DNA of 64,000 nucleotides from a virus, in IMG/VR virus record IMGVR_UViG_3300027899_000001, positions 334,373 through 398,372 of that record; one strand, given 5' to 3'. The position numbers and the translations under genes are program-made. The notes beneath the pieces were generated by a model that had not been told where the DNA came from, made no database searches, and saw only the letters and a program-made list of their open reading frames with translations. Shown in pieces: positions 1 through 64,000 of this stretch. How positions within the stretch are numbered: position 1 is the first letter of the stretch; each line of letters opens with the position of its first letter.

Positions 1-485
1 CCTTCTATTTTTTTATTACAGTTAATACAAAAACTATATGTATCTTCTTTTAAATTTATTTTTCTATTTTTATTATTAACAAATCCTACTATTTCTCCTC
101 TTCTAATTTTATCTTTAACAATTTTACTAAAATTCTTTTTTGATTCTTCTGTTCTTATATGTGTATTTGCACAAATTCTAGAACAATAATACTTTTCTTT
201 TTTAGGTTTATCTGTATTACATTCTTTTATTATTATTTCTTTATTACATTTACAACAATTTACATTAAATGAATTCCATTTATTTTCAAAATGTTCTTTA
301 CTTTTTTTTCGGGTTTCATCATTTTTAAAAAGATATCCTTTGTGTTCCCATCTATGATGATTTGCTTTTGCTTGAAAAGTTTCAAATTCTAAATTACATT
401 CTCCACATTTATACATAATAGTTTTATTTTATATATTCATGTGGAGAACATAATTATTGAATTCGTGTGTTAAATTTTTGTTAAA

Positions 486-559
486 GTGGAACCATCCGGC
501 TTCGAACCGGAGACTGGTGCTTGCAGGGCACCTGTGTTTGCCAGCTATACCATGATCCC
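486..559 (-). tRNA. tRNA with perfect GGTGC/GCACC anticodon stem and loop CCTGCAA, so the anticodon reads UGC (Ala) but with an unusual C33
   Basis: The reverse complement gives acceptor GGGATCA/TGGTTCC and T-arm TCCGG-TTCGAAG-CCGGA; cloverleaf parsed by eye. Confidence 0.5.
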
Positions 560-565
560 TTTTTG

Positions 566-648
566 CACGTAAGGTAGGATTCGAACCCACGAACTCTTTC
601 GAGGCTGGTTTTGGAGACCAGTGCCTTTAACCACTCGGCAACTTACGC
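566..648 (-). tRNA. class II (long variable arm) tRNA with apparent anticodon CCA
   Basis: Acceptor GCGTAAG/CTTACGT with G73, D-arm GCCGAGTGGTTAAAGGC (Ser-like), anticodon stem CTGGT/ACCAG with loop CTCCAAA, 14-nt variable arm, T-arm GTGGG-TTCGAAT-CCTAC. Confidence 0.55.
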
Positions 649-654
649 ATTTTG

Positions 655-730
655 CGATCCGTAGGGGTATCGAACCCCTTGTTTTACTTGGGTGACAGCC
701 AAGTTCTTCATCCTCAAAGCCTAACGGACC
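655..730 (-). tRNA. tRNA-Asp(GUC) candidate with an atypical D-region
   Basis: Anticodon stem CTTGG/CCAAG with loop CTGTCAC, T-arm AGGGG-TTCGATA-CCCCT, acceptor GGTCCGT/ACGGATC. Confidence 0.45.
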
Positions 731-739
731 ATTTAAATT

Positions 740-1432
740 TTAATTATTATTTTTAAAATATATTTGTTCATATTTTTTTATATCATTTAGAAATATAATT
801 TCTACATTATTATAATGAGATAAAATATACTTCATTTTAATTTTATCTTTATTACTATACCAACCTTTTACTTCAAAAAATTTTTGTAAATTTGGACACC
901 AGAAATCAGGAAAATATAAATGTTCTTTTTTATTATCATCAATCCAAATTAAATTTAAATTATCTTTATATGAAACAGGTTTTACCCAATCTTTATCTAG
1001 ATAATTTAAAATTTCTGCAAATCGTTTTTCATATGTTCCTTGAACTTTAACTATAGTTCCATCTAATTTTTTAGTTTCGTACCATTTACATCTTCTACTG
1101 CCTCCACTAGCATGCTTACCCCCACCCCCTTTATTATTTTTAGAAATTTGTTCCTTTGCTATTTGTGTATGCTTATATAAACTTTTTCTACCTTTTATGG
1201 GTGAAATTTTACCTTTATTTGGATGCCAATTTTTTCCTTTTTCTGTATGACAAGCCCATATATGAAATTTTACATTTTTAAATTCTTTATTACAATATGG
1301 ACATTGTTTTATAAATTTTTCTTTTTTTACTTTTACTTTTATTATTCCACATTTATCATAATGTTTTTTAAAATTTGATATACTAATTTCTTTGTTACAT
1401 TTATCACAAACTTTTTTAGTTCTTGATTTCAT
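740..1432 (-). CDS. zinc-finger plus PD-(D/E)XK nuclease, likely a freestanding homing endonuclease (paralog of 25884..26549 and 43701..44504)
   Basis: N-terminal CxxC...C2H2-like fingers (CPYCNKEF...HIWACH) and C-terminal YFPDFWCPNL...FEVKG PD-ExK signature; sits between two tRNA clusters. Confidence 0.6.
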   Translation of the reverse strand: MKSRTKKVCDKCNKEISISNFKKHYDKCGIIKVKVKKEKFIKQCPYCNKEFKNVKFHIWACHTEKGKNWHPNKGKISPIKGRKSLYKHTQIAKEQISKNNKGGGGKHASGGSRRCKWYETKKLDGTIVKVQGTYEKRFAEILNYLDKDWVKPVSYKDNLNLIWIDDNKKEHLYFPDFWCPNLQKFFEVKGWYSNKDKIKMKYILSHYNNVEIIFLNDIKKYEQIYFKNNN

Positions 1433-1520
1433 ATGAATTATTTTTTATTTATTATATTCATATTAACTCTTTTAGTTTTGCTACTTTTAAAAGTAACTCC
1501 ATTCCATTACTACTACTTAG

Positions 1521-1592
1521 TGCGGATAGAGGTAATCGAAACCTCATCTTAAGTTTGGAAGACTTGTACACTAGCCATTGTGCTATACCCGC
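1521..1592 (-). tRNA. tRNA-Gly(UCC)
   Basis: Acceptor GCGGGTA/TATCCGC, anticodon loop CTTCCAA, T-arm GAGGT-TTCGATT-ACCTC. Confidence 0.6.
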
Positions 1593-1715
1593 ATGATACT
1601 GAGAAAATTTAGAAGAATAAATTGCCGCGCCATTGCGGCTATTTCCCCTTATTATTATTTGGCGGGGAAATTCAGAATCGAACCGATGTAATTCTTACAG
1701 TTACTACAGTATTTG

Positions 1716-1788
1716 TGACCCCACCCAGAGTCGAACTGGGACAACTTGCTTAAAAGGCAAGGATTCTATCCATTGAAATTATGAGGTC
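1716..1788 (-). tRNA. tRNA-Lys(UUU)
   Basis: Parses as a canonical 73-nt cloverleaf: acceptor GACCTCA/TGGGGTC, anticodon stem CTTGC/GCAAG with loop CTTTTAA, T-arm CCCAG-TTCGACT-CTGGG. Confidence 0.65.
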
Positions 1789-1829
1789 AATTGCCAACAT
1801 GTCAAAGATCGTTGTTCTAAGTAGAACGT

Positions 1830-1865
1830 AAAAAAGCGGGAACTTTTGAGGAACCCGCTTTTTAG
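1830..1865. terminator. bidirectional rho-independent terminator
   Basis: GCGGGaacttttgaggaaCCCGC hairpin flanked by an A-run and a T-run. Confidence 0.5.
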
Positions 1866-2069
1866 ATTATTATGATTGTCTTTATTTACCAATCAAATAT
1901 ATCATATATACTGCGGGCGTAAGTTTTCCTCTAATGCCATTATCATTAGCATTCCAGTTGTTCACCATATGTTTCGCCATGCGTATCATTTTCTGCGTTG
2001 TTTAATTTATTATTTTATTTATATATATTAGCAAAGTTTTAATTTTTTACCACTAAATGCAAATTATTT

Positions 2070-2176
2070 ATTTTTTTTCTTACTAATTTTATACATTGTA
2101 AATAGAAAAGTAAATGCTAACAAAATAACTCCTAATTCAAATATAAATACTTTCCAAAATATTATAGTATCGTTCA
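2070..2176 (-). CDS. small hydrophobic ORF (about 35 aa), not in the ORF track
   Basis: ATG at 2176 lies 17 nt downstream of a copy of the conserved promoter motif; translation MNDTIIFWKVFIFELGVILLAFTFLFTMYKISKKKNK. Confidence 0.35.
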
Positions 2177-2190
2177 TAACATTTAATTTA

Positions 2191-2233
2191 GAGTGTAAAT
2201 ATAATACTAATTTCTGAATTAAAAAAATATTTT
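2191..2233 (-). promoter_or_regulatory. conserved promoter-like motif, copy 1
   Basis: gtgtaaatataatactaatttctgaattaaaaaaatatttt; in gene sense this is AAAATATTTTTTT..TCAA/TTCAG..TTATATTTACAC. Confidence 0.5.
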
Positions 2234-2238
2234 ATCAA

Positions 2239-2838
2239 TTATTTTCTAATAATATGATTATTTATTTTTTGAGGCATAGCTGCTTCTATTAGTTTATCTG
2301 AAAATTGAATATTAGGACATTTCTTTTGCGCTTTTTCAAGAAATACTTTATACTCGTTTATATATTTTTTATAGTTCGCGTATACATAAATTAATCTATT
2401 GCTTTCTCCAATTGCTATTGTATTTGAGTCTCCTACTCTTTGAACAGTTAAAAATTTAGATTTTGTAGGAAGAACTGTAGTCCAATTTTTATTTGTTTCT
2501 TGTAGTACTAATTGTTCAGCTTTTAACACTGAAAGAATATCATTGTGAATATTATTAGGTCTAAATTCTAAAAATAAATCTCCGTTTTCTATTATTACTC
2601 CTCTAACATCTTTTCCAAAATTGGTTAAATATTCTGGATTTCTCCATATTATAAAATCTTCATTTCTATAAAAAGGTTTTTTATCTCCTTTAAGTTTTTG
2701 TTTTTCTTGTTCTTCTTTATACTTTTTTTCAAATTCTTCATGTTCTCTTGGAACTCTTGATAAATTAGAATCTTGAGCAATAAACTTATCTGATATACTC
2801 TCTTCTATTTTAATATTTTCACGAACAATCTTTAACAT
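2239..2838 (-). CDS. hypothetical protein whose N-terminus (MLKIVRENIKIEESISDKF) is weakly related to the EKF/DMGIG-leader family
   Basis: 199 aa ORF; only the first ~18 residues resemble the family leader. Confidence 0.5.
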   Translation of the reverse strand: MLKIVRENIKIEESISDKFIAQDSNLSRVPREHEEFEKKYKEEQEKQKLKGDKKPFYRNEDFIIWRNPEYLTNFGKDVRGVIIENGDLFLEFRPNNIHNDILSVLKAEQLVLQETNKNWTTVLPTKSKFLTVQRVGDSNTIAIGESNRLIYVYANYKKYINEYKVFLEKAQKKCPNIQFSDKLIEAAMPQKINNHIIRK

Positions 2839-2853
2839 TTTTAATTTATATAT

Positions 2854-3063
2854 TCAATTTAAACCTATAGCAGTGAAACCTATTAGATAAGTATTATACA
2901 CTTTAAATATATGATATTCTTTTTTAACAGCTTGATATTGAGCATATGCTTCAAGAGATATAAATTCATTAATAGTTACTTTAGCCTGATCAAAACAATA
3001 TAACAATACATGATGCTGTCCAAGAGCTGCTGCATAAGTTGCAAAAATTTCTTTCTTTTTCAT
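2854..3063 (-). CDS. hypothetical small protein; the start is probably the internal Met (MKKKEIF), giving an ATGA overlap with the upstream gene
   Basis: The track ORF 2854..3129 overlaps 3060..3440 by 70 nt; using the internal ATG gives the 4-nt overlap seen elsewhere in this operon. Confidence 0.4.
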   Translation of the reverse strand: MKKKEIFATYAAALGQHHVLLYCFDQAKVTINEFISLEAYAQYQAVKKEYHIFKVYNTYLIGFTAIGLN

Positions 3064-3440
3064 AATAAATCTATCATTTCTTGAGTTAGTGTTCCTTGTA
3101 ATAATGTACAATTTGCAGGAGACCCCCAATATTCAATTTTATCTACTTCATAAAATCCTATTCTTTTGAACATTGAAGCTAATTTTTTAGTTATAGAAGC
3201 TGCTTGTAATAAAGTTTCAGGAGGAAAATAAGAAAGTAACTGTTTTAACATTAATTTAAATTTTCCAGTTCCTCTATATTCTTTAAAAACTATACTTCCA
3301 TTAAGAATAACCAAACCATTTGGATATTCTTTATTTATAATATAAAAATAGTCTATATTACCATATTGTGTTTCAAATATATGTGGCGTGAAGATCACCT
3401 CGTTATCATCGAGTGATTCTCTGACTACTTTAGTATCCAT
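3060..3440 (-). CDS. GNAT-family N-acetyltransferase (small)
   Basis: Motif-A-like segment VFKEYRGTGKFKLMLKQLL (R-x-x-G-x-G); about 126 aa. Confidence 0.45.
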   Translation of the reverse strand: MDTKVVRESLDDNEVIFTPHIFETQYGNIDYFYIINKEYPNGLVILNGSIVFKEYRGTGKFKLMLKQLLSYFPPETLLQAASITKKLASMFKRIGFYEVDKIEYWGSPANCTLLQGTLTQEMIDLL

Positions 3441-3475
3441 CTTATATGGTTATATTAAAATTTATTTATGTTCTT

Positions 3476-3521
3476 AGAGAGTAAATATAATAAAATTTTT
3501 TGATATAAAAAAATATTTTAT
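3476..3521 (-). promoter_or_regulatory. conserved promoter-like motif, copy 2
   Basis: gagagtaaatataataaaattttttgatataaaaaaatatttt, about 40 nt upstream of the ATG at 3440. Confidence 0.5.
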
Positions 3522-3530
3522 CAATTATTT

Positions 3531-3731
3531 TTATTCTTCTTTTATATAAGCGTTTTTTACTTTAACGTTTTTCTTTACAGCATTTATAAACTGCCATGGA
3601 TTTTCAATTCCATAAATTTCTTTTCTATAATTATTATCATATATTATGACTACACAATATGTAACAGGTTTAAGAGGCACATACCCATTAAAAAAGGATT
3701 TTGGATTATATGATTTAAAAAAATCACTCAT
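3531..3731 (-). CDS. hypothetical protein
   Basis: 66 aa ORF, ATGA-overlapped with the downstream gene. Confidence 0.4.
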   Translation of the reverse strand: MSDFFKSYNPKSFFNGYVPLKPVTYCVVIIYDNNYRKEIYGIENPWQFINAVKKNVKVKNAYIKEE

Positions 3732-4069
3732 TTATGTACTTTAAATCCTTTATCTTTTAGTAGTGCTTGTATACCAGATCTATACCAACTAAACGCAGTT
3801 TGAGGATTACCTTTAACTGTAATATATTTTGTAATAAAATCTCCTATTTTTTGATCATATTTATGAGGAAACCAGTTATCAGCAGATCTTATTATATCTT
3901 CAGGAATTTCACGTGTTTCTAAGATTTGATGTAAATGATCTACTATCCATTTATCTAATTCTAACCAAGTATTAAAATCGCGATGTACATAAAGTCCAAT
4001 TCCCATATCTTCTATAGGATCCGATTCTTCTTTAAATACTTCATTTATATTTTCTCTAACTAATTTCAT
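3728..4069 (-). CDS. EKF/DMGIG-leader family protein
   Basis: N-terminus MKLVRENINEVFKEESDPIEDMGIG. Confidence 0.7.
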   Translation of the reverse strand: MKLVRENINEVFKEESDPIEDMGIGLYVHRDFNTWLELDKWIVDHLHQILETREIPEDIIRSADNWFPHKYDQKIGDFITKYITVKGNPQTAFSWYRSGIQALLKDKGFKVHK

Positions 4070-4890
4070 TCGTAAAAAGGCATTTTAACTTTACAAATCT
4101 TTCTAATTTTCGCTTCAGTAATTCCATAATGCATAGACATACAAACAGTTCCATCTATTCTTTTTGGAAATCCTTTTAATGATCTTATATCGTTATCTGA
4201 TGCATTAAAATCTTCTTTTACATATTCAGGAAATCCTATGCATGATTGTATAGTTCCTGGAACACAAAAATTTCCATACACATGGTGAAATTTAATATAT
4301 TCAGGAAGTTTTTTATATTTTGGATAAGTATTTCTAACACAATATAAATTTACTTGACCTTGTACTGTAATGCTTAAATCTTTATTTATAGTATAATCAA
4401 TAATATTCATTTCTTTAAGCCAATCTTTAATCTTTTTAATGATTCCTATACCCATGTCTTGAATAGGATCAGTATCTTCAGCAAATTTTTCATTAACTGA
4501 TTCATTTATTTTTAATACATCAAAATATTCGTCCCAAACTTCTATAGGGGCAGATCCATATGTATAATAATATCCTCCCGAATCTATATACCTTCTTGCT
4601 GTTATAGCGTTCTGCACATTATCTCCAAAATTAATTATTACTAAACTTAAAATATTTTTTTCTTTGTTTACTTCTTTAACTATACTAGTATTGCCTTTAC
4701 GAATTCTTGCGGTGACCTTTTCAATATTTTCGTCAAAAATAATATCATTGTTTTTTTGATATAAATCTTGTTTAACTATAATTATATCTCCTTTCTTTAT
4801 TCTCGTAAATTTAGATCCAATACCTAAATCCCATATGGGATCAGTTCCTTGTTCAAATTTTTCATTTATATGTTCTTTTACTATTTTCAT
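4066..4890 (-). CDS. EKF/DMGIG-leader family protein with two tandem modules
   Basis: N-terminus MKIVKEHINEKFEQGTDPIWDLGIG and a second internal copy VLKINESVNEKFAEDTDPIQDMGIG near residue 127; ATGA overlap with 3728..4069. Confidence 0.7.
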   Translation of the reverse strand: MKIVKEHINEKFEQGTDPIWDLGIGSKFTRIKKGDIIIVKQDLYQKNNDIIFDENIEKVTARIRKGNTSIVKEVNKEKNILSLVIINFGDNVQNAITARRYIDSGGYYYTYGSAPIEVWDEYFDVLKINESVNEKFAEDTDPIQDMGIGIIKKIKDWLKEMNIIDYTINKDLSITVQGQVNLYCVRNTYPKYKKLPEYIKFHHVYGNFCVPGTIQSCIGFPEYVKEDFNASDNDIRSLKGFPKRIDGTVCMSMHYGITEAKIRKICKVKMPFYE

Positions 4891-4914
4891 ATATTCTATT
4901 TATCTAACAAAACA

Positions 4915-4943
4915 AAAGGCCAAGATTATAAAACCTTGGCCTT
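4915..4943 (-). terminator. hairpin GGCCAAG..CTTGGCC followed by a T-run on the minus strand
   Basis: ggccaagattataaaaccttggcc; in minus-strand sense it is followed by TTTTGTTTTGTT and lies just upstream of the start of 4066..4890. Confidence 0.4.
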
Positions 4944-4949
4944 TCAATA

Positions 4950-5560
4950 TCGTCTGAGAAAAATTAGGAAGCGTGTTTTTATAAGTTGTCTCTTATGCTC
5001 TAACCTACTTATCAATCTGTCCTGTACGTGATTAAAAGACGCCTAAGACACCGCACCTTCGGGAATTACGGCCCTTTCGGGAAAATTGATGTTCAGAATC
5101 AAGAGCGCTGTCATAGTTTGAATTTATCTAGGTTGCCGAAATCCATCAGCTGGGTTTTAACTATGTTGCCATAGAAAAAAGGTTTCGAAGTACCGCTTGA
5201 CCTTACTACAGATGTTGTTTAAAATATAACTGAGAATTGTTGTTTTGTGCGTTTTAAGGAATTATCTTTCCGAAAATCGTTGCGGTGATTTTCAATACCG
5301 TGCTGTGTTGTGTAGGCCGAAGCCGCAAACCTTGAGCGTTATTTAACTGATTTAATTGGCATTGCTGCCGATCAATAGTATGACTCTTTCGAGCCAGAAG
5401 TTGCCGAGGCAACGTTTTGTTGGTTTCGAAGTATCACAAAAACTTCACTACAGTTTTATTATTAAAAATTTTAAAGAACTTTTATATACTATATATGGAT
5501 TTAAAAAGTATTAGTTTTATAACTTAATGCATTTATTTCATTAATATATAAAATAAAAGT
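4950..5560. other. GC-rich (about 45-50%) non-coding island with stable tetraloop hairpins; candidate structured RNA or intron/mobile-element remnant
   Basis: No ORF of 60 aa or more; CTTCGG and CTTTCGG tetraloop hairpins; two copies of the GTTTCGAAGTA..CTTACTACAG repeat (about 5181-5210 and 5419-5448); composition contrasts with the flanks. Confidence 0.4.
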
Positions 5561-5570
5561 AGTAAGTTTT

Positions 5571-6146
5571 ATGATTAAAGAAGAAAAACATCATTATGTA
5601 TATTTAACTACTAATCTTATCAATGGTAAACAATATATTGGTGATAGAACATGTAAATGTAATCCTGAAAATGATAAGTATTTAGGAAGTGGCAGACCAT
5701 ATTTTCAAAATGCTATTAAAGAATATGGAAAAAATAATTTTAGCAAACAAATACTTGAATGTTTTAATACAAGAGAAGAAGCTTTTAATGCCCAAGAAAA
5801 ATATATTATACAATATAATACGCTTATTCCTAATGGATATAATATAAGTCCTAAAGGTGGCCATAATGTTAAAGAATGTTGGAGCAAAGAATCTAAAGAA
5901 AAATGCAGTAACACTAAAAAAGGAAAAATTGGATATTGGAAAAATAAAAAATTATCAGAAGAACATATTAAACATTTAAAAGAAAATCATAAAGGAATGT
6001 TAGGAAAATATCATTCAGATGATTCTAAATTACAACTTAGTAATTCAATGAAAATCAAAAATAACGGAAAAGAAACAGAAGAACATAAACAAAAAATAAA
6101 ATTAAGTATGCAAAATTATTGGGCAAAAAAGAAATTAGTGCATTAA
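5571..6146 (+). CDS. GIY-YIG homing endonuclease (Seg/I-TevI-like)
   Basis: N-terminus HYVYLTTNLINGKQYIGD matches GIY-YIG; the basic C-terminal repeats (GKIGYWKNKKLSEEHIKHLKENHKG) resemble NUMOD DNA-binding modules; it is on the opposite strand to its neighbours. Confidence 0.8.
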   Translation: MIKEEKHHYVYLTTNLINGKQYIGDRTCKCNPENDKYLGSGRPYFQNAIKEYGKNNFSKQILECFNTREEAFNAQEKYIIQYNTLIPNGYNISPKGGHNVKECWSKESKEKCSNTKKGKIGYWKNKKLSEEHIKHLKENHKGMLGKYHSDDSKLQLSNSMKIKNNGKETEEHKQKIKLSMQNYWAKKKLVH

Positions 6147-6150
6147 TTTT

Positions 6151-6363
6151 CTATCTTGTAATTGCAACATCTCCAGTAGAACTTATAACTACAACATAAT
6201 GTGTATTATTCATATCTAGTTGATAAACTGAAGCTTTTCCATCTAACGTTGTAACTTTATAAGAAGATTGCGGGGGTGCTACAACTTTAGTTGCAGCAAA
6301 TACAGTTATAGCAAAAAGTAAAACAAGTGTTACTAAAACAATAATAAATTTTGGAGTTTTCAT
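6151..6363 (-). CDS. small secreted protein
   Basis: N-terminal signal peptide MKTPKFIIVLVTLVLLFAITVFAAT. Confidence 0.45.
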   Translation of the reverse strand: MKTPKFIIVLVTLVLLFAITVFAATKVVAPPQSSYKVTTLDGKASVYQLDMNNTHYVVVISSTGDVAITR

Positions 6364-6364
6364 G

Positions 6365-7579
6365 TTATTTTATATTAAGTTGATATTTACAAAATTCTAT
6401 CATTTTTTCATCTCCTGTATGTTTTCCTTCTGAATCAGACAATTTAATACAAGGTACCCATTCATCGTCAGGATCAGGTTTTGCTGCAATTAGTTTAATA
6501 ACCATATTAAGTGGGTTAACTCCAACATCATTAGATAAATTTGTGCCTATTCCCATTGCGCATTTAATTTCTTTATTACATGATTTTGTTAATTCAATTG
6601 CAAGATCAGGATTAAGATTATCTGAAAAAATTATAGTTTTATCATTGGGGTCAATTCCCATACTTTGATAATGTTTAATAACTTTTTCTGCAAAATGAAA
6701 TGGATTTCCACTATCATGTCTTACACCATCAAAAAGCTTTGAGAATTTTTTTCCAAATGATTTAAAGAATGATTCTGTTGTAAATGTATCTGTAAGAGCA
6801 ATTCCAAGATCACCTTGATAAACATTTGACCAGTTTTCAAGAGCTAAAAAATTTGCTTGTTTAAATCCATATTTTGCAGCATGAAACATAAACCATTCAT
6901 GTGCATGAGTTCCTATTGGAGTAAGATTAAACATATGAGCAAAGTGTACATTAGAAGTTCCATTAAAATTATCTCTCATACTAAATGCTAAATCTTCTAC
7001 AACTTCTTTTTGATTTTCATATGAATATCTTCTACGAGTTCCAAATTCAGAAATCTTAACTCCATGATTATTAAATAATGCAGCTTTTTTTAGATTATTT
7101 TGTTCTCTTTCTACTCTTGAATTTATTTTTTCTCCCGTCATTTTAAAATACAATTCAGATATAAGAGCAAGAAGTGGAACTTCCCAAAGAATTGTACGAT
7201 ACCAGTAGCCTTCTACAGTTACTTGAAGTTCACTTCCATTTTGTATAACTCCAACTTCTGAAGGATTATATCTATATCCTGCCAAAAAATCAAAATACGC
7301 AGGATCGATATATTTACATTTAGTTTCAAAGAAGTGTTTTTCTGCAGTCAAAAGTTTAAGAGAAGACATATGAGAAATTTGTAATCTTAGTTCTTCTGCA
7401 AATCCTTCTGGAAAATTTACTTTTGAACGAACTATTAATGCATATTTAACTTTTGCTCTTGGAAAAAGTTTTAACACTGCATTCATCATACTAAATTTAT
7501 AAAGATCGTTATCGAGTATTGATGTAATTATAGGTTCCATTTTATATTTTTTTAGCATGAAAATAAGTGACTCCATCAA
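6365..7579 (-). CDS. pncB: nicotinate phosphoribosyltransferase
   Basis: N-terminus TSILDNDLYKFSMMNAV and GTHAHEW are characteristic of PncB; about 404 aa. Confidence 0.85.
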   Translation of the reverse strand: MMESLIFMLKKYKMEPIITSILDNDLYKFSMMNAVLKLFPRAKVKYALIVRSKVNFPEGFAEELRLQISHMSSLKLLTAEKHFFETKCKYIDPAYFDFLAGYRYNPSEVGVIQNGSELQVTVEGYWYRTILWEVPLLALISELYFKMTGEKINSRVEREQNNLKKAALFNNHGVKISEFGTRRRYSYENQKEVVEDLAFSMRDNFNGTSNVHFAHMFNLTPIGTHAHEWFMFHAAKYGFKQANFLALENWSNVYQGDLGIALTDTFTTESFFKSFGKKFSKLFDGVRHDSGNPFHFAEKVIKHYQSMGIDPNDKTIIFSDNLNPDLAIELTKSCNKEIKCAMGIGTNLSNDVGVNPLNMVIKLIAAKPDPDDEWVPCIKLSDSEGKHTGDEKMIEFCKYQLNIK

Positions 7580-8009
7580 TTTCTGTCATATCAAGAATTT
7601 TAAATTGATATGCACTAAATAATGCTGTTACAATTCTTGGTGTTAACGATCTATCAATTTTATTATCTAATAAATTAAATATAACATCTATAAGCTTTCC
7701 ATATAATATATGAGTTTTTAAACTCAACATAGGTTTACTTGCTATAAATTTTCCATATACATAAGTATTCTTTTTTAAAAGATTATTAAAATCTTTAATA
7801 GTATCGTCTAAATATTTAATTTCATTTAATTTTTTAAGATGAACAAGCGTTTTAATTCCTTTTAGTTCATCTTTATCATAGAAATAAAAATGTTTTCCCG
7901 AAAGAAATAAAACTTTTTCATCTTTAACTTTTTTATGTTTTTGCACATATGCATGCATAACATGATCATATGTTTCATCTTTATATTGAATATCATTAAA
8001 ACTTTTCAT
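7542..8009 (-). CDS. hypothetical protein
   Basis: 155 aa ORF in the operon. Confidence 0.4.
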   Translation of the reverse strand: MKSFNDIQYKDETYDHVMHAYVQKHKKVKDEKVLFLSGKHFYFYDKDELKGIKTLVHLKKLNEIKYLDDTIKDFNNLLKKNTYVYGKFIASKPMLSLKTHILYGKLIDVIFNLLDNKIDRSLTPRIVTALFSAYQFKILDMTEIDGVTYFHAKKI

Positions 8010-8011
8010 TA

Positions 8012-8377
8012 TTATCTTATTCTAAATGTATCAAAAAATGTTCTAAACGATAGTCTTTTTTTCAAAATTATTGTTTCAGATACGTATTGAGTATCATTTT
8101 CATAATATTTTGTTCCTTTAGGAATTATGAATTTAAATACAGTTAAGTAAGAATGAGCATCATCTGCCGCAATTTTAAAACTTTTATATGAATGATAGCC
8201 TATGTTAATAGAAACTTGATCATAATAAAAAGTAGCATCAAATTCTACTTTTTTATTTAAAAGATTTTTAGTATATTGAAAATCTGTAAACCAAGATATT
8301 CCTCTTCTAGTCATAGTTTTATAACAAACTATATCTTTTTTTGCTGTTTTAAGAACATTTTTTCCAGTAAAACACAT
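8012..8377 (-). CDS. hypothetical protein
   Basis: 121 aa ORF. Confidence 0.4.
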   Translation of the reverse strand: MCFTGKNVLKTAKKDIVCYKTMTRRGISWFTDFQYTKNLLNKKVEFDATFYYDQVSINIGYHSYKSFKIAADDAHSYLTVFKFIIPKGTKYYENDTQYVSETIILKKRLSFRTFFDTFRIR

Positions 8378-8388
8378 ATTTTTAATTT

Positions 8389-9293
8389 TTAAAAGATTAG
8401 ACTTCCTTCATCATCCCAACGACAATATAATTTACTATTTTCTCTTAAGATAACATATTTAAGAGATTCGTTATTGCCTTTAGACATACAATCATCATCA
8501 ATAACAACTGACATTCCATTTATAGAATAAACTTTTGCACCAAACGGAAGAGTATAAAGAAATTCACCATTTCCCGCCTTTTTAGGAAACATTCTCTCAG
8601 TTCCTATATATGCATTTTCTCCTGTAATATATTTCTTAATAGCACTTATAGTTTCGTCTTTACATGCATTTTCTTTAACCCATTCACCTTCGTCATTTAT
8701 AATAAATCCATCTTTATCTAACTCATAATATATTTTTCTAAAAGTAACTTGATTTGCACCAAGAAATTTACATCTAGCTATAATTTCTTTTGGAGTATGA
8801 TTATCATATTCTTTTAACATATTAAGACTTAAACGAATATTAAATCCTCGTGATTTAAGTAAAGAAATTAATTCTGATAAGTTAAATTTTAATTTTTTAG
8901 AAACTCCAATTATATTTAAATTATTTTCATCAGAAAAAATATCAGCAACAGAAAGACTTATCGTATTTACTTGAAGTTTTTGTAATAATCAATATTATCA
9001 TCATCTAATAATACTCCAGTAGTTTGTAACTCAACATTAGGAAATGGATAATTTAAATCTTTAAATAAAACAGATAAAACTTTTAAGAAATTTGTATTTT
9101 GCAAAGCTTCTCCTGTTCCTGTAAGAATACAAGTATTTACTCCATTCATTACAGCATACTTAATACGTTTTTCTATTTGAATATACATAAAAGTATCTTC
9201 ATATGGAGAATCATGCATTCTACTTACACAAAATGGACATTTATTTACACAACTTTTTGTAGGAACTACGATAGAAATTGTCTAAATGTTCAT
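8389..9293 (-). pseudogene. radical-SAM-like gene interrupted by an in-frame TAG (codon 4) and a -1 frame change at an AAAAAAC site; either a pseudogene or a recoded gene
   Basis: From the ATG at 9291-9293 the reading is ATG AAC ATT TAG ACA.. TKSCVNKCPFCVS (CxxxCxxC) ..LTGTGEAL (GGE-like) up to the stop at 8967. The -1 frame is open from 8991 and runs into ORF 8389..8820 with no start codon. The overlap contains TAC AAA AAC. Confidence 0.5.
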
Positions 9294-9307
9294 ATATTAA
9301 TTATTAT

Positions 9308-9350
9308 TGTGTAAATATAATACTAATTTCTGAATTAAAAAAATATTTTG
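9308..9350 (-). promoter_or_regulatory. conserved promoter-like motif, copy 3
   Basis: tgtgtaaatataatactaatttctgaattaaaaaaatatttt, 17 nt upstream of the ATG at 9293. Confidence 0.5.
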
Positions 9351-9359
9351 CTATTTATT

Positions 9360-10010
9360 TTAAATATTTCCTATAAAAGAAAGTGTAAGAGAATCTACAT
9401 AATAAACTTTAGCTTGTGTAAAAGCTTCTATAGTTTCTGACAAATCTGAATTTATTGATTTACACGCATCTTCAATAACATATGTATTAAAACCTTCCAT
9501 TGCTGCATCTATTGCAGTTTCTTTCACACAATAATCTAGAGCTAAACCACATACGTAAACTTCAACTACATTTCTTTCATTAAGAAAATCTTGAAGTTTT
9601 TTAGGAGCATCTGGATTTATTATTTTTGATCTATCAAATGCACTATAAACATGATTATTCCTTTCCATGCCTTTTTTAAAGATATAAAAATCTTTTTTGC
9701 ATTTTGATAAATTCAGATCTGGATGAAATGAAGCACCTAATGTATCTGCTACACAATGATCAGGCCAAAGAATATCTTTTTCTCCATTTTCTCTTACGTA
9801 ACTATCGTAAACAGAAGCTCCGGGATGTTGTGAGGCGAAAGCATCCATTTCTGGATCATGCCAATCTTGTGTAAATATAACTAAATCAAATCTTTCAAGG
9901 AGATCATTAACTACGGGTACAATTTTGTCTCCATCTGGTACTGCTAGTGATCCTCCAGGGCAAAAATCTCTTTGCAAATCGATCACTATTAATGCTTTTT
10001 TCTTTATCAT
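9360..10010 (-). CDS. pncA: nicotinamidase (isochorismatase family)
   Basis: VIDLQRDFCPGGSLAV matches the PncA N-terminal motif; about 216 aa. Confidence 0.8.
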   Translation of the reverse strand: MIKKKALIVIDLQRDFCPGGSLAVPDGDKIVPVVNDLLERFDLVIFTQDWHDPEMDAFASQHPGASVYDSYVRENGEKDILWPDHCVADTLGASFHPDLNLSKCKKDFYIFKKGMERNNHVYSAFDRSKIINPDAPKKLQDFLNERNVVEVYVCGLALDYCVKETAIDAAMEGFNTYVIEDACKSINSDLSETIEAFTQAKVYYVDSLTLSFIGNI

Positions 10011-10011
10011 A

Positions 10012-10170
10012 TCATCTTATAGTTTGAATTTCATATTCATCATATCCATCTCTTGATTCATCTGAATCTATACATACAATTTCTAATCCAAATGATTGTA
10101 AAGCGTCTGATATATTGTCTACAATTTCATCAGCTCTATCATCATAATCTACTCTAAATTTTGATTTCAT
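10012..10170 (-). CDS. small acidic ORF (52 aa) translationally coupled between nadE and pncA
   Basis: ATG at 10168-10170 overlaps the nadE stop (ATGA) and its own TGA overlaps the pncA ATG (ATGA); it is below the ORF-track size cutoff. Confidence 0.4.
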   Translation of the reverse strand: MKSKFRVDYDDRADEIVDNISDALQSFGLEIVCIDSDESRDGYDEYEIQTIR

Positions 10171-11102
10171 AATTCTTCCTTTTTATTTTTAACATATCTA
10201 TTGTATATACTATTTTCATTTTCTATTATATCGTGTCTATATATATTGACAGGATTATTTCTTTTGAATTGAGATTTTAAATGTCGTTGAATGACAGAGT
10301 GTTGACGCATTTTATTAATTTCATCCATATATACTGCATTAACAGTTGGTGAATGTTTTTCAATAAAGTCTAAATATTCTTTAAGTATTCTATCAACTTC
10401 TTTATAACCATCTCTAGAATTTCCTGTCCAGTCTGGCATTATTTGTCCAAGATCTCCAAGATTTGTAACTCCAAGGCCATCAGTTGCAAGTGCAGTTATC
10501 GTATTTATTATTGTACTTCCTGCTTCATAATTTCCAGCATATTCATTCATAGTTAACCATTCTGCCATATCATATACTTCTGTTTTCCAAAGATTTTGTA
10601 TCATACCATAATCACCTACATCACCATGAAGAGTCCAAAAACCAAGAAGAAATTCTGTATAATTATCAGTAGAAAGAACTATTCCACGATGATATGAAGC
10701 TAAATCATACAAATAAATCATACGCAGTCTTGCTTTAAGATTTCCATTACGTATACGACTTGATGAACCTTCAGGATTAGGCGCATGAAACAGCATATTA
10801 GATTCCATTTTGGAATACATAAAATTATATTCTTCTTCAACGCTATGCTCTAAGAATTTTGTACAAAATACTTTTCCTGTTAATTTGGCTCTTTCTAATT
10901 CTTCTGGTTGATTTGAACTTACTGGCAAACTTCTTCCTATAAGTGGAATATTTAATTCATCACAAACTGGTCTAGCAAGTGCTGCGCAAAGACAACTATC
11001 TATTCCACCTGAAATCCCTATAATAAGAGACTTTATATTATTGTTTGTAATATACAGACTTAATTCTTTTCGAATATTCGATACTGCTATTTGATAATTC
11101 AT
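10167..11102 (-). CDS. nadE: NH3-dependent NAD+ synthetase
   Basis: PP-loop GISGGIDS ATP-pyrophosphatase motif; about 311 aa. Confidence 0.8.
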   Translation of the reverse strand: MNYQIAVSNIRKELSLYITNNNIKSLIIGISGGIDSCLCAALARPVCDELNIPLIGRSLPVSSNQPEELERAKLTGKVFCTKFLEHSVEEEYNFMYSKMESNMLFHAPNPEGSSSRIRNGNLKARLRMIYLYDLASYHRGIVLSTDNYTEFLLGFWTLHGDVGDYGMIQNLWKTEVYDMAEWLTMNEYAGNYEAGSTIINTITALATDGLGVTNLGDLGQIMPDWTGNSRDGYKEVDRILKEYLDFIEKHSPTVNAVYMDEINKMRQHSVIQRHLKSQFKRNNPVNIYRHDIIENENSIYNRYVKNKKEEL

Positions 11103-11110
11103 ATTATTTT

Positions 11111-11344
11111 TTATTTACGTATTATCCAAAATAATAACCAAAGTATAGTCGTGGGTATCCAAATTGCCCAAGTAAATATTGAAAATTTTTCACTATTTTT
11201 TGCCCAACATAAAAATGTTAAAATAGCAGAAGTAGCACTCATTAAAAATAATACACCTGGATAAATAGGGATAAAAAGATTTCCTACTATTAAAATTACA
11301 GTAGTAATTATTAAAGCCATTGTGAAATTTTCAAAAATTTTCAT
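11111..11344 (-). CDS. small membrane protein (two TM helices)
   Basis: Hydrophobic 77 aa protein. Confidence 0.4.
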   Translation of the reverse strand: MKIFENFTMALIITTVILIVGNLFIPIYPGVLFLMSATSAILTFLCWAKNSEKFSIFTWAIWIPTTILWLLFWIIRK

Positions 11345-11371
11345 ATTTATTTGTGTTTAATTATTAAAAAA

Positions 11372-11875
11372 TTATAAATCATTTTCTTTGTGTTTACACC
11401 AAGTTAGATATTCATCTTGATCTCTTATCCATTGTAATAATTCTGGATCAGTAACTTGTTCATGTTCTATTTTAGACCATAATTCGTTATCTCTTTCATT
11501 TTTATCATATTGATTAACGAAATATATTTTCTTAATTCCCGCTGCTATTATATTTTTCAAACATTCACTGCAAGGTTCAAGTATACAATAAAGTTCTGCT
11601 TCTTCAATAGCAATTCCATGTTTGGCTGCAAAATTAATAGCATTCATTTCAGCATGAACCTCATATTTTTTAGACCAATTATGATGGGCTTCTCTATCAG
11701 TTAGAAAATTATAATTAGGAAAATGATCACAACAATTTTCAAATCCTTTAGGTGTCCCATTTATTCCCGTGGAAATAATTCTTCTATCATGAACAATAAG
11801 AGCTCCCACTTGTCTTGAGACACATTTAGATTCTTGTCCAAGTAAATATGCTGTTTTAAGAAAGAAATGTTTCAT
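11372..11875 (-). CDS. dCMP deaminase (cytidine/deoxycytidylate deaminase zinc-binding)
   Basis: HAE...PCxxC motif (HAEMNAI...EPCSECLKNI). Confidence 0.8.
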   Translation of the reverse strand: MKHFFLKTAYLLGQESKCVSRQVGALIVHDRRIISTGINGTPKGFENCCDHFPNYNFLTDREAHHNWSKKYEVHAEMNAINFAAKHGIAIEEAELYCILEPCSECLKNIIAAGIKKIYFVNQYDKNERDNELWSKIEHEQVTDPELLQWIRDQDEYLTWCKHKENDL

Positions 11876-12123
11876 TTGAATTCTGCTTCTAAATTTCTTA
11901 AATGTTCATTAGTATATTCGTATTCTATTTTATCTTCATAATCATAAAGATATATTTTATCTTTACATACTTTTGTTATTTTACACTTAAAATTTTTCCA
12001 AGAATAACAATTATATAAATTATCTACAACTCCTGACCAATTATATTTTTTACCTTCAACTAGTTGAAAACCATCATGAGTTACAAATATCTTTTTGGGT
12101 TTTTTCTTAAATGGATTTTTCAT
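11872..12123 (-). CDS. hypothetical protein
   Basis: 83 aa ORF. Confidence 0.4.
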   Translation of the reverse strand: MKNPFKKKPKKIFVTHDGFQLVEGKKYNWSGVVDNLYNCYSWKNFKCKITKVCKDKIYLYDYEDKIEYEYTNEHLRNLEAEFK

Positions 12124-12323
12124 GGTCTTAAGCTTTTTTGTTCATTTTCTTCTCCATCGCCATCCATTAAAGTAGCAATCATGTTAATAGATTCAAGAAT
12201 AGATTGTCTTAACATTTTAATCCAAGTTTCATAATCCTCTACTTTTGTGATATTAGGACGAATTGTTACGTTTTTTAGATTTTCACAAACAGTTTTAAGC
12301 ACTTTCTTTTCTAACTTTTCCAT
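12120..12323 (-). CDS. hypothetical protein
   Basis: 67 aa ORF. Confidence 0.4.
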   Translation of the reverse strand: MEKLEKKVLKTVCENLKNVTIRPNITKVEDYETWIKMLRQSILESINMIATLMDGDGEENEQKSLRP

Positions 12324-12395
12324 ATTGTTATTTGTTTATTATAATGCTAATATATAAAAAATATGAATACGATGTGATTTTTTGTTGTTAATTTT

Positions 12396-12437
12396 TTGTT
12401 AAAAAAGCAAAAGGGAGAATTTCTTCTCCCTTTCTAT
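12396..12437 (-). terminator. rho-independent terminator downstream of rsr
   Basis: AAGGGAGAAgaaatTCTCCCTT followed by a T-run in minus-strand sense. Confidence 0.55.
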
Positions 12438-12441
12438 TCTA

Positions 12442-14145
12442 TTAGATTTCAATCTTGTTGATTTCATCTATGATTACCTGTGGGTTTATTTCAACCTGAG
12501 GAATCTTTTCGTAGATGTCTTGACCGTAGCCGTAAAGACGGAATACTCTGTTTCCACCCTTTATAGGAGCAGTTGCTGCATATCCGCATACGTTGATGAT
12601 GTATACGTATGGTGTTCCGAACTTCTTGCAGTATCCTGCATAAGAATTTTCTACATTGCTGTATCCATCCTGTTCGTCAGAGATGATAAGAATTCTATCG
12701 TACTGCTTGTTAGTTCTTTCAAACAACTTGAAGCAAGAACCGAAATCTGTACCGTGACCGCAACATCCGTTGTAGGACATGAACTTCTGCTTTAACGTAT
12801 TGATTGAATCGATTGGGTTCCAACCTACAATCTGTTCAGCAGTAGAAGCGAAATGGTATACATCTCCACCAACACCCTTTGCAAATGTTGCAGCTACAAG
12901 TGCAGCCTTGTCAGCTGGCTTCTTATTGATAGCCTTCTTAGGGTCACCATTAAGATAAATGCTGGAGTATCCACCTTTCATAGAACCTGATGTATCGAAT
13001 ACAACTGCTGTTCTACCTTCTGGAAGCAAGTTCTGAAGGTTTGGAATTGACAATTCATATGCTGTTGAAAGTGCCTTTGCAACCTTAGCCAACTGTGTTC
13101 CGTTGAATTCAAGTGTCATCACTTCAAGAGCAATGTCAATCTGGTGTGGCCATACAAGAGACTTACGGATGAATTCCTTTTCAACAAGTAAATCGCACGC
13201 CTTGTCAAGAAGAACAGTATCATTGGTCTTAAGAATGTTACGTACGTTACGAAGTAATGCAAGGTACCCAATCTTCTTAGTTTCAATAAGTTCCTTGTAG
13301 TTTTCAGTCTTAGCTTCATTAAGTTCAACAGTTGCCTGTTCCTTAGTGATAGTTCCAGCCTTAACCTTTTCAGCTACAACCTTTCCTGCTTCAGTATTCT
13401 TATCTTCAACAGTGTTGAACTGCTTAAGAACGCCAAGAACAAGAGCCTTAAGAGTTGGAAGACCAACATTACCATTTTCAGGTGCATCTAAAAGATATTC
13501 ATCCTTTTCGAACTTAGTACCCTTAACAGCCTTCAAGTATTCAGCTTCTGATACAAATACTGTTCCATTTATAGGTGTTTCATGTGGGTGCACTAAGTTA
13601 ACGATGTCAACAAGGCTTACACCACGTGACTTCATCTGGTACTTAGCTAACTGATATGCATCTGCATGTTCAATTGCATCCTTGAATCCCTTCTTAATAG
13701 CGTTTGGAATTGGTGCTTCTACACCATTCTTAGCCTGGTAACATGCAAGAATTTCTGCCATGTCATCAAGACGATAAACGATACCTCCACGATTTTCCTT
13801 ACGGTCTCTCTTAGAGAAGAATCTCTTAGCGATTTCAGAACCTGCAAGGTGAGGGATTAATTCTACTGCACCGTAATGAGTAACAGAACGCTGTCCAAAT
13901 ACTGTACGTGCATAGATAAGTGCCTTAGCTGCGAATAATGCATTCTTCTGCGCAACTCTATTGATAACTTCACGGAATCTCTTTTCACGTTCAGTTTCCT
14001 TTTCGTAATAAGTATTATCTAAACCAGTAGATAAAATACCAATTAATTCATGTTCTGGCTTCTGTGTTAAACCAGTTCCACCCTGTAAAGTTACAGTTTC
14101 CTTAACTTCTGGGTTGCTTACTCTCTTTTCATTGTACTTTGACAT
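12442..14145 (-). CDS. rsr: Ro60-like TROVE-domain protein with C-terminal vWA domain
   Basis: TROVE-like N-terminal region; vWA MIDAS motif VVFDTSGSM; GC content clearly higher than its surroundings; strong Shine-Dalgarno AAAGGAGGT 7 nt upstream of the ATG, unlike the neighbouring genes. Confidence 0.7.
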   Translation of the reverse strand: MSKYNEKRVSNPEVKETVTLQGGTGLTQKPEHELIGILSTGLDNTYYEKETEREKRFREVINRVAQKNALFAAKALIYARTVFGQRSVTHYGAVELIPHLAGSEIAKRFFSKRDRKENRGGIVYRLDDMAEILACYQAKNGVEAPIPNAIKKGFKDAIEHADAYQLAKYQMKSRGVSLVDIVNLVHPHETPINGTVFVSEAEYLKAVKGTKFEKDEYLLDAPENGNVGLPTLKALVLGVLKQFNTVEDKNTEAGKVVAEKVKAGTITKEQATVELNEAKTENYKELIETKKIGYLALLRNVRNILKTNDTVLLDKACDLLVEKEFIRKSLVWPHQIDIALEVMTLEFNGTQLAKVAKALSTAYELSIPNLQNLLPEGRTAVVFDTSGSMKGGYSSIYLNGDPKKAINKKPADKAALVAATFAKGVGGDVYHFASTAEQIVGWNPIDSINTLKQKFMSYNGCCGHGTDFGSCFKLFERTNKQYDRILIISDEQDGYSNVENSYAGYCKKFGTPYVYIINVCGYAATAPIKGGNRVFRLYGYGQDIYEKIPQVEINPQVIIDEINKIEI

Positions 14146-14189
14146 AGTGTACCTCCTTTTTTTACTATTAGTTTATACTAAAGAATTAA

Positions 14190-14420
14190 TTAACATATTA
14201 CTATAAAATGTTTTCTGTTTTCATTATCTTCACACTTAACAGGCATGAATCTTTTATCTTCATAATCTTCTCTTGCAACTTGCATCCAACCATTTTCGGT
14301 TCCTGCTGGATTGTCTCTATTTGCTACCTCAAGTATTTCTTCATCAGTAGCGTCCCATTCTGCGCAAACTTGCATATAACATATGCCTATCATCGGCTGT
14401 GAAACTATTACTCTTTCCAT
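14190..14420 (-). CDS. hypothetical acidic protein
   Basis: 76 aa ORF. Confidence 0.4.
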   Translation of the reverse strand: MERVIVSQPMIGICYMQVCAEWDATDEEILEVANRDNPAGTENGWMQVAREDYEDKRFMPVKCEDNENRKHFIVIC

Positions 14421-14439
14421 ATTAAATTTTATTAAAAAT

Positions 14440-14480
14440 AAAAAAGCCTGAGTAATTTTTTACGATTTCTCAGGCTTTGC
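14440..14480 (-). terminator. rho-independent terminator (GCCTGAG..CTCAGGC followed by TTTTTTATTTTT) about 25 nt upstream of the ATG at 14420
   Basis: aaaaaagcctgagtaattttttacgatttctcaggc; the T-run is on the minus strand. Confidence 0.5.
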
Positions 14481-14686
14481 AATATAATCATAAAGTTCAA
14501 GTTATGAGCTATGCAAATAAAAGTTGAGAAATCTGAGAAGAGTTTAAATTGAAAATTCTAATAAAGATCGTTCGATGTAACTCTTTCTCTTACTACAATC
14601 AATTATATTATTATATATAAAGTCAAAAACTCTTTGTTTTTAGACTTAGTGTTAAAATTTTGTTAAAGATTTATTTATTAAAATTA

Positions 14687-14728
14687 TAGTGTAAATATAA
14701 TAAAAATTCTTGACAGAAAAAACTTTTT
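14687..14728 (-). promoter_or_regulatory. conserved promoter-like motif, copy 4
   Basis: tagtgtaaatataataaaaattcttgacagaaaaaacttttt; it lies about 210 nt upstream of the terminator at 14440-14480. Confidence 0.45.
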
Positions 14729-14742
14729 ATGTTAAAATTTTG

Positions 14743-15336
14743 TTAAAATAATGAAATATTTTTGGTACGATGTAATAATCCATATATTATAAATGCATGA
14801 CCCATCTTTTTATTTGGATCTGTAATAACATCCATAAGAGATTTATTCATCTTAACATGATTGTATCCATCAAAATCTATCAAATAAATATCTCGTTTTT
14901 CAGTTTTATATAATTCTAAAAGTTGCTTATATGCTTCGCTTTGTAATAAAGCTCTTTTATAAATAGGAATGTAAATTTTAATTCTTGCTTGAATATATGA
15001 TAATTTTTCTCCATCCCAATAACTATATAAAGGTTTTGCATCTCTACCCATAGGATATCTGTGAGCAAAATTATCATTCCATATTTTTTCAGCCCATTCA
15101 AAATATGCTGGAGAAGGATCGCCTTTTTCATCTACAAATTCTTTATATACCTTTGATGCTTGCCAGGCGTTTTCTACATTCTTTGCATAATATCCTTTAT
15201 ACAAATGCCCGCCCGGAAGAACAAAAGGAGATAAACCTTGAGTCCAATTTCCTGAACCTGCTCTTGAAGTTGTATTAATTACTACTGCGCCCTCAGGTAT
15301 CTCATACCTTTTAGCGTATGATTCTACGTATAACAT
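14743..15336 (-). CDS. NADAR/YbiA-like (DUF1768) domain protein; candidate ADP-ribose-processing or DNA ADP-ribosyl hydrolase
   Basis: SPFVLPGGHLYKGYYAKNVENAWQASKV resembles the NADAR core (SPF...G..Y...E.A.QA.K). Confidence 0.45.
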   Translation of the reverse strand: MLYVESYAKRYEIPEGAVVINTTSRAGSGNWTQGLSPFVLPGGHLYKGYYAKNVENAWQASKVYKEFVDEKGDPSPAYFEWAEKIWNDNFAHRYPMGRDAKPLYSYWDGEKLSYIQARIKIYIPIYKRALLQSEAYKQLLELYKTEKRDIYLIDFDGYNHVKMNKSLMDVITDPNKKMGHAFIIYGLLHRTKNISLF

Positions 15337-15376
15337 AGTGTAAATATAATAAAAAATTCTGAATTGAAAATATTTA
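15337..15376 (-). promoter_or_regulatory. conserved promoter-like motif, copy 5, directly abutting the ATG
   Basis: atagtgtaaatataataaaaaattctgaattgaaaatattt; only 3-4 nt separate the motif from the ATG at 15336, which suggests a leaderless mRNA. Confidence 0.5.
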
Positions 15377-15527
15377 TGTGTTAAAATTTTGTTAAAATGA
15401 TGAAACTAAACTTTATAGTTAATATATAAATTATATAACCTTGTACTTGGGGGTTTAGTGTTTGAAAGAACATTCGAGTTGGAGAAATACCAACGAATAA
15501 ATTCTCAAATATAAAATAACATAAGGA

Positions 15528-16397
15528 ATGAAAATAAATTACTCAACTCAAAGGGTAACTGTGCCCACTGTATACGTGACCAAAGGTCGCCAAAGAGTAA
15601 AACAGTATGATAACACAATCTATCTTAAAAATGGAGACGAATTCGAAATAGAATTATTCAATCCATTACAATCTAAAGTTTTAGCGAAAATTGAACTCAA
15701 CGGAAAGTATCTTGGTGCTGGAATAGTTTTACGTCCAGGTGAAAGAATGTTTCTTGAAAGATACATCGAAGAGTCCAGAAAATTCATGTTTCAAACATAT
15801 GAAGTTGATGGTGGTGATACTAATGTTCAAGAAGCTATTAAACTTAATGGAGTATTAGAGGTTAAATTTTATAAAGAAACTGCACCTTCACAACCATATT
15901 ACAGAAGTTCTACTATAACTTACACAACCAATCCAAGTTGGACAGTAACACCTACTTATACACATTATAATACAACAATAGGATATTCTGGTGTAAAAAG
16001 TTCAAAAGGAGACATAGAAAATCCTGGTGTTGTTTTTGGTAATGCTACTACTTTATCATGTTCTGTGGATAATACAAAATCATATGTAGATAGTATGCCC
16101 ATTGGAGGTGAAGGATTAGGATTTGCGGGATGCGCTGATTTTTCAAGAGACTTTGCTCCACAAGAACAAACAATAGAAACTGGAAGAGTAGAAAAAGGTT
16201 CAAAATCAGATCAAGAATTTTCTACAGATAATACGCAATTTGATGTTTATTATAGTTGGAGAAGTGTTTGGAAAATTCTTCCAGAATCTCAAAAGCCACT
16301 TATGTCTGAAGACTTAAAAGTATTTTGTACAAATTGTGGAGCTAAAAGAAAAAAATCTTCTCATAAATTTTGCCCAAACTGTGGCAACCAATTTTAA
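15528..16397 (+). CDS. hypothetical protein with C-terminal zinc ribbon
   Basis: C-terminus CTNCGAKRKKSSHKFCPNCGNQF. Confidence 0.45.
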   Translation: MKINYSTQRVTVPTVYVTKGRQRVKQYDNTIYLKNGDEFEIELFNPLQSKVLAKIELNGKYLGAGIVLRPGERMFLERYIEESRKFMFQTYEVDGGDTNVQEAIKLNGVLEVKFYKETAPSQPYYRSSTITYTTNPSWTVTPTYTHYNTTIGYSGVKSSKGDIENPGVVFGNATTLSCSVDNTKSYVDSMPIGGEGLGFAGCADFSRDFAPQEQTIETGRVEKGSKSDQEFSTDNTQFDVYYSWRSVWKILPESQKPLMSEDLKVFCTNCGAKRKKSSHKFCPNCGNQF

Positions 16398-16426
16398 TTA
16401 TTAACTAAACACAAGGTTATATAAAA

Positions 16427-16452
16427 AACTAAAGAGGACTTTAAGTCCTCTT
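16427..16452. terminator. bidirectional terminator between convergent genes
   Basis: GAGGACTttaAGTCCTC hairpin flanked by an A-run and a T-run. Confidence 0.5.
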
Positions 16453-16454
16453 TT

Positions 16455-16781
16455 TTATGAATATAATTCATCAATTTTATTTTGAATATTAGATTTTGGA
16501 CATAATCCTACTTGATGCCAAATATTACCGCCATCCTTAAAAAATATCAATGTGGGAATACTTCGTATACCAAATAATTTAGTAACTTCATGACTTTCAT
16601 CTACGTTACATTTAACAACTTCTATTTTTTGGTTTTCTTCTGAAAGTTCTTCCATAATTGGACCTAATACTCTACAAGGTCCACACCATTCTGCCCAAAA
16701 ATCAACTATTATAGATTTTCCCGAATCTATAAGAATTTCTTTATAATTTTTATCAGTTATTTCTCTCATATTATAATTCAT
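16455..16781 (-). CDS. thioredoxin
   Basis: WCGPC active site. Confidence 0.8.
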   Translation of the reverse strand: MNYNMREITDKNYKEILIDSGKSIIVDFWAEWCGPCRVLGPIMEELSEENQKIEVVKCNVDESHEVTKLFGIRSIPTLIFFKDGGNIWHQVGLCPKSNIQNKIDELYS

Positions 16782-16956
16782 TTATTAAAATTTGTGCTGC
16801 TATTTCACAATCATATTCATTTTCATATACGTGTGTACTTGCTCCTTTAACTACTGTACCATCTAAAGATTTTACTACAAACTCAAAATCATTATAAATA
16901 GGATGACAATGTATCTCAATCATATACCCATTATATTCGTAGTTTTTATTTATCAT
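16771..16956 (-). CDS. hypothetical protein
   Basis: 61 aa ORF. Confidence 0.35.
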   Translation of the reverse strand: MINKNYEYNGYMIEIHCHPIYNDFEFVVKSLDGTVVKGASTHVYENEYDCEIAAQILINEL

Positions 16957-17153
16957 GATACTATCCAGCCATCTTTATTTGCGGTTAAACGATTTATATA
17001 CAGTTTTGCATGTAATTCAGCTTCTGATGGATATGGAAAACTTGGTCCTGTTGGTGTAATTATTTTTCCATCTTTCATAATAGTATACTGATAAGCTGTA
17101 TGCGTTTCATTAATACTAATAAGATATCCGTTATAAACAATGTTATTTTCCAT
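16953..17153 (-). CDS. hypothetical protein
   Basis: 66 aa ORF with a 4-nt overlap. Confidence 0.35.
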   Translation of the reverse strand: MENNIVYNGYLISINETHTAYQYTIMKDGKIITPTGPSFPYPSEAELHAKLYINRLTANKDGWIVS

Positions 17154-17168
17154 AATTTATTTATTTTG

Positions 17169-17242
17169 GTTGTCCCGGCAAGGCTCGAACTTGAAGTCTT
17201 CAGAATCAAAATCTGACGTGTTAACCGATTACACCACGGGAC
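17169..17242 (-). tRNA. tRNA-Gln(UUG)
   Basis: Acceptor TGTCCCG/CGGGACA, anticodon stem TCAGA/TCTGA with loop TTTTGAT. Confidence 0.55.
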
Positions 17243-17885
17243 AATTTATAAAATCTAATAATTTTTCTATTGTAAAATATTTCAATTCATAATATGGTAT
17301 TCTATATATTCTCCATCCTTTAGATCTTAAAAAATTATCTTTTTTCATATCATGTTCAACCCTTTTTAATCCGTTAGTAAAATGAGGTTCTCCATCATAT
17401 TCAATAGCAATTTTTTGATCAACAAAAGCAAAATCTATAAAATAAGGATAAATTGGATATTCATTTATAATTGAATATTTTTCATAAAAACTATTATCTT
17501 TAAGCATTTTATTTATTATGCTTTCTCCTTTACTCATCAATCTTTTATGTCTATTTGTAAAAGTTGAAATATTATTTTCATCAGATAAATAGTCAAAACG
17601 TTTTTGTCTTAAAATTTCTTTAGATTGTTCGTTATGATGTTTATCCTTGAATGCGTTAGTTATGTTTCCTTCTTTATAATTTTGTTTTAATGTGTTTGAT
17701 TGTTGTAAAATAGACGCATTATTATGTTTTGTTTTTCCTTTTGCCCAGTGTATTTTTTCACCAGTTTTCAATGTTTTTCCCGTATCATGTGCTTTACCTT
17801 CTTCTGTATGAGTCCTCCAAATATGGCCTTTAATTCCATATTTATTATATTCTTTTTCGCAATAAGGACATTTCATACAATACAT
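17229..17885 (-). CDS. zinc-finger plus DUF559/Vsr-like (PD-(D/E)XK) endonuclease, homing-endonuclease-like
   Basis: N-terminal CPYCEKEY...HIWRTH finger; C-terminus IDFAFVDQKIAIEYDGEPHF...FLRSKGWRIYRIP is typical of DUF559; flanked by tRNA genes. Confidence 0.6.
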   Translation of the reverse strand: MYCMKCPYCEKEYNKYGIKGHIWRTHTEEGKAHDTGKTLKTGEKIHWAKGKTKHNNASILQQSNTLKQNYKEGNITNAFKDKHHNEQSKEILRQKRFDYLSDENNISTFTNRHKRLMSKGESIINKMLKDNSFYEKYSIINEYPIYPYFIDFAFVDQKIAIEYDGEPHFTNGLKRVEHDMKKDNFLRSKGWRIYRIPYYELKYFTIEKLLDFINCPVV

Positions 17886-17891
17886 TTAATT

Positions 17892-17969
17892 TGGTAGCGG
17901 GGAAGGGAATCGAACCCCTGTAGTACGGGTTATGAGCCCGAGCTGGAACCGTCTCCAGTCCACCCCGCG
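17892..17969 (-). tRNA. initiator tRNA-fMet(CAU), with CCA encoded
   Basis: CGCGGGG...TCGGG-CTCATAA-CCCGT carries the three G-C pairs in the anticodon stem; C1 is unpaired opposite U72; 3' end reads ...CCCCGCTACCA. It resembles E. coli tRNA-fMet. Confidence 0.65.
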
Positions 17970-17975
17970 ATATTT

Positions 17976-18182
17976 CTAAAAAGTTTTAATGTCTAGAGGA
18001 TTGCTTAAATCAAGATGATCCTCTTTAACAATATAAGTTCTTCCAATCGATTTTTGTGAAAAATAACTCTCAAGTAATTCTCCTAATCTAAGATTTGTGT
18101 ATTGATTTGGATTACTTTCTTTAGATAAAAGAATTTTCACTGCATCTGATCTGTGAATTTCAAAAAAAGTATTTTCTGACAT
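17976..18182 (-). CDS. hypothetical protein
   Basis: 68 aa ORF. Confidence 0.35.
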   Translation of the reverse strand: MSENTFFEIHRSDAVKILLSKESNPNQYTNLRLGELLESYFSQKSIGRTYIVKEDHLDLSNPLDIKTF

Positions 18183-18231
18183 ATTTTTAAGTATTTATAT
18201 TTTATATATCAAAAATTCTAAAAGTTTTGAG

Positions 18232-18519
18232 TTAATTATAGGTAACATTTATCGATTTCATAACCAATTTAGCAAGTTTTTTAGGCTTTTGTTTAGGATA
18301 ACGTAAATACCATTGCGCACCATTTCTTCCATGAAATGAACCATAAATTCCATAAAACATTACTTCTTTTATATAACGATTCATTGAATTATAGGTATAA
18401 TCGCCGATAACTTTAGTTAAAGGAAATATTTTTCCTTTACGTTTTTCTGATTTCCAAATCTTAAGAATTTTCTTAATTTTTGTTTTTACTTGCTCCTGTG
18501 TATATGTTTTATGTCTCAT
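18232..18519 (-). CDS. hypothetical basic protein
   Basis: 95 aa, lysine-rich. Confidence 0.4.
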   Translation of the reverse strand: MRHKTYTQEQVKTKIKKILKIWKSEKRKGKIFPLTKVIGDYTYNSMNRYIKEVMFYGIYGSFHGRNGAQWYLRYPKQKPKKLAKLVMKSINVTYN

Positions 18520-18529
18520 GATTTTATAA

Positions 18530-18937
18530 TTATTTTCTATCGCCTTTTAATTTCTGATCTATATCTAAAGGATTTCCAGTATCATGTTGCATACCTTTAC
18601 CTTGATAAATTGAAAATTCTGCATCTTCACATTGACTAACATAACTCATCCAATATCCCCAGTCTGAATATGCATCTGTTTCCCATATTTCAATATCTCC
18701 TGCATGAACAGTATAAGTTGTATGCATTCCAATTCCAAGTGTACGTTCACCAAGAAAGTCTTCTACTCTATAGTCATAAACATCTACAATTATAGCTCCT
18801 GGAAAATCATTGTAAATAGTAATTGTACCTGTATGATTTTCTTCACATGGTTCTTTATCTCCACAAGAAAAAATTCCAATAATAGCAATCATAAATAATG
18901 ATGCTATAAATAATTTAAAAAAGTTTGATCGTTTCAT
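18530..18937 (-). CDS. putative lipoprotein
   Basis: Signal peptide plus lipobox (IIGIFSCG). Confidence 0.5.
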   Translation of the reverse strand: MKRSNFFKLFIASLFMIAIIGIFSCGDKEPCEENHTGTITIYNDFPGAIIVDVYDYRVEDFLGERTLGIGMHTTYTVHAGDIEIWETDAYSDWGYWMSYVSQCEDAEFSIYQGKGMQHDTGNPLDIDQKLKGDRK

Positions 18938-18956
18938 TTGTTATCATATTTAATTA

Positions 18957-19457
18957 TTAATAATTTTTGAATAAAGGAATTCCTAATGTTAATTCACCTG
19001 TCCATACTCCAGTATATTCATTCCATCCATATCCTATTCCTGCTTTAAAATATACTCTATTACCGTTATATTTTGAACCTACCATAACTATAGTTACTGG
19101 CTCTGTTCCTCCATAACCATAACTATCTTCATATTGATAACCATCAGATGCTACACCCACTGATAAATAAAAAGTATAAATATCAGTTGGAGGTCCACTA
19201 TATAAAGAAGCAGCAAATCCAAAAGAATTTATATTTTCTCCAGTCATAGGCATTGTAGTTGGCATCCAACCTCCTGTTAGTCCAAATAATCCTGATTGAA
19301 AGTCTGCGCCAACCACTCCATCAAGCCAAGAATATCCTCCGTGAATACTTAAAGCATATGGTGTATGAGTTGTTAAATCATTTGTTTGTTGCGCATTTAA
19401 TGTTGATGAAATGAATACAGACATCATCAAGCAAAAAACAAAAAGAAATTTTTTCAT
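18957..19457 (-). CDS. putative outer-membrane beta-barrel protein
   Basis: Signal peptide MKKFLFVFCLMMSVFISSTLNA, Gly/Tyr-rich alternating pattern, C-terminal aromatic residue (..LFKNY). Confidence 0.5.
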   Translation of the reverse strand: MKKFLFVFCLMMSVFISSTLNAQQTNDLTTHTPYALSIHGGYSWLDGVVGADFQSGLFGLTGGWMPTTMPMTGENINSFGFAASLYSGPPTDIYTFYLSVGVASDGYQYEDSYGYGGTEPVTIVMVGSKYNGNRVYFKAGIGYGWNEYTGVWTGELTLGIPLFKNY

Positions 19458-19554
19458 GTGTATAAATGTTTAGTTAATAAAAAATTTATATTTATATATA
19501 TGTTAAAAGTTTTATATTTTGATGTAAACAAAATGATATTTGATGTAAAATTTG

Positions 19555-19627
19555 TCCCTCTAGAGAGATTCGAACTCTCGACACGCGGGATTAGAAGCCG
19601 CTGGTCTGACCACTGACCTATAGAGGG
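19555..19627 (-). tRNA. tRNA with apparent CUA (amber-suppressor) anticodon; the alternative reading is Arg(UCU)
   Basis: The 73-nt canonical parse gives acceptor CCCTCTA/TAGAGGG, D-arm GGTC-AGTGGTCA-GACC, anticodon stem GCGGC/CCCGC (4 of 5 bp) with loop TTCTAAT, T-arm GAGAG-TTCGAAT-CTCTC. Reading the loop as CTTCTAA (UCU) requires dropping nt 26 and leaves a poor stem. Confidence 0.5.
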
Positions 19628-19655
19628 TAAAAGAGGGCATTTAACCCTCATTGTT

Positions 19656-19982
19656 TTATTCTTTTTTTGTATGAAATTCTATACATTTATTTATTGCGTT
19701 TGGATATTGATTAAGAGGGTGATTTTCTTCAGGGTAATGATTTTCAATCTGTGAGAATTTTTTTCCTCTCATTAATCCATATGCTGCATATTTAATTCTT
19801 AATTCTAATCCGCCTACGTAAGATTTCCATGCGGCGTCTTTAGGTTCTATAATTCTTTCACCTTTTAAATGAACAGTCTTTCTTTGATTTTTCATAGCTC
19901 TTTGTAATGCTGCGCTTTGTTTAATATCTTTTTTTAAAGATTCGATTGCGACTTTATCGATTGTTTTTTCTATTGTTTCCAT
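19656..19982 (-). CDS. hypothetical protein
   Basis: 108 aa ORF. Confidence 0.4.
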   Translation of the reverse strand: METIEKTIDKVAIESLKKDIKQSAALQRAMKNQRKTVHLKGERIIEPKDAAWKSYVGGLELRIKYAAYGLMRGKKFSQIENHYPEENHPLNQYPNAINKCIEFHTKKE

Positions 19983-20111
19983 AATGATTATTTTATTTTA
20001 GTTATTAAATTAATTGATCAAGGACATAATGTCTTTGAGATTGTCTTCGATAACCTAATCATTAGGGAGATCTAATCTAGTGTGTCATAGTTTTAAGTTT
20101 TAATTTAGTTT

Positions 20112-20150
20112 AAATCTAATAAAAATTTTTGATATAATTTTATTGTATAT
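20112..20150 (-). promoter_or_regulatory. degenerate copy of the promoter-like motif
   Basis: taaatctaataaaaatttttgatataatttt. Confidence 0.3.
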
Positions 20151-20151
20151 A

Positions 20152-20502
20152 TTAAAGTTTTGTTAATGTTTCTTCTTTTAAAGCTAATGGTAAATTGGAT
20201 GTTAATTTATGAGATCTTTCTCCAGGTTCAATAGCGATCGCAGTTAATTGATTTCCAATATCTGGTTCAAGAAACGTTGTATACTTTAAATCGTAAAATT
20301 TAATTTTTTCTAAAAGGTGTTTAAGTTGTTGTTCATTTTCAACAGATAAGAATATCAAATACTTAGAATTAGTATTCCATTCCTTTGCGATTTCTGGATG
20401 TTCATGTTGAAATTCAATTGCAGCATGTGCGGCTTGAACTGCCTGATAACCCGGAGTTAAATCTCTACGGGTAATAACAATTAATTTGTGTATCTATTTC
20501 AT
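20152..20502 (-). CDS. peptidyl-tRNA hydrolase PTH2 family; the only ATG is followed by an in-frame TAG at codon 3
   Basis: ATG AAA TAG ATA CAC AAA.. reads M K * I H K L I V I T R R D L T P G Y Q A V Q A A H A A I E F Q H E H P E I A K E W N..; this matches PTH2 in pattern (hVVRxDLxMGKGKxAAQxSHAA, PExLKxW, ..AIxxGP). The track shows only the C-terminal 68 aa starting at an internal Met. Confidence 0.6.
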
Positions 20503-20705
20503 TTTATTTACTATTTTTTTTATAACTTACATAAAGTATAAGTAATACTACTATTGATATAATTATGATAATTGTTCCCATATTTTATTATATATTTAAA
20601 TTGAAAAAAGTTTCATAATTAATATAACTAACATAATTCCTATCATACTCCAAAAAACTACTTTATAGGAATAAGATTTGTCTCTATTGTAATAATCTTC
20701 ACTTT

Positions 20706-21023
20706 TCATTTGTATTCTTCTCCAGATATATCTACTAGTGCTTTAGGAATAAAAATTTCATCTTGTCCTTCATACCATTCATTTGGCCAATTATCAATAT
20801 CTAATATTGGTCTTTTAAATGCTTTTTTAATTTCTTTTCTAACCCATTTTAAATCTTTAATAGAAGTATGTTCAACCATTAAACTCTTATCTGAATAACT
20901 TGTTGGAACATCGTTTTTATCATAATAAACTTCTGATATGGAAAAATATCTTTCTTTTCCTTTTGCATATCTTCCAGTTATTACTCTAAAATTCCAATGA
21001 TGTTGAGGTTTATATTTTTTCAT
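20706..21023 (-). CDS. hypothetical protein
   Basis: 105 aa ORF. Confidence 0.4.
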   Translation of the reverse strand: MKKYKPQHHWNFRVITGRYAKGKERYFSISEVYYDKNDVPTSYSDKSLMVEHTSIKDLKWVRKEIKKAFKRPILDIDNWPNEWYEGQDEIFIPKALVDISGEEYK

Positions 21024-21047
21024 GATGTTGAGGTTTATATTTTTTCA

Positions 21048-21266
21048 TTAAAAATCATCTTCTAAATAATATACAAAATCATAAATATCTGCTACCATAG
21101 TTTCTTGTAAACATACATCGCAAGTATCTTCCCAAAATGATGCTACACCTGCTAAAGTTTTGCCTTGTTTTTTAGCGCACTTTTCGCAAATTTGGACAAT
21201 CATTTTTCTATCATTCTTTGACATCTTCTTCCTTTTTGACATCTTCTTCTTTTTTAGTATTTTCAA
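21048..21266 (-). CDS. small putative zinc-binding protein
   Basis: CEKC..C..C cysteine pairs; basic N-terminus. Confidence 0.35.
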   Translation of the reverse strand: MKILKKKKMSKRKKMSKNDRKMIVQICEKCAKKQGKTLAGVASFWEDTCDVCLQETMVADIYDFVYYLEDDF

Positions 21267-21495
21267 TTATTTTTGGTCCTCTTCCTGTCATAACACCAAG
21301 AACTATTACCGCAACGATATCTAAAAATACTGTTAATCCTTGTACATCATTAATTGTACCTCCGGCAGATCCTACACTAAGTCCAATTAAAAAACCCACA
21401 AATAATGCAGCGCCTAAAGGAATTAAAGCATACCATCTCCAACCTTTACGCCAAGCTAAAATAGTTAGAACTATTTGAAGAATAAATAAAATCAT
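21211..21495 (-). CDS. membrane protein
   Basis: Three predicted TM helices and a KEEDVKKEEDVKE C-terminal tail. Confidence 0.4.
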   Translation of the reverse strand: MILFILQIVLTILAWRKGWRWYALIPLGAALFVGFLIGLSVGSAGGTINDVQGLTVFLDIVAVIVLGVMTGRGPKIIENTKKEEDVKKEEDVKE

Positions 21496-21528
21496 AATTT
21501 TATTTTATTAAATGAATACTAAAAATTG

Positions 21529-21610
21529 TGGCCAAAAAGGGACTCGAACCCTTACGTCTTTCAACACATGCTTTTGAGGCATACGCGTCTACCAATTTCG
21601 CCATCTGGCC
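21529..21610 (-). tRNA. tRNA-Leu(CAA), class II
   Basis: Acceptor GGCCAGA/TTTGGCC, D-arm GCGAAATTGGTAGACGC, anticodon stem TATGC/GCATG with loop CTCAAAA, long variable arm, T-arm AAGGG-TTCGAGT-CCCTT. Confidence 0.6.
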
Positions 21611-21909
21611 AGGCTAGCCTCCGCCGATCTTTCATCAGTTTCTTTTGTTAAACCTTTTCTCCAATTTCTTTTTCCTACAAATCCGTCTATAGCTGGTTTT
21701 CCTTCTCTATGAATTAAACAGTGTAAAAAATGTGAATTTAAACTTTGATGATTATTGAATTCTTTTTCACATTCGCATCTATATAAATTTTCATTAATTT
21801 TATATTTTGATGGTTGTTTTTCTTTTTTAACATAGATTTTACAAAAAGTTTTATGCCCATTTATTCCTTGAGAACTTTCAAATTCTCTTCCACATTCACA
21901 CTTATACAT
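21589..21909 (-). CDS. C2H2-type zinc-finger protein; overlaps the tRNA-Leu(CAA) call by about 22 nt
   Basis: CECGREFESSQGINGHKTFC and CECEKEFNNHQSLNSHFLHC. Its 3' end at 21589 overlaps the tRNA at 21529-21610; either the ORF end or the tRNA boundary may be wrong. Confidence 0.45.
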   Translation of the reverse strand: MYKCECGREFESSQGINGHKTFCKIYVKKEKQPSKYKINENLYRCECEKEFNNHQSLNSHFLHCLIHREGKPAIDGFVGKRNWRKGLTKETDERSAEASLARWRNW

Positions 21910-21962
21910 TTTTAATTTATATATTCATAAACAAATTTGGGAGAGTCAATGATTATTCTATG

Positions 21963-22050
21963 TGCTCTTGAAGGGGATCGAACCCTCAATCCTTTTTAAG
22001 GCATTAATTTTTGAGACTAACGTGTATTTCCTATTTTCCACCACAAGAGC
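21963..22050 (-). tRNA. class II tRNA, anticodon probably CAA (Leu); 88 nt
   Basis: Acceptor GCTCTTG/CAAGAGC, anticodon stem TTAGT/ATTAA with loop CTCAAAA, variable arm CCTTaaaAAGG, T-arm GAGGG-TTCGATC-CCCTT. Confidence 0.5.
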
Positions 22051-22065
22051 AAAATTTATTTTTTG

Positions 22066-22139
22066 TACTGCGTGCGGAGCTCGAATCCGCGAATTCAGGA
22101 TTGAAAGTCCTGTGTGTTAACCAACTTCACCAACGCAGC
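22066..22139 (-). tRNA. tRNA-Glu(UUC)
   Basis: Acceptor GCTGCGT/ACGCAGT, anticodon stem CAGGA/TCCTG with loop CTTTCAA, T-arm GCGGA-TTCGAGC-TCCGC. Confidence 0.55.
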
Positions 22140-22416
22140 ATATTTAATTTCAGAAATTCTGAGAATCGAGAATCACCGTGAAACTTTTGTCTATCACAAG
22201 GATGCCAACCCACCCTTCAACTGTTTTAACGCCGAGTTGGGGTCGCTTTATCAGTTGCATTTAATAACTTAAAAAAATCGTTACAAGGAATCAAACCCTG
22301 TTATTTCTTCGCTGAGTCCATACTATAGCTAGGATTATTCATTTACTTCATAGATTTCACTACCTCTTGGTTTTTAAGCGAATCGAGGATAACGATTTTT
22401 TATTTTTTCAAAGAAC

Positions 22417-22647
22417 TTATAATAATCTTTTATCTTTTTTATATTTTTTAAATTCTACGTCTGTATCTATTGTTGTATCTAATTTATCTTTGTATTCTTT
22501 CATTAACCATTTTGCAAATCCCAATTTTAATTTAGTAGTTTCAAGATCATCAATAGTAAATAACATATTATATTGTATTGAATAATCTGCTCTATCTATT
22601 AAACTATCCAATTGATCTGTTATAACTTTTGATACTGATCCTGTCAT
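22417..22647 (-). CDS. hypothetical protein
   Basis: 76 aa ORF. Confidence 0.4.
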   Translation of the reverse strand: MTGSVSKVITDQLDSLIDRADYSIQYNMLFTIDDLETTKLKLGFAKWLMKEYKDKLDTTIDTDVEFKKYKKDKRLL

Positions 22648-22656
22648 ATTATATTT

Positions 22657-22857
22657 TTATCTATTTAAAAATTTATTCCAAATTTCATCTGCATCAATTT
22701 CTTTATTTAAATTTCCTTTAAGCTCTAAAATAAGAAATTTTACGAAATTAATATCTTTATTCATAATAGCCACATCTTTTGTATTCATTGATAATACTTC
22801 TTGAACATCAGATAAATGACTCATTGCTATTAAAGACGCTGTTGTTTTCATTATCAT
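22657..22857 (-). CDS. hypothetical protein
   Basis: 66 aa ORF; a promoter motif lies 16 nt upstream. Confidence 0.4.
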   Translation of the reverse strand: MIMKTTASLIAMSHLSDVQEVLSMNTKDVAIMNKDINFVKFLILELKGNLNKEIDADEIWNKFLNR

Positions 22858-22865
22858 TTTTTATT

Positions 22866-22910
22866 TTATAGTGTAAATATAATAAAAAGATTTGACAGAA
22901 AAAAATATTT
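22866..22910 (-). promoter_or_regulatory. conserved promoter-like motif, copy 6
   Basis: tagtgtaaatataataaaaagatttgacagaaaaaaatattt. Confidence 0.5.
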
Positions 22911-22916
22911 AAGCAA

Positions 22917-23222
22917 CTATTTTTCAGTTTCTACAAAATTTTCATCTATAAAATTTGATAACTTTTTTGCTTCTGTTGGAGTTAATAAAATTTCATCTAA
23001 ATGCATTTTACCTGTTTTCATATAGTGCCACATTACTTTCAATTTATCCCAAAATCTCGGTTTTTCTGAATAATTTCCATAACTAAACATTGCTAAAGTA
23101 AATTCTTGTCTTACTCTAGTTGTTTTAGATATCGTATCGTCAAAGTATTCTGTTTCACTTTGTACTACTAATAAATGTGCTCCACATTCACATTCAATTA
23201 TGGTTTTCTTTGTTTCTTCCAT
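22917..23222 (-). CDS. hypothetical protein
   Basis: 101 aa ORF. Confidence 0.4.
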   Translation of the reverse strand: MEETKKTIIECECGAHLLVVQSETEYFDDTISKTTRVRQEFTLAMFSYGNYSEKPRFWDKLKVMWHYMKTGKMHLDEILLTPTEAKKLSNFIDENFVETEK

Positions 23223-23533
23223 TATTGTTCTATTTTATATAAATTATTATTAAATTCAAAATGATCTCCACAACAATTCTGAGATCCATCATCGTTTTCT
23301 AGTTCGCAAAATTGTTGTGTAGAACTTATAAACTTATGAATACAATAATCACATTTAAATTCATGATTTTTAAAATCTACACAGTATTTTGAACATAAAT
23401 GTTTATCATGTTCATATATGCAAGTCGTACAGTTTTTAGCAATAGTAATCATAATTTTAAATATTTGTGCCGCCGGAGGGACTCGAACCCCCAAGCCTTT
23501 CGGGTCTGATCTACAGTCAGGTGAGCCAACCAA
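23222..23533 (-). CDS. cysteine-rich hypothetical protein; overlaps the tRNA-Tyr call by about 66 nt
   Basis: Several CxxC pairs (CTTCIYEHDKHLC..CDYC). Its 5' end (23533) overlaps the tRNA at 23467-23548; either the ORF start or the tRNA boundary may be wrong. Confidence 0.35.
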   Translation of the reverse strand: MVGSPDCRSDPKGLGVRVPPAAQIFKIMITIAKNCTTCIYEHDKHLCSKYCVDFKNHEFKCDYCIHKFISSTQQFCELENDDGSQNCCGDHFEFNNNLYKIEQ

Positions 23534-23548
23534 TTGCTCAACGTCGGC
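23467..23548 (-). tRNA. tRNA-Tyr(GUA), class II
   Basis: Acceptor GCCGACG/CGGCGGC, D-arm GAGC-AATTGGTTG-GCTC, anticodon loop CTGTAGA, variable arm CCCGAAAGGCTT, T-arm GGGGG-TTCGAGT-CCCTC. Confidence 0.55.
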
Positions 23549-23588
23549 GTTTGGCTGTCTTTCCAGCCTGTCATTATCAATTCGTGAA

Positions 23589-23780
23589 TTATATTAATTT
23601 AACATTAATTGCATTCAATCCTTTTGGTCCTTCTTTTAAATCGAATTCGACTTTGTCGTTTTCGTTAATAGTATCTACACATCCTGTTACGTGTACAAAA
23701 TACTCTTTAGAATCTCTGTTGTCTTTGATAAATCCAAATCCTTTAACTGAGTTAAAAAATTTTACTGTTCCTTCATTCAT
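23589..23780 (-). CDS. cold-shock protein (CspA family)
   Basis: GTVKFFNSVKGFGFI RNP motif. Confidence 0.75.
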   Translation of the reverse strand: MNEGTVKFFNSVKGFGFIKDNRDSKEYFVHVTGCVDTINENDKVEFDLKEGPKGLNAINVKLI

Positions 23781-23828
23781 ATTATTAATTTATTTTAATT
23801 AGCATAGACACTATGTCTATGTTTACTT

Positions 23829-24194
23829 TTAACCATGTTCCATTTGTGAGTCATATTCAATTGCTTCAATAACTGAAACTGTTATATCTTTTATATCATC
23901 TATTTCTTTTATTTCCTTTTCCCAAAAGTGATTTGATATAAGTCTAGAATCTAATTCTTCATAGTTTACAATTTCTGTATATCCTGCTCCATAACCACTT
24001 CTTTTATTATATTCTGCTCTTTGGCTTATCCAATCATTTAGGGCGTCAATAAACATATCTCTTTTCATTTTTATTAAACAAAATTTATCGTCAGAATAAT
24101 ATCCATAATTACCTGGTAGCCATACATAATCTTCATCTGCTAAAACTATTGTTAAACCATCAAAATTAAATGTTACTAATTCTTTTTCTTTCAT
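23829..24194 (-). CDS. hypothetical protein
   Basis: 121 aa ORF. Confidence 0.4.
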   Translation of the reverse strand: MKEKELVTFNFDGLTIVLADEDYVWLPGNYGYYSDDKFCLIKMKRDMFIDALNDWISQRAEYNKRSGYGAGYTEIVNYEELDSRLISNHFWEKEIKEIDDIKDITVSVIEAIEYDSQMEHG

Positions 24195-24994
24195 GATATT
24201 AATTTTTTAAATTCTTCTATTTGTTTATATAATTTTTCTTTATTAATTTCATTTATAGGGTTAACCCATTTTATTCTAATAACTTTCCACTCATGCTGTA
24301 ATAAAAAATCATCTTTTATTTTATCTTTTTCTTTTCGTTCTTCATGTTGTTTTCCATCTATTTCTAAAGCTATTTTTTTATCTACAAATGCAAAATCAAT
24401 CCACCATCTATTAACTTTATAGTCTCTATGCCATCCAGTTATATTTTCATTTTCAAATAAAGATATAAAGTATTTTTCAGGATATGATGGCGCATTATCT
24501 TTTCTAGATTTCCATCCTATAAAAGTTCCGTTTGCAATTCTTTCGTGTGCTTTATCAGAAATCTTTTTCTTAGCAGATTCACTACAACCATGGTGTTTTC
24601 TTGCACATTCTCTAGAACAATATATTCGCCTTTTATATCTTGTTTTATATTCTTTTTTACATTCAGGACATATTTTTTGAATATATTCTAATGATAATAT
24701 ATCAGTTTCATGCTGTTTATACCTTAGAGTTTTTCCTATTTTTTCTTTAGTTTCTTTACTTAATATACGTTTTTTATTGTTGAAAGAATTTGAACAGCTT
24801 TTAGAACAAAAAGTACTATAGCGATGTTTATAATCAAAACCAACATTACAATTTTTACATTTTTTAGGAGCTTTATTATATTCAGCTATTCTTTTTTGTT
24901 TTAATAATGATAGTTTTTCTCTTCCTTTTTTAAATGCATTTCTTGCATTTTCTTGATGTTTTAATGAACCTTGATAATTTTTATCTTTAGACAT
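24191..24994 (-). CDS. zinc-finger plus DUF559/Vsr-like endonuclease (paralog of 17229..17885)
   Basis: Multiple CxxC fingers; C-terminus WIDFAFVDKKIALEIDGKQHEE...EWKVIRIKW. Confidence 0.6.
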   Translation of the reverse strand: MSKDKNYQGSLKHQENARNAFKKGREKLSLLKQKRIAEYNKAPKKCKNCNVGFDYKHRYSTFCSKSCSNSFNNKKRILSKETKEKIGKTLRYKQHETDILSLEYIQKICPECKKEYKTRYKRRIYCSRECARKHHGCSESAKKKISDKAHERIANGTFIGWKSRKDNAPSYPEKYFISLFENENITGWHRDYKVNRWWIDFAFVDKKIALEIDGKQHEERKEKDKIKDDFLLQHEWKVIRIKWVNPINEINKEKLYKQIEEFKKLIS

Positions 24995-25054
24995 ATTGTT
25001 TTTATATTATATATCTAAAAATTAGTCGAGTTTTAATTATTCGAACAAAAAATG

Positions 25055-25134
25055 TAGGGTGAACGGGATTCGAACCCGCGTAAAAACTCCTGATCCCAAA
25101 TCAGGCGAGATAAACCTGGCTCCTCTACCACCCT
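25055..25134 (-). tRNA. tRNA-Pro(UGG) candidate
   Basis: Acceptor AGGGTGG/TCACCCT, anticodon stem CCTGA/TCAGG with loop TTTGGGA, T-arm GCGGG-TTCGAAT-CCCGT. Confidence 0.5.
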
Positions 25135-25142
25135 ATTTATTG

Positions 25143-25226
25143 TGCTCTCTGTCGGACTCGAACCGACATCCATTTAAGGACAGCTTCTTAGGCTGATGCG
25201 TCTTATTCCAGTTGCGCCAAGAGAGC
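25143..25226 (-). tRNA. class II tRNA-Leu paralog with an altered anticodon loop (CTAAGAA, apparent AAG)
   Basis: Its acceptor, D-arm and T-arm are nearly identical to the tRNA-Leu(UAG) at 25322-25405, but the anticodon arm differs (ATCAGCCTAAGAAGCTGT). Confidence 0.5.
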
Positions 25227-25232
25227 ATTTTG

Positions 25233-25317
25233 TGCCTCTGAAGGGAGTCGAACCCTCATGGTCTTTCGACCCACGGATTTTAAGTCCGTTGCGTACTACC
25301 AATTTCGCCACAGAGGC
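25233..25317 (-). tRNA. tRNA-Leu(UAA), class II
   Basis: Acceptor GCCTCTG/CAGAGGC, anticodon stem ACGGA/TCCGT with loop CTTAAAA, long variable arm. Confidence 0.65.
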
Positions 25318-25321
25318 ATTG

Positions 25322-25405
25322 TGCTCTCTGTCGGACTCGAACCGACATCCAACTAAGGCGTGCTCCTAAGGCACGTGCGTCTTAATCCAGTTGCGCCAAG
25401 AGAGC
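25322..25405 (-). tRNA. tRNA-Leu(UAG), class II
   Basis: Acceptor GCTCTCT/AGAGAGC, anticodon stem CGTGC/GCACG with loop CTTAGGA, long variable arm. Confidence 0.65.
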
Positions 25406-25435
25406 AAAAATCAACATGTCAAAGACCTAAAATTG

Positions 25436-25508
25436 TGGAGCAAATTGTATCGAAACAATACCTTATGTTCTTCAGACATACGTGACACACCTATTACACC
25501 ATTGCTCC
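25436..25508 (-). tRNA. tRNA-Phe(GAA)
   Basis: Acceptor GGAGCAA/TTGCTCC, anticodon stem TATGT/ACATA with loop CTGAAGA; the T-loop is atypical. Confidence 0.55.
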
Positions 25509-25570
25509 ATTTATGGCTGGTGATTTGAATCCCATTTAATCGTTCTACCTTAACGAACCATATTTTTTAT

Positions 25571-25656
25571 TTGCTGCCCTGAGTGGATTCGAACCACTAT
25601 CCCAAGTTTCAAAGACTCAGATAATTAACTTTCGCACCTTTATACGACAGGGCAAT
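25571..25656 (-). tRNA. tRNA-like gene with an oversized D-region (possible Gln-like UUG loop); uncertain
   Basis: T-arm AGTGG-TTCGAAT-CCACT and acceptor TGCCCTG/CAGGGCA are convincing, but the D-region is about 25 nt. Confidence 0.3.
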
Positions 25657-25731
25657 AAACTGAGAAATTCGGTTAGAGCATTTTTTCTAATTTCCAGGTT
25701 TCGAAGTATCTCTTTACCTTACTACAGTTTG

Positions 25732-25806
25732 CTGTTCTACCTGGATTCGAACCAGGATGGACCTGGCTTCAGAGGCCAGCGCGATATCCAGTTACGCTAT
25801 AGAACA
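25732..25806 (-). tRNA. tRNA-Gln(CUG)
   Basis: Acceptor TGTTCTA/TAGAACA, anticodon stem CTGGC/GCCAG with loop CTCTGAA, T-arm CCTGG-TTCGAAT-CCAGG. Confidence 0.6.
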
Positions 25807-25883
25807 ATTTAAGTTGAGAAATGTGGAGTGAGTGTCTTTTTTATTAGATTTGCATGTCTTTTACGAAGTAACTCATTTCCTTA

Positions 25884-26549
25884 CTACAACTTTATATTAA
25901 ATATTTTTTCATAATTTTGAATATCTGATAAAAATATCATTTCAATATTATTATAATTACTCAAAATATATCTCATTTTCTTTTTATCTTCTTCTTCATA
26001 TCTTCCTTTAACTTCAAAGAACTTTTTTAAATTTGGACACCAAAAATCTGGATAATATGTGTGAATTTCCCCGAATTCATTTGTCCAAGATAAACCATCA
26101 GAAAAAGGCTTTATCCAATCTTTATCTATAATATTTAAAATAACTGCGAAACGTTTTTCATAGGTTCCTTGTACTTTTATCTTTGTTCCATCAGGTTTTA
26201 TAATTTCATACCATTTACATTTTCCGCCAGTTATCCATCCTTTATTATTTATAGATATTTTTCTTTTTGTTTCTAAATCTCTTGGACCATTTTTTCTTCC
26301 TTTCAATTTAGAAGGTCTTCCTTTTTTAGTATCCCAAACTCTATTTTCAGAATGAATAGCCCAAATATGAAATTTTACGCCTCTAGGATTATCATATTCT
26401 TTTTCACATATTGGACATTTATGAAAACCATTAGGTTGTTTATAAATATTAACTTTATTTTGTCTATTACCACATTTTTCATAATGTTTCTTAAAATTTG
26501 ATAAACTTATTTCTTTATTACATTTATCACAAATTCTTTTATTTACCAT
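25884..26549 (-). CDS. zinc-finger plus PD-(D/E)XK nuclease (paralog of 740..1432)
   Basis: MVNKRICDKCNKEISLSNFKKHYEKCG.. and YYPDFWCPNLKKFFEVKG. Confidence 0.6.
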   Translation of the reverse strand: MVNKRICDKCNKEISLSNFKKHYEKCGNRQNKVNIYKQPNGFHKCPICEKEYDNPRGVKFHIWAIHSENRVWDTKKGRPSKLKGRKNGPRDLETKRKISINNKGWITGGKCKWYEIIKPDGTKIKVQGTYEKRFAVILNIIDKDWIKPFSDGLSWTNEFGEIHTYYPDFWCPNLKKFFEVKGRYEEEDKKKMRYILSNYNNIEMIFLSDIQNYEKIFNIKL

Positions 26550-26673
26550 ATTTTTATTTTATATATTCATATAGTAATTCTTTAATTTACTACTTAATGT
26601 AACACTTGTTCATTACTACATTGCTGAGAAAGCCGAAAAGTGTGTAATTAGCTTTTAACTTTTCCCCCATTTG

Positions 26674-26756
26674 AGACCGAGAAGGGATTCGAACCCTTGT
26701 GAGCTTTCGCTAATGGTTTTGCAGACCATCCTTTTCAACCACTCAAGCACTCAGTC
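26674..26756 (-). tRNA. class II (long variable arm) tRNA with apparent GCA anticodon
   Basis: Acceptor GACTGAG/CTCGGTC, D-arm CTTGAGTGGTTGAAAAG, anticodon stem ATGGT/ACCAT with loop CTGCAAA, variable arm about 14 nt, T-arm AAGGG-TTCGAAT-CCCTT. Confidence 0.5.
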
Positions 26757-26786
26757 AAATTTTATTCCAATATTTCAAATAACTTA

Positions 26787-26830
26787 TAATGCAAATATAA
26801 TACTAATTTCTGAATTAAAAAAATATTTTT
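26787..26830 (-). promoter_or_regulatory. conserved promoter-like motif, copy 7
   Basis: atgcaaatataatactaatttctgaattaaaaaaatatttt. Confidence 0.45.
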
Positions 26831-26941
26831 GCATTTATTTTCTATTTTTTTTACTTATCTTAAAAATTGTATACAAATATAAACAATAATCTTGATATAA
26901 AAAAATAATTTAACACTTATTTTAAAGAACTATATAAACAA

Positions 26942-26966
26942 AGAACCCTCCGTATTTTGGAGGGTT
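26942..26966 (-). terminator. rho-independent terminator (9-bp stem)
   Basis: GAACCCTCCgtatttTGGAGGGTTC followed by TTTGTTTAT in minus-strand sense. Confidence 0.5.
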
Positions 26967-27198
26967 CAGAAAGGAGTATATAATAAATGATATTATTACC
27001 TACGCTTAACTATTCCCTCCGTTTTAACAAAATAACATAACGGTAGCTGCTCGCTAACTTGTGGGAGTTGTTGTGAAAAAGAAGAATATGTAGGTTTCAA
27101 TATCATCACTTAATATTTCTTAATTTTAATATATATCAATGTATATTTGTAAATTATATATACTGAATGCAAAAAGTTTTAAAAAAATGAAAAATAAT

Positions 27199-27420
27199 TT
27201 AATCATTAAAAATTTTAACCAAATATAATGCTTCTTGTCTTTGTAAAAGTTCTTCATTTAATCTATCATGCAGATCTTCTATATTTACTAAACCATTCTT
27301 TTTGGCTGCTTTAACGTAATTATTTATTAGAACCTTACAATTAGTTATCTGATCTTCATTTTGACAAGAATTTATAATTCCTAATATTTTTTTAACTGGT
27401 ACAGAATTTTTATTTTTCAT
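27199..27420 (-). CDS. hypothetical protein
   Basis: 73 aa ORF. Confidence 0.4.
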   Translation of the reverse strand: MKNKNSVPVKKILGIINSCQNEDQITNCKVLINNYVKAAKKNGLVNIEDLHDRLNEELLQRQEALYLVKIFND

Positions 27421-27437
27421 GGCATTATATAATTTTT

Positions 27438-27836
27438 TTATTTCATTGTTATCTTATACGTGTGACTATCATCTAAAGAATACGGAGTTCCTCTTCTAGT
27501 ATAAACACGAACTTCATAAATTCTATCAGACATATTTACACTACTAAAGTCTAATTTTATTTTAACTACTTCTATAGAAATATTTTTAGCCCATTTATAT
27601 GTGTTAAAATTAAAAAAATCACCCGTTATTATTTTTCCTAATAATTTTTGTTTAAATAATTTGCGTAATTGAGCACGTCTTTTTTTAATTATAGTACTAA
27701 TGTCTTTTTGTACATTTGTATAATATATTTCATTTTGATCTCTTAAAATAAAATTCTCTTTGTATCCTATACCCATATCTTTTACTGGATCGGAATCTTC
27801 AACAAATTTTTCATTTATATGTTCTTTAACTATCAT
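27438..27836 (-). CDS. EKF/DMGIG-leader family protein
   Basis: MIVKEHINEKFVEDSDPVKDMGIG...KLLGKIITGDFF. Confidence 0.7.
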   Translation of the reverse strand: MIVKEHINEKFVEDSDPVKDMGIGYKENFILRDQNEIYYTNVQKDISTIIKKRRAQLRKLFKQKLLGKIITGDFFNFNTYKWAKNISIEVVKIKLDFSSVNMSDRIYEVRVYTRRGTPYSLDDSHTYKITMK

Positions 27837-27839
27837 AAT

Positions 27840-28244
27840 TTAAATCATTCTTAATGTATACATATTTTTGTAGTCTTCTAAAACAAAAGAATTTCCATCT
27901 TCATCATATACGCGAACTTCAGAAAGAGTATCACACCCATATCCATCATGAAAACTTACTCTTATTCTAACTACATTTACAGTTTTATTTTTTAGTGGTC
28001 TATAATAATCTCCTTTTTTAACTAAAAAAGTTCCTGTCATTTCTTTACCAACTAGTTTTTCTTTTAATTCTTTACGTAAAGTTTTTCTATATTTTTCTAC
28101 TATCTTTTGAAATTGTTGATATGTGTATGAACCATATTCTTTTTTTGTTTAGAAAAATCATATTCTTCCTTATGACCTATACCCATTTGACGAATAGGAT
28201 CACCTTCTTCTTTAAACTTTTCAAATATATGTTCTTTAACTATC
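27840..28244 (-). pseudogene. EKF/DMGIG-leader family member with a frameshift at an A7 tract (pseudogene, homopolymer error or slippage)
   Basis: The ATG at 28244 gives MIVKEHIFEKFKEEGDPIRQMGIGHKEEYDFSKQKK, then the frame changes at caaaaaaag and continues EYGSYTYQQFQKIVEKYRKTLRKELKEKLVGKEMTGTFLVKK.. into ORF 27840..28040; the joined product resembles 27438..27836 and 28541..28933. Confidence 0.5.
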
Positions 28245-28533
28245 ATGCGGGTATTCTCCAATGTGTTTTTAAAAATTCTTCTTCAGTATTAAAAGTTGTT
28301 ATATCAATATTTTTTGTTATTATAAAATTATACCATAATTGTTCCCATTGATCAACATTTTGTAATTTTCCTGCTTTGTGTCTTTTCATTAGATCTTTTA
28401 CATAATTCCAATTATTTATAATTTCTAAAACAGTTTCATTATGAATTATATATTCAGGCACGGACTGTTGAGCTTGCATATTTTGTTGTCCTGGTCCAAA
28501 GAACGCTTGAAAAAAATGTGGTGGTTGTTGCAT
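28243..28533 (-). CDS. hypothetical Gln-rich protein
   Basis: 96 aa ORF. Confidence 0.4.
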   Translation of the reverse strand: MQQPPHFFQAFFGPGQQNMQAQQSVPEYIIHNETVLEIINNWNYVKDLMKRHKAGKLQNVDQWEQLWYNFIITKNIDITTFNTEEEFLKTHWRIPA

Positions 28534-28540
28534 ATTTATT

Positions 28541-28933
28541 TTATTTAGCTGTTATTACATATTCTTGTTCACCCCAACTAGAGGTATTCATATTATATTT
28601 TCTTCCTTTATTTGATGTTACTATTAATTCTCTTACATATCCATAATCTAAATCTACTACAACTTCAACACTTTTTATTAATAATGATCTTGTCATTTCT
28701 TTATATTCTGTAAAAAAATCACCCGTCACAATTTTTCCAACAAATTTTTCACTCAGTTCTTTTTGTAATGAACTTTCCATTATTTTTAAAAGTTTTCTTT
28801 TTTCTTTATTAAATTTTTTCGCGTGAGTTGTACATAACACTTCCATATCAATTTTTTCTTTGTATCCTATACCCATATCGTGTATAGGATCAGATTGTTC
28901 CTGAAATTTTTCAAATATGAAGTGAGCTTTCAT
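28541..28933 (-). CDS. EKF/DMGIG-leader family protein
   Basis: MKAHFIFEKFQEQSDPIHDMGIG...KFVGKIVTGDFF. Confidence 0.7.
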   Translation of the reverse strand: MKAHFIFEKFQEQSDPIHDMGIGYKEKIDMEVLCTTHAKKFNKEKRKLLKIMESSLQKELSEKFVGKIVTGDFFTEYKEMTRSLLIKSVEVVVDLDYGYVRELIVTSNKGRKYNMNTSSWGEQEYVITAK

Positions 28934-28938
28934 TTAGA

Positions 28939-29715
28939 TTATTTTATTTTGAATAATTTTCTAAATAATCCTCGTGATGCTTTATGAGCATCTGCTTTTG
29001 CTGATAGATTTTCAGGATTTGAATCAGCATCAATAGCAGTCCAAACTTCCCACTGAAATCCCCATTCAGCAAAAGGAAAATAAGTATATCCTTGATCGCC
29101 CCATTCTGCTGTCCATGAATTTCTAATAATAAATTTATCTTTAAGATATCCAGCAACACAAACTGCATGTCCACCTAACATTTCTTGACCAGTAAAATCT
29201 GGTTTCCAAAAATCCATTTTATCTGAATTAAATACTGGAAATGCAATATAACAAGGTCCATTAGCAAATAAAGCTTTTTTAAGTGAATCTACTGTATTGA
29301 TTTGAGCATATCCTTGAATTTTATATTTAGCTGCTTTAAATTTTAATTCTGGCGTAATAGCTTTAAATTGTCCATAAGGATAATCTTTTTCTGTAACAAT
29401 TCCAATCTTATATAAAATATCCATTGTATCTCTTGGTGTCATTCCAGAAGATTCTTGATTTGATCTTAAATTATATACAAATTGAGGTGATAAATATTCT
29501 CTAAGTTCAACATCTGTTAATTCTTCCCATTCTTTAAGTGCTGCTGCAGTTTGTGCAGAGCATGTACCTTGCTGACCTTGATCTCTTACTGGTCTCATTT
29601 GAGGTCTCAAATCCCATATTTCTGGAAGAACTACTCTGTTAGGATATATTGATTCTAACATAAAGTCCCTTTTATCTACGGGAGATTTTTCAAGATTAAA
29701 TAAATACTTTTGCAT
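28939..29715 (-). CDS. papain-like (C1 family) cysteine peptidase
   Basis: QGQQGTCSAQTAA is the catalytic Cys region; GGHAVCVAGY the His region; NSWTAEWGDQGY the Asn/Trp region. It is embedded in the leader-family cluster. Confidence 0.65.
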   Translation of the reverse strand: MQKYLFNLEKSPVDKRDFMLESIYPNRVVLPEIWDLRPQMRPVRDQGQQGTCSAQTAAALKEWEELTDVELREYLSPQFVYNLRSNQESSGMTPRDTMDILYKIGIVTEKDYPYGQFKAITPELKFKAAKYKIQGYAQINTVDSLKKALFANGPCYIAFPVFNSDKMDFWKPDFTGQEMLGGHAVCVAGYLKDKFIIRNSWTAEWGDQGYTYFPFAEWGFQWEVWTAIDADSNPENLSAKADAHKASRGLFRKLFKIK

Positions 29716-29724
29716 ATTATTAAA

Positions 29725-30246
29725 TTATTTTAATTTATCTACTACACTTTTTATTTTTTCTGCGCTTTTTATAATGTGATCTAATGTATCTAAAAAATAT
29801 TGATTAACTGGAGTATACTTATTACGAAAATCTACTGATGATCTTTTGTCTCCTGGCATAATTTCTTTATCTTGCCATATATTATATACTGGTTCAAAAT
29901 ATATTTTTATTGTTCTATATGAATATGAACTTGGAATGCCTGCACCTGTCACTCTATATAATGCCGTAATTATATCTGGAAATTTTACATCATCTTCATA
30001 CCATAATTGATTAGCGCCTTGTTTTACACAAAATTTAATAAGATTTATTCTTTCAAATGTATTTTCTGCATAATGAGTTACTCCGATTACTAATATATCA
30101 TTATATGTTGATTGAGAAGTAATTTCTTCTCTAGAGTATTCCGGAAATTTTTTTAATATTTGAGCAAGTGGACCAATACCCATGTCTTTAATAGGATCTG
30201 ATTCTTCAGAGAATTTTTCATTAAGATATTCACGTACACGGTCCAT
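29725..30246 (-). CDS. EKF/DMGIG-leader family protein
   Basis: MDRVREYLNEKFSEESDPIKDMGIG. Confidence 0.7.
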   Translation of the reverse strand: MDRVREYLNEKFSEESDPIKDMGIGPLAQILKKFPEYSREEITSQSTYNDILVIGVTHYAENTFERINLIKFCVKQGANQLWYEDDVKFPDIITALYRVTGAGIPSSYSYRTIKIYFEPVYNIWQDKEIMPGDKRSSVDFRNKYTPVNQYFLDTLDHIIKSAEKIKSVVDKLK

Positions 30247-30284
30247 GAAGAGATTTTTTATTATATATTCATAGTCCAGAACAG

Positions 30285-30325
30285 CAAAAAACCCTTAGAA
30301 TCATCTAAGGGTTTTATTTTTGAGA
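30285..30325. terminator. bidirectional terminator
   Basis: ACCCTTAGAatcaTCTAAGGGT flanked by an A-run and a T-run. Confidence 0.45.
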
Positions 30326-30476
30326 TAAGGAATACTATTTCTTATCAGGTTTTGGTGTCTCTGAATTGCTTGGAAGCATCTTAGTAAGATCTTCAGGCTT
30401 CATTCCAATGAATTAAAAAAATTTAATGCATTAAGTACCTCAAAAAATTAAATTTTCATTAATATATAAAATAAAG

Positions 30477-31181
30477 ATGAACTACCAAAAAATTTATGAA
30501 TCTATAATTCAAAAAGCTAAATCTGAAAATAGAGTAAAACACAAAGAAGTATATTATGAAAATCATCATATTATGCCTAAATGTTTAGGTGGAAATAACG
30601 ATATATCAAATTTAATTTTATTAACGGCAAAAGAACATTTTATATGTCATAAATTATTAACATATATTTATCCAACGAATAGAAAAATAATATGTGCTTT
30701 ACATATGATGACATATTCTTGTAATGAAAATTCTATTAAATCTTCAAGAGATTATAAATTTGTAAAAGAGCTTTTATCAGATAATAGTAAAGGAAAAAAA
30801 CATCCTATGTTTGGAAAACATCATTCAGAAGATGCAATAAATAAAATGAAAAAACCACATAAAAAATATTCGAAAGATTATATGTTAAGCTTAAAAGAAA
30901 TTCGTAAAGGAGAAAAAAATCCTATGTATGGCAAAAAACAAACTAAAGAATCAAATGAAAAAAATTCTCAATCTCATATAGGAAAAAAACATACAACAGA
31001 AAGTAAGAAAAAAATGTCTATAACTCGTATATCAAAACATTTTAAACATACAGAACAAACAAAAAAGAAACAAGGAGAATGGCAAAAAGGAAAAACATAT
31101 ATAGAACTATATGGAGAAGAAAAGGCATCACAAATGAAAGAAAAACAAAGACTTGCTAAATTACAAAAAAATAGGAAGTAA
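30477..31181 (+). CDS. HNH homing endonuclease (paralog of 37928..38629)
   Basis: YYENHHIMPKCLGGNNDISNLILLTAKEHFICH; opposite strand to the flanking operon. Confidence 0.8.
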   Translation: MNYQKIYESIIQKAKSENRVKHKEVYYENHHIMPKCLGGNNDISNLILLTAKEHFICHKLLTYIYPTNRKIICALHMMTYSCNENSIKSSRDYKFVKELLSDNSKGKKHPMFGKHHSEDAINKMKKPHKKYSKDYMLSLKEIRKGEKNPMYGKKQTKESNEKNSQSHIGKKHTTESKKKMSITRISKHFKHTEQTKKKQGEWQKGKTYIELYGEEKASQMKEKQRLAKLQKNRK

Positions 31182-31210
31182 TTACTTCCTATTTTTAAAT
31201 AAATTTAATT

Positions 31211-32770
31211 TTATTTTTTATCTACTTCTGTTTTTGGTTTAAGCATAGCTATTGCGTCTTCTGGTTTTACTCCTATAAAATTTAATAAAGATGTCATATC
31301 GAAACCTGTTCCTTTTAAACCTTCAAACATTTTAGTAAGTACTTCTACTGGTATAGTTCCAAATTTTGATGTAGCAGAACCTCCTTCTTTTCCAGATCCA
31401 AAATCTACTATTTTAATATCTTTAACATTTCCGAGATGTGATGTACTTGCTGCCATAACTCCTGCAAATTCTTTTATAACATTTGGTCCAAGAGTTTGAA
31501 GAGCTGACAAAACTTCTAAAAAACGGCCAGTTTGATCAAGTTTTGCATAAGCTTCAGCTTTTTCCAATGTACCTTTAGCTTCTGCAGAAAGTTTAGCATA
31601 AATTGCATTACCTTCAGCCTGTCCTTTTTTCGTAATAATAGCAGCTTCACCCTCAGCTTCTGCATTCTTTTTCAACACAATTGCCTTAGCTTCACCTTCT
31701 GCTTTAATACGCTGTGCTTCTCTTTGTCCTTCAGCTTCAAGAATATAAGCCTGTTTTGCCGCATCTGCATTAATGATTTTCTGTTGTTTTTGAGCTTCAG
31801 CTGGAACAATCATTTCAGCTTCATATTGTTTCTGAGTTTTAAGAGCTCTTTGTTCTTGAACAGCAATATTAGCCTTTTCTGCTGCAGCTTCTGTAGCTGC
31901 TCTTGCTTCTACTACATTTTTCATTGCCTGTGCTTGAGATAAAGGACCAGCCTGATTTGCAATTTCATTCTGTCTATCAGTTTCAGCCTTCATTTCAGCC
32001 TTCCTTACATTCATACTTCTATTAGCTTCTGCAATCTTCATTTCATTCTGGTTTGCAGCTTCAACTGCTAGTCTATTAGCATCAGTTGTTTTGATTGTAG
32101 AATCTCTCAAAGCTTCTGCAGTACCAATTTCTGCGTCTCTCTTGATTTCAGCAGTTCTTTTCTTACCAAGGTTAATAATATAACCATCTTTATCAGTTAC
32201 ATTCTGAATGTTAAGAGAATCTACAGTAATACCAAGTTTCTTAAAATCTTCTGATGCATCTTCAAGAACAGCCTGATTAAGTTTTTGCTTGTCACCGATT
32301 AATTCTTCAATAGTCATTTTACCTACTACAGAACGAAGGTGACCTTCAAGATTTTGAAAAATAATTTTATCAACTTCATCATCATCTTTTCCAAGGAATC
32401 TTTCAACTGCGATTTCCAATAGTGCTTTATCACTTGAGAATTTAGTATTAGCTACGCCTTCTACGGTTGTCATAACTCCGTTTTTATTAGGTGCATTATC
32501 CACCTTTATGTTAATTACTCGGTTAGACAAATCCATCATCTGTACTTCTTCCAAAAAAGGAAGCTTAAATACACCGCCACCTGTGATAAGACGATATCCT
32601 TTCGTGCCACCGCCCGCGGCTTTATTTTTTCTACCATAAAGAACAGCAGCTTTATTAGGAGCGATTCGAATATAGTTTTTTACTAGTATGGCTATTAATC
32701 CTACTAAAACTATAATGGAAACAAGCGTGATAGCTGCAACAACTAACATTGATTTTGCTTCTGGGTTCAT
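31211..32770 (-). CDS. SPFH/band-7 (flotillin/YqiK-like) protein
   Basis: N-terminal TM helix, SPFH core, then a long Ala/Glu/Lys-rich coiled-coil region. Confidence 0.7.
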   Translation of the reverse strand: MNPEAKSMLVVAAITLVSIIVLVGLIAILVKNYIRIAPNKAAVLYGRKNKAAGGGTKGYRLITGGGVFKLPFLEEVQMMDLSNRVINIKVDNAPNKNGVMTTVEGVANTKFSSDKALLEIAVERFLGKDDDEVDKIIFQNLEGHLRSVVGKMTIEELIGDKQKLNQAVLEDASEDFKKLGITVDSLNIQNVTDKDGYIINLGKKRTAEIKRDAEIGTAEALRDSTIKTTDANRLAVEAANQNEMKIAEANRSMNVRKAEMKAETDRQNEIANQAGPLSQAQAMKNVVEARAATEAAAEKANIAVQEQRALKTQKQYEAEMIVPAEAQKQQKIINADAAKQAYILEAEGQREAQRIKAEGEAKAIVLKKNAEAEGEAAIITKKGQAEGNAIYAKLSAEAKGTLEKAEAYAKLDQTGRFLEVLSALQTLGPNVIKEFAGVMAASTSHLGNVKDIKIVDFGSGKEGGSATSKFGTIPVEVLTKMFEGLKGTGFDMTSLLNFIGVKPEDAIAMLKPKTEVDKK

Positions 32771-32802
32771 TTGTTTATTTGTATTTAGTTAATATAAGAA
32801 AT

Positions 32803-33327
32803 TTAGATTTTTTCAACGATAAGTAAACCTTCTTGTGCTTCAATAACTTTAACAGTTTGGCTTTTTCTTAAAGGCTTGTCACTTTTATCTTTACATGTAT
32901 AATATAAATTATCTACATAAATTTCACCAAGACCTTGATCGCCTGAAGCAATTGTTATAGTTCCTGATTTTCCTACAAGATTTTTTGCATCTTTCACTTC
33001 TCCTGCCTGTTGACTATAAAAGGCTTTAATTATTAGAAAAGCAAAAAACATCATTACAAATCCTATTAAAAATCCCAAGAATAGTTGTCCGCCTATACTC
33101 CAATTAAGAAGAGTTTTAGCACATATACCAGCTACTCCAAATCCTGCTAGAAAAGCAGAAATAGTACGAATAGAAAATAGACCAGGAGAATCTGTGTCTG
33201 TATCTGCATGTCCATCAAAATCGTGATGGAAATCAAAATGTGTATCAAAATCGTGGTCTATGCCACCGAAGATTGCTAGAGAAAATACTACCAATCCTAC
33301 AATAAGAAATACTAAATAAAGTGTCAT
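32803..33327 (-). CDS. NfeD-like membrane protein (SPFH partner)
   Basis: N-terminal TM helices and C-terminal OB-like soluble beta-domain (GKSGTITIASGDQGLGEIYVDN...); lies immediately downstream of the SPFH gene. Confidence 0.6.
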   Translation of the reverse strand: MTLYLVFLIVGLVVFSLAIFGGIDHDFDTHFDFHHDFDGHADTDTDSPGLFSIRTISAFLAGFGVAGICAKTLLNWSIGGQLFLGFLIGFVMMFFAFLIIKAFYSQQAGEVKDAKNLVGKSGTITIASGDQGLGEIYVDNLYYTCKDKSDKPLRKSQTVKVIEAQEGLLIVEKI

Positions 33328-33416
33328 TTTTCGTTTGTTTTTAATTATTAAATGTTATGTAAATATAAACATTATTCTTGATGTGAAATAATAGTTTTTG
33401 TTAATGTTATGTTAAT

Positions 33417-34016
33417 TTATTTAGTTATTTTTTCTTCAACTGTCATTGATAACATATCTGCGCAATGTATAAGTCTTACTAATGGATGATCTATAGCTGT
33501 ATTGTATGCGTAATTCTGAGGAGAATTTGCAAAGTTAACACTCATTTCAGTAGCACCCATATGCCATCTTATTGCCATTGCTTCTGCATCTGTAAGTTTC
33601 ATATATTTTGAAATTAAATGTACGCTTTTTTCTCCATGTCCATACGGAAACTTATCTTCTACAACATAAGCAAGATATTTTTCCCATTTATCTTCTGTAT
33701 TTTTTCTAAATTTTTCTTGTTGTTTATAATAATTTGTTTTACAAACATCATGAAATAATGCAGAAATGATAACAGATTCTTTAAGATATTCTAAATCTGG
33801 TTTATTACTAATAATAAAATTAAAATTATGAAGTGCAAATTTAAGCACTAACATAGTATGGTCAAGTAAACCTCCTTCATAGTTTCCATGAAATTTTGTA
33901 GAAGCAGGAGCTGTATAAAAATCGGTATCTGTTTGTAACCAATTTAACAATTCAGTTATTCCCGGTCTTGTAATAAAGGATACTGCTTGATTAAATCCTT
34001 CTCTTGATGGTGTCAT
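33417..34016 (-). CDS. HD-domain phosphohydrolase
   Basis: H..H (GLLDHTMLV) and HD (ALFHDVCK) motifs. Confidence 0.6.
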   Translation of the reverse strand: MTPSREGFNQAVSFITRPGITELLNWLQTDTDFYTAPASTKFHGNYEGGLLDHTMLVLKFALHNFNFIISNKPDLEYLKESVIISALFHDVCKTNYYKQQEKFRKNTEDKWEKYLAYVVEDKFPYGHGEKSVHLISKYMKLTDAEAMAIRWHMGATEMSVNFANSPQNYAYNTAIDHPLVRLIHCADMLSMTVEEKITK

Positions 34017-34018
34017 TT

Positions 34019-34690
34019 TTATTTTTGTTTAAATGTTATTAATAATTCTTTGTTTTCTATTGAGAAATATGATAAAAGTTCTGTATTTGTTAAATTAAAT
34101 GTTTCTTGATACATTTTTATATAAGATTGTTGATCTATTGTTTCTATGATGAATCTTAATTGTTGTTCATAATATAATGAAGTTGCATATCTGTCTCCAT
34201 ATATATTTTCAAATCCATTATCTTGAATTAAATTATCAACATTTTTCTTTACTAAATATTCGGTTCTTAATAATTGCAAGTAAGGTTCTATAGATTCATT
34301 TACATCATTATATGTGCATCTAACTTCTCCATTATCAAATGTGCCAACATTAAAAATAGATTTAGTATATAACGCCTTGCCCTTTGTTCCTAAATGCGAT
34401 TCTGCGATTCCTTGTGCTAATACTAATCTAATATCTACTTTATATTGTTCACATTTTCGAACTAAAAAATTTACATTAATTTTTGAATCGGGCGCTATAT
34501 TATCAACCACTTTTTTAACTTCTGTAACTAAATGTTCATGTATCTGTTGTCTTACAAGTATAGGAAAAACCGTTTGATTTTTACTATAATTTTCTTGTGT
34601 GGTCATCGGCGATGAAAAAGTTTTATAATTCGGATTACCAACATTTAAGAAAAAAAGTATTATAATTATTATTAAAGTTTTAAAAATCAT
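34019..34690 (-). CDS. secreted GH73-like N-acetylglucosaminidase / peptidoglycan hydrolase
   Basis: Signal peptide; LAQGIAESHLG resembles the FlgJ/GH73 AQAALESGWG motif. Confidence 0.45.
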   Translation of the reverse strand: MIFKTLIIIIILFFLNVGNPNYKTFSSPMTTQENYSKNQTVFPILVRQQIHEHLVTEVKKVVDNIAPDSKINVNFLVRKCEQYKVDIRLVLAQGIAESHLGTKGKALYTKSIFNVGTFDNGEVRCTYNDVNESIEPYLQLLRTEYLVKKNVDNLIQDNGFENIYGDRYATSLYYEQQLRFIIETIDQQSYIKMYQETFNLTNTELLSYFSIENKELLITFKQK

Positions 34691-34712
34691 TCATTAAATT
34701 TATGTTTGTTTA

Positions 34713-35240
34713 TCACTCAGTAAAGAGTGATATACTTCCAACATGATGCTCAAAGTCATCATCTTGAGAAGGTTTAATCGGAGTAATAACCATTACTTCC
34801 ACATCATGTTCACCATATATTTCATTTATATATCTTTGTGACGTCGTTAATTTTCCATCTTCTTCAATATGTTTAAGTATCATATAGGCTTTATCTTTAA
34901 TATGGCCATCAATTAATTTAAGTGCATTGAAAGATAACTCTTCTTCCTCTTCAACTATTCTAGCTATGCAATTAAGTAATCTGCTTTTTATTAAAATATA
35001 TTTTCCATAAGGAAGTCCCAAAGAATAATTAAGAACATCTTTTGAAAAAACGCCACCCTTGCCTCTTCCCCAAGCTTTAAAAAATGTTCCAGTTACATGA
35101 TCAGGAAGAACCACAGTATGATGGCCTTCAAATAAAGTAACAATATAATTATCTATAACATTTGGAGTAATTTGATCAATAGTAACATCAGTAATTACAT
35201 CACTTACTTCTTCTCCTGTTTGTATTTTATCTTTCATCAT
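34713..35240 (-). CDS. hypothetical protein
   Basis: 175 aa ORF. Confidence 0.4.
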   Translation of the reverse strand: MMKDKIQTGEEVSDVITDVTIDQITPNVIDNYIVTLFEGHHTVVLPDHVTGTFFKAWGRGKGGVFSKDVLNYSLGLPYGKYILIKSRLLNCIARIVEEEEELSFNALKLIDGHIKDKAYMILKHIEEDGKLTTSQRYINEIYGEHDVEVMVITPIKPSQDDDFEHHVGSISLFTE

Positions 35241-35443
35241 TTTATTTTTATTAGTTTATATGCCATTATTTCTATTAATTCTTTAGCGGTAATAAATTGT
35301 TTATCTTCTATTAATTTTTTTACAGTTCCAGACCAAGTACTTGGATCAACTATCATATCAGGTTCAGTAAGATATTCATATACCTTTACAAGATTGCCTT
35401 CTGTATATTTTTGTACAAGTATTTTTACTCTGGGCTCTTTCAT
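35237..35443 (-). CDS. hypothetical protein
   Basis: 68 aa ORF; ATGA overlap. Confidence 0.35.
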   Translation of the reverse strand: MKEPRVKILVQKYTEGNLVKVYEYLTEPDMIVDPSTWSGTVKKLIEDKQFITAKELIEIMAYKLIKIK

Positions 35444-35664
35444 AAGTTTATTTCTTCTTGTGTTTCAATAACTATAAGCCAATCTATTGTATTATTTCTT
35501 CCTGCTACTCTAGCTGGAGTTATGCTTATAACTTTTCCATTTTTACCCATTGAATTATTAATGTCCTCTAATTCCTTCATTGTTAAAGATTCATTTTGAG
35601 AGGTACATAAGTATACAATTTTTTGCATATTATTCTGATTTACAAAGTTTATAAGTTTCGTCAA
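35440..35664 (-). CDS. hypothetical protein
   Basis: 74 aa ORF. Confidence 0.35.
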   Translation of the reverse strand: MTKLINFVNQNNMQKIVYLCTSQNESLTMKELEDINNSMGKNGKVISITPARVAGRNNTIDWLIVIETQEEINL

Positions 35665-35820
35665 AACACATTTGAAGAGCTAAATTTACATTTTTTCTGG
35701 ACATGTATCTATAAGTTTCTTCACAACTTCCTTCTACTTGAACATCAAAGTTTTCAAAGTTTTCTTTACAAAATACATTTACTTTTTCAACCACTTGTTT
35801 ATATATTTCTTCTCTTTCCA

Positions 35821-36240
35821 TCACTTTTGATTTATAACTTTTTCAAATTCTTTTAATTCTTTAATCATTTCATCTGGATAAAATGTAAGAGCATCTCTTA
35901 CTGTTTTAGGATCTAATTCAAATGCTTTACAATATTCTTTTATTAAATCATTACTTATATTAAGCTTTTTTTCTTTAACTTCTGCTACTTTTTTAACGCC
36001 TTTAGTATATATCCATTTAGGAAGATATCCTTTATAAGTTTTTCTTAAATATAAATGCCAAAAATCAATAACTGCTTCTTGATTTATTTTATTATGTTGT
36101 AAAGCATTTGCTTGAAGAGGATGTTGAATTGCAAATCTTCTATTACACATGAAAAAGTGTTTTCTTTTCTCACCAACAGAGAGGTTTAGATATTCACGAG
36201 GATTTGTGAAGATAATATCAATAAAAGGAAATAATTCCAT
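35821..36240 (-). CDS. hypothetical protein
   Basis: 139 aa ORF. Confidence 0.4.
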   Translation of the reverse strand: MELFPFIDIIFTNPREYLNLSVGEKRKHFFMCNRRFAIQHPLQANALQHNKINQEAVIDFWHLYLRKTYKGYLPKWIYTKGVKKVAEVKEKKLNISNDLIKEYCKAFELDPKTVRDALTFYPDEMIKELKEFEKVINQK

Positions 36241-36350
36241 AGTTTATTAAGTTTTTATTCTAGAGACAGGATTTCCTAGAGAGTTAAAGGTATTAATTAT
36301 ATGGTAGCTAAGAAAAAAGTTTTGCATTTTTTGTTAAAATTTTGTTAATG

Positions 36351-36731
36351 TTATTTCCAAGGTAAGTTTGTTACAGGGAATAACGTAGTGCCATTTTGAG
36401 GTGGTGGAGATTGATATTGTTCATTTTGTGTTATAGCTGGAGGTGGTTGAGAATTCTTAGTTTTATTATAAGGATTTTTTTCACCCACAGAATCATAATT
36501 ATAAGTTCTTGTTAAATCTTCTTTAGTAATTATCATAGGTTTTACTTCTCTAACTATAAATAATGAGGGTTTATTTTGTATATACTGAACAAACTGCCAT
36601 TTTCCAGTTTTTTCAACAGTTTCAATAATAGAAGAAAGTAAAATTTTCATGTCTGAATAATTTTGTCCTTCAAGTTGAAGAGTTTCAGGAATTAATTTTT
36701 GTAATTCTGAAATTGTAACTACGTGTGTCAT
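36351..36731 (-). CDS. hypothetical protein with Pro/Gln-rich C-terminus
   Basis: 126 aa ORF. Confidence 0.4.
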   Translation of the reverse strand: MTHVVTISELQKLIPETLQLEGQNYSDMKILLSSIIETVEKTGKWQFVQYIQNKPSLFIVREVKPMIITKEDLTRTYNYDSVGEKNPYNKTKNSQPPPAITQNEQYQSPPPQNGTTLFPVTNLPWK

Positions 36732-36750
36732 TTGTTTATGATTTTAATTA

Positions 36751-37923
36751 TTAAAATAATGCTGTTCCAGATATTCTATCAATTTGTTTGAATATAGATG
36801 CTTCATTTTCATTTTTCTTTTCACTAATATATCTAGTTCCTTCAAGAAGATCTTTCATATTTAAGCTGCTATAATTAACTCGAGGTTTATCAAGTTCTTT
36901 TTGTTTAACTTCATTAAATTTATTAATGATTTCTTCTGGAAATACATCAGGACTTAACACAACAAGTTTAATTTGTCGTCTAAGTCTATCATCAATTTTG
37001 AAGGTGGGCTTAGTTTTAGATACAGCTTTTATTAATTTCATTACATCATTTCTTCTTTCCCATAAAGTATCATGATCCATAAGTTCATCTGATTCTATTT
37101 TGATGCCTTCATATATCTTTTCAAATTTAGAATTTGTTATTCTAACTTCAACATCTTTTTCATTTAACCAAGTATGTATTGCAGGAATATTATCTCCATC
37201 ATCTCCACAGAAAATTTTACGAAGCATAATCATTCTTCCATTGACAACTTCCATCTTAGTTTTTTCTGCATTTATGATTTTTCTAAAATCTTCTTTATCT
37301 ACATTTATAGTTCCTTTAAGATTCATGAAATCTACTGCATCTGCAGTGTTTATCCAATCTTCAAAATGTTGAGGAACATAGAGTTTACGAGAAGAATTTT
37401 TTCCTTGCATAAAAGGATTATATACAGTTGTATAAGCTATTTTTCCTGACTCATATGGCCAAAAACTTACTAACTGTCTCATATCTTCATCACCAGATAC
37501 GATTATTGCATGTTGATGTTGTTTATGTTGTATTTCATCTGCCCAAAGAGTTAATAAATCGTCAGATTCGGCTGTAGAAATTCCAGAAACTGTTATTCCG
37601 TTATTTTCAGCTATTTTACAAAATTCTTCTAATGCTGAATAAATATTATTCCAGTTTATATTTGTAGATTTTATTCTCTGCGCTTTATAACCATCATTTT
37701 CTTCTATTTTTATTTCTTTTCTCCATGAACGATCATCTTTAGTAAAAATTACTCTAGAAGGGTTGATTAAACGAATTATAGAAGATATATCTATTGATAT
37801 TTTTCTAATAAGTTGATCTATTTCATTTTGAGAATCAAATGTCATTGTTTTAGATCCATACCCAGATATAATAAAAAGACTTCTATATACTAAATTGTTT
37901 AAATCAAATAATAAGTTAATCAT
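36751..37923 (-). CDS. rnh: T4 RNase H-like 5'-3' exonuclease / flap endonuclease
   Basis: MINLLFDLNNLVYRS, VIFTKDDRSWRKEI..YKAQR and IIVSGDEDMRQL parallel the T4 rnh motifs. Confidence 0.65.
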   Translation of the reverse strand: MINLLFDLNNLVYRSLFIISGYGSKTMTFDSQNEIDQLIRKISIDISSIIRLINPSRVIFTKDDRSWRKEIKIEENDGYKAQRIKSTNINWNNIYSALEEFCKIAENNGITVSGISTAESDDLLTLWADEIQHKQHQHAIIVSGDEDMRQLVSFWPYESGKIAYTTVYNPFMQGKNSSRKLYVPQHFEDWINTADAVDFMNLKGTINVDKEDFRKIINAEKTKMEVVNGRMIMLRKIFCGDDGDNIPAIHTWLNEKDVEVRITNSKFEKIYEGIKIESDELMDHDTLWERRNDVMKLIKAVSKTKPTFKIDDRLRRQIKLVVLSPDVFPEEIINKFNEVKQKELDKPRVNYSSLNMKDLLEGTRYISEKKNENEASIFKQIDRISGTALF

Positions 37924-37927
37924 ATGT

Positions 37928-38629
37928 TTATTTTTTAAATTTACAATTGTTAAAATGATATCTTGTCATATTTGGACCCTTTCCAATTAATCCACAATGC
38001 GGACATATTTTTTTAATATGTTCATGGTGTTTTCCTATTTGTGCTGCACTCATTTTTTGTTTTGATTTTTCTGTATGTTTTAATCCTATACGCGAATTAG
38101 ACATATTATCCTTTATTTGTTTTGATTTTTTTATTCCATAAAATTCTTCATACGTTTTTCCTTTGCGTTTTTTATTATATTTTTTTAACCCCCAAGTATG
38201 ATAATTTTTACCAAATGCTCCATTGTTAGATCCCTGTAGTTTTTTTCCATTTTTAAACATTCCGTTATGTTTACCAGAACTTTTAATACTTAATTTTTCT
38301 TTAGTTTCATAAGACAATGATTTATTTGATCTTAATGATCTTGCTAATTCATAATCTCTAGCAGAAATATATTTTTTATTTTTATTTACACAAGTCATCA
38401 TATGAAATGCATATATAATTTTGGTATTTTCGGAATGAATATAACACAATAATTTATGACATACATAATGTTCTCTTGCTGTTAATAAAATTTTATTTTC
38501 TTTATCATCAGTGCCTCCTATACATTTAGGAATTATATGATGATTTTCATAATATTTTCCATTTTCTTTTAATCTATTTTCTAATTTTGCTTTGTTAATT
38601 ATAGACTCATAAATTTTTTGATAATTCAT
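37928..38629 (-). CDS. HNH homing endonuclease
   Basis: YYENHHIIPKCIGGTDDKENKILLTAREHYVCH. Confidence 0.8.
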   Translation of the reverse strand: MNYQKIYESIINKAKLENRLKENGKYYENHHIIPKCIGGTDDKENKILLTAREHYVCHKLLCYIHSENTKIIYAFHMMTCVNKNKKYISARDYELARSLRSNKSLSYETKEKLSIKSSGKHNGMFKNGKKLQGSNNGAFGKNYHTWGLKKYNKKRKGKTYEEFYGIKKSKQIKDNMSNSRIGLKHTEKSKQKMSAAQIGKHHEHIKKICPHCGLIGKGPNMTRYHFNNCKFKK

Positions 38630-38822
38630 TTTCCTGGATAAATTTAGTTTCAGGAAGAATATATAAAAATTTTCTTTTATTCATTTTTTTATATTTAATA
38701 ATTCCGCCGCGTCTCCAATTGTTTAATGTTTGGCGATGAATCTTAAATATATTTAAAATTTCCCTTTGCGAATATAATTTTTGTTCTTCCATATATTTTA
38801 TATATTCATGAAATTTATACAA
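38607..38822 (-). CDS. helix-turn-helix DNA-binding protein (excisionase/AlpA-like)
   Basis: ILNIFKIHRQTLNNWRRGGIIKYKK. Confidence 0.45.
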   Translation of the reverse strand: MYKFHEYIKYMEEQKLYSQREILNIFKIHRQTLNNWRRGGIIKYKKMNKRKFLYILPETKFIQENELSKNL

Positions 38823-38967
38823 GTTTTTACATCTATGTTAAATTTATGTTAATTTTTTATATTACCAGTTTTCCAAAAATATTTTATATTTTGTCTTTGT
38901 TCTATTGTAAGTGTTTTACCCTTCATAAATTTTATAGAATGTTCAATATCATCTTTAGTTATTTTTG

Positions 38968-39438
38968 TCATGTATTGAGTTTTTTAATTATTTCTTCACG
39001 TTTTCCTGTTTGTTTTATTCCTTCATAAAATCTTGTGCATATTACAAATCTTTTTTCTGGAAGCCAAAGAGATAAATCTAAATCATCTACTGCAGTCCAA
39101 TGAAGAGGTTTTATTCTATTCACATGCTCAAGTATTTCTTCTGATCTATATTTTTCCAGTAATTGCATTGTTCTTCCTTTAAGAGATACTGTAACATCTA
39201 TGGGAGCTTTTTTAACTCCCATCATTTCGACAAATATTTCTTGTAAAGAAGTCAACGAATAATGATCTTTCCAATCACTTGATAGTATAATATCTGTATC
39301 AGTCTCATCTATTATTTCATTCAATACTCTTACTGCTTTTTTATTTACTCTATGAACATATCCCCACTTTGTAAGTTTTGGATGTATTTCACTTCCCAAT
39401 GACAATACACCATCAATATCTAAGTATAGAAATTTCAT
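38968..39438 (-). CDS. HAD-superfamily phosphatase
   Basis: Motif I LYLDIDGVL (DxDG). Confidence 0.5.
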   Translation of the reverse strand: MKFLYLDIDGVLSLGSEIHPKLTKWGYVHRVNKKAVRVLNEIIDETDTDIILSSDWKDHYSLTSLQEIFVEMMGVKKAPIDVTVSLKGRTMQLLEKYRSEEILEHVNRIKPLHWTAVDDLDLSLWLPEKRFVICTRFYEGIKQTGKREEIIKKLNT

Positions 39439-39440
39439 AA

Positions 39441-39480
39441 TGTAAATATAATAAAAAATTATGATATTAGAATATAATAG
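39441..39480 (-). promoter_or_regulatory. conserved promoter-like motif, copy 8, abutting the ATG
   Basis: atgtaaatataataaaaaattatgatattagaatataat; 3 nt from the ATG at 39438. Confidence 0.4.
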
Positions 39481-39494
39481 GAGTTAATATTTTG

Positions 39495-39680
39495 TTAAAT
39501 TGTAAGATCAATTACTTCTATGTATTCTATTAAAACGCCATGACGACTAGTGCCAGAACCAGAACAACTCATAGCATAGTGTACACTTGTTATATTAACT
39601 TTAGGATTTTCTTCGATCCATTCATTTATCTCGTTTTCCAACCCATCTGATTCGTAATGTTCAAATACTTTTACTTTCAT
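39495..39680 (-). CDS. hypothetical protein
   Basis: 61 aa ORF. Confidence 0.35.
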   Translation of the reverse strand: MKVKVFEHYESDGLENEINEWIEENPKVNITSVHYAMSCSGSGTSRHGVLIEYIEVIDLTI

Positions 39681-39885
39681 CGTTTTTATGTTTAGTTAAT
39701 AAATAATCAGAAGTTGAATACATTAAAATCATTGCTCCAACTGCTAATGTAATTATAGGAACAAAGATTAAATTATGAGGAAATTTATTGTTTCCTATGA
39801 AGTATGAAAGTGTTAAAAATAAAAATATTTTTAATTCGCACATCCAAAAGTATCTCCAATTAATCTTTTGTAAAAACTTTTTCAT
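39661..39885 (-). CDS. small membrane protein
   Basis: Two TM helices. Confidence 0.35.
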   Translation of the reverse strand: MKKFLQKINWRYFWMCELKIFLFLTLSYFIGNNKFPHNLIFVPIITLAVGAMILMYSTSDYLLTKHKNDESKSI

Positions 39886-39886
39886 C

Positions 39887-40843
39887 TTAATAATTTATTA
39901 TAATTTGTATCTTCATTACACATGCTAATAAAGTAATAAGAGGATCTATAACCATATTTCGTTGAGCTTGAAATTCTGCTACTGCAATTATGATCATAGG
40001 AATTTTATCTATTTTTGAAGAATGTGTTTTTCTTAAATACTCAATAAAATCTAAACCTAAAGCTGATAATGCTTCATCTATTTTAGAAGCATAATTCTCA
40101 ACTATAAATTTATAATTATCTGCTGGTTTATCTGCTTTTCCTAAACATATCTTATATAAATCTTCAAAACTAAAATCAATGTTAAAATTCTTTTCATTAA
40201 GTTCTGTAATCTGTTGAAGATGAAAACTTTGAAGTTTATTCATAAGTCTTCTCATATCTGGAAAATCATTACGAACAAATTTATCAAGAATTTGATCTGT
40301 ATATGTTATTTTTGCTGCATTCAAAATCAATGTTACTCGTTTCTTATATTCTTCTATAAGAAATTCTTCTTCCTTATTATCTATTGCATCATAAGAAATA
40401 CAATTAAAACGGGATTTTATAGGATCTGGAACCTTTGTAAGATTATTACAAGATGCAATAAATCTTGCAATACTTGCATATTTTTCCATTGAAGCTTTGA
40501 ATGCTCCAAAAAATTCTGGCGTTGCTCCATCAATCTCATCAAGAATTACACATTTAAGTTTTTCCTTTCCTCCTTCAAGAGATATAGTTGAACAAAAATT
40601 TGGAATTTTTTCTCTTAACACTTCGATACCTCTTTCAGAAGATGCATTTATATACAAAGTTGTATATGGTTGAGCTAAGATAAATAATGTGCTTGTTTTT
40701 CCAGTTCCTGCACTTCCATAAAGTAAAAGATTTTGAACAAGCCCCTGAGATAATTCTGCTTTTATTCTTTTTGGTGCTATTAAAGTTGCTAATTCTTTTG
40801 GACGAAATTTTTCTGTGAACAATTCTTTAGCGGTATTACTCAT
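39887..40843 (-). CDS. sliding-clamp loader subunit (T4 gp44 / RFC small-subunit-like AAA+ ATPase)
   Basis: FTEKFRPKELATLI followed by the Walker A LLLYGSAGTGKTS. Confidence 0.75.
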   Translation of the reverse strand: MSNTAKELFTEKFRPKELATLIAPKRIKAELSQGLVQNLLLYGSAGTGKTSTLFILAQPYTTLYINASSERGIEVLREKIPNFCSTISLEGGKEKLKCVILDEIDGATPEFFGAFKASMEKYASIARFIASCNNLTKVPDPIKSRFNCISYDAIDNKEEEFLIEEYKKRVTLILNAAKITYTDQILDKFVRNDFPDMRRLMNKLQSFHLQQITELNEKNFNIDFSFEDLYKICLGKADKPADNYKFIVENYASKIDEALSALGLDFIEYLRKTHSSKIDKIPMIIIAVAEFQAQRNMVIDPLITLLACVMKIQIIINY

Positions 40844-40907
40844 ATATCGTTTTTGTTTTGTATGTATAAAATAGAACGCAGTTTTTTAAAAATGTGTTAA
40901 TTAACAC

Positions 40908-41078
40908 TGAACATTAATTTCTGTTCCATCATCTAATCTTATAGTAGCGAGACAATTTTCATCCATAAATATAAGTGTTCCTTCAAGAACTTCTTGTTTA
41001 ATGTTTAACCATTGAACTCTTTCGCCCACATTTGATAAATAATCAAGAAAGGGAATTCTTTTTTGTGTCTTTGTCATG
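40908..41078 (-). CDS. Hfq-like Sm-fold small protein (about 56 aa), not in the ORF track
   Basis: MTKTQKRIPFLDYLSNVGERVQWLNIKQEVLEGTLIFMDENCLATIRLDDGTEINVQC; IPFLDYL and the alternating hydrophobic pattern resemble Hfq Sm1/Sm2. Confidence 0.4.
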
Positions 41079-41081
41079 ATG

Positions 41082-41678
41082 TTACTGTTTTTTATATAAA
41101 ATATTAAATTTTTCTAATGCCATTTTAATTCTCTTATCATGTTCAAACGCCCATTCATATTTATCAATATCTTCAACCGGAATCCAATGCACCATATCTA
41201 CTTCTTCACTGATAAATTGTTCAATATCTCTTGGAAGTAATTTTTGTGCAAGCGTAAAATCAAAAGCTAAACAATAATTTAATGCTATATTTTGACGGCA
41301 TTCTTTAGATTCTGTTTCAACATAAAAAGGTTCTTTATTATTTGTAAATGCAAGATATTTTGAATAATCTTCAATAAGAAATGAGGTTTCTTCATATAGC
41401 TCTCTTCGTACTGCATCCCAGCCATTTTCATTCCAGTCTATGTATCCTCCTGGAGCTACCCATTTTCCAGGTTCGTCTCTTATTATTTCAGATCTTTTTT
41501 CTCCAAGAACATGCACGCCATCACTAAATTCACCAAATACTATCGCTACTACTGCAACTGAACGAGATTCCCAAACTTCTCTTTTCTTAAAGAATTTTGA
41601 AAGTATCCAATAAATCCATTTTGGAAAAATAAAAACAAAATGGCAAGAGTTTAATTTATTAGTAAATATCGGTATCAT
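41082..41678 (-). CDS. Nudix hydrolase
   Basis: Nudix box GGYIDWNENGWDAVRRELYEETS. Confidence 0.7.
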   Translation of the reverse strand: MIPIFTNKLNSCHFVFIFPKWIYWILSKFFKKREVWESRSVAVVAIVFGEFSDGVHVLGEKRSEIIRDEPGKWVAPGGYIDWNENGWDAVRRELYEETSFLIEDYSKYLAFTNNKEPFYVETESKECRQNIALNYCLAFDFTLAQKLLPRDIEQFISEEVDMVHWIPVEDIDKYEWAFEHDKRIKMALEKFNILYKKQ

Positions 41679-41971
41679 TTTTTATTTTTTATATTTTTTA
41701 TCATTTCTATAAGATTTTCAGCCATGCCTGTTGATTTATCTTTACACCCTAATAAATCTTCATACATTCCTAAAAAATCTTCTTCAGATACAGAATTAAC
41801 TATTACACATTGATATTCTATTCCATATTTTTTTCTACAGTAAGTATCGAGTTTTGCTTTGGCATGCATTTTAGACATACAATTTTTTATTACCATTTCT
41901 TTACCGAAAAAATTTTGAAGTTTGCAATGAACTTCATACTTAAGTCGATAGGATTTACTATATTCAGCCAT
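41675..41971 (-). CDS. hypothetical protein
   Basis: 98 aa ORF. Confidence 0.4.
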   Translation of the reverse strand: MAEYSKSYRLKYEVHCKLQNFFGKEMVIKNCMSKMHAKAKLDTYCRKKYGIEYQCVIVNSVSEEDFLGMYEDLLGCKDKSTGMAENLIEMIKNIKNKK

Positions 41972-41973
41972 GA

Positions 41974-42294
41974 CTAAAGTTTATTAATGATATCTAATAT
42001 GTCATTATATGCTGTAATTTTTCCACGAATAAAATTACGTAAAAGCTTGTAATCAGGATCAAGTTCTTCATATTCTTTTTCCATTTCATTTTCACGTGTT
42101 ACTATTTCTTCAACTAGCTTTCCTACAACTTTATCATTTTTAATATCTGAATAAGATTTATCAAATACTATTTTATCTGCAATTGCATCTGCAACAAATT
42201 GAGGATTAAAATGACTTGATGCATCAAGTTGTCCTGCCAATGAATTTTGAAGAAGAGTTACAATAATTTCTTTTGCCCTTGCGTTATTTTCCAT
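41974..42294 (-). CDS. hypothetical protein
   Basis: 106 aa ORF; promoter motif 14 nt upstream. Confidence 0.4.
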   Translation of the reverse strand: MENNARAKEIIVTLLQNSLAGQLDASSHFNPQFVADAIADKIVFDKSYSDIKNDKVVGKLVEEIVTRENEMEKEYEELDPDYKLLRNFIRGKITAYNDILDIINKL

Positions 42295-42305
42295 GATTTT
42301 TTATT

Positions 42306-42348
42306 TATGTAAATATAATCAAAATACTTGATATAAAAAAATATATTA
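42306..42348 (-). promoter_or_regulatory. conserved promoter-like motif, copy 9
   Basis: tgtaaatataatcaaaatacttgatataaaaaaatatatt. Confidence 0.45.
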
Positions 42349-42576
42349 CCAAGATATTGTTGTTTCCACTGAATTTCCTTTTGACCATACTTCAATATTA
42401 AAACCATCTTTTACAAGCCAATCTTTTGTAATCTTAAAAAGATGTTCATTTATTTCTAATTCAAATTGGCCTTCTCTTACTTTTCTTTCAATATAAGATT
42501 TAATACGAGTGTATTGTTCTTGGCCCAATTCTGTACCCCATCCTTCTGCTTTTTCTCTTGCTTCTTGTGCGTTCAT
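42346..42576 (-). CDS. hypothetical protein
   Basis: 76 aa ORF. Confidence 0.35.
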   Translation of the reverse strand: MNAQEAREKAEGWGTELGQEQYTRIKSYIERKVREGQFELEINEHLFKITKDWLVKDGFNIEVWSKGNSVETTISW

Positions 42577-42577
42577 A

Positions 42578-42844
42578 TTATTTACATTTTTTAATTGTAT
42601 CGCCTACATTAAATGTTTGACTTATAGCATTTGCAAATGCTGAAGTGCATACAAAAGATTTAAATGTTCCATCGGCATCTTTTAAAACAAAAGAACCCCA
42701 TTTTCCCGTTGAATCTTTTGTAGATTCAGCAAACATAATAACAGGGCATTTCATTCTAGCAAGTACTTGTTCTGGAAAATCTTGTCCACATGAATTTAAC
42801 ATAAATGTTAATAACACTATTAAAATAAAACCTTTAATTTTCAT
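42578..42844 (-). CDS. putative lipoprotein
   Basis: MKIKGFILIVLLTFMLNSCG lipobox. Confidence 0.5.
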   Translation of the reverse strand: MKIKGFILIVLLTFMLNSCGQDFPEQVLARMKCPVIMFAESTKDSTGKWGSFVLKDADGTFKSFVCTSAFANAISQTFNVGDTIKKCK

Positions 42845-43098
42845 ATTGATTTATTATTTAATTTATCTTCTTTAATCGTAGTTTTTGCAGAATTAACTAG
42901 TAGCCATAAACCATCTATAGCCATAGCTAAAGAACATCCTGTACAAAATAATGCTACTATCCATACCATCCACCCCGGAGTATTTACATCTATTAAACTT
43001 CTTACTACTATGCCCCCAATAACTCCCATTGAAATTGCACCTAAAATAAGAAACCACCAATAAAATTTAATTCGTTTTCCTGTTATTTCTGTTCTCAT
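42841..43098 (-). CDS. membrane protein
   Basis: Two TM helices. Confidence 0.4.
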   Translation of the reverse strand: MRTEITGKRIKFYWWFLILGAISMGVIGGIVVRSLIDVNTPGWMVWIVALFCTGCSLAMAIDGLWLLVNSAKTTIKEDKLNNKSI

Positions 43099-43391
43099 TA
43101 TTTAAGTATTTTAATTTGTTTTGCTAAAAACCATTTTCCACCTTGACTTGCGGGTCTATTAAATTCTGTGTAATCTTTCATTTCAACTTGTAACCAGACT
43201 CTACCTTTATTGCTTAAATGTGGTGCATCTGGATGCTCTGTACAATGCCAAAAAGGACGTACCTTATATCCCTTTGTTGGATAAGATTTTGCATCTAACC
43301 ATACATTTGCTTGTAATTTTTCACTTTTATTTATGAAAAGAGATGTAATTTCTCCTGATTTAAGTTGTCTAAATAACTTATATACTATCAT
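43098..43391 (-). CDS. hypothetical protein
   Basis: 97 aa ORF. Confidence 0.4.
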   Translation of the reverse strand: MIVYKLFRQLKSGEITSLFINKSEKLQANVWLDAKSYPTKGYKVRPFWHCTEHPDAPHLSNKGRVWLQVEMKDYTEFNRPASQGGKWFLAKQIKILK

Positions 43392-43567
43392 TTCTTTAAA
43401 TCGTTATCAAGTTTATTTAATATTTCCACTCTTGCATTTTCTATTTTATACATAATTAAAGCACCAATAGATCCCATAAAAAAGGAATCAGTTGGATGAA
43501 TAATAGTAAATATCATTAAAATAATTACTAAAGATAAGTAAAATAAACTGTAGTCTTTTGTTTTCAT
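43391..43567 (-). CDS. small membrane protein (about 59 aa), not in the ORF track
   Basis: MKTKDYSLFYLSLVIILMIFTIIHP...; ATGA overlap with 43098..43391; promoter motif 23 nt upstream. Confidence 0.35.
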
Positions 43568-43587
43568 GTTATGTATTTTTATTTTGA

Positions 43588-43630
43588 AAGTTAAATATAA
43601 TATAAATTCTTGATAAATAAAAATATTTAA
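43588..43630 (-). promoter_or_regulatory. conserved promoter-like motif, copy 10
   Basis: gttaaatataatataaattcttgataaataaaaatattt. Confidence 0.45.
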
Positions 43631-43700
43631 TGAATATTTTTTTCAAAAAATTAAAACAACTTATATTATTTTTTATATAAAATTTATATAATGATTAATC

Positions 43701-44504
43701 ATGAAAGATTTTAGAAAAACAGAAAATGGATTTTTTATTTGTGAAGAATGTGGGATAATAACTAAAAGAAAATCTGGGTTAAGTAAACATATTAATATTC
43801 ATCATATTAATGTAAAAACATATTTTGATAAATGGATAAAAGATATCGATGATGATAAATGTAAAATATGTAAAAAAGAAACTAAATATCTTAACATAAA
43901 AACTGGATATAAAAATACTTGTTGTAAAAAATGCGAAAATTTATATAAACATAATAGAACAAAAGAAGAGTGTATTAAAAAATATGGAGTAGAACACCCT
44001 TTGCAAGATATATCTATAAATGAAAAACAAAAACAATCAATGATAAATGTTTGGGGTGTAAGTAATCCTGGCCAATCAAATGAATTAAAATTAAAAAAGA
44101 AAAAAACTTTTGTATTAAGATATAAGTGTGAAAATCCTTTACAAATTAAAACAATATTTTATAAAACTCAAATATCTGGATATAATTGTAAATTATTCAA
44201 AAATACTACTATTTATTATAGAGGCTCATATGAATTAGATTTTTTAGAAAAATATTATGACATATACCCCGATATTGAAAACGGTCCATCTATTAAATAT
44301 AAAATCGGTGTAAAAAATAAAATATATTATCCGGACTTTTTTATTCCGTCATTAAATCTTATAATTGAATGTAAAAATTCGTATTTAGCTAAAAAAGATA
44401 AAAAACTTATAAAGATTAAAGAAAATGCATGTATTGAAAACGGTTTTAATTATTGTATTATAATAAATAAACAATATGAAAATTTAAGATGGCTCAAGAA
44501 TTAA
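43701..44504 (+). CDS. C2H2 zinc-finger plus PD-(D/E)XK nuclease, homing-endonuclease-like
   Basis: CEECGIITKRKSGLSKHINIHH; C-terminus YYPDFFIPSLNLIIECK; opposite strand to its neighbours. Confidence 0.55.
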   Translation: MKDFRKTENGFFICEECGIITKRKSGLSKHINIHHINVKTYFDKWIKDIDDDKCKICKKETKYLNIKTGYKNTCCKKCENLYKHNRTKEECIKKYGVEHPLQDISINEKQKQSMINVWGVSNPGQSNELKLKKKKTFVLRYKCENPLQIKTIFYKTQISGYNCKLFKNTTIYYRGSYELDFLEKYYDIYPDIENGPSIKYKIGVKNKIYYPDFFIPSLNLIIECKNSYLAKKDKKLIKIKENACIENGFNYCIIINKQYENLRWLKN

Positions 44505-45185
44505 TCCTATTCCTGAAATATTTTTTATATTTAATTTTATTTTATTTTCTTTAAATGTCTTTCGTAAATAAGATAAATAAACATCACAAGATCTACCAGC
44601 AAAATAATCATTTGGTTTTCTCCAAACTTTTTCAAGTATAACTTCTTTTCTTACAACTTGTCCGTAATTTATTGCTAATACTTCAAGTATACTACCTTCT
44701 TTAGGAGAAAGCTCTTTAACTTCTTTTCCGTTATAAGAAAGAATTCTACGAGTTGGATCATAAACACATTTTGCAAATTCAATTTTATCATGCATTTTAA
44801 CTGTAAGTTTCTGAAGAACTTCAAATGTTTTTGTGTATGAAAGAATATTATGTACAACTGATTTGACAAATACATTATATGCAGCATCTCCTTCAAATTT
44901 CATGGGTTCATTCACATAAATATCAGCAGGAACAGTAAAAGTTAATTCATTTACAATAATTCCTATGATAGGAGTATATGGCGTACTTTTTTTAATAAAA
45001 CCTACAGCCTTTTTGAAAAATAGAGTATCGTTTGATAAAATATAAGCTTCTGCACTGCCTTGCTCAATTTGTTCAAATAAAACATGTTCCATTTTTGCCC
45101 CAATTATTTCGTGGCCAGATTCTTTTGCGAATCTTATAAACATATTTAACAAATCAGTGTTTTCTGTATTCACTACAATTTTCAT
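44484..45185 (-). CDS. OmpR/PhoB-type winged-helix transcriptional regulator with an atypical N-terminal domain
   Basis: The C-terminus SPKEGSILEVLAINYGQVVRKEVILEKVWRKPNDYFAGRSCDVYLSYLRKTF resembles trans_reg_C; the N-terminal domain lacks an obvious receiver Asp pocket. Confidence 0.5.
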   Translation of the reverse strand: MKIVVNTENTDLLNMFIRFAKESGHEIIGAKMEHVLFEQIEQGSAEAYILSNDTLFFKKAVGFIKKSTPYTPIIGIIVNELTFTVPADIYVNEPMKFEGDAAYNVFVKSVVHNILSYTKTFEVLQKLTVKMHDKIEFAKCVYDPTRRILSYNGKEVKELSPKEGSILEVLAINYGQVVRKEVILEKVWRKPNDYFAGRSCDVYLSYLRKTFKENKIKLNIKNISGIGLILEPS

Positions 45186-45203
45186 ATGTATTTTGTTAAT
45201 TTA

Positions 45204-45246
45204 TAATGCAAATATAAACAAAATCTTTGAATTAAAAAAATATTTG
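45204..45246 (-). promoter_or_regulatory. conserved promoter-like motif, copy 11
   Basis: aatgcaaatataaacaaaatctttgaattaaaaaaatatttg. Confidence 0.45.
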
Positions 45247-45281
45247 TTAAAAATTAATTAAGATTTAATGTTAATGTTTTG

Positions 45282-45482
45282 TTAATGTTCTTTTATGTAA
45301 TGAGAAATTACACTTACAAGTGCATCAGATTCTTCTTGAGTAAATTCTCCATTTTTTACGGCTTCTGTCATTCTTTTTTTCACATCTCTAAGATATAAAA
45401 AATCGCTTAATTTTTCAAATATGAATATTAATATACATAATCCGGTAATAGACATTGTGATAATAAATAAAATGTTATTCAT
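45282..45482 (-). CDS. small membrane protein
   Basis: N-terminal TM helix. Confidence 0.35.
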   Translation of the reverse strand: MNNILFIITMSITGLCILIFIFEKLSDFLYLRDVKKRMTEAVKNGEFTQEESDALVSVISHYIKEH

Positions 45483-45497
45483 TGTTATAATATTAAA

Positions 45498-46280
45498 TTA
45501 AAATCCTAAGTGTTTTCTACGAACATATTCAAGATCATATGAAGTTGTTGTTAATGGAAATTCTGGATTATTAAAAGGATAATGCCATGGCCACATAGTC
45601 CTCCAATGTACTCCCCATTTTTTAGTAAGATATTCAAAATTTATAATATTTACTTCATTTATTCTATTCCATAAAGCTTCATCACATCTTTTCGTTTGAG
45701 CTCCTGTTTTATAATAATCTGTTCCTCCGCCATGATAATATACATGATCAAGCCCCATTACTCTTTTTATTGGATTATGTTTAAGTCTCATTATATAATC
45801 AGCATCTTCTCCATATGCAGGATATAAATTTTCATCAAATAATCCATATTTTTGAACGACCCAATCTTTTATAAGAAAAAGTTCCCAAGATCCAACTTCA
45901 GGAAAATCTCCAGGAGAACTATGAACTATACCTACTTCAGGATCACTTGCTTTTTCCATCATTTCATCTAAAAATCCCGGTGTAAATTCAATATCATGAT
46001 TACAAATTATCCAATAAGGAGCATTCATAAAACATTTTATTATTAAATTCCATGCGCCAGAACATCCTACATTTGCGGGCATATGCGTAACAATTATATT
46101 TTTAATATAAGGATGTGGAATTTTTGCAATATTATCAAGTTCTTCAATTAATTGACCACGACCGTTATTATCAAATATTACTAGTGTATCAGTAGGATAA
46201 TCAACACTATCGATTAATTTTTGTATCCAATGTGGTCCATTAACTATGGCAGTTCCTATTACAGGAATAGATGTATTCAT
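45498..46280 (-). CDS. putative nucleotide-sugar glycosyltransferase-like protein (tandem paralog A)
   Basis: IPVIGTAIVNGPHWIQKLIDSVDYPTDTLVIFDNNGRG has a GT-A-like N-terminal layout with a DxD-like DNN; about 45% identical to 46292..47065. Confidence 0.35.
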   Translation of the reverse strand: MNTSIPVIGTAIVNGPHWIQKLIDSVDYPTDTLVIFDNNGRGQLIEELDNIAKIPHPYIKNIIVTHMPANVGCSGAWNLIIKCFMNAPYWIICNHDIEFTPGFLDEMMEKASDPEVGIVHSSPGDFPEVGSWELFLIKDWVVQKYGLFDENLYPAYGEDADYIMRLKHNPIKRVMGLDHVYYHGGGTDYYKTGAQTKRCDEALWNRINEVNIINFEYLTKKWGVHWRTMWPWHYPFNNPEFPLTTTSYDLEYVRRKHLGF

Positions 46281-46291
46281 AAATTAATTTA

Positions 46292-47065
46292 TTAAAAACC
46301 TAAATATTTTTGTCTCATAAAATAAATGTCAAATGAATATGTAGTTAATTGCATTCTTGGATCATTGAAAGGTGTTTGATATGGATTAGTTTCCCAGTCA
46401 TATCCCCATTTTCTATCAATGTAATTAAGATTTAGACTATTTACATATTTTAATTTTTCTGATAAAGAAGGATCACTTTTTTTAGTATTTTCGCCTGTTT
46501 TATAATAATCAGTGCTTAATCCGTGATAATAAGGCTTACTTAATTTATATATAGCTTTTAATGGATATATTTTTAATCTTATAGCATAATCTAAATCTTC
46601 ACAATAAGCAGGATACAAATTTTCATCAAATAAGCCTCTATATTGAATACTCCAATCTCTGATTAAAAATAAGTCATAACTTCCATCTCCAGTATCACCC
46701 GGTTTTCCAAAAATTATACCTACATCTAAATGTTTATTTGCGGTTTCTACCATTTCTTCTAAAAGTCCTGATGAAAATGATATATCATGATTACAAAAAA
46801 TCCAGTAAGGAGCATTCATATAACATTTTATAGTTAAATTCCATGATGCTGCTAAACCTATATTAGCAGGCATATGTGTTACTGTAATTTTTTTAATAAA
46901 CTTATGAGTCATTTTTTTCATATTATCTAACTCTTCGTCTATTTCTCCTCTGCCATTGTTATTAATAATGACAAGATTATCTACTGGATAATCTATGCTT
47001 GCAATTAAACGATATAACCAATATGGATCATTAACTATTGCAGTGCTTATTACTGGTATTGACAT
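46292..47065 (-). CDS. putative glycosyltransferase-like protein (tandem paralog B)
   Basis: IPVISTAIVNDPYWLYRLIASIDYPVDNLVIINNNGRG; paralog of 45498..46280. Confidence 0.35.
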   Translation of the reverse strand: MSIPVISTAIVNDPYWLYRLIASIDYPVDNLVIINNNGRGEIDEELDNMKKMTHKFIKKITVTHMPANIGLAASWNLTIKCYMNAPYWIFCNHDISFSSGLLEEMVETANKHLDVGIIFGKPGDTGDGSYDLFLIRDWSIQYRGLFDENLYPAYCEDLDYAIRLKIYPLKAIYKLSKPYYHGLSTDYYKTGENTKKSDPSLSEKLKYVNSLNLNYIDRKWGYDWETNPYQTPFNDPRMQLTTYSFDIYFMRQKYLGF

Positions 47066-47117
47066 AATTAAAAAAATTAGTGAATTATAATATATATAAT
47101 CACTAAAAAATAGAAGT

Positions 47118-47166
47118 TTCCGGCGGGGTAGGTCTATATCATGTATGCCGGAAACTTCTGAAAAAT
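47118..47166 (-). terminator. rho-independent terminator with a 12-bp stem
   Basis: GAAGTTTCCGGC...GCCGGAAACTTC followed by TATTTTTTAG in minus-strand sense. Confidence 0.5.
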
Positions 47167-47167
47167 A

Positions 47168-47368
47168 TTATATTACTTTGAAAAGAAAAAGAGAAAAAGA
47201 TAATAAACAAATTCCTAATAAAGTTAGATAACCTATTCGTATAGGTCTTTTGAAATCTGCCCACTCTTTTGATAACTTTTTCATTACAATATAATAGCTT
47301 ATGCCTACTATTGTTAAGAGTACTACTAAATTTAGTAATTGAGGCAAAATGCTTCTTAAAAAGTCCAT
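47168..47368 (-). CDS. small membrane protein
   Basis: Two TM helices. Confidence 0.4.
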   Translation of the reverse strand: MDFLRSILPQLLNLVVLLTIVGISYYIVMKKLSKEWADFKRPIRIGYLTLLGICLLSFSLFLFKVI

Positions 47369-47385
47369 AATTTTAATTATTAAAG

Positions 47386-47586
47386 TTAGCGAATTTTACG
47401 AATAAGAATGTGTTTAGAAAGAACCATATATACGTTACAAGATTCAGTGATGTTGTAAACATGAAGTTCATTTTTAACTTTATCAATTCCTTTAATTTGT
47501 ACAAGGTCATTAGCGTGAGTAATATAAACTCCGTCTTTTTTCAATTCGTCTACTGGAAGAGATGGGTCTTTAAGTATTGGTTTCAT
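47386..47586 (-). CDS. hypothetical protein
   Basis: 66 aa ORF. Confidence 0.35.
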   Translation of the reverse strand: MKPILKDPSLPVDELKKDGVYITHANDLVQIKGIDKVKNELHVYNITESCNVYMVLSKHILIRKIR

Positions 47587-47619
47587 ATTGTAAATATTAA
47601 ATTAAAACTTCAAATTATT

Positions 47620-47705
47620 TGCTCCAATATATAGATTCGAACTATAAGCCTTTTCAGGTTCCTGGCCTCTATTTGGGCTCTCATCCAAATGAGTAAAGGA
47701 GTATA
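47620..47705 (-). other. tRNA-like element or tRNA pseudogene
   Basis: Perfect T-arm TATAG-TTCGAAT-CTATA, but no clean acceptor or D-arm pairing; it lies between a promoter-motif copy and the next gene. Confidence 0.25.
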
Positions 47706-47747
47706 TTTTTAATTTTAAAGAACTGTTGTATTAATTATAGTGTAAAT

Positions 47748-47781
47748 ATAATACAAATATTTGATACAAAAAAATATTTTT
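47748..47781 (-). promoter_or_regulatory. conserved promoter-like motif, copy 12
   Basis: tagtgtaaatataatacaaatatttgatacaaaaaaatatttt. Confidence 0.45.
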
Positions 47782-47805
47782 CCATTTATTTTAACAAAAT
47801 CTTAA

Positions 47806-48027
47806 TTATTTTTCTACAGCCATTAAAAGTTCAAGATCTTTAAAAACTGCTTCTACTATTTTTATTTTATCTTTATAAGCTGAAATATGAGCATCCATTA
47901 CAGTTGTTAAATAATCTGCGCCTGTTTGTTTTTTAAGTTTTTCTATTTCAGCAATAGCATTTTCATATACAGTTATTAAACTTGTATATTTCTCAATGAT
48001 TCTTTCGTACTCTTCTTTTTGTGTCAT
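47806..48027 (-). CDS. hypothetical protein
   Basis: 73 aa ORF. Confidence 0.35.
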   Translation of the reverse strand: MTQKEEYERIIEKYTSLITVYENAIAEIEKLKKQTGADYLTTVMDAHISAYKDKIKIVEAVFKDLELLMAVEK

Positions 48028-48034
48028 GATATTT

Positions 48035-48796
48035 TTATTTTAATCGATTAAAAAATAATTCTGGTTTAAGTATTTCTTCTACAGTTGGAGGTTTATTATG
48101 AGCTAATATTTGTATTCCTTTTTTGAGCCCATATTTATCTAAAAAATCTCGTAAAAAATAATAAGAATAAACATATTTATTATTCACTTCATTATTTTTA
48201 TCTAATAAATCTTCTATAGTTTGAGGAATTTGAATTTTATCTAATGGTGAACATTCCTTTAAATGATACACAACATATTCGCACGTACCTTCTTCTATAA
48301 AATCTGCACTAAATTGAGAATTATAGGTTGAAACTGTTCTTAATATTTGATATTCTGGAGAAACTGATAAACTATCATTTTTCATCAGTATTGTTAGCTG
48401 ATGAAAATATACGTGTGTTAATTCATGAAATACAACTGCTTTAACACTTCTTTCTCTATATGAAGTTAGCATTTTTCGAAATTTAGATAAATCTTTATAT
48501 TCATAACAAAGATATTTTTCTCTATTGGTTATAGCTATATCATTAGGAGGATAAAATTCGCCTAAATTATCTTCAGGAGAATCACCCAAGTCATCGGTAT
48601 AAAGATTAACATCATATAATGTATCTATTTTATATTCATATTCTTTAATAAGACTTTCATTATTATCTTCAATATATTTTGTTATTCCATATCTTGAAGG
48701 TGCATGAAGATTATTATACATAATATCCTTTTGAAAAGGAGATATCATAATAAGCCATAAAATAAAAATACCTACAAGATTATTGATACTATTCAT
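48035..48796 (-). CDS. putative zinc metallopeptidase (HExxH), membrane-anchored
   Basis: HELTH motif (VVFHELTHVYFHQ); N-terminal TM helix. Confidence 0.5.
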   Translation of the reverse strand: MNSINNLVGIFILWLIMISPFQKDIMYNNLHAPSRYGITKYIEDNNESLIKEYEYKIDTLYDVNLYTDDLGDSPEDNLGEFYPPNDIAITNREKYLCYEYKDLSKFRKMLTSYRERSVKAVVFHELTHVYFHQLTILMKNDSLSVSPEYQILRTVSTYNSQFSADFIEEGTCEYVVYHLKECSPLDKIQIPQTIEDLLDKNNEVNNKYVYSYYFLRDFLDKYGLKKGIQILAHNKPPTVEEILKPELFFNRLK

Positions 48797-48803
48797 ATAT
48801 ATT

Positions 48804-48847
48804 TTTTACAAATATAAACCAAATTCTTGAATAAAAAAAATATTTTT
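48804..48847 (-). promoter_or_regulatory. conserved promoter-like motif, copy 13
   Basis: acaaatataaaccaaattcttgaataaaaaaaatattttt; about 10 nt from the ATG at 48796. Confidence 0.45.
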
Positions 48848-49113
48848 ATATTTATTTTAGTAACTATACCATTTTAATATACGTGTCGCGCGAGGGTTTT
48901 TATGATTCAGTCTAGAGTATCTGCATTCCTAGAGGGCTTTAGTCTTCAGTTATATGCAGTCAGTGAAAATAGTTTCGCACCAAAATTAATGTTCTGTTAA
49001 AAATAATTTAAAAATAAATGCATAAATATTTTTTTATTACATTAATATTGTTTATATTTGTTCTCAACATAAATATATAAAGTAATGAATGCAATACTAA
49101 ACAAATAAACAAG

Positions 49114-49635
49114 ATGGAAGTAATTAACAAATTAATATTCAAAAAGGCTTCAGGGGAAGTCGTTGATAATGTAGAAAAATATGTTAAGGATTGGACTAAA
49201 GAAAATCCTTATGGAAAAATTATTGTTGGATGTGATAGTCAAGTACATGGACGCAGAATCAAATATTCAATAATTATTTGTATGCATTTTATTGACAGAA
49301 TGCAGGTTGGTCACGGATGTCACTTATTAATATGTGATATTTGGGAAAAACGAATGAATAAATCTCAAGTTGATGAAATGCCATCTAAACTTTGGAAAGA
49401 AGCTGAATTTGCATTACAGACTGCAGAATTGGTAAATGGAACAGATGAATACTTCAAAAATCATATAGAAGTTCATTTGGATTTTAATTCAATTGCTGAA
49501 TCTAATTCACATCAAAATCTATCCAATAGAATGTATGCATCTGGTATAGGATTGCTAAGTGGATATGGATATAAGGTTTTTGGAAAGCCTTTCGCAAAAA
49601 TTTCCTCAAACTGTGCAGACCATTTCTGCAGATAA
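49114..49635 (+). CDS. hypothetical protein
   Basis: 173 aa ORF; followed by a terminator. Confidence 0.4.
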   Translation: MEVINKLIFKKASGEVVDNVEKYVKDWTKENPYGKIIVGCDSQVHGRRIKYSIIICMHFIDRMQVGHGCHLLICDIWEKRMNKSQVDEMPSKLWKEAEFALQTAELVNGTDEYFKNHIEVHLDFNSIAESNSHQNLSNRMYASGIGLLSGYGYKVFGKPFAKISSNCADHFCR

Positions 49636-49672
49636 TTCAAAAGCCCGTATTTCTCGGGCCTTTTTTAATTTT
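49636..49672 (+). terminator. rho-independent terminator
   Basis: AAAGCCCGtatttctCGGGCcTTTTTT. Confidence 0.6.
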
Positions 49673-49702
49673 AATATAGATGAATAAATATAATAAAAGG
49701 CC

Positions 49703-50041
49703 ATGAAAAAACTTCTTATTATTTTATTATTATCTTTAAGTTTAATATCTTGCAGTAAATATTATACAATGGTTATCTATGATAGAACGTATCCTGCGGC
49801 AGATTCTGAAATAGCATATGCAGATTTATATCAACATTTGAAATCATATAATATGGAATCTATTCCACTTGATAAATGGATTTATAATGACATGCAACAT
49901 GATACTATTCATATTACTCAAAAAATGGCAGCAAAAGAAATAGGTAAAAAAGATAATGTATTATTTGTATTTACAGAATTTAAGTATCCAAAATCTTCAT
50001 ATTATAAATTTGTTATAAGATATACAGGAAAAAAGTACTAA
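49703..50041 (+). CDS. putative lipoprotein
   Basis: MKKLLIILLLSLSLISCS lipobox. Confidence 0.5.
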   Translation: MKKLLIILLLSLSLISCSKYYTMVIYDRTYPAADSEIAYADLYQHLKSYNMESIPLDKWIYNDMQHDTIHITQKMAAKEIGKKDNVLFVFTEFKYPKSSYYKFVIRYTGKKY

Positions 50042-50081
50042 ATTATTTTTTTATATCAAGTATTTTGTTTATATTTGTATA
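50040..50081 (+). promoter_or_regulatory. conserved promoter-like motif in plus orientation, immediately upstream of a plus-strand gene
   Basis: ttatttttttatatcaagtattttgtttatatttgtataATG; same gene-sense consensus as the minus-strand copies. Confidence 0.5.
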
Positions 50082-50546
50082 ATGAAAATCTTAATCACAG
50101 GAAGAAGAAATTTTAATAAAATGATGGAATACAATGGTATCACTGATGCTAATGTAGAACAACATGATGATACTATGTTTATTTCAATCGTAAGTCCCGT
50201 AGAACCAGATTTATCTAAAAAAGATAATTCAGATTCCTATTTCAAAGAATGCCATTCAAATGTAAAAGTAATGTCTTTTGGAGATTATATGGATAGTGAA
50301 GCTAAAAGCAATCCTAATGTATTCACAAAAGAACAGGCTAAGGAACTTTATGAGTTTATTATTAAAAATAAAGATAAGAAAATGGCCATTTTGCACTGTG
50401 GCGCTGGAATTTCAAGAAGTGGAGCAATCGGCACTTTCTTATTTGAAAATTTTGGTGATGGCAATTACGAAGAATTCAAAAGAAAAAATCCTCAAATTTG
50501 TCCTAATCCAAGAGTTCTTAGATTACTTAATGAATGTAAGAAATGA
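50082..50546 (+). CDS. dual-specificity / protein-tyrosine phosphatase
   Basis: CX5R P-loop HCGAGISRSG. Confidence 0.7.
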   Translation: MKILITGRRNFNKMMEYNGITDANVEQHDDTMFISIVSPVEPDLSKKDNSDSYFKECHSNVKVMSFGDYMDSEAKSNPNVFTKEQAKELYEFIIKNKDKKMAILHCGAGISRSGAIGTFLFENFGDGNYEEFKRKNPQICPNPRVLRLLNECKK

Positions 50547-51298
50547 TATTAACAGAAGATCAATTACTGATGTTAAATAAATGTGTAGCTCAGGGGCCTA
50601 TAGATAAGGCCTCTGTAGTTATATTTGGCAATGAGTTTGGAACTGCTGGTGGAGAAGGTGATACTGAAAGATGTGTTAATAGATTTATGCATGAATTTGC
50701 CACAAGAAAATTATTACAAATAGGTGAAGGATTTTCAACAATAGAAATAGACTCGCCACCTGTAAACTCAACTTTTCTTCAGTTCATTTCAAGATTTATG
50801 TTAGCACGTAAATATAAAGATGAAAGATTTTTCGGTGAGTTGTCAGAAGAAGGAAAAGTAGTTCTTAATAAGTATATAATGTATGACCTTTATAGAAAAG
50901 ATAGTGCTATAATAAATCTCAGACCACTACCGCGTCACACAGAAAGGCATTGGGACTACTCTAATATAGATGAAAAGGAATATAATAGGCAATACAATTT
51001 TAGCCTTAAGAAGCCTTTGAATGACAAGTATAAAGAGATAAGATTGACAGCTATGAAAGAAGCTTTTCAATTAGCCAAGAATGCTTTGATATTAGGATCA
51101 GGCGATAAAGATAATAAAAAGAAATTTTTTGAAACGATATATCCTGATATTAAATTTGAAGAATACATATTACTTGGAAATGTAAAGATATACGTATCAG
51201 AATTTCCTAAAATAATTCTTTCAAATTACTATGATCATAGAAGTGGTGTAGGATTAAATGGATTGAAAGAAATCTATAGATTTGTTAATACCCTTTAG
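50543..51298 (+). CDS. hypothetical protein
   Basis: 251 aa ORF; ATGA overlap with the PTP gene. Confidence 0.4.
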   Translation: MILTEDQLLMLNKCVAQGPIDKASVVIFGNEFGTAGGEGDTERCVNRFMHEFATRKLLQIGEGFSTIEIDSPPVNSTFLQFISRFMLARKYKDERFFGELSEEGKVVLNKYIMYDLYRKDSAIINLRPLPRHTERHWDYSNIDEKEYNRQYNFSLKKPLNDKYKEIRLTAMKEAFQLAKNALILGSGDKDNKKKFFETIYPDIKFEEYILLGNVKIYVSEFPKIILSNYYDHRSGVGLNGLKEIYRFVNTL

Positions 51299-51821
51299 GT
51301 CTAGTATGAATATCACTTATACAATCGCAAACATCTAAAATATCGTCTCTTGTAAATTCACCAGGATTTTGTGCGCAATAAATTACTCCACTAAGACTGA
51401 CATGACCTGGCATCTTTTTTCTTGGAGGATGTACTATTTCTGGAAAATATTTTAATGATGATATTTTATTGTCTTGAAAAGAAAAATATCCATATATTTC
51501 TCTTGGACATCCTTTTAATGATGTCATATCATTACCCATTATATTAAATTCACCATCTATCACTCCAAATTTTATATAATAGGGGAAATTTCCTAAATGC
51601 TGATTACGTAAATCTACACTACCATATACATCTATAGTTCCATCTATATTGAATGTATATTGATTTTCTGTGAAACCGTGTCTTTCAAAAAATGCAGTAT
51701 TTTTACCTATGTATTTATCTAACCATCTTTTTTGAATAGTTTTTAATCCAATTCCTAAATCATGAATTGGATCGCTTTCTTCTGAAAACCTTTCAGTAAT
51801 ATATTCTCGTACTAATTTCAA
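51285..51821 (-). CDS. EKF/DMGIG-leader family protein; probable TTG start coupled to the upstream stop (TTGA)
   Basis: The leader LKLVREYITERFSEESDPIHDLGIG begins 12 codons inside the track ORF 51285..51854; a TTG at 51819-51821 overlaps the TGA of 51818..52255. Confidence 0.55.
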   Translation of the reverse strand: MKLVREYITERFSEESDPIHDLGIGLKTIQKRWLDKYIGKNTAFFERHGFTENQYTFNIDGTIDVYGSVDLRNQHLGNFPYYIKFGVIDGEFNIMGNDMTSLKGCPREIYGYFSFQDNKISSLKYFPEIVHPPRKKMPGHVSLSGVIYCAQNPGEFTRDDILDVCDCISDIHTRPKGY

Positions 51822-52255
51822 GTTTTTTCTATAATTTTGAAGTATTCTGCCCAAGTAGAATACTTTTCGTCGCTATATAATATCGCTAATCCTAAATAAT
51901 TTTTTTCTAAATTATAGCCTTTTTTTATTTCTTTTTTACAATAATTAAAAAACTCATTATCTCCAAAAAATGCTATATATAATTCTAGTGATTTAGAATG
52001 TTTTTTACTTTTAACAACTACTCCTTTTATATCTTCTTTTGCCCACGGAAGGAAATTTTTTCCAAGAGTATCAGATGGTGAAAAATACATTTTTTTAAGA
52101 TTTGAGGGTGTATCTGCATTATAAAAATCTTTTTTAACTTTTATTGTATCTCCCCTTTTAATATTGCCGAATCCCATCGTTCCTATACCCATATCAGCAA
52201 TAGGGTCGCTTTCTTCTGTAAATTTCTCGTTAATATTTTCTCGTACTATGCGCAT
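51818..52255 (-). CDS. EKF/DMGIG-leader family protein
   Basis: MRIVRENINEKFTEESDPIADMGIG. Confidence 0.7.
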   Translation of the reverse strand: MRIVRENINEKFTEESDPIADMGIGTMGFGNIKRGDTIKVKKDFYNADTPSNLKKMYFSPSDTLGKNFLPWAKEDIKGVVVKSKKHSKSLELYIAFFGDNEFFNYCKKEIKKGYNLEKNYLGLAILYSDEKYSTWAEYFKIIEKT

Positions 52256-52317
52256 CTTCTTTTTTATTTTATTTATTCCAGATTAGAATGAATAAATAAA
52301 TAAAATAAATCGCGAAT

Positions 52318-55300
52318 ATGCAATTTTCAAATTTCTCTAGATTAGATGAAGGATTAGCAATCACATTATATAACACGGTTCCTATTGAAAATGTAGGAAC
52401 TCTTAAGTATTTTACAGATAATTCGCAAGGTACTTTTACAAAAAAAGAATTTTGTTGGTCATTTAATAATGAGTATTGGTCTGCATGGGAAACACTTACT
52501 CAAAATGGTATATCTTCAATAAACACATATGGCAATTATTATTTATTTGTAAAAATTAGATATACATTAAGTTCTGCTGGTTCGGGAACAGTTAGCACAT
52601 TTAATCTTAATTATCTTAATGGAAGTGCAACTTCTACATCTCCTGCATATTTTCACGGTGATATTGAATCACGAGATACATCTGCAGTTATTATTCATGA
52701 TATTATACAATCGTTTGATGTAATTCCAATTGTTGATGCATGCACATTAAGTGGATATGTAGGTAATTATTATTTAGATAGATCACACCATAAAGGTCAA
52801 CAGCCTATTACTTCTATTACGGGATTACAAAGCGCTTTGAATACTATAACAACTACTCAGGGAATACAAGGTATTCAGGGAATAATAGGAACTCAAGGAA
52901 TTGAAGGGTTACAGGGAATTCAGGGTATTCAAGGAATAGGAACACCTGGAACTCAAGGTTCTCAAGGAACTCAGGGAACACAAGGAACTCAGGGAGCACA
53001 AGGCGCTCAAGGAACTCAGGGAACACAAGGAACTCAGGGAAGACAAGGTATTCAGGGTTCTCAGGGGACCCAAGGAACTCAAGGAACACAGGGTACTCAA
53101 GGAACTCAAGGTGCTCAAGGAATACAGGGAACACAAGGAACACAAGGTACTCAGGGAATTCAAGGAACACAAGGAACACAAGGGACTCAGGGAACACAAG
53201 GCACTCAAGGAATTCAAGGAATTCAAGGAATTCAAGGAATGTACGGAATTCAAGGAATACAAGGAATATCTTTTAGCGATGCATCTTTATCACTTTATGT
53301 TCCTTATACTGGAGCAACTCAAGATTTATCATTAAATAATCATTCTATAAAATCAATCGATGCAATTATATTTAATCAAAATATAACTATGCCTCGTCAA
53401 AATGGACAATTATTTTATGATACATCAAATTATACTCTTGGACTTCATACAGCTGATGATGTAACACTTCAACTTGGTCAAGAACAAGTAATGGTAGTAC
53501 ATAATGATACAGGAAACACTATTTATAATGGTGAAGTAGTTTATATTACAGGCACATATAATGTTGATATTCCTAATGTTGATTTAGCTAAAGCTGATAT
53601 ATTCAGTACCGCTGCTGCTATTGGTGTTGCAACACAAAATATTAATCCAGGAGCAATAGGATTAATAACAACTAATGGCATTGTACATGATGTAAGTACT
53701 GGAGGATATACACCAGGACAATTTTTATATTTATCAGATATAAGTGCTGGAGGTCTTACGCCAACAGCCGTTATATCACCGAGTATATGGGTAAGAGTTG
53801 CTAAAGTTATACAAGCAAGTGATACTGCTGGTTCTATATTAGTTTATGTACAAATAGGAAGATCAATTACAACATTATATGATGTTGGAATAATTAATCC
53901 TCAATTAGATGAAACTCTAAAATGGAATGGAAGCAGATGGATAAATTCTACAGGATCTACTGTATCTGCAGGTGCAGGTGTAATTTATTTTTTATCTGAT
54001 GAAATTTCTGATATATCTACATATGAATCTGCATCTCACGTTCCTTCTGCTAATCCTGAAGTAATAGAATATAAAGTAATTAATTCTAGTACGCATTTAG
54101 TAATTGATAATTATGCATCAGAACCTAGTAGTGGTTTAGGAATATCTTTAATAGATGGAGGAATATGGGAATTTAATACATTTGCATCTGTTGCAGATTC
54201 ATTATCAGCAACATCAGAAATAAAAACATTTGTATATAAAAGAGATTATTTAGGCGTTGAAACTTCTTTATTTAGTGTAACAACTGGAGATATAAATTCA
54301 GAAACTGTAATGCTTTATACGACTACAAGTGTACAGCCATCATTTGTAGTTAACTCAAGTGATAGACTTATATTTAGATATGAAGCATGGACTGATTCTT
54401 CTATTGATGTTTCAATTAATCTTTATCATTGTGGAAATACTAATTATACTCATATACATACACCACTTGCAACACGTCATAATGATTTGGCAGGATTACA
54501 GGGGGGATTACCTGATCAATTTTTTCATGTTAATAGAGCACAACTTACTGTAATAGAAAATACCTCTGGAGTTAATACAGGAAATCAAGATCTTAGCCCT
54601 TATGCTGTTACAGTAAATGTTAATTCATCAATAAACGATGTTAGATCAACTTATATACCAGATTCATCTTTGGGCAATGAATCATTTTATTATGATGTAT
54701 CTAATTATTTACAATCAAGTGCGGGTTCAGGCGTAGGTATTGTTGGAAAATGGAAATACGAAAATATAATATCTGATGCTGATCCCGGAACAGGATATTT
54801 TAGATTAAATAATGCAGATCCTTCATTAGCAACATATGCATATATAAATAATTTTAATTTAGGTGGTGCAGATGTAAAAAATATATTATTAAAACTTAAA
54901 GTTGGTGACAATTTTTATGTTCAAAAATTACCAGATTCTGCTGAATATGCTACATATGTATTAACTGCTGATGCTTCAAGTGCAACAAGTTATATAAAAT
55001 TAGCTGTTAATTCTATTAATTCATCAGGCTCATCTTTTAGTGATAAAAAGGAATTTGGTTTTATATTTTTATTTACAAGTTCGACAGTAGGAGCTCAAGG
55101 GATTCAAGGTGTACAAGGAACTCAAGGAACACAGGGTACTCAAGGGACTCAAGGAACTCAAGGTGTTCAAGGGACTCAGGGAACTCAGGGAATTCAAGGT
55201 ACAGATGGAATTCAAGGTATTCAAGGTACTCAAGGAACACAAGGAACACAGGGAACTCAAGGAATTCAAGGTATAGATGGAATTCAAGGTATTCAAGGTA

Positions 55301-56205
55301 CTCAAGGGATTCAAGGTGCCCAAGGAACTCAAGGCGCTCAAGGTATAGATGGAATTCAAGGTGTTCAAGGTACTCAAGGAACACAGGGAACTCAAGGTAC
55401 TCAAGGAACACAGGGAACTCAAGGAATTCAAGGTATAGATGGAATTCAAGGTATTCAAGGTACTCAAGGGACGCAAGGTGTCCAAGGAACACAGGGAACT
55501 CAAGGAACACAAGGTGCTCAAGGAACGCAAGGAACGCAGGGAATTCAAGGAGTTCAAGGAGTTCAAGGAGTTCAAGGAGTTCAGGGAAGACAAGGAACTC
55601 AGGGTACACAAGGAACTCAAGGTGTTCAAGGAAGACAAGGAATTCAAGGAATACAAGGATTAGATGGATTATATGCTGCTCAAGGAGTTCAAGGTACTCA
55701 AGGAATTCAAGGTCCTTCAGATGGTGCACAAGGTACTCAAGGAATTCAAGGAATTCAAGGTATTCAAGGTGTTCAAGGTGTTCAAGGTGTTCAAGGTGTT
55801 CAAGGAAGACAAGGAACTCAAGGAACTCAAGGAAGACAAGGAGCTACATCAGATGCACGTGTTAAAAAGAATGTTCGTCCATACGTTGATGGTATTAATA
55901 TAATAGACCAAATAGAACCTGTTATATATCAATGGAATGGTTTATTTGGAACTCCAACAGATGATAAAGATGTTGTAGGAGTAATTGGAAATGACCTTGA
56001 AAGAATACTTCCTACTGCAGTTTATAGAATTAAAGGAAAATTAGTTGAAGATGGTGTTGAATCTGAAGTAGTTCAAATTGATTATCAACCAGTTATTTTA
56101 GCTCTAGTAAATGCAGTAAAAGAATTAAGTAAAAAAGTATATAATCTTGAAAAAGAAATGAGACTTTCAAAAGGAGCTCAAGGTGTACAGGATTTATTAA
56201 AATAA
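52318..56205 (+). CDS. tail fibre / tailspike-like protein with two collagen-like Gly-X-Y blocks and a C-terminal S74 intramolecular-chaperone (autoproteolytic) domain
   Basis: GTQGTQGIQG.. repeats at about 52860-53280 and 55080-55860; the C-terminus SDARVKKNVRPYVDGINIIDQIEPVIYQWN matches the S-D-x-R-x-K auto-cleavage context of endosialidase-type chaperone domains. Confidence 0.7.
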   Translation: MQFSNFSRLDEGLAITLYNTVPIENVGTLKYFTDNSQGTFTKKEFCWSFNNEYWSAWETLTQNGISSINTYGNYYLFVKIRYTLSSAGSGTVSTFNLNYLNGSATSTSPAYFHGDIESRDTSAVIIHDIIQSFDVIPIVDACTLSGYVGNYYLDRSHHKGQQPITSITGLQSALNTITTTQGIQGIQGIIGTQGIEGLQGIQGIQGIGTPGTQGSQGTQGTQGTQGAQGAQGTQGTQGTQGRQGIQGSQGTQGTQGTQGTQGTQGAQGIQGTQGTQGTQGIQGTQGTQGTQGTQGTQGIQGIQGIQGMYGIQGIQGISFSDASLSLYVPYTGATQDLSLNNHSIKSIDAIIFNQNITMPRQNGQLFYDTSNYTLGLHTADDVTLQLGQEQVMVVHNDTGNTIYNGEVVYITGTYNVDIPNVDLAKADIFSTAAAIGVATQNINPGAIGLITTNGIVHDVSTGGYTPGQFLYLSDISAGGLTPTAVISPSIWVRVAKVIQASDTAGSILVYVQIGRSITTLYDVGIINPQLDETLKWNGSRWINSTGSTVSAGAGVIYFLSDEISDISTYESASHVPSANPEVIEYKVINSSTHLVIDNYASEPSSGLGISLIDGGIWEFNTFASVADSLSATSEIKTFVYKRDYLGVETSLFSVTTGDINSETVMLYTTTSVQPSFVVNSSDRLIFRYEAWTDSSIDVSINLYHCGNTNYTHIHTPLATRHNDLAGLQGGLPDQFFHVNRAQLTVIENTSGVNTGNQDLSPYAVTVNVNSSINDVRSTYIPDSSLGNESFYYDVSNYLQSSAGSGVGIVGKWKYENIISDADPGTGYFRLNNADPSLATYAYINNFNLGGADVKNILLKLKVGDNFYVQKLPDSAEYATYVLTADASSATSYIKLAVNSINSSGSSFSDKKEFGFIFLFTSSTVGAQGIQGVQGTQGTQGTQGTQGTQGVQGTQGTQGIQGTDGIQGIQGTQGTQGTQGTQGIQGIDGIQGIQGTQGIQGAQGTQGAQGIDGIQGVQGTQGTQGTQGTQGTQGTQGIQGIDGIQGIQGTQGTQGVQGTQGTQGTQGAQGTQGTQGIQGVQGVQGVQGVQGRQGTQGTQGTQGVQGRQGIQGIQGLDGLYAAQGVQGTQGIQGPSDGAQGTQGIQGIQGIQGVQGVQGVQGVQGRQGTQGTQGRQGATSDARVKKNVRPYVDGINIIDQIEPVIYQWNGLFGTPTDDKDVVGVIGNDLERILPTAVYRIKGKLVEDGVESEVVQIDYQPVILALVNAVKELSKKVYNLEKEMRLSKGAQGVQDLLK

Positions 56206-56214
56206 ATAAAAACT

Positions 56215-56490
56215 ATGAAATTATTCGGAAAAGAAATTGGAAGAGATAAACTATTACATTTTGTTTCAGGATTTATTCTTGGAATATTAGGAATATGCAT
56301 AACATTAATATTTACTTCAAAAATAATTTTATTAACTTTTTTTGGTATAGCTCTTCCAACATTTGTAGGAATATTAAAAGAGTTACGTGATAGTTATGGA
56401 GCAGGACAAGTAGAAATGCTAGATGCTGCATTTACTATATTTGGAGGTATGTTAGCGACCATATTGATTTTATTATTTATTTTATTATAA
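56215..56490 (+). CDS. small three-TM membrane protein (holin-like topology, unproven)
   Basis: Three hydrophobic helices; sits between fibre genes. Confidence 0.35.
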   Translation: MKLFGKEIGRDKLLHFVSGFILGILGICITLIFTSKIILLTFFGIALPTFVGILKELRDSYGAGQVEMLDAAFTIFGGMLATILILLFILL

Positions 56491-56525
56491 GAAATTTTAA
56501 TATCATGCGAGAGAAAATATAAATA

Positions 56526-56978
56526 TTGATAAATATAATAAAAACTATGTGTTTATTTAGAAGCAGTTCAAGTTCACAAGGAGCACAAGGTCGTCAAGGT
56601 GCGCAGGGCACACAAGGTATACAAGGAATTCAAGGTATTAAAGGTGCTCAGGGAATTTCGGGAATTTCAGGAACTACTGGCTTACAAGGTATTCAAGGAT
56701 CGATTGGAGACGGTGTTACAAAATTATACGTTGACGGTTCATTGAATTCAAGAGATGCTTCAATAAATAGTATTTTTAATATCATAAATAATAAACTTGA
56801 TGCAACTTCTATATTTTATACAAAAATACAATCAGATTCTTTATATTATAAAATAGTTGCAAAGCCACTTAGTTCAACTTCTCCGGGACTTGTTGGATAT
56901 ATAGCTTTTGATTCAAGTTATTTATATGCATGCGTATCAACAAATAAGTGGACAAGAACAGTAATGTCTGCTTGGTAA
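56526..56978 (+). CDS. small collagen-like fibre protein
   Basis: GAQGRQGAQGTQGIQGIQGIKGAQGISGISGTTGLQGIQG followed by a globular C-terminus. Confidence 0.55.
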   Translation: MINIIKTMCLFRSSSSSQGAQGRQGAQGTQGIQGIQGIKGAQGISGISGTTGLQGIQGSIGDGVTKLYVDGSLNSRDASINSIFNIINNKLDATSIFYTKIQSDSLYYKIVAKPLSSTSPGLVGYIAFDSSYLYACVSTNKWTRTVMSAW

Positions 56979-57025
56979 AATAAAATAAATTCAAAAGTTA
57001 TACTTTTAAGGACGAGACAATCTAT

Positions 57026-60000
57026 ATGAAATCAATAATACTAAGATATTTAGGAAAGATATTAAGATTTGCCAATAAAGTTTTTAGAGTTCCTCATTAT
57101 AATCTTGTTTTAGAATTTGTAACTAATGCTGGAATTGGTCAGACATTTGATGCATCAATAGGAGTAATACCAGACATTATTCTTAAATGGGATTTGGGTG
57201 ATGCATCAACAGTTTTTGCAAATTCTGTAAATCATAATTATACGTATAATGGAAATAAAACTGTCAAAGTATATTCAGACAATGTAAATGATATCACTGC
57301 TATAATACAACGTGTAGGGGGTACTAGTGGTACATTTATAACAGGAACTTTAGATATATCCGCACTTACTAATTTAAATTCTTTATTTATATATGAAGCA
57401 AGTTTGAATAAAATACTTAATCCAGTTTCATCGCAAGTATTTAGATATTATAGTATATTGGATTCTGGTTTAACTGGAACTTTAGATGTTTCAGGACTTA
57501 CAGGATTAGGTGGAGATTTTGAAGTTTATAATAATCCAAATCTTACACAGATACTTAATCCAGATTCATCTCAAGTATTTACGTCTTATTATGCATATGA
57601 TTGTAATTTGACTGGAATTTTAGATATTTCAGGACTTACCGGATTAGGTGGAGATTTTGAAGTTTATAATAATCCAAATCTTACACAGATACTTAATCCG
57701 GATTCGTCTCAAGTATTTGAATATTATTTTGCATATGATTGTAATTTAACTAGAACATTAGATTTAAGAGGACTTATAGGATTAGGTGGACAGTTTGATG
57801 TTGCGCCAAGTCCGAATCTTATTGAAATACTTAATCCAGATTCATCTCAATTATTTACAGGATATTATGCATATGATTGTAGTCTTAATGGAACTTTAGA
57901 CTTAAGAGGACTTACAGGATTAGGTGGAGATTTTCAAGTTAATAATAATCCAAATCTTACACACATACTTAATCCAGATTCATCTCAAGTATTTGTTGGT
58001 TATTATGCATATCAATGTAATTTAACAGATACTTTGGATCTTCGAGGACTTACAGGATTGGGCGGATATTTTGGTGTTGATAATAATCCAAATCTTACAC
58101 AGATACTTAATCCAAATTCATCTCAAGTATTTTATTGGTATATGGCATATGATTGTGATTTAACTGGAACTTTAGATGTATCAGGACTTACAGGATTAAG
58201 TGGAGATTTTCAAGTTAATAATAATCCAAATCTTACACAAATATTTAATCCAACTTCTTCTCAAATATTTAATACTTATTATGCATATGATTGCAGTCTT
58301 AATGGAACTTTAGATGTTTCGGGACTTACGGGATTGTGTGGACGATTTCACGTTTACAATAATCGTAATTTAACTCAAATACTTAATCCAGATTCATCTC
58401 AAGTATTTACACGATATTGGGCATATCAGTGTAACTTAACTGGAACTTTAGATTTACGAGGACTTACAGGATTAGGTGGAGATTTTGAAGTTTTTGATAA
58501 TCCAAATCTTACGCAGATACTTAATCCGGATTCATCTCAATTATTTACGTGGTATGTAGCATGCAATTGTAACCTAACTGGAACTCTAGATGTATCGTCT
58601 TTAAGTGGTTTAGGTGGTTGGTATCATAGATTTGATATTCATAATAATCCAAATTTAACATCTATATTATTGCCTACAGCAAGTTTAGAATTTGTATATT
58701 TTCATGCTTATGATTGTTCTTTAGATTTATTTACAGTTAATGATATATTTGCTAAATTAAATACATGGTATAGCAGTAACACTCCAACGTATTCATTGTA
58801 TGTAAATCTAAGCGGCGGCAAAAACATGCCGCCTACAGGAAGCTATTCTAATTCTGATATAGTTAGCTTATATTCTATATTTGCGGGTGCTGGACAGACT
58901 CTTGAAATAATTATAAATCAAGAAGAATTTATAACTAAGTGGAAGACAGACAATGATGGCTCAACAAACTCGACATCTATAGGTATTCCAACTACAGGTT
59001 CGGGATATGACTGCAGTATCTTTTGGGGTGATGGCAGTATAGGTAGTTATACTGGGTCACCCGAATTAATAACTCATGATTATGGAGAAGCTAGTACATA
59101 CACAGTTAAAATCTCGGGAACATTTCCAAGGATATTCTTTAATTATGAAAATGACTGTCTGAAGTTAGTGGAATTAGTAAACTGGGGTGTAGGTGAGTGG
59201 GACTCAATGGAAGCAGCATTTGCTGGATGCGAGAACATGGTCGCAACTTACGTAGATGTGCCAAGAACATCGAGCGTAACTAATATGGTAGCGATGTTTG
59301 ATAGTTGTTATTTATTTAATGGAAAAGTAGATTTTGATACATCTAATGTAACAAATATGGATGGCATTCTTTCTTCATGTTATCTATTTAATCAATCAGT
59401 ATCAAAATTTAATACATTAAATGTAACAAATATGTTTATGATGTTTAATTATTGTTTTGCATTTAATCAATTAGTTTCAAATTTTGACACATCTAATGTA
59501 ACTAATATGGCAGCGATGTTTAATAGTTGTTATTTATTTAATCAATCTGTTTCCAATTTTGATACATCAAAAGTAACACGCATGGATTATATGTTTGCTT
59601 ATTGTTTTGCATTTAATCAATTAGTTTCAAATTTTGACACATCTAATGTAACAAATATGGATGGCATTCTTTCTTCATGTTATCTATTTAATCAATCTGT
59701 TTCCAATTTTGATACATCAAAAGTAACACGCATGGATTATATGTTTGCTGGTTGTTATGTATTTAATCAATCACTTGTTAATTTTGATACATCGAAAGTA
59801 ATAGATATGCAATATATGTTTTATGATGCTTCTTCATTTAATCAATCATTGGCTACTTTCAATGTTCAAGATGTGTCTTACATGGATGATATGCTCAATG
59901 GCGCTAATGCATGGTCCACACCTAACTATGACTCTACACTTATTGCTTGGGCAGGTGAAACAAGTACTTATACTGATAATTTTGAATCGTATGCAGTAGA

Positions 60001-63000
60001 CACATCACTTGCAGGAAATAGCAGATGGTTTGAATTGGATAATTGGTTATCTCCTATGATTAGAGATGTTAGTTCTAATAAAGTAATATCATTTGAAGAA
60101 GATTGGCGCATTTCAGGTATAGATGTATCATCTAAAGATATTGCTGTTAGCTTTAAGTTTATATCAACATACACAGAAGAAACTACATATTTTATGATTT
60201 CTATATTTGGTAATATTGAATATACATCTGCAGGGATATGGTTAGTTTGGGCAAATGATGGTGTGTATGTTTATTTTAGAATGTTCGGAGAGTCAGCAGC
60301 ATATGGACAGTTATTAAGAACTATTCCATATAATAATGGTGATATTGTAACTATCACTAAAAATGGTAGTTATGTTAATTTTTATTGTAATGGCGTAATT
60401 GATTCTTCTTTTGGTCAACATAGCCTGCATCCTGAGTGGGGAGATAAAGGAGAATACATTATATCTAACATAGATACTAGTAATGGAGTAATATGGATTG
60501 AAGGAACAGAAAATGCTGGGCATAGTTTTCAAGTTGATGATTTTTCTATAATTGCAACAAATCTTCAACCCAATGTTAACTTTCATGCTGGAGATGCTAT
60601 GTATACTTGGGGAGCTCCAACAGTTTCAAGAGGAATTTTGACAAGCCCTCCTAACAATTGGACAATTACAGATGGTGGTCAATTACCAATTTTTCAATTT
60701 GTGACTAATGCATCAACTGATATATTTGACCCATCTATTGGAGTTTCTGCAGGAACTTTAGTATGGGATTTAGATGATGCATCTTCAGCCGTAGTTGCAA
60801 ATAGTTTAGAACATACATATACAAGTGCAGGAAATAAAACCGTGACAATATATGCAGGAAGTGTTAGTGAGTATAGCAGTATTACTTCCATAGAAATAAA
60901 TACAGATAATATAGTAGGAGTTTTAGATATTTCATCATTTTATAATTTAGGAAGTTGGTTTACTGCTAGTCGTAATTCACTTCTTACACATATACTTAAT
61001 CCAGATTCATCTCAGGTATTTGATATAGGATATGCTGCATATGGTTGTGATTTAACGGGAACTTTAGATGTATCAGGACTTACAGGATTAGGTGGATATT
61101 TTGATGTTGATAGTAATTCAAATCTAACTCAGATACTTAATCCCTTTTCATCACAAGTGTTTACATATTATTATGCGTATAGTTGTGATTTAACTGGAAC
61201 TTTAGATTTACAAGGACTTACAGGATTAGGCGGAGAGTTTCAAGTTTTTAATAATTCAAATTTAACTTCTATACTTAATCCAGATTCATCTCAAATATTT
61301 GATGGATATTCAGCAAGAGATTGTAGTTTAGCCGGAACTTTAGACTTAAGAAGTTTAACAAATTTAGGTGGACTTACTCAATGGATTGAATTCGAAAAGA
61401 ATTCTAATCTTACACAGATACTTTTTCCGAATTCGCCTCAACCTATTAAAGAAGGATTAAGTGCTTGGAATTGTAATCTAACTGGAACACTAGACATATC
61501 AGGACTTACGGGATTAGGTGGATGGTTTTCTGTTAGTTCTAATCCAAATCTAACTCAGATACTTAATCCAGTTTCATTTCAAATCTTCACCTGGTATTCT
61601 GCACGTAATTGTAATTTAACTGGAACATTAGATTTAACAGGACTTACGGGATTAGGAGGAGTTTTTCACGCTGATAGTAATTCAAATCTTACACAAATAC
61701 TTAACCCCGATTCATCTCAAATATTTAATACTTATTTTGCATATAATTGTAATTTAACTGGAACTTTAGATGTATCAGGACTTACAGGATTAAGTGGAGA
61801 TTTTCAAGTTAATAATAATCCAAATCTTACACAAATACTTAATCCAGATTCATCTCAAGTATTTATATATTATTATGCATATAATTGTAGCTTATCAGGA
61901 ACTTTAGATGTATCTGGACTTACAAGTTTAGGCGGAGAATTTGATGTCTATAATAATCCAAATCTTATACAGATATTATTTCCAGATTCATCTCAAGTAT
62001 TTACAGATTTTGCATTAAGTTCTAATAATCTAACTGGAACCTTAGATTTAACAGGGCTTACAGGTTTTTGTAAATGGTTTTATGCGCATAATAATCCAAA
62101 TCTTATACAAATACTTAATCCAGATTCATCACAAATATTTGAAATTTATTGGGCACATGATTGTAATTTAACAGGAATATTAGATGTTTCATCACTTACT
62201 GGATTAGGGGGAGATTTTAAAATTTATAACAATTCAAATCTTACTTCAATATTATTACCAACAATAAATCAAGAATTTACAACATTTAATGCTAATAACT
62301 GTGCTCTAGATGCATCTGCTGTCGATGATATTTTATATAAACTTGATACTTGGTATTCTAGTAATCCGCCAACAACTACTTTAACACTTAATCTTGCTGA
62401 TGGTAATAACATGTCACCTACAGATGGAAGTTCTAATGCAAATCTGATTCACTTACAATCTGTGTTTACAAGTGCTGGAAAAACTTTAAATGCAAGTATA
62501 AACGATTATATATTTAAGCTTGTAACAGATGCTTCATCAAGAGCATTTGACCCAACAATAACTACTTCTGCTGGAACTCTTCACTGGGATTTAGGAGATG
62601 GTTATATAATAGATTCAAATAATTTTAGTTATAATTATACATTACCTGGAAATAAAACTGTTAAAGTGTATAAAGGAACAACTAACGGAAGATCTGGTAT
62701 TACACAAATAATACTTGACGAGGATAATTTAATTGGAACTTTAGATTTAAGAGGACTTACAAAATTACAGGGATATTTTACTGTTGCTTATAATTCAAAT
62801 CTCACACGGATACTTAATCCAGTTTCATCAGAAGTATTTACTACTTATCATGCGTATTTTTCTAATTTAACTGGAACGTTGGATGTTTCAGGACTTACAG
62901 GATTAGGAGGATATTTTAATGTTGGAATTAACCCAAATCTTACACAGATACTTAATCCAGTTTCATCTCAATTATTTAATGAATATTATGTATATTCATC

Positions 63001-63898
63001 TAATTTAACTGGAACGTTAGATTTACGAGGACTTACGGGATTAGGTAAAGAATTTGCTGTTGGTAATAATCCAAATCTTACACAAATACTTAATCCAGAT
63101 TCATCACAAGTATTTACAGGTTATGCTGCGCAGGCGTGTAATTTAACTGATACTTTAGATTTAAGAGGACTTACGGGATTGGGAGGGCGTTTCAGTATTA
63201 GTACTAATCCTAATCTTACTCAAATACTTAATCCAGATTCATCTCAAGTATTTATTACTTATATAGCATATGGTTGTAATTTAACTGGAACTTTAGATGT
63301 AACAGGACTTACAGGATTAGGTGGAGAGTTTAAAGTATATAATAATCCAAATCTTACACAAATACTTAATCCAGATTCATCTCAAGTATTTACTGGTTAT
63401 GATGTAGATGCTTGTAATCTAACTGGAACCTTAGATTTAAGAGGACTTACAGGATTAGGTGGATACTTTGATGCTACTAATAATCCAAATCTTACTCAAA
63501 TACTCAATCCCGTTTCATCTCAAACATATGAATATGGTTATTATGCTTATGATTGTAATTTAACAGGTATTTTAGATGTTTCAGGACTTACTGGATTAGG
63601 CAGAGATTTTCAAGTTTATAACAATTCAAATCTAACATCGATATTATTACCTACTATAAATCAAGAATTTAGTCAATTTCATGCTTACGATTGTTCTTTA
63701 GATTCATTCACAGTTAACGATGTATTTGCAAAATTTGATACTTGGTATTCTAGCAATCCGCCAACGCAAAGTTTACAAATTTATTTGAAAGGTGGAAATA
63801 ATGCATCTCCAACAGACGGATCTTCTAACACAAATATCGTTCATTTAGAATCTATATTTAGTGGAGCTGGAAAAACATTTACTTATAATATCAACTGA
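57026..63898 (+). CDS. giant (2290 aa) repeat adhesin / tail-fibre protein with three tandem LRR-array modules and a DUF285 (BspA-type) block
   Basis: Dozens of about 42-aa repeats (LTGTLDVSGLTGLGGDFQVNNNPNLTQILNPDSSQVF..YAYDCNL); the DUF285-like repeat MFxxCxxFNQxVSNFDTSNVTNM occurs 8 times (about 59.2-59.9 kb); each of the three modules starts with a homologous head (FVTNA..D.SIG....W..DAS.....S..H.Y...GNKTV.VY) and ends with a conserved cap (DCSLD.FTVND.F.K.DTWYSSN.PT). Confidence 0.7.
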   Translation: MKSIILRYLGKILRFANKVFRVPHYNLVLEFVTNAGIGQTFDASIGVIPDIILKWDLGDASTVFANSVNHNYTYNGNKTVKVYSDNVNDITAIIQRVGGTSGTFITGTLDISALTNLNSLFIYEASLNKILNPVSSQVFRYYSILDSGLTGTLDVSGLTGLGGDFEVYNNPNLTQILNPDSSQVFTSYYAYDCNLTGILDISGLTGLGGDFEVYNNPNLTQILNPDSSQVFEYYFAYDCNLTRTLDLRGLIGLGGQFDVAPSPNLIEILNPDSSQLFTGYYAYDCSLNGTLDLRGLTGLGGDFQVNNNPNLTHILNPDSSQVFVGYYAYQCNLTDTLDLRGLTGLGGYFGVDNNPNLTQILNPNSSQVFYWYMAYDCDLTGTLDVSGLTGLSGDFQVNNNPNLTQIFNPTSSQIFNTYYAYDCSLNGTLDVSGLTGLCGRFHVYNNRNLTQILNPDSSQVFTRYWAYQCNLTGTLDLRGLTGLGGDFEVFDNPNLTQILNPDSSQLFTWYVACNCNLTGTLDVSSLSGLGGWYHRFDIHNNPNLTSILLPTASLEFVYFHAYDCSLDLFTVNDIFAKLNTWYSSNTPTYSLYVNLSGGKNMPPTGSYSNSDIVSLYSIFAGAGQTLEIIINQEEFITKWKTDNDGSTNSTSIGIPTTGSGYDCSIFWGDGSIGSYTGSPELITHDYGEASTYTVKISGTFPRIFFNYENDCLKLVELVNWGVGEWDSMEAAFAGCENMVATYVDVPRTSSVTNMVAMFDSCYLFNGKVDFDTSNVTNMDGILSSCYLFNQSVSKFNTLNVTNMFMMFNYCFAFNQLVSNFDTSNVTNMAAMFNSCYLFNQSVSNFDTSKVTRMDYMFAYCFAFNQLVSNFDTSNVTNMDGILSSCYLFNQSVSNFDTSKVTRMDYMFAGCYVFNQSLVNFDTSKVIDMQYMFYDASSFNQSLATFNVQDVSYMDDMLNGANAWSTPNYDSTLIAWAGETSTYTDNFESYAVDTSLAGNSRWFELDNWLSPMIRDVSSNKVISFEEDWRISGIDVSSKDIAVSFKFISTYTEETTYFMISIFGNIEYTSAGIWLVWANDGVYVYFRMFGESAAYGQLLRTIPYNNGDIVTITKNGSYVNFYCNGVIDSSFGQHSLHPEWGDKGEYIISNIDTSNGVIWIEGTENAGHSFQVDDFSIIATNLQPNVNFHAGDAMYTWGAPTVSRGILTSPPNNWTITDGGQLPIFQFVTNASTDIFDPSIGVSAGTLVWDLDDASSAVVANSLEHTYTSAGNKTVTIYAGSVSEYSSITSIEINTDNIVGVLDISSFYNLGSWFTASRNSLLTHILNPDSSQVFDIGYAAYGCDLTGTLDVSGLTGLGGYFDVDSNSNLTQILNPFSSQVFTYYYAYSCDLTGTLDLQGLTGLGGEFQVFNNSNLTSILNPDSSQIFDGYSARDCSLAGTLDLRSLTNLGGLTQWIEFEKNSNLTQILFPNSPQPIKEGLSAWNCNLTGTLDISGLTGLGGWFSVSSNPNLTQILNPVSFQIFTWYSARNCNLTGTLDLTGLTGLGGVFHADSNSNLTQILNPDSSQIFNTYFAYNCNLTGTLDVSGLTGLSGDFQVNNNPNLTQILNPDSSQVFIYYYAYNCSLSGTLDVSGLTSLGGEFDVYNNPNLIQILFPDSSQVFTDFALSSNNLTGTLDLTGLTGFCKWFYAHNNPNLIQILNPDSSQIFEIYWAHDCNLTGILDVSSLTGLGGDFKIYNNSNLTSILLPTINQEFTTFNANNCALDASAVDDILYKLDTWYSSNPPTTTLTLNLADGNNMSPTDGSSNANLIHLQSVFTSAGKTLNASINDYIFKLVTDASSRAFDPTITTSAGTLHWDLGDGYIIDSNNFSYNYTLPGNKTVKVYKGTTNGRSGITQIILDEDNLIGTLDLRGLTKLQGYFTVAYNSNLTRILNPVSSEVFTTYHAYFSNLTGTLDVSGLTGLGGYFNVGINPNLTQILNPVSSQLFNEYYVYSSNLTGTLDLRGLTGLGKEFAVGNNPNLTQILNPDSSQVFTGYAAQACNLTDTLDLRGLTGLGGRFSISTNPNLTQILNPDSSQVFITYIAYGCNLTGTLDVTGLTGLGGEFKVYNNPNLTQILNPDSSQVFTGYDVDACNLTGTLDLRGLTGLGGYFDATNNPNLTQILNPVSSQTYEYGYYAYDCNLTGILDVSGLTGLGRDFQVYNNSNLTSILLPTINQEFSQFHAYDCSLDSFTVNDVFAKFDTWYSSNPPTQSLQIYLKGGNNASPTDGSSNTNIVHLESIFSGAGKTFTYNIN

Positions 63899-64000
63899 CA
63901 TCAATCAACCAAATAAAAAGAAATATATAAAATAAATTAAAGTAATTTTTTCTATAACTTAAGTAACTTTCATTCAAATTGATAACACAGAATCTTACTT

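What the first reader, a model, noticed from the sequence alone, without database searches (positions are those of the whole stretch)
27438..30246. Family of at least 9 paralogs sharing a selected N-terminal leader (M)KIVREHINEKFxEESDPIxDMGIG on unrelated C-termini, clustered with a papain-like protease
Members are at 3728..4069, 4066..4890 (two leader copies in one protein), 27438..27836, 27840..28244 (frameshifted), 28541..28933, 29725..30246, 51285..51821 and 51818..52255, with a weak copy at 2239..2838. All begin with the same 22-25 residue peptide, then diverge completely. The codons differ between copies (for example tcg gat cct, act gat ccc, agc gac cct for S/T-D-P), so the peptide is under purifying selection rather than being a conserved nucleotide signal. 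The copies sit in three tandem arrays coupled by ATGA/TTGA overlaps. The largest array contains a C1-family cysteine peptidase (28939..29715). A conserved N-terminal leader on variable cargo recalls phage capsid-targeting sequences that are cleaved after packaging (T4 internal proteins), double-glycine-type leaders removed by dedicated cysteine peptidases, and RiPP or polymorphic-effector leaders. The co-located peptidase and the small Gly-x-Gly (DMGIG) end of the leader make protease-processed, leader-directed delivery of diverse effectors a concrete hypothesis. I do not recognise this leader as a described family.
Basis: partly seen in the sequence, partly recalled or inferred. Interest (0 to 1): 0.85.

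Follow-up and report, generated by a model that had tools for sequence, protein, structure and literature searches.

The report
Universal peptide tag on huge-phage modules
A strictly conserved 18-25-residue peptide precedes every small, otherwise unrelated protein module in hundreds of genes of a group of uncultured huge phages. It is not in any library or paper searched, and it most likely works as a virion-loading and processing tag like the capsid-targeting sequence of phage T4, not as a substrate of the papain-like protease next to it.

Summary
Nine copies of the peptide lie on the minus strand at the stated places (0.00 expected by chance), and they are conserved at protein level, not DNA level. 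The peptide is more than an N-terminal leader. A profile search found it in 1,547 protein clusters, and many of the best-scoring proteins repeat it 2-10 times at about 105-150-residue spacing in uninterrupted ORFs. Each copy precedes a different small module: ankyrin, LRR-like, SH3-like, or unannotated folds (at least 230 module groups). The same modules occur as separate genes or fused, including inside this window.

AlphaFold2 folds the modules but leaves the tag unstructured. The tag has no match in Pfam, PHROGs, NCBIfam, PDB, 50,697 deposited phage genomes or the literature library, and it is essentially absent from cellular genomes. Related contigs carry T4-type portals.

Tag arrays share a late-type promoter box with portal and scaffold-like genes, and the modules are basic. 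The N-terminal decapeptide (MKIVREHINE) mirrors T4's capsid-targeting sequence (MKTYQEFIAE).

Best reading (about 40%): a tag that loads host-directed modules into the capsid and marks where they are cut. The C1 peptidase link is not supported. The peptidase occurs in phages without the tag, and tag genes vary around it.

The parts
51818..52255 (-). Single-module tag gene (145 aa). Tag 52181-52255, then an SH3-like 'KRGD...VKK' module.
   Evidence: The module matches residues 1-127 of 4066-4890 (31% identity, E 6e-14).
51285..51821 (-). Single-module tag gene (178 aa, TTG start in a TTGA overlap). Tag 51747-51821, then an LRR-like 'GxFxxxxNxLxSLKGxP' module.
   Evidence: Matches residues 128-252 of 4066-4890 (34% identity, E 5e-16).
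29725..30246 (-). Single-module tag gene (173 aa), first gene of the central array. Tag 30172-30246.
30254..30315 (-). Terminator hairpin (30288-30315) followed by the late-type promoter-like box TGAATATATAATAAAAAA (30254-30271), upstream of the array.
   Evidence: The same hairpin+box arrangement stands upstream of many array-leading tag genes, and the box stands upstream of portal and scaffold-like genes.
28939..29715 (-). Papain-family (C1) cysteine peptidase, 258 aa, no tag. It sits in the array but is part of a conserved backbone.
   Evidence: Pfam PF00112 4.1e-20. Catalytic motifs aligned to 3ois. Synteny with L050 and L052. Homologues in Lak phages.
28541..28933 (-). Single-module tag gene (130 aa). 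Tag 28865-28933 (23 aa), then a 'LxGKxxTGDFF' module.
28243..28533 (-). Gln-rich 96-aa ORF without a tag. Conserved neighbour of the peptidase in L050 and L052.
27840..28246 (-). Frameshifted tag gene. Tag 28175-28246. The frame changes in an A-run near 28150, and the downstream frame is a full-length paralogue of 27438 and 28541.
   Evidence: The truncated product P0001 is on record for 2 contigs.
27438..27836 (-). Single-module tag gene (132 aa). Tag 27765-27836, with the same module family as 28541.
4066..4890 (-). Two-module protein (274 aa). N-terminal tag 4816-4890, SH3-like module, internal 18-residue core 4444-4497, LRR-like module.
   Evidence: In AF2, module 2 has pLDDT ~90 and both tags are at 51 or below.
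3728..4069 (-). Single-module tag gene (113 aa, ATGA overlap). Tag 3995-4069, then the second-commonest module type, a small alpha/beta fold ('LYxHRDF...IPEDI').
   Evidence: In AF2 the module has pLDDT >90 and the tag 51-57. No PDB neighbour.
2239..2838 (-). 199-aa protein with only the N-terminal decapeptide-like start (MLKIVRENI) and no core. Preceded by the late-type box (2845-2855).
52262..52277 (-). Variant late-type box AATAAATAAAATAAAA upstream of the 52255 array. It lies in the 62-bp divergent region shared with the collagen-like fibre gene, which has the same variant on the + strand.

Best explanation
The peptide is a bipartite, intrinsically unstructured tag. Part one is an N-terminal decapeptide, M-K-[LIV]-V-[RK]-E-x-[IL]-N-E. 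Part two is an 18-residue acidic core, [LIV]-N-E-K-F-x-E-[DE]-S-D-P-[IV]-x-D-[ML]-G-I-G, which abuts the first folded residue of each module.

A clade of huge, AT-rich phages with T4-type portals, probably infecting Bacteroidota, attaches this tag to a very large and fast-changing repertoire of small (~90-150 aa), mostly basic binding-type modules. These modules are encoded either as translationally coupled single-module genes or as fused 'beads on a string' proteins.

Proposed mechanism (inferred, not shown):
- The genes are transcribed late, together with virion genes.
- The tag docks the proteins to the prohead core, as the T4 capsid-targeting sequence does.
- The head-maturation protease cuts at the tag, most plausibly after the nearly invariant Glu of h-N-E. 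This removes the N-terminal decapeptide and separates fused modules.
- The freed modules stay in the capsid and enter the host with the DNA as early host-directed effectors or anti-defence binders.

Shown: the anatomy, the distribution, the lack of predicted structure, fusion/split interchange, and the promoter sharing. Inferred: packaging, cleavage and its position, and the function of the cargo.
For: [quoted passage not shown]
- T4's CTS is MKTYQEFIAE, cut after residue 10 (PMC8442874). gp24 also loses its first 10 residues (PMC9958956), and its N-terminus is MAKINELLRE. N-terminal tag copies read MK[LIV]V[RK]E[HY]INE, with Glu at positions 6 and 10 and a hydrophobic residue at 8. The Glu at -15 is 94-96% conserved in 498 copies.
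- The decapeptide also occurs alone on other proteins.
- Related loci carry T4-type portals (PF07230, 5.6e-51; four loci by phmmer), each within about 1-8 kb of tag genes.
- A box ATATATAAA(A)TAAA, or a close variant of it, precedes 5/5 portal genes. The strict form precedes 7/9 scaffold-like genes and 31 tag genes. It precedes fibre, baseplate, holin-like and lysozyme genes too, but 0 of 14 replication/metabolism genes.
- Recurrent neighbours are baseplate-wedge, head-closure and adaptor genes.
- Modules are basic (median pI 8.75, against 6.5 for other ORFs; p = 1e-18) behind an acidic tag.
- The tag is unstructured and exposed both at the N-terminus and between modules.
- Orthologous modules are split in L063 and L012 but fused in L007, and split versus fused within the window.
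- The tag is virus-restricted.
Against: - No head protease or capsid gene could be identified in the window or in ~1 Mb of related fragments, so the protease type is unknown.
- There are no proteomic data.
- The 18-residue core is much larger than any protease site or the T4 CTS. Under the h-N-E cleavage model it would remain on the mature modules with no assigned role.
- The decapeptide alone also heads a lysozyme-domain protein that sits next to a holin-like gene. That protein looks like an endolysin, which is not expected to be packaged.
- One 20-kb stretch holds 35 tags. Packaging so many species would be unprecedented.
- The similarity to the T4 CTS rests on 5 of 10 residues, two of which (M, K) are trivial.
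- The promoter box also precedes homing endonucleases, so it is not strictly virion-specific.
- Small proteins in AT-rich genomes are often basic anyway.
Confidence: 0.4

Rival explanations
1. The tag is an uncleaved docking motif or flexible linker. It recruits each module, singly or multivalently, to one common partner in the infected cell. That partner could be a phage hub, a chaperone or protease adaptor, a compartment, or a host complex. No packaging into the capsid is involved.
For: - Very high conservation over 18 residues with no predicted structure is typical of a peptide that folds on binding a partner.
- Many modules are protein-binding folds: ankyrin in 38 of 88 proteins, plus LRR-like and SH3-like modules.
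- The number of tagged modules per genome is very large.
- The decapeptide occurs on a probable endolysin.
Against: - This reading does not by itself explain the free interchange of fused and split states.
- It does not explain the late-type promoter shared with virion genes.
- It does not explain the resemblance of the N-terminus to the T4 CTS.
- No candidate partner emerged among the conserved neighbours.
Confidence: 0.25
2. The co-located C1 cysteine peptidase is the dedicated processing enzyme. It cuts after G-I-G (Ile at P2 suits papain-like enzymes), releasing the cargo from its leader and from polyproteins.
For: - The peptidase is catalytically intact.
- It lies between tag genes with 5-9 bp spacers.
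- It has the same late-type box in L050 and L052.
- Conservation ends exactly at GIG.
- Three peptidase copies in ~1 Mb of fragments is compatible with about one per genome of this size.
Against: - Tag genes are inserted at different positions around a conserved peptidase + Gln-rich-ORF backbone in the window, L050 and L052. The 32%-identical homologue in L012 has no adjacent tag gene.
- Homologues (29-33% identity) occur in Lak megaphages, a Thermoanaerobacterium phage and a Burkholderia jumbo phage. No deposited phage genome contains the tag at tblastn E <= 10.
- PHROGs holds a family for the peptidase but none for the tag proteins.
- GIG directly abuts the folded module, which is a poor position for an endopeptidase.
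Confidence: 0.1
3. The conserved junction exists mainly to allow module shuffling, as a recombination cassette boundary. Alternatively it is an expression, folding or solubility aid with no targeting role.
For: - Module order and number vary widely, and the same module families occur in first and later positions.
- Arrays are hypervariable between close relatives.
Against: - DNA identity between copies is low: 67% on average, with a median longest exact run of 11 nt.
- Synonymous variation shows selection on the peptide.
- An 18-residue, near-invariant sequence kept across 1,547 clusters is far more constraint than a linker or solubility tag needs.
Confidence: 0.07

Closest known systems
Phage T4 capsid-targeting sequence (CTS) on internal proteins IPI/II/III, Alt and gp24, removed by prohead protease gp21
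   Same: - A short conserved N-terminal peptide on otherwise unrelated, variable, basic, non-essential-looking proteins.
- A decapeptide of the same length, with Glu at positions 6 and 10 and a hydrophobic residue at 8.
- A T4-type portal in the clade.
- Late-type promoter and proximity to virion genes.
- Clustering in hyperplastic loci.
   Different: - The tag is 25 residues, not 10, with an extra 18-residue acidic core that has no T4 counterpart.
- The core recurs internally up to 10 times per protein.
- The repertoire is tens to probably more than a hundred modules per genome, against about 4-5 in T4.
- No sequence homology to T4 IPs.
- No gp21 homologue was found, and packaging and cleavage are untested.
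Head paralogue families and long propeptides of giant phages (phiKZ, 201phi2-1, SPN3US)
   Same: - Giant phages with many paralogous inner-head or ejection proteins.
- Conserved N-termini among diverged paralogues (SPN3US gp53 and gp54 share 15 identical N-terminal residues).
- Multiple A/S/G-x-E cleavage sites (PMC5694885).
   Different: - Those families share homologous bodies (for example pfam12699) and have 100-residue or longer propeptides.
- Here the bodies are unrelated and only the short tag is shared.
- No sequence similarity, and a different phage lineage.
Polyvalent proteins of phages and conjugative elements (Iyer et al. 2017, PMC5512222)
   Same: - Multi-domain proteins (2-15 domains) of phages with extensive mosaicism.
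- Predicted to be packaged, delivered with the DNA and sometimes proteolytically processed.
   Different: - Polyvalent proteins combine enzymatic effector domains with embedded zincin-like peptidases and have no repeated junction tag.
- Here the only Pfam family found in more than one protein is ankyrin. No member carries a peptidase domain, and every module is prefaced by the same peptide.
Double-glycine leaders cleaved by C39 peptidase domains of ABC exporters
   Same: A ~20-residue N-terminal leader ending in small residues, with hydrophobic residues at -4 and -7, and a clan-CA cysteine peptidase nearby.
   Different: - Position -2 is Ile, not Gly.
- The enzyme is C1, not C39, and is not fused to a transporter.
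- The cargo is folded 90-150-aa domains.
- The motif recurs internally.
- The system is phage-encoded and probably intracellular.
Viral polyproteins of eukaryotic viruses (e.g. ASFV pp220/pp62 cut at G-G-X)
   Same: Several mature products are encoded in one ORF, separated by a recurrent short site that ends in Gly.
   Different: - This comparison comes from memory only and was not tested here.
- Those sites are 3-5 residues, not 18.
- No homologous protease was found.
- The same modules are also encoded as separate genes.

Membership tests
T4-type capsid-targeting sequence / internal proteins | A short conserved N-terminal peptide shared by otherwise unrelated proteins | tested here: met
   166 N-terminal copies. 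The distance from Met to the final Gly is 25 residues in 103 of them. At least 230 unrelated module groups follow.
T4-type capsid-targeting sequence / internal proteins | The peptide ends in a hydrophobic-x-Glu site, cut by the prohead protease | tested here: inconclusive
   The pattern [LIV]-N-E is present at residues 8-10, and Glu is 94-96% conserved. Actual cleavage cannot be tested. The L/I-x-E consensus for gp21 comes from my own knowledge. gp24 and the IPs lose 10 residues.
T4-type capsid-targeting sequence / internal proteins | The genome encodes a gp21-type (S77) head-maturation protease | tested here: inconclusive
   phmmer with T4 gp21, plus Pfam and PHROGs scans of selected candidate ORFs, found none in the window or in ~1 Mb of fragments. 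The fragments cover only part of the genomes.
T4-type capsid-targeting sequence / internal proteins | T4-type head assembly machinery in the same phage | tested here: met
   A gp20-family portal is present in related loci L007, L012, L063 and L044. It is not inside the window itself.
T4-type capsid-targeting sequence / internal proteins | The proteins are present in virions with the propeptide removed | not testable with these tools
   Needs virion proteomics and N-terminal sequencing.
T4-type capsid-targeting sequence / internal proteins | Sequence homology to the T4 CTS or IPs | tested here: not met
   Only 5 of 10 positions are shared with MKTYQEFIAE. The tag proteins match no annotated PHROG family.
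Double-glycine leader / C39 system | The leader ends in GG, GA or GS | tested here: not met
   The last three residues are G-I-G, and position -2 is Ile in 97-99% of copies.
Double-glycine leader / C39 system | A C39 peptidase domain on an ABC exporter | tested here: not met
   The neighbouring enzyme matches Peptidase_C1 only and is a 258-aa stand-alone protein. No transporter was found among the window ORFs scanned.
Polyvalent proteins (Iyer et al. 2017) | Many domains in one phage polypeptide | tested here: met
   Up to 10 tagged modules in 1,203 aa, in an uninterrupted ORF.
Polyvalent proteins (Iyer et al. 2017) | Enzymatic effector domains and embedded processing peptidases | tested here: not met
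   In a Pfam census of 88 multi-module proteins, ankyrin occurs in 38, the other families are isolated single-protein hits, and none is a peptidase.
Peptidase family C1 (papain) - applies to 28939-29715 only | A match to the family profile with catalytic Cys, His and Asn | tested here: met
   PF00112 4.1e-20. QGxxGxC, GGHAV and RNSW motifs aligned to 3ois.
RiPP precursor leaders | A short core peptide, with modification enzymes encoded alongside | tested here: not met
   The cargo is confidently folded 90-150-aa domains. No modification enzymes lie in the arrays.

The most novel reading that the evidence does not exclude
These huge phages may run a true polyprotein and tag system that has not been described for tailed phages. 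One universal 18-residue peptide would mark every module boundary. It would direct both the loading of dozens to hundreds of different small host-binding modules into the capsid and their separation by proteolysis. The virion would then deliver a large, rapidly evolving mixture of pre-made effectors or anti-defence binders together with the DNA. The acidic core that stays on each module could be a new docking or ejection signal with its own receptor.
Probability: 0.3. Interest if true: 0.88.

Novelty: new variant of a known kind. Interest (0 to 1): 0.72.

Why it matters
If the tag is a loading and processing signal, it gives a one-line sequence rule for listing the candidate injected proteins of a whole clade of uncultured huge phages: more than 1,500 clusters, mostly of unknown fold. 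It would also point to a very large reservoir of small host-targeting or anti-defence binders. And it offers a compact tag that might be used to load foreign proteins into large capsids, as the T4 CTS is used.

Even without a mechanism, the motif is worth defining. An 18-residue, nearly invariant, unstructured, virus-restricted peptide found in 1,547 clusters and absent from Pfam, PHROGs, NCBIfam and PDB is a family waiting for its binding partner.

Tried and rejected
- Gene-calling artefact (TGA read as Trp) as the source of the multi-copy proteins: rejected. P0050 and P0048 have no in-frame stops in the standard code.
- Amber recoding as the cause of the 'frameshifted' copy: rejected. TAG-TAG is followed by other stops, and the paralogous sequence continues in another frame after an A-run.
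- The tag as part of a folded domain: rejected by two AF2 models.
- Known family: no match in Pfam, PHROGs or NCBIfam, in PDB sequence profiles, in the literature by motif strings, or by megablast/tblastn against 50,697 phage genomes.
- Fold search of the second-commonest module: no significant neighbour.
- Cellular origin: only two true hits in 185,579 species genomes, both on tiny MAG contigs.
- Search for a head protease or capsid gene near the portals: nothing recognisable.
- T4-like gene order after the portal: not conserved. Thymidylate kinase and a sigma factor follow.
- First clustering by single linkage chained the modules together and was redone with coverage limits.
A natural-substring alignment was used instead. 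Module 1 of that model was too shallowly sampled to fold.
- Walking off the right edge of the window failed because the protein is not on record.
Full report
**Observation**

The window is 28.9% G+C and carries 19 tRNA genes. Its genes include NAPRTase, NAD synthase, a TROVE/Ro60-like protein, an SPFH protein and an HNH-NUMOD3 endonuclease. There is also a 1,295-aa collagen-like fibre protein and a 2,290-aa PKD/DUF285 protein. Proteins of the window are on record for a 405-kb metagenomic contig, so this is a huge phage.

A back-translated pattern matches 9 times against 0.00 expected in shuffles. The copies are 60% identical in protein and 67% in DNA. One third of the codon pairs that encode the same residue use different codons. 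Third positions diverge more than first and second positions (44% against 27%). The median longest exact DNA run shared by two copies is 11 nt. The selected object is therefore the peptide.

Three corrections apply. Some members share C-terminal modules. The frameshifted copy starts at 28246 and shifts frame in an A-run. The 'weak copy' at 2239-2838 has only the first nine residues.

**It is not just a leader**

A profile of the nine copies, searched against 1.84 billion representative proteins, found 1,547 clusters at E <= 0.001, 673 of them at E <= 1e-10. Nearly all of the 150 best-scoring proteins repeat the motif. They carry mostly 2-6 copies, and up to 10 by HMMER in one 1,203-aa protein. 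The median spacing is 127 residues, with most spacings between 100 and 140.

Two of these ORFs were checked on their DNA. They have no internal stop codon in the standard code, so they are not read-through artefacts.

Position statistics on 166 N-terminal and 332 internal copies give the same 18-residue core in both: [LIV]-N-E-K-F-x-E-[DE]-S-D-P-[IV]-x-D-[ML]-G-I-G. Conservation collapses immediately after the last Gly. N-terminal copies add M-K-[LIV]-V-[RK]-E-[HY]. The distance from Met to the final Gly is exactly 25 residues in 103 of 166.

**Cargo**

Cutting the proteins at the tags gave 699 distinct modules, which fall into at least 230 groups, 165 of them singletons. The largest groups are:
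- ankyrin;
- an 'LYxHRDF...IPEDI' module (window 3728-4069);
- an LRR-like module (window 51285-51821 and the second half of 4066-4890);
- an SH3-like module (window 51818-52255 and the first half of 4066-4890).

Each large group occurs both as the first unit and as later units. In a Pfam census of 88 multi-module proteins, ankyrin is the only family seen in more than one protein (38 of 88).

AlphaFold2 folds the module of 3728-4069 with pLDDT above 90 and leaves residues 1-20 at 51-57. In the two-module protein 4066-4890, module 2 reaches about 90. The internal tag stays at 36-51 despite ten well-aligned rows, and the N-terminal tag at 27-34. In both models the only regular element in the tag is a one-turn helix at P-I-x-D, and the fold begins directly after GIG. 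The folded module has no significant neighbour in PDB.

**Fused and split states are interchangeable**

Downstream of the portal gene, the same orthologous modules are separate 142-224-aa tag genes in L063 and L012 (46-61% identical to each other). In L007 they are modules 1 and 4 of one 488-aa ORF.

Inside the window the same relation holds. The fused protein 4066-4890 corresponds, in the same order, to the TTGA-coupled gene pair 51818-52255 + 51285-51821.

In L010 a 17-kb co-directional, overlapping array holds 20 tag genes with 35 tags.

**Distribution and what is known**

The tag proteins match no family that covers the tag in Pfam, PHROGs or NCBIfam. The tag has no match in PDB or in any of 50,697 deposited phage genomes, including Lak and other huge phages. 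No relevant paper in the library contains the motif strings.

Among 185,579 species genomes, only two contigs carry it. They are 8.4 and 1.9 kb, AT-rich, and sit in CPR and DPANN bins, so they are probably mis-binned phage fragments.

Just beyond the window's left edge, the same phage sequence (L078, an 18.8-kb contig that carries the window's leftmost gene) encodes a T9SS C-terminal sorting domain protein and a PorP/SprF protein. Start regions lack Shine-Dalgarno sequences. Both point to a Bacteroidota host.

**The peptidase**

28939-29715 is an intact C1 peptidase. In about 1 Mb of tag-bearing loci it occurs three times.

In the window, L050 and L052, the peptidase and a Gln-rich small ORF form a conserved backbone, and tag genes are inserted around it at different positions. 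The distant homologue in L012 has no adjacent tag gene. Homologues exist in Lak megaphages and in several unrelated phages, none of which has the tag.

The adjacency in the window is therefore best explained by the sheer density and mobility of tag genes. A role for the peptidase is not excluded. It appears to be a late gene too, and about one copy per genome would be enough.

**Evidence for a virion connection**

- Related loci carry T4-type portals (PF07230, 5.6e-51; four loci), each within about 1-8 kb of tag genes.
- Recurrent neighbours are baseplate-wedge, head-closure and head-tail adaptor genes.
- Array-leading tag genes are typically preceded by a terminator hairpin and then a box TGAATATATAAAATAAA, 8-14 nt before the start.
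- The same box, or a close variant, precedes all five portal genes. The strict form precedes 7 of 9 scaffold-like genes. It also precedes fibre, baseplate, gp25-like, holin-like and lysozyme genes, but none of 14 replication or metabolism genes. It resembles the T4 late promoter TATAAATA (my own knowledge).
- In the window, the canonical box precedes the 30246 array, and a variant is shared by the 52255 array and the divergent fibre gene.
- Modules are basic (median pI 8.75 against 6.5), like the 'highly basic' T4 internal proteins.

**Comparison with T4**

T4 internal proteins are diverse defence proteins that share only the capsid-targeting sequence. That sequence is MKTYQEFIAE, and it is cut off after residue 10. 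gp24 also loses 10 residues, and its N-terminus is MAKINELLRE. The tag's N-terminus, MK[LIV]V[RK]ExINE, has the same length to a nearly invariant Glu, a second Glu at position 6, and a hydrophobic residue at position 8. This decapeptide also occurs without the core on other proteins of these phages.

I therefore favour a CTS-like loading and processing tag. It is not a member of the T4 family. There is no homology, the 18-residue core and its internal repetition are new, and the protease, the packaging and the cleavage are all untested.

One observation cuts against the model. The decapeptide alone heads a lysozyme-domain protein that lies about 1.7 kb downstream of a holin-like gene.

**Verdict**

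This is a real, large, virus-restricted family, absent from every library and paper searched here, that is defined by a linear tag rather than by a domain. The general idea of a leader that directs diverse effectors is plausible, but the specific link to the peptidase is not supported.

Noticed in passing
window 30254-30271(-), 52262-52277(-), 2845-2855(-). Also upstream of 26549, 24994, 21909, 38792 and 416 (-) and 49114 (+). Many related loci.: A promoter-like box [AG][AG]ATATATAAA(A)TAAA, often directly after a GC-rich terminator hairpin. It or a close variant precedes all five portal genes, and the strict form precedes most scaffold-like genes plus fibre, baseplate, holin-like and lysozyme genes and homing endonucleases. 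It precedes none of 14 replication/metabolism genes. It is probably the clade's late promoter.
   Followed up: partly
L078 (sequence just beyond the window's left edge): 5174-6037 and 7124-8107: Phage-borne genes with a T9SS C-terminal sorting domain (Por_Secre_tail) and PorP/SprF. Together with the lack of Shine-Dalgarno sequences, this points to a Bacteroidota host.
   Followed up: no
window 19554-19627 (-): A tRNA with anticodon CTA (amber suppressor; ARAGORN labels it Pyl), among 19 tRNA genes in clusters at 486-1788, 17167-26756. TAG still appears as an in-frame stop pair in the frameshifted tag gene.
   Followed up: partly
window 12442-14145 (-): A TROVE/Ro60-like protein (Pfam 4.7e-09) in a phage. 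The Rfam scan found no Y-RNA family in the window, only tRNAs.
   Followed up: partly
L007:18476-19372 and L007:16458-16802: A lysozyme-domain protein starts with the tag's N-terminal decapeptide only (MKLVREHINEE...). It lies about 1.7 kb downstream of a holin-like membrane protein, and both are preceded by the late-type box. This is awkward for a pure capsid-targeting reading of the decapeptide.
   Followed up: partly
window 27840-28246 (-), around 28150: The frameshift in this tag gene falls in an A-run (aaacaaaaaaaag). The truncated 48-aa product is on record from two contigs. Pseudogene, assembly error and programmed slippage were not distinguished.
   Followed up: partly
window 30477-31181 (+): An HNH + NUMOD3 homing-endonuclease gene on the opposite strand, between the tag array and the SPFH gene. 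GIY-YIG/NUMOD endonucleases are the commonest neighbours of tag arrays in related loci (33 of 70 loci).
   Followed up: partly
window 52318-56205 (+) and 57026-63898 (+): A 1,295-aa fibre-like protein with two long collagen-like G-x-Q tracts, and a 2,290-aa PKD/DUF285 protein, divergent from the 52255 tag array. The collagen tracts cross-hybridise at ~75% DNA identity with L051 and L067.
   Followed up: no
window 6365-7579 and 10167-11102 (-): NAD+ salvage and synthesis genes (NAPRTase, NAD synthase) carried by the phage.
   Followed up: no
L073 (Peribacteria MAG, 8.4-kb contig) and L076 (Woesearchaeota MAG, 1.9-kb contig): Tag-bearing, 31% G+C short contigs binned into CPR and DPANN genomes. 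L073 also carries the late-type box. They are probably phage fragments mis-binned into these MAGs.
   Followed up: partly
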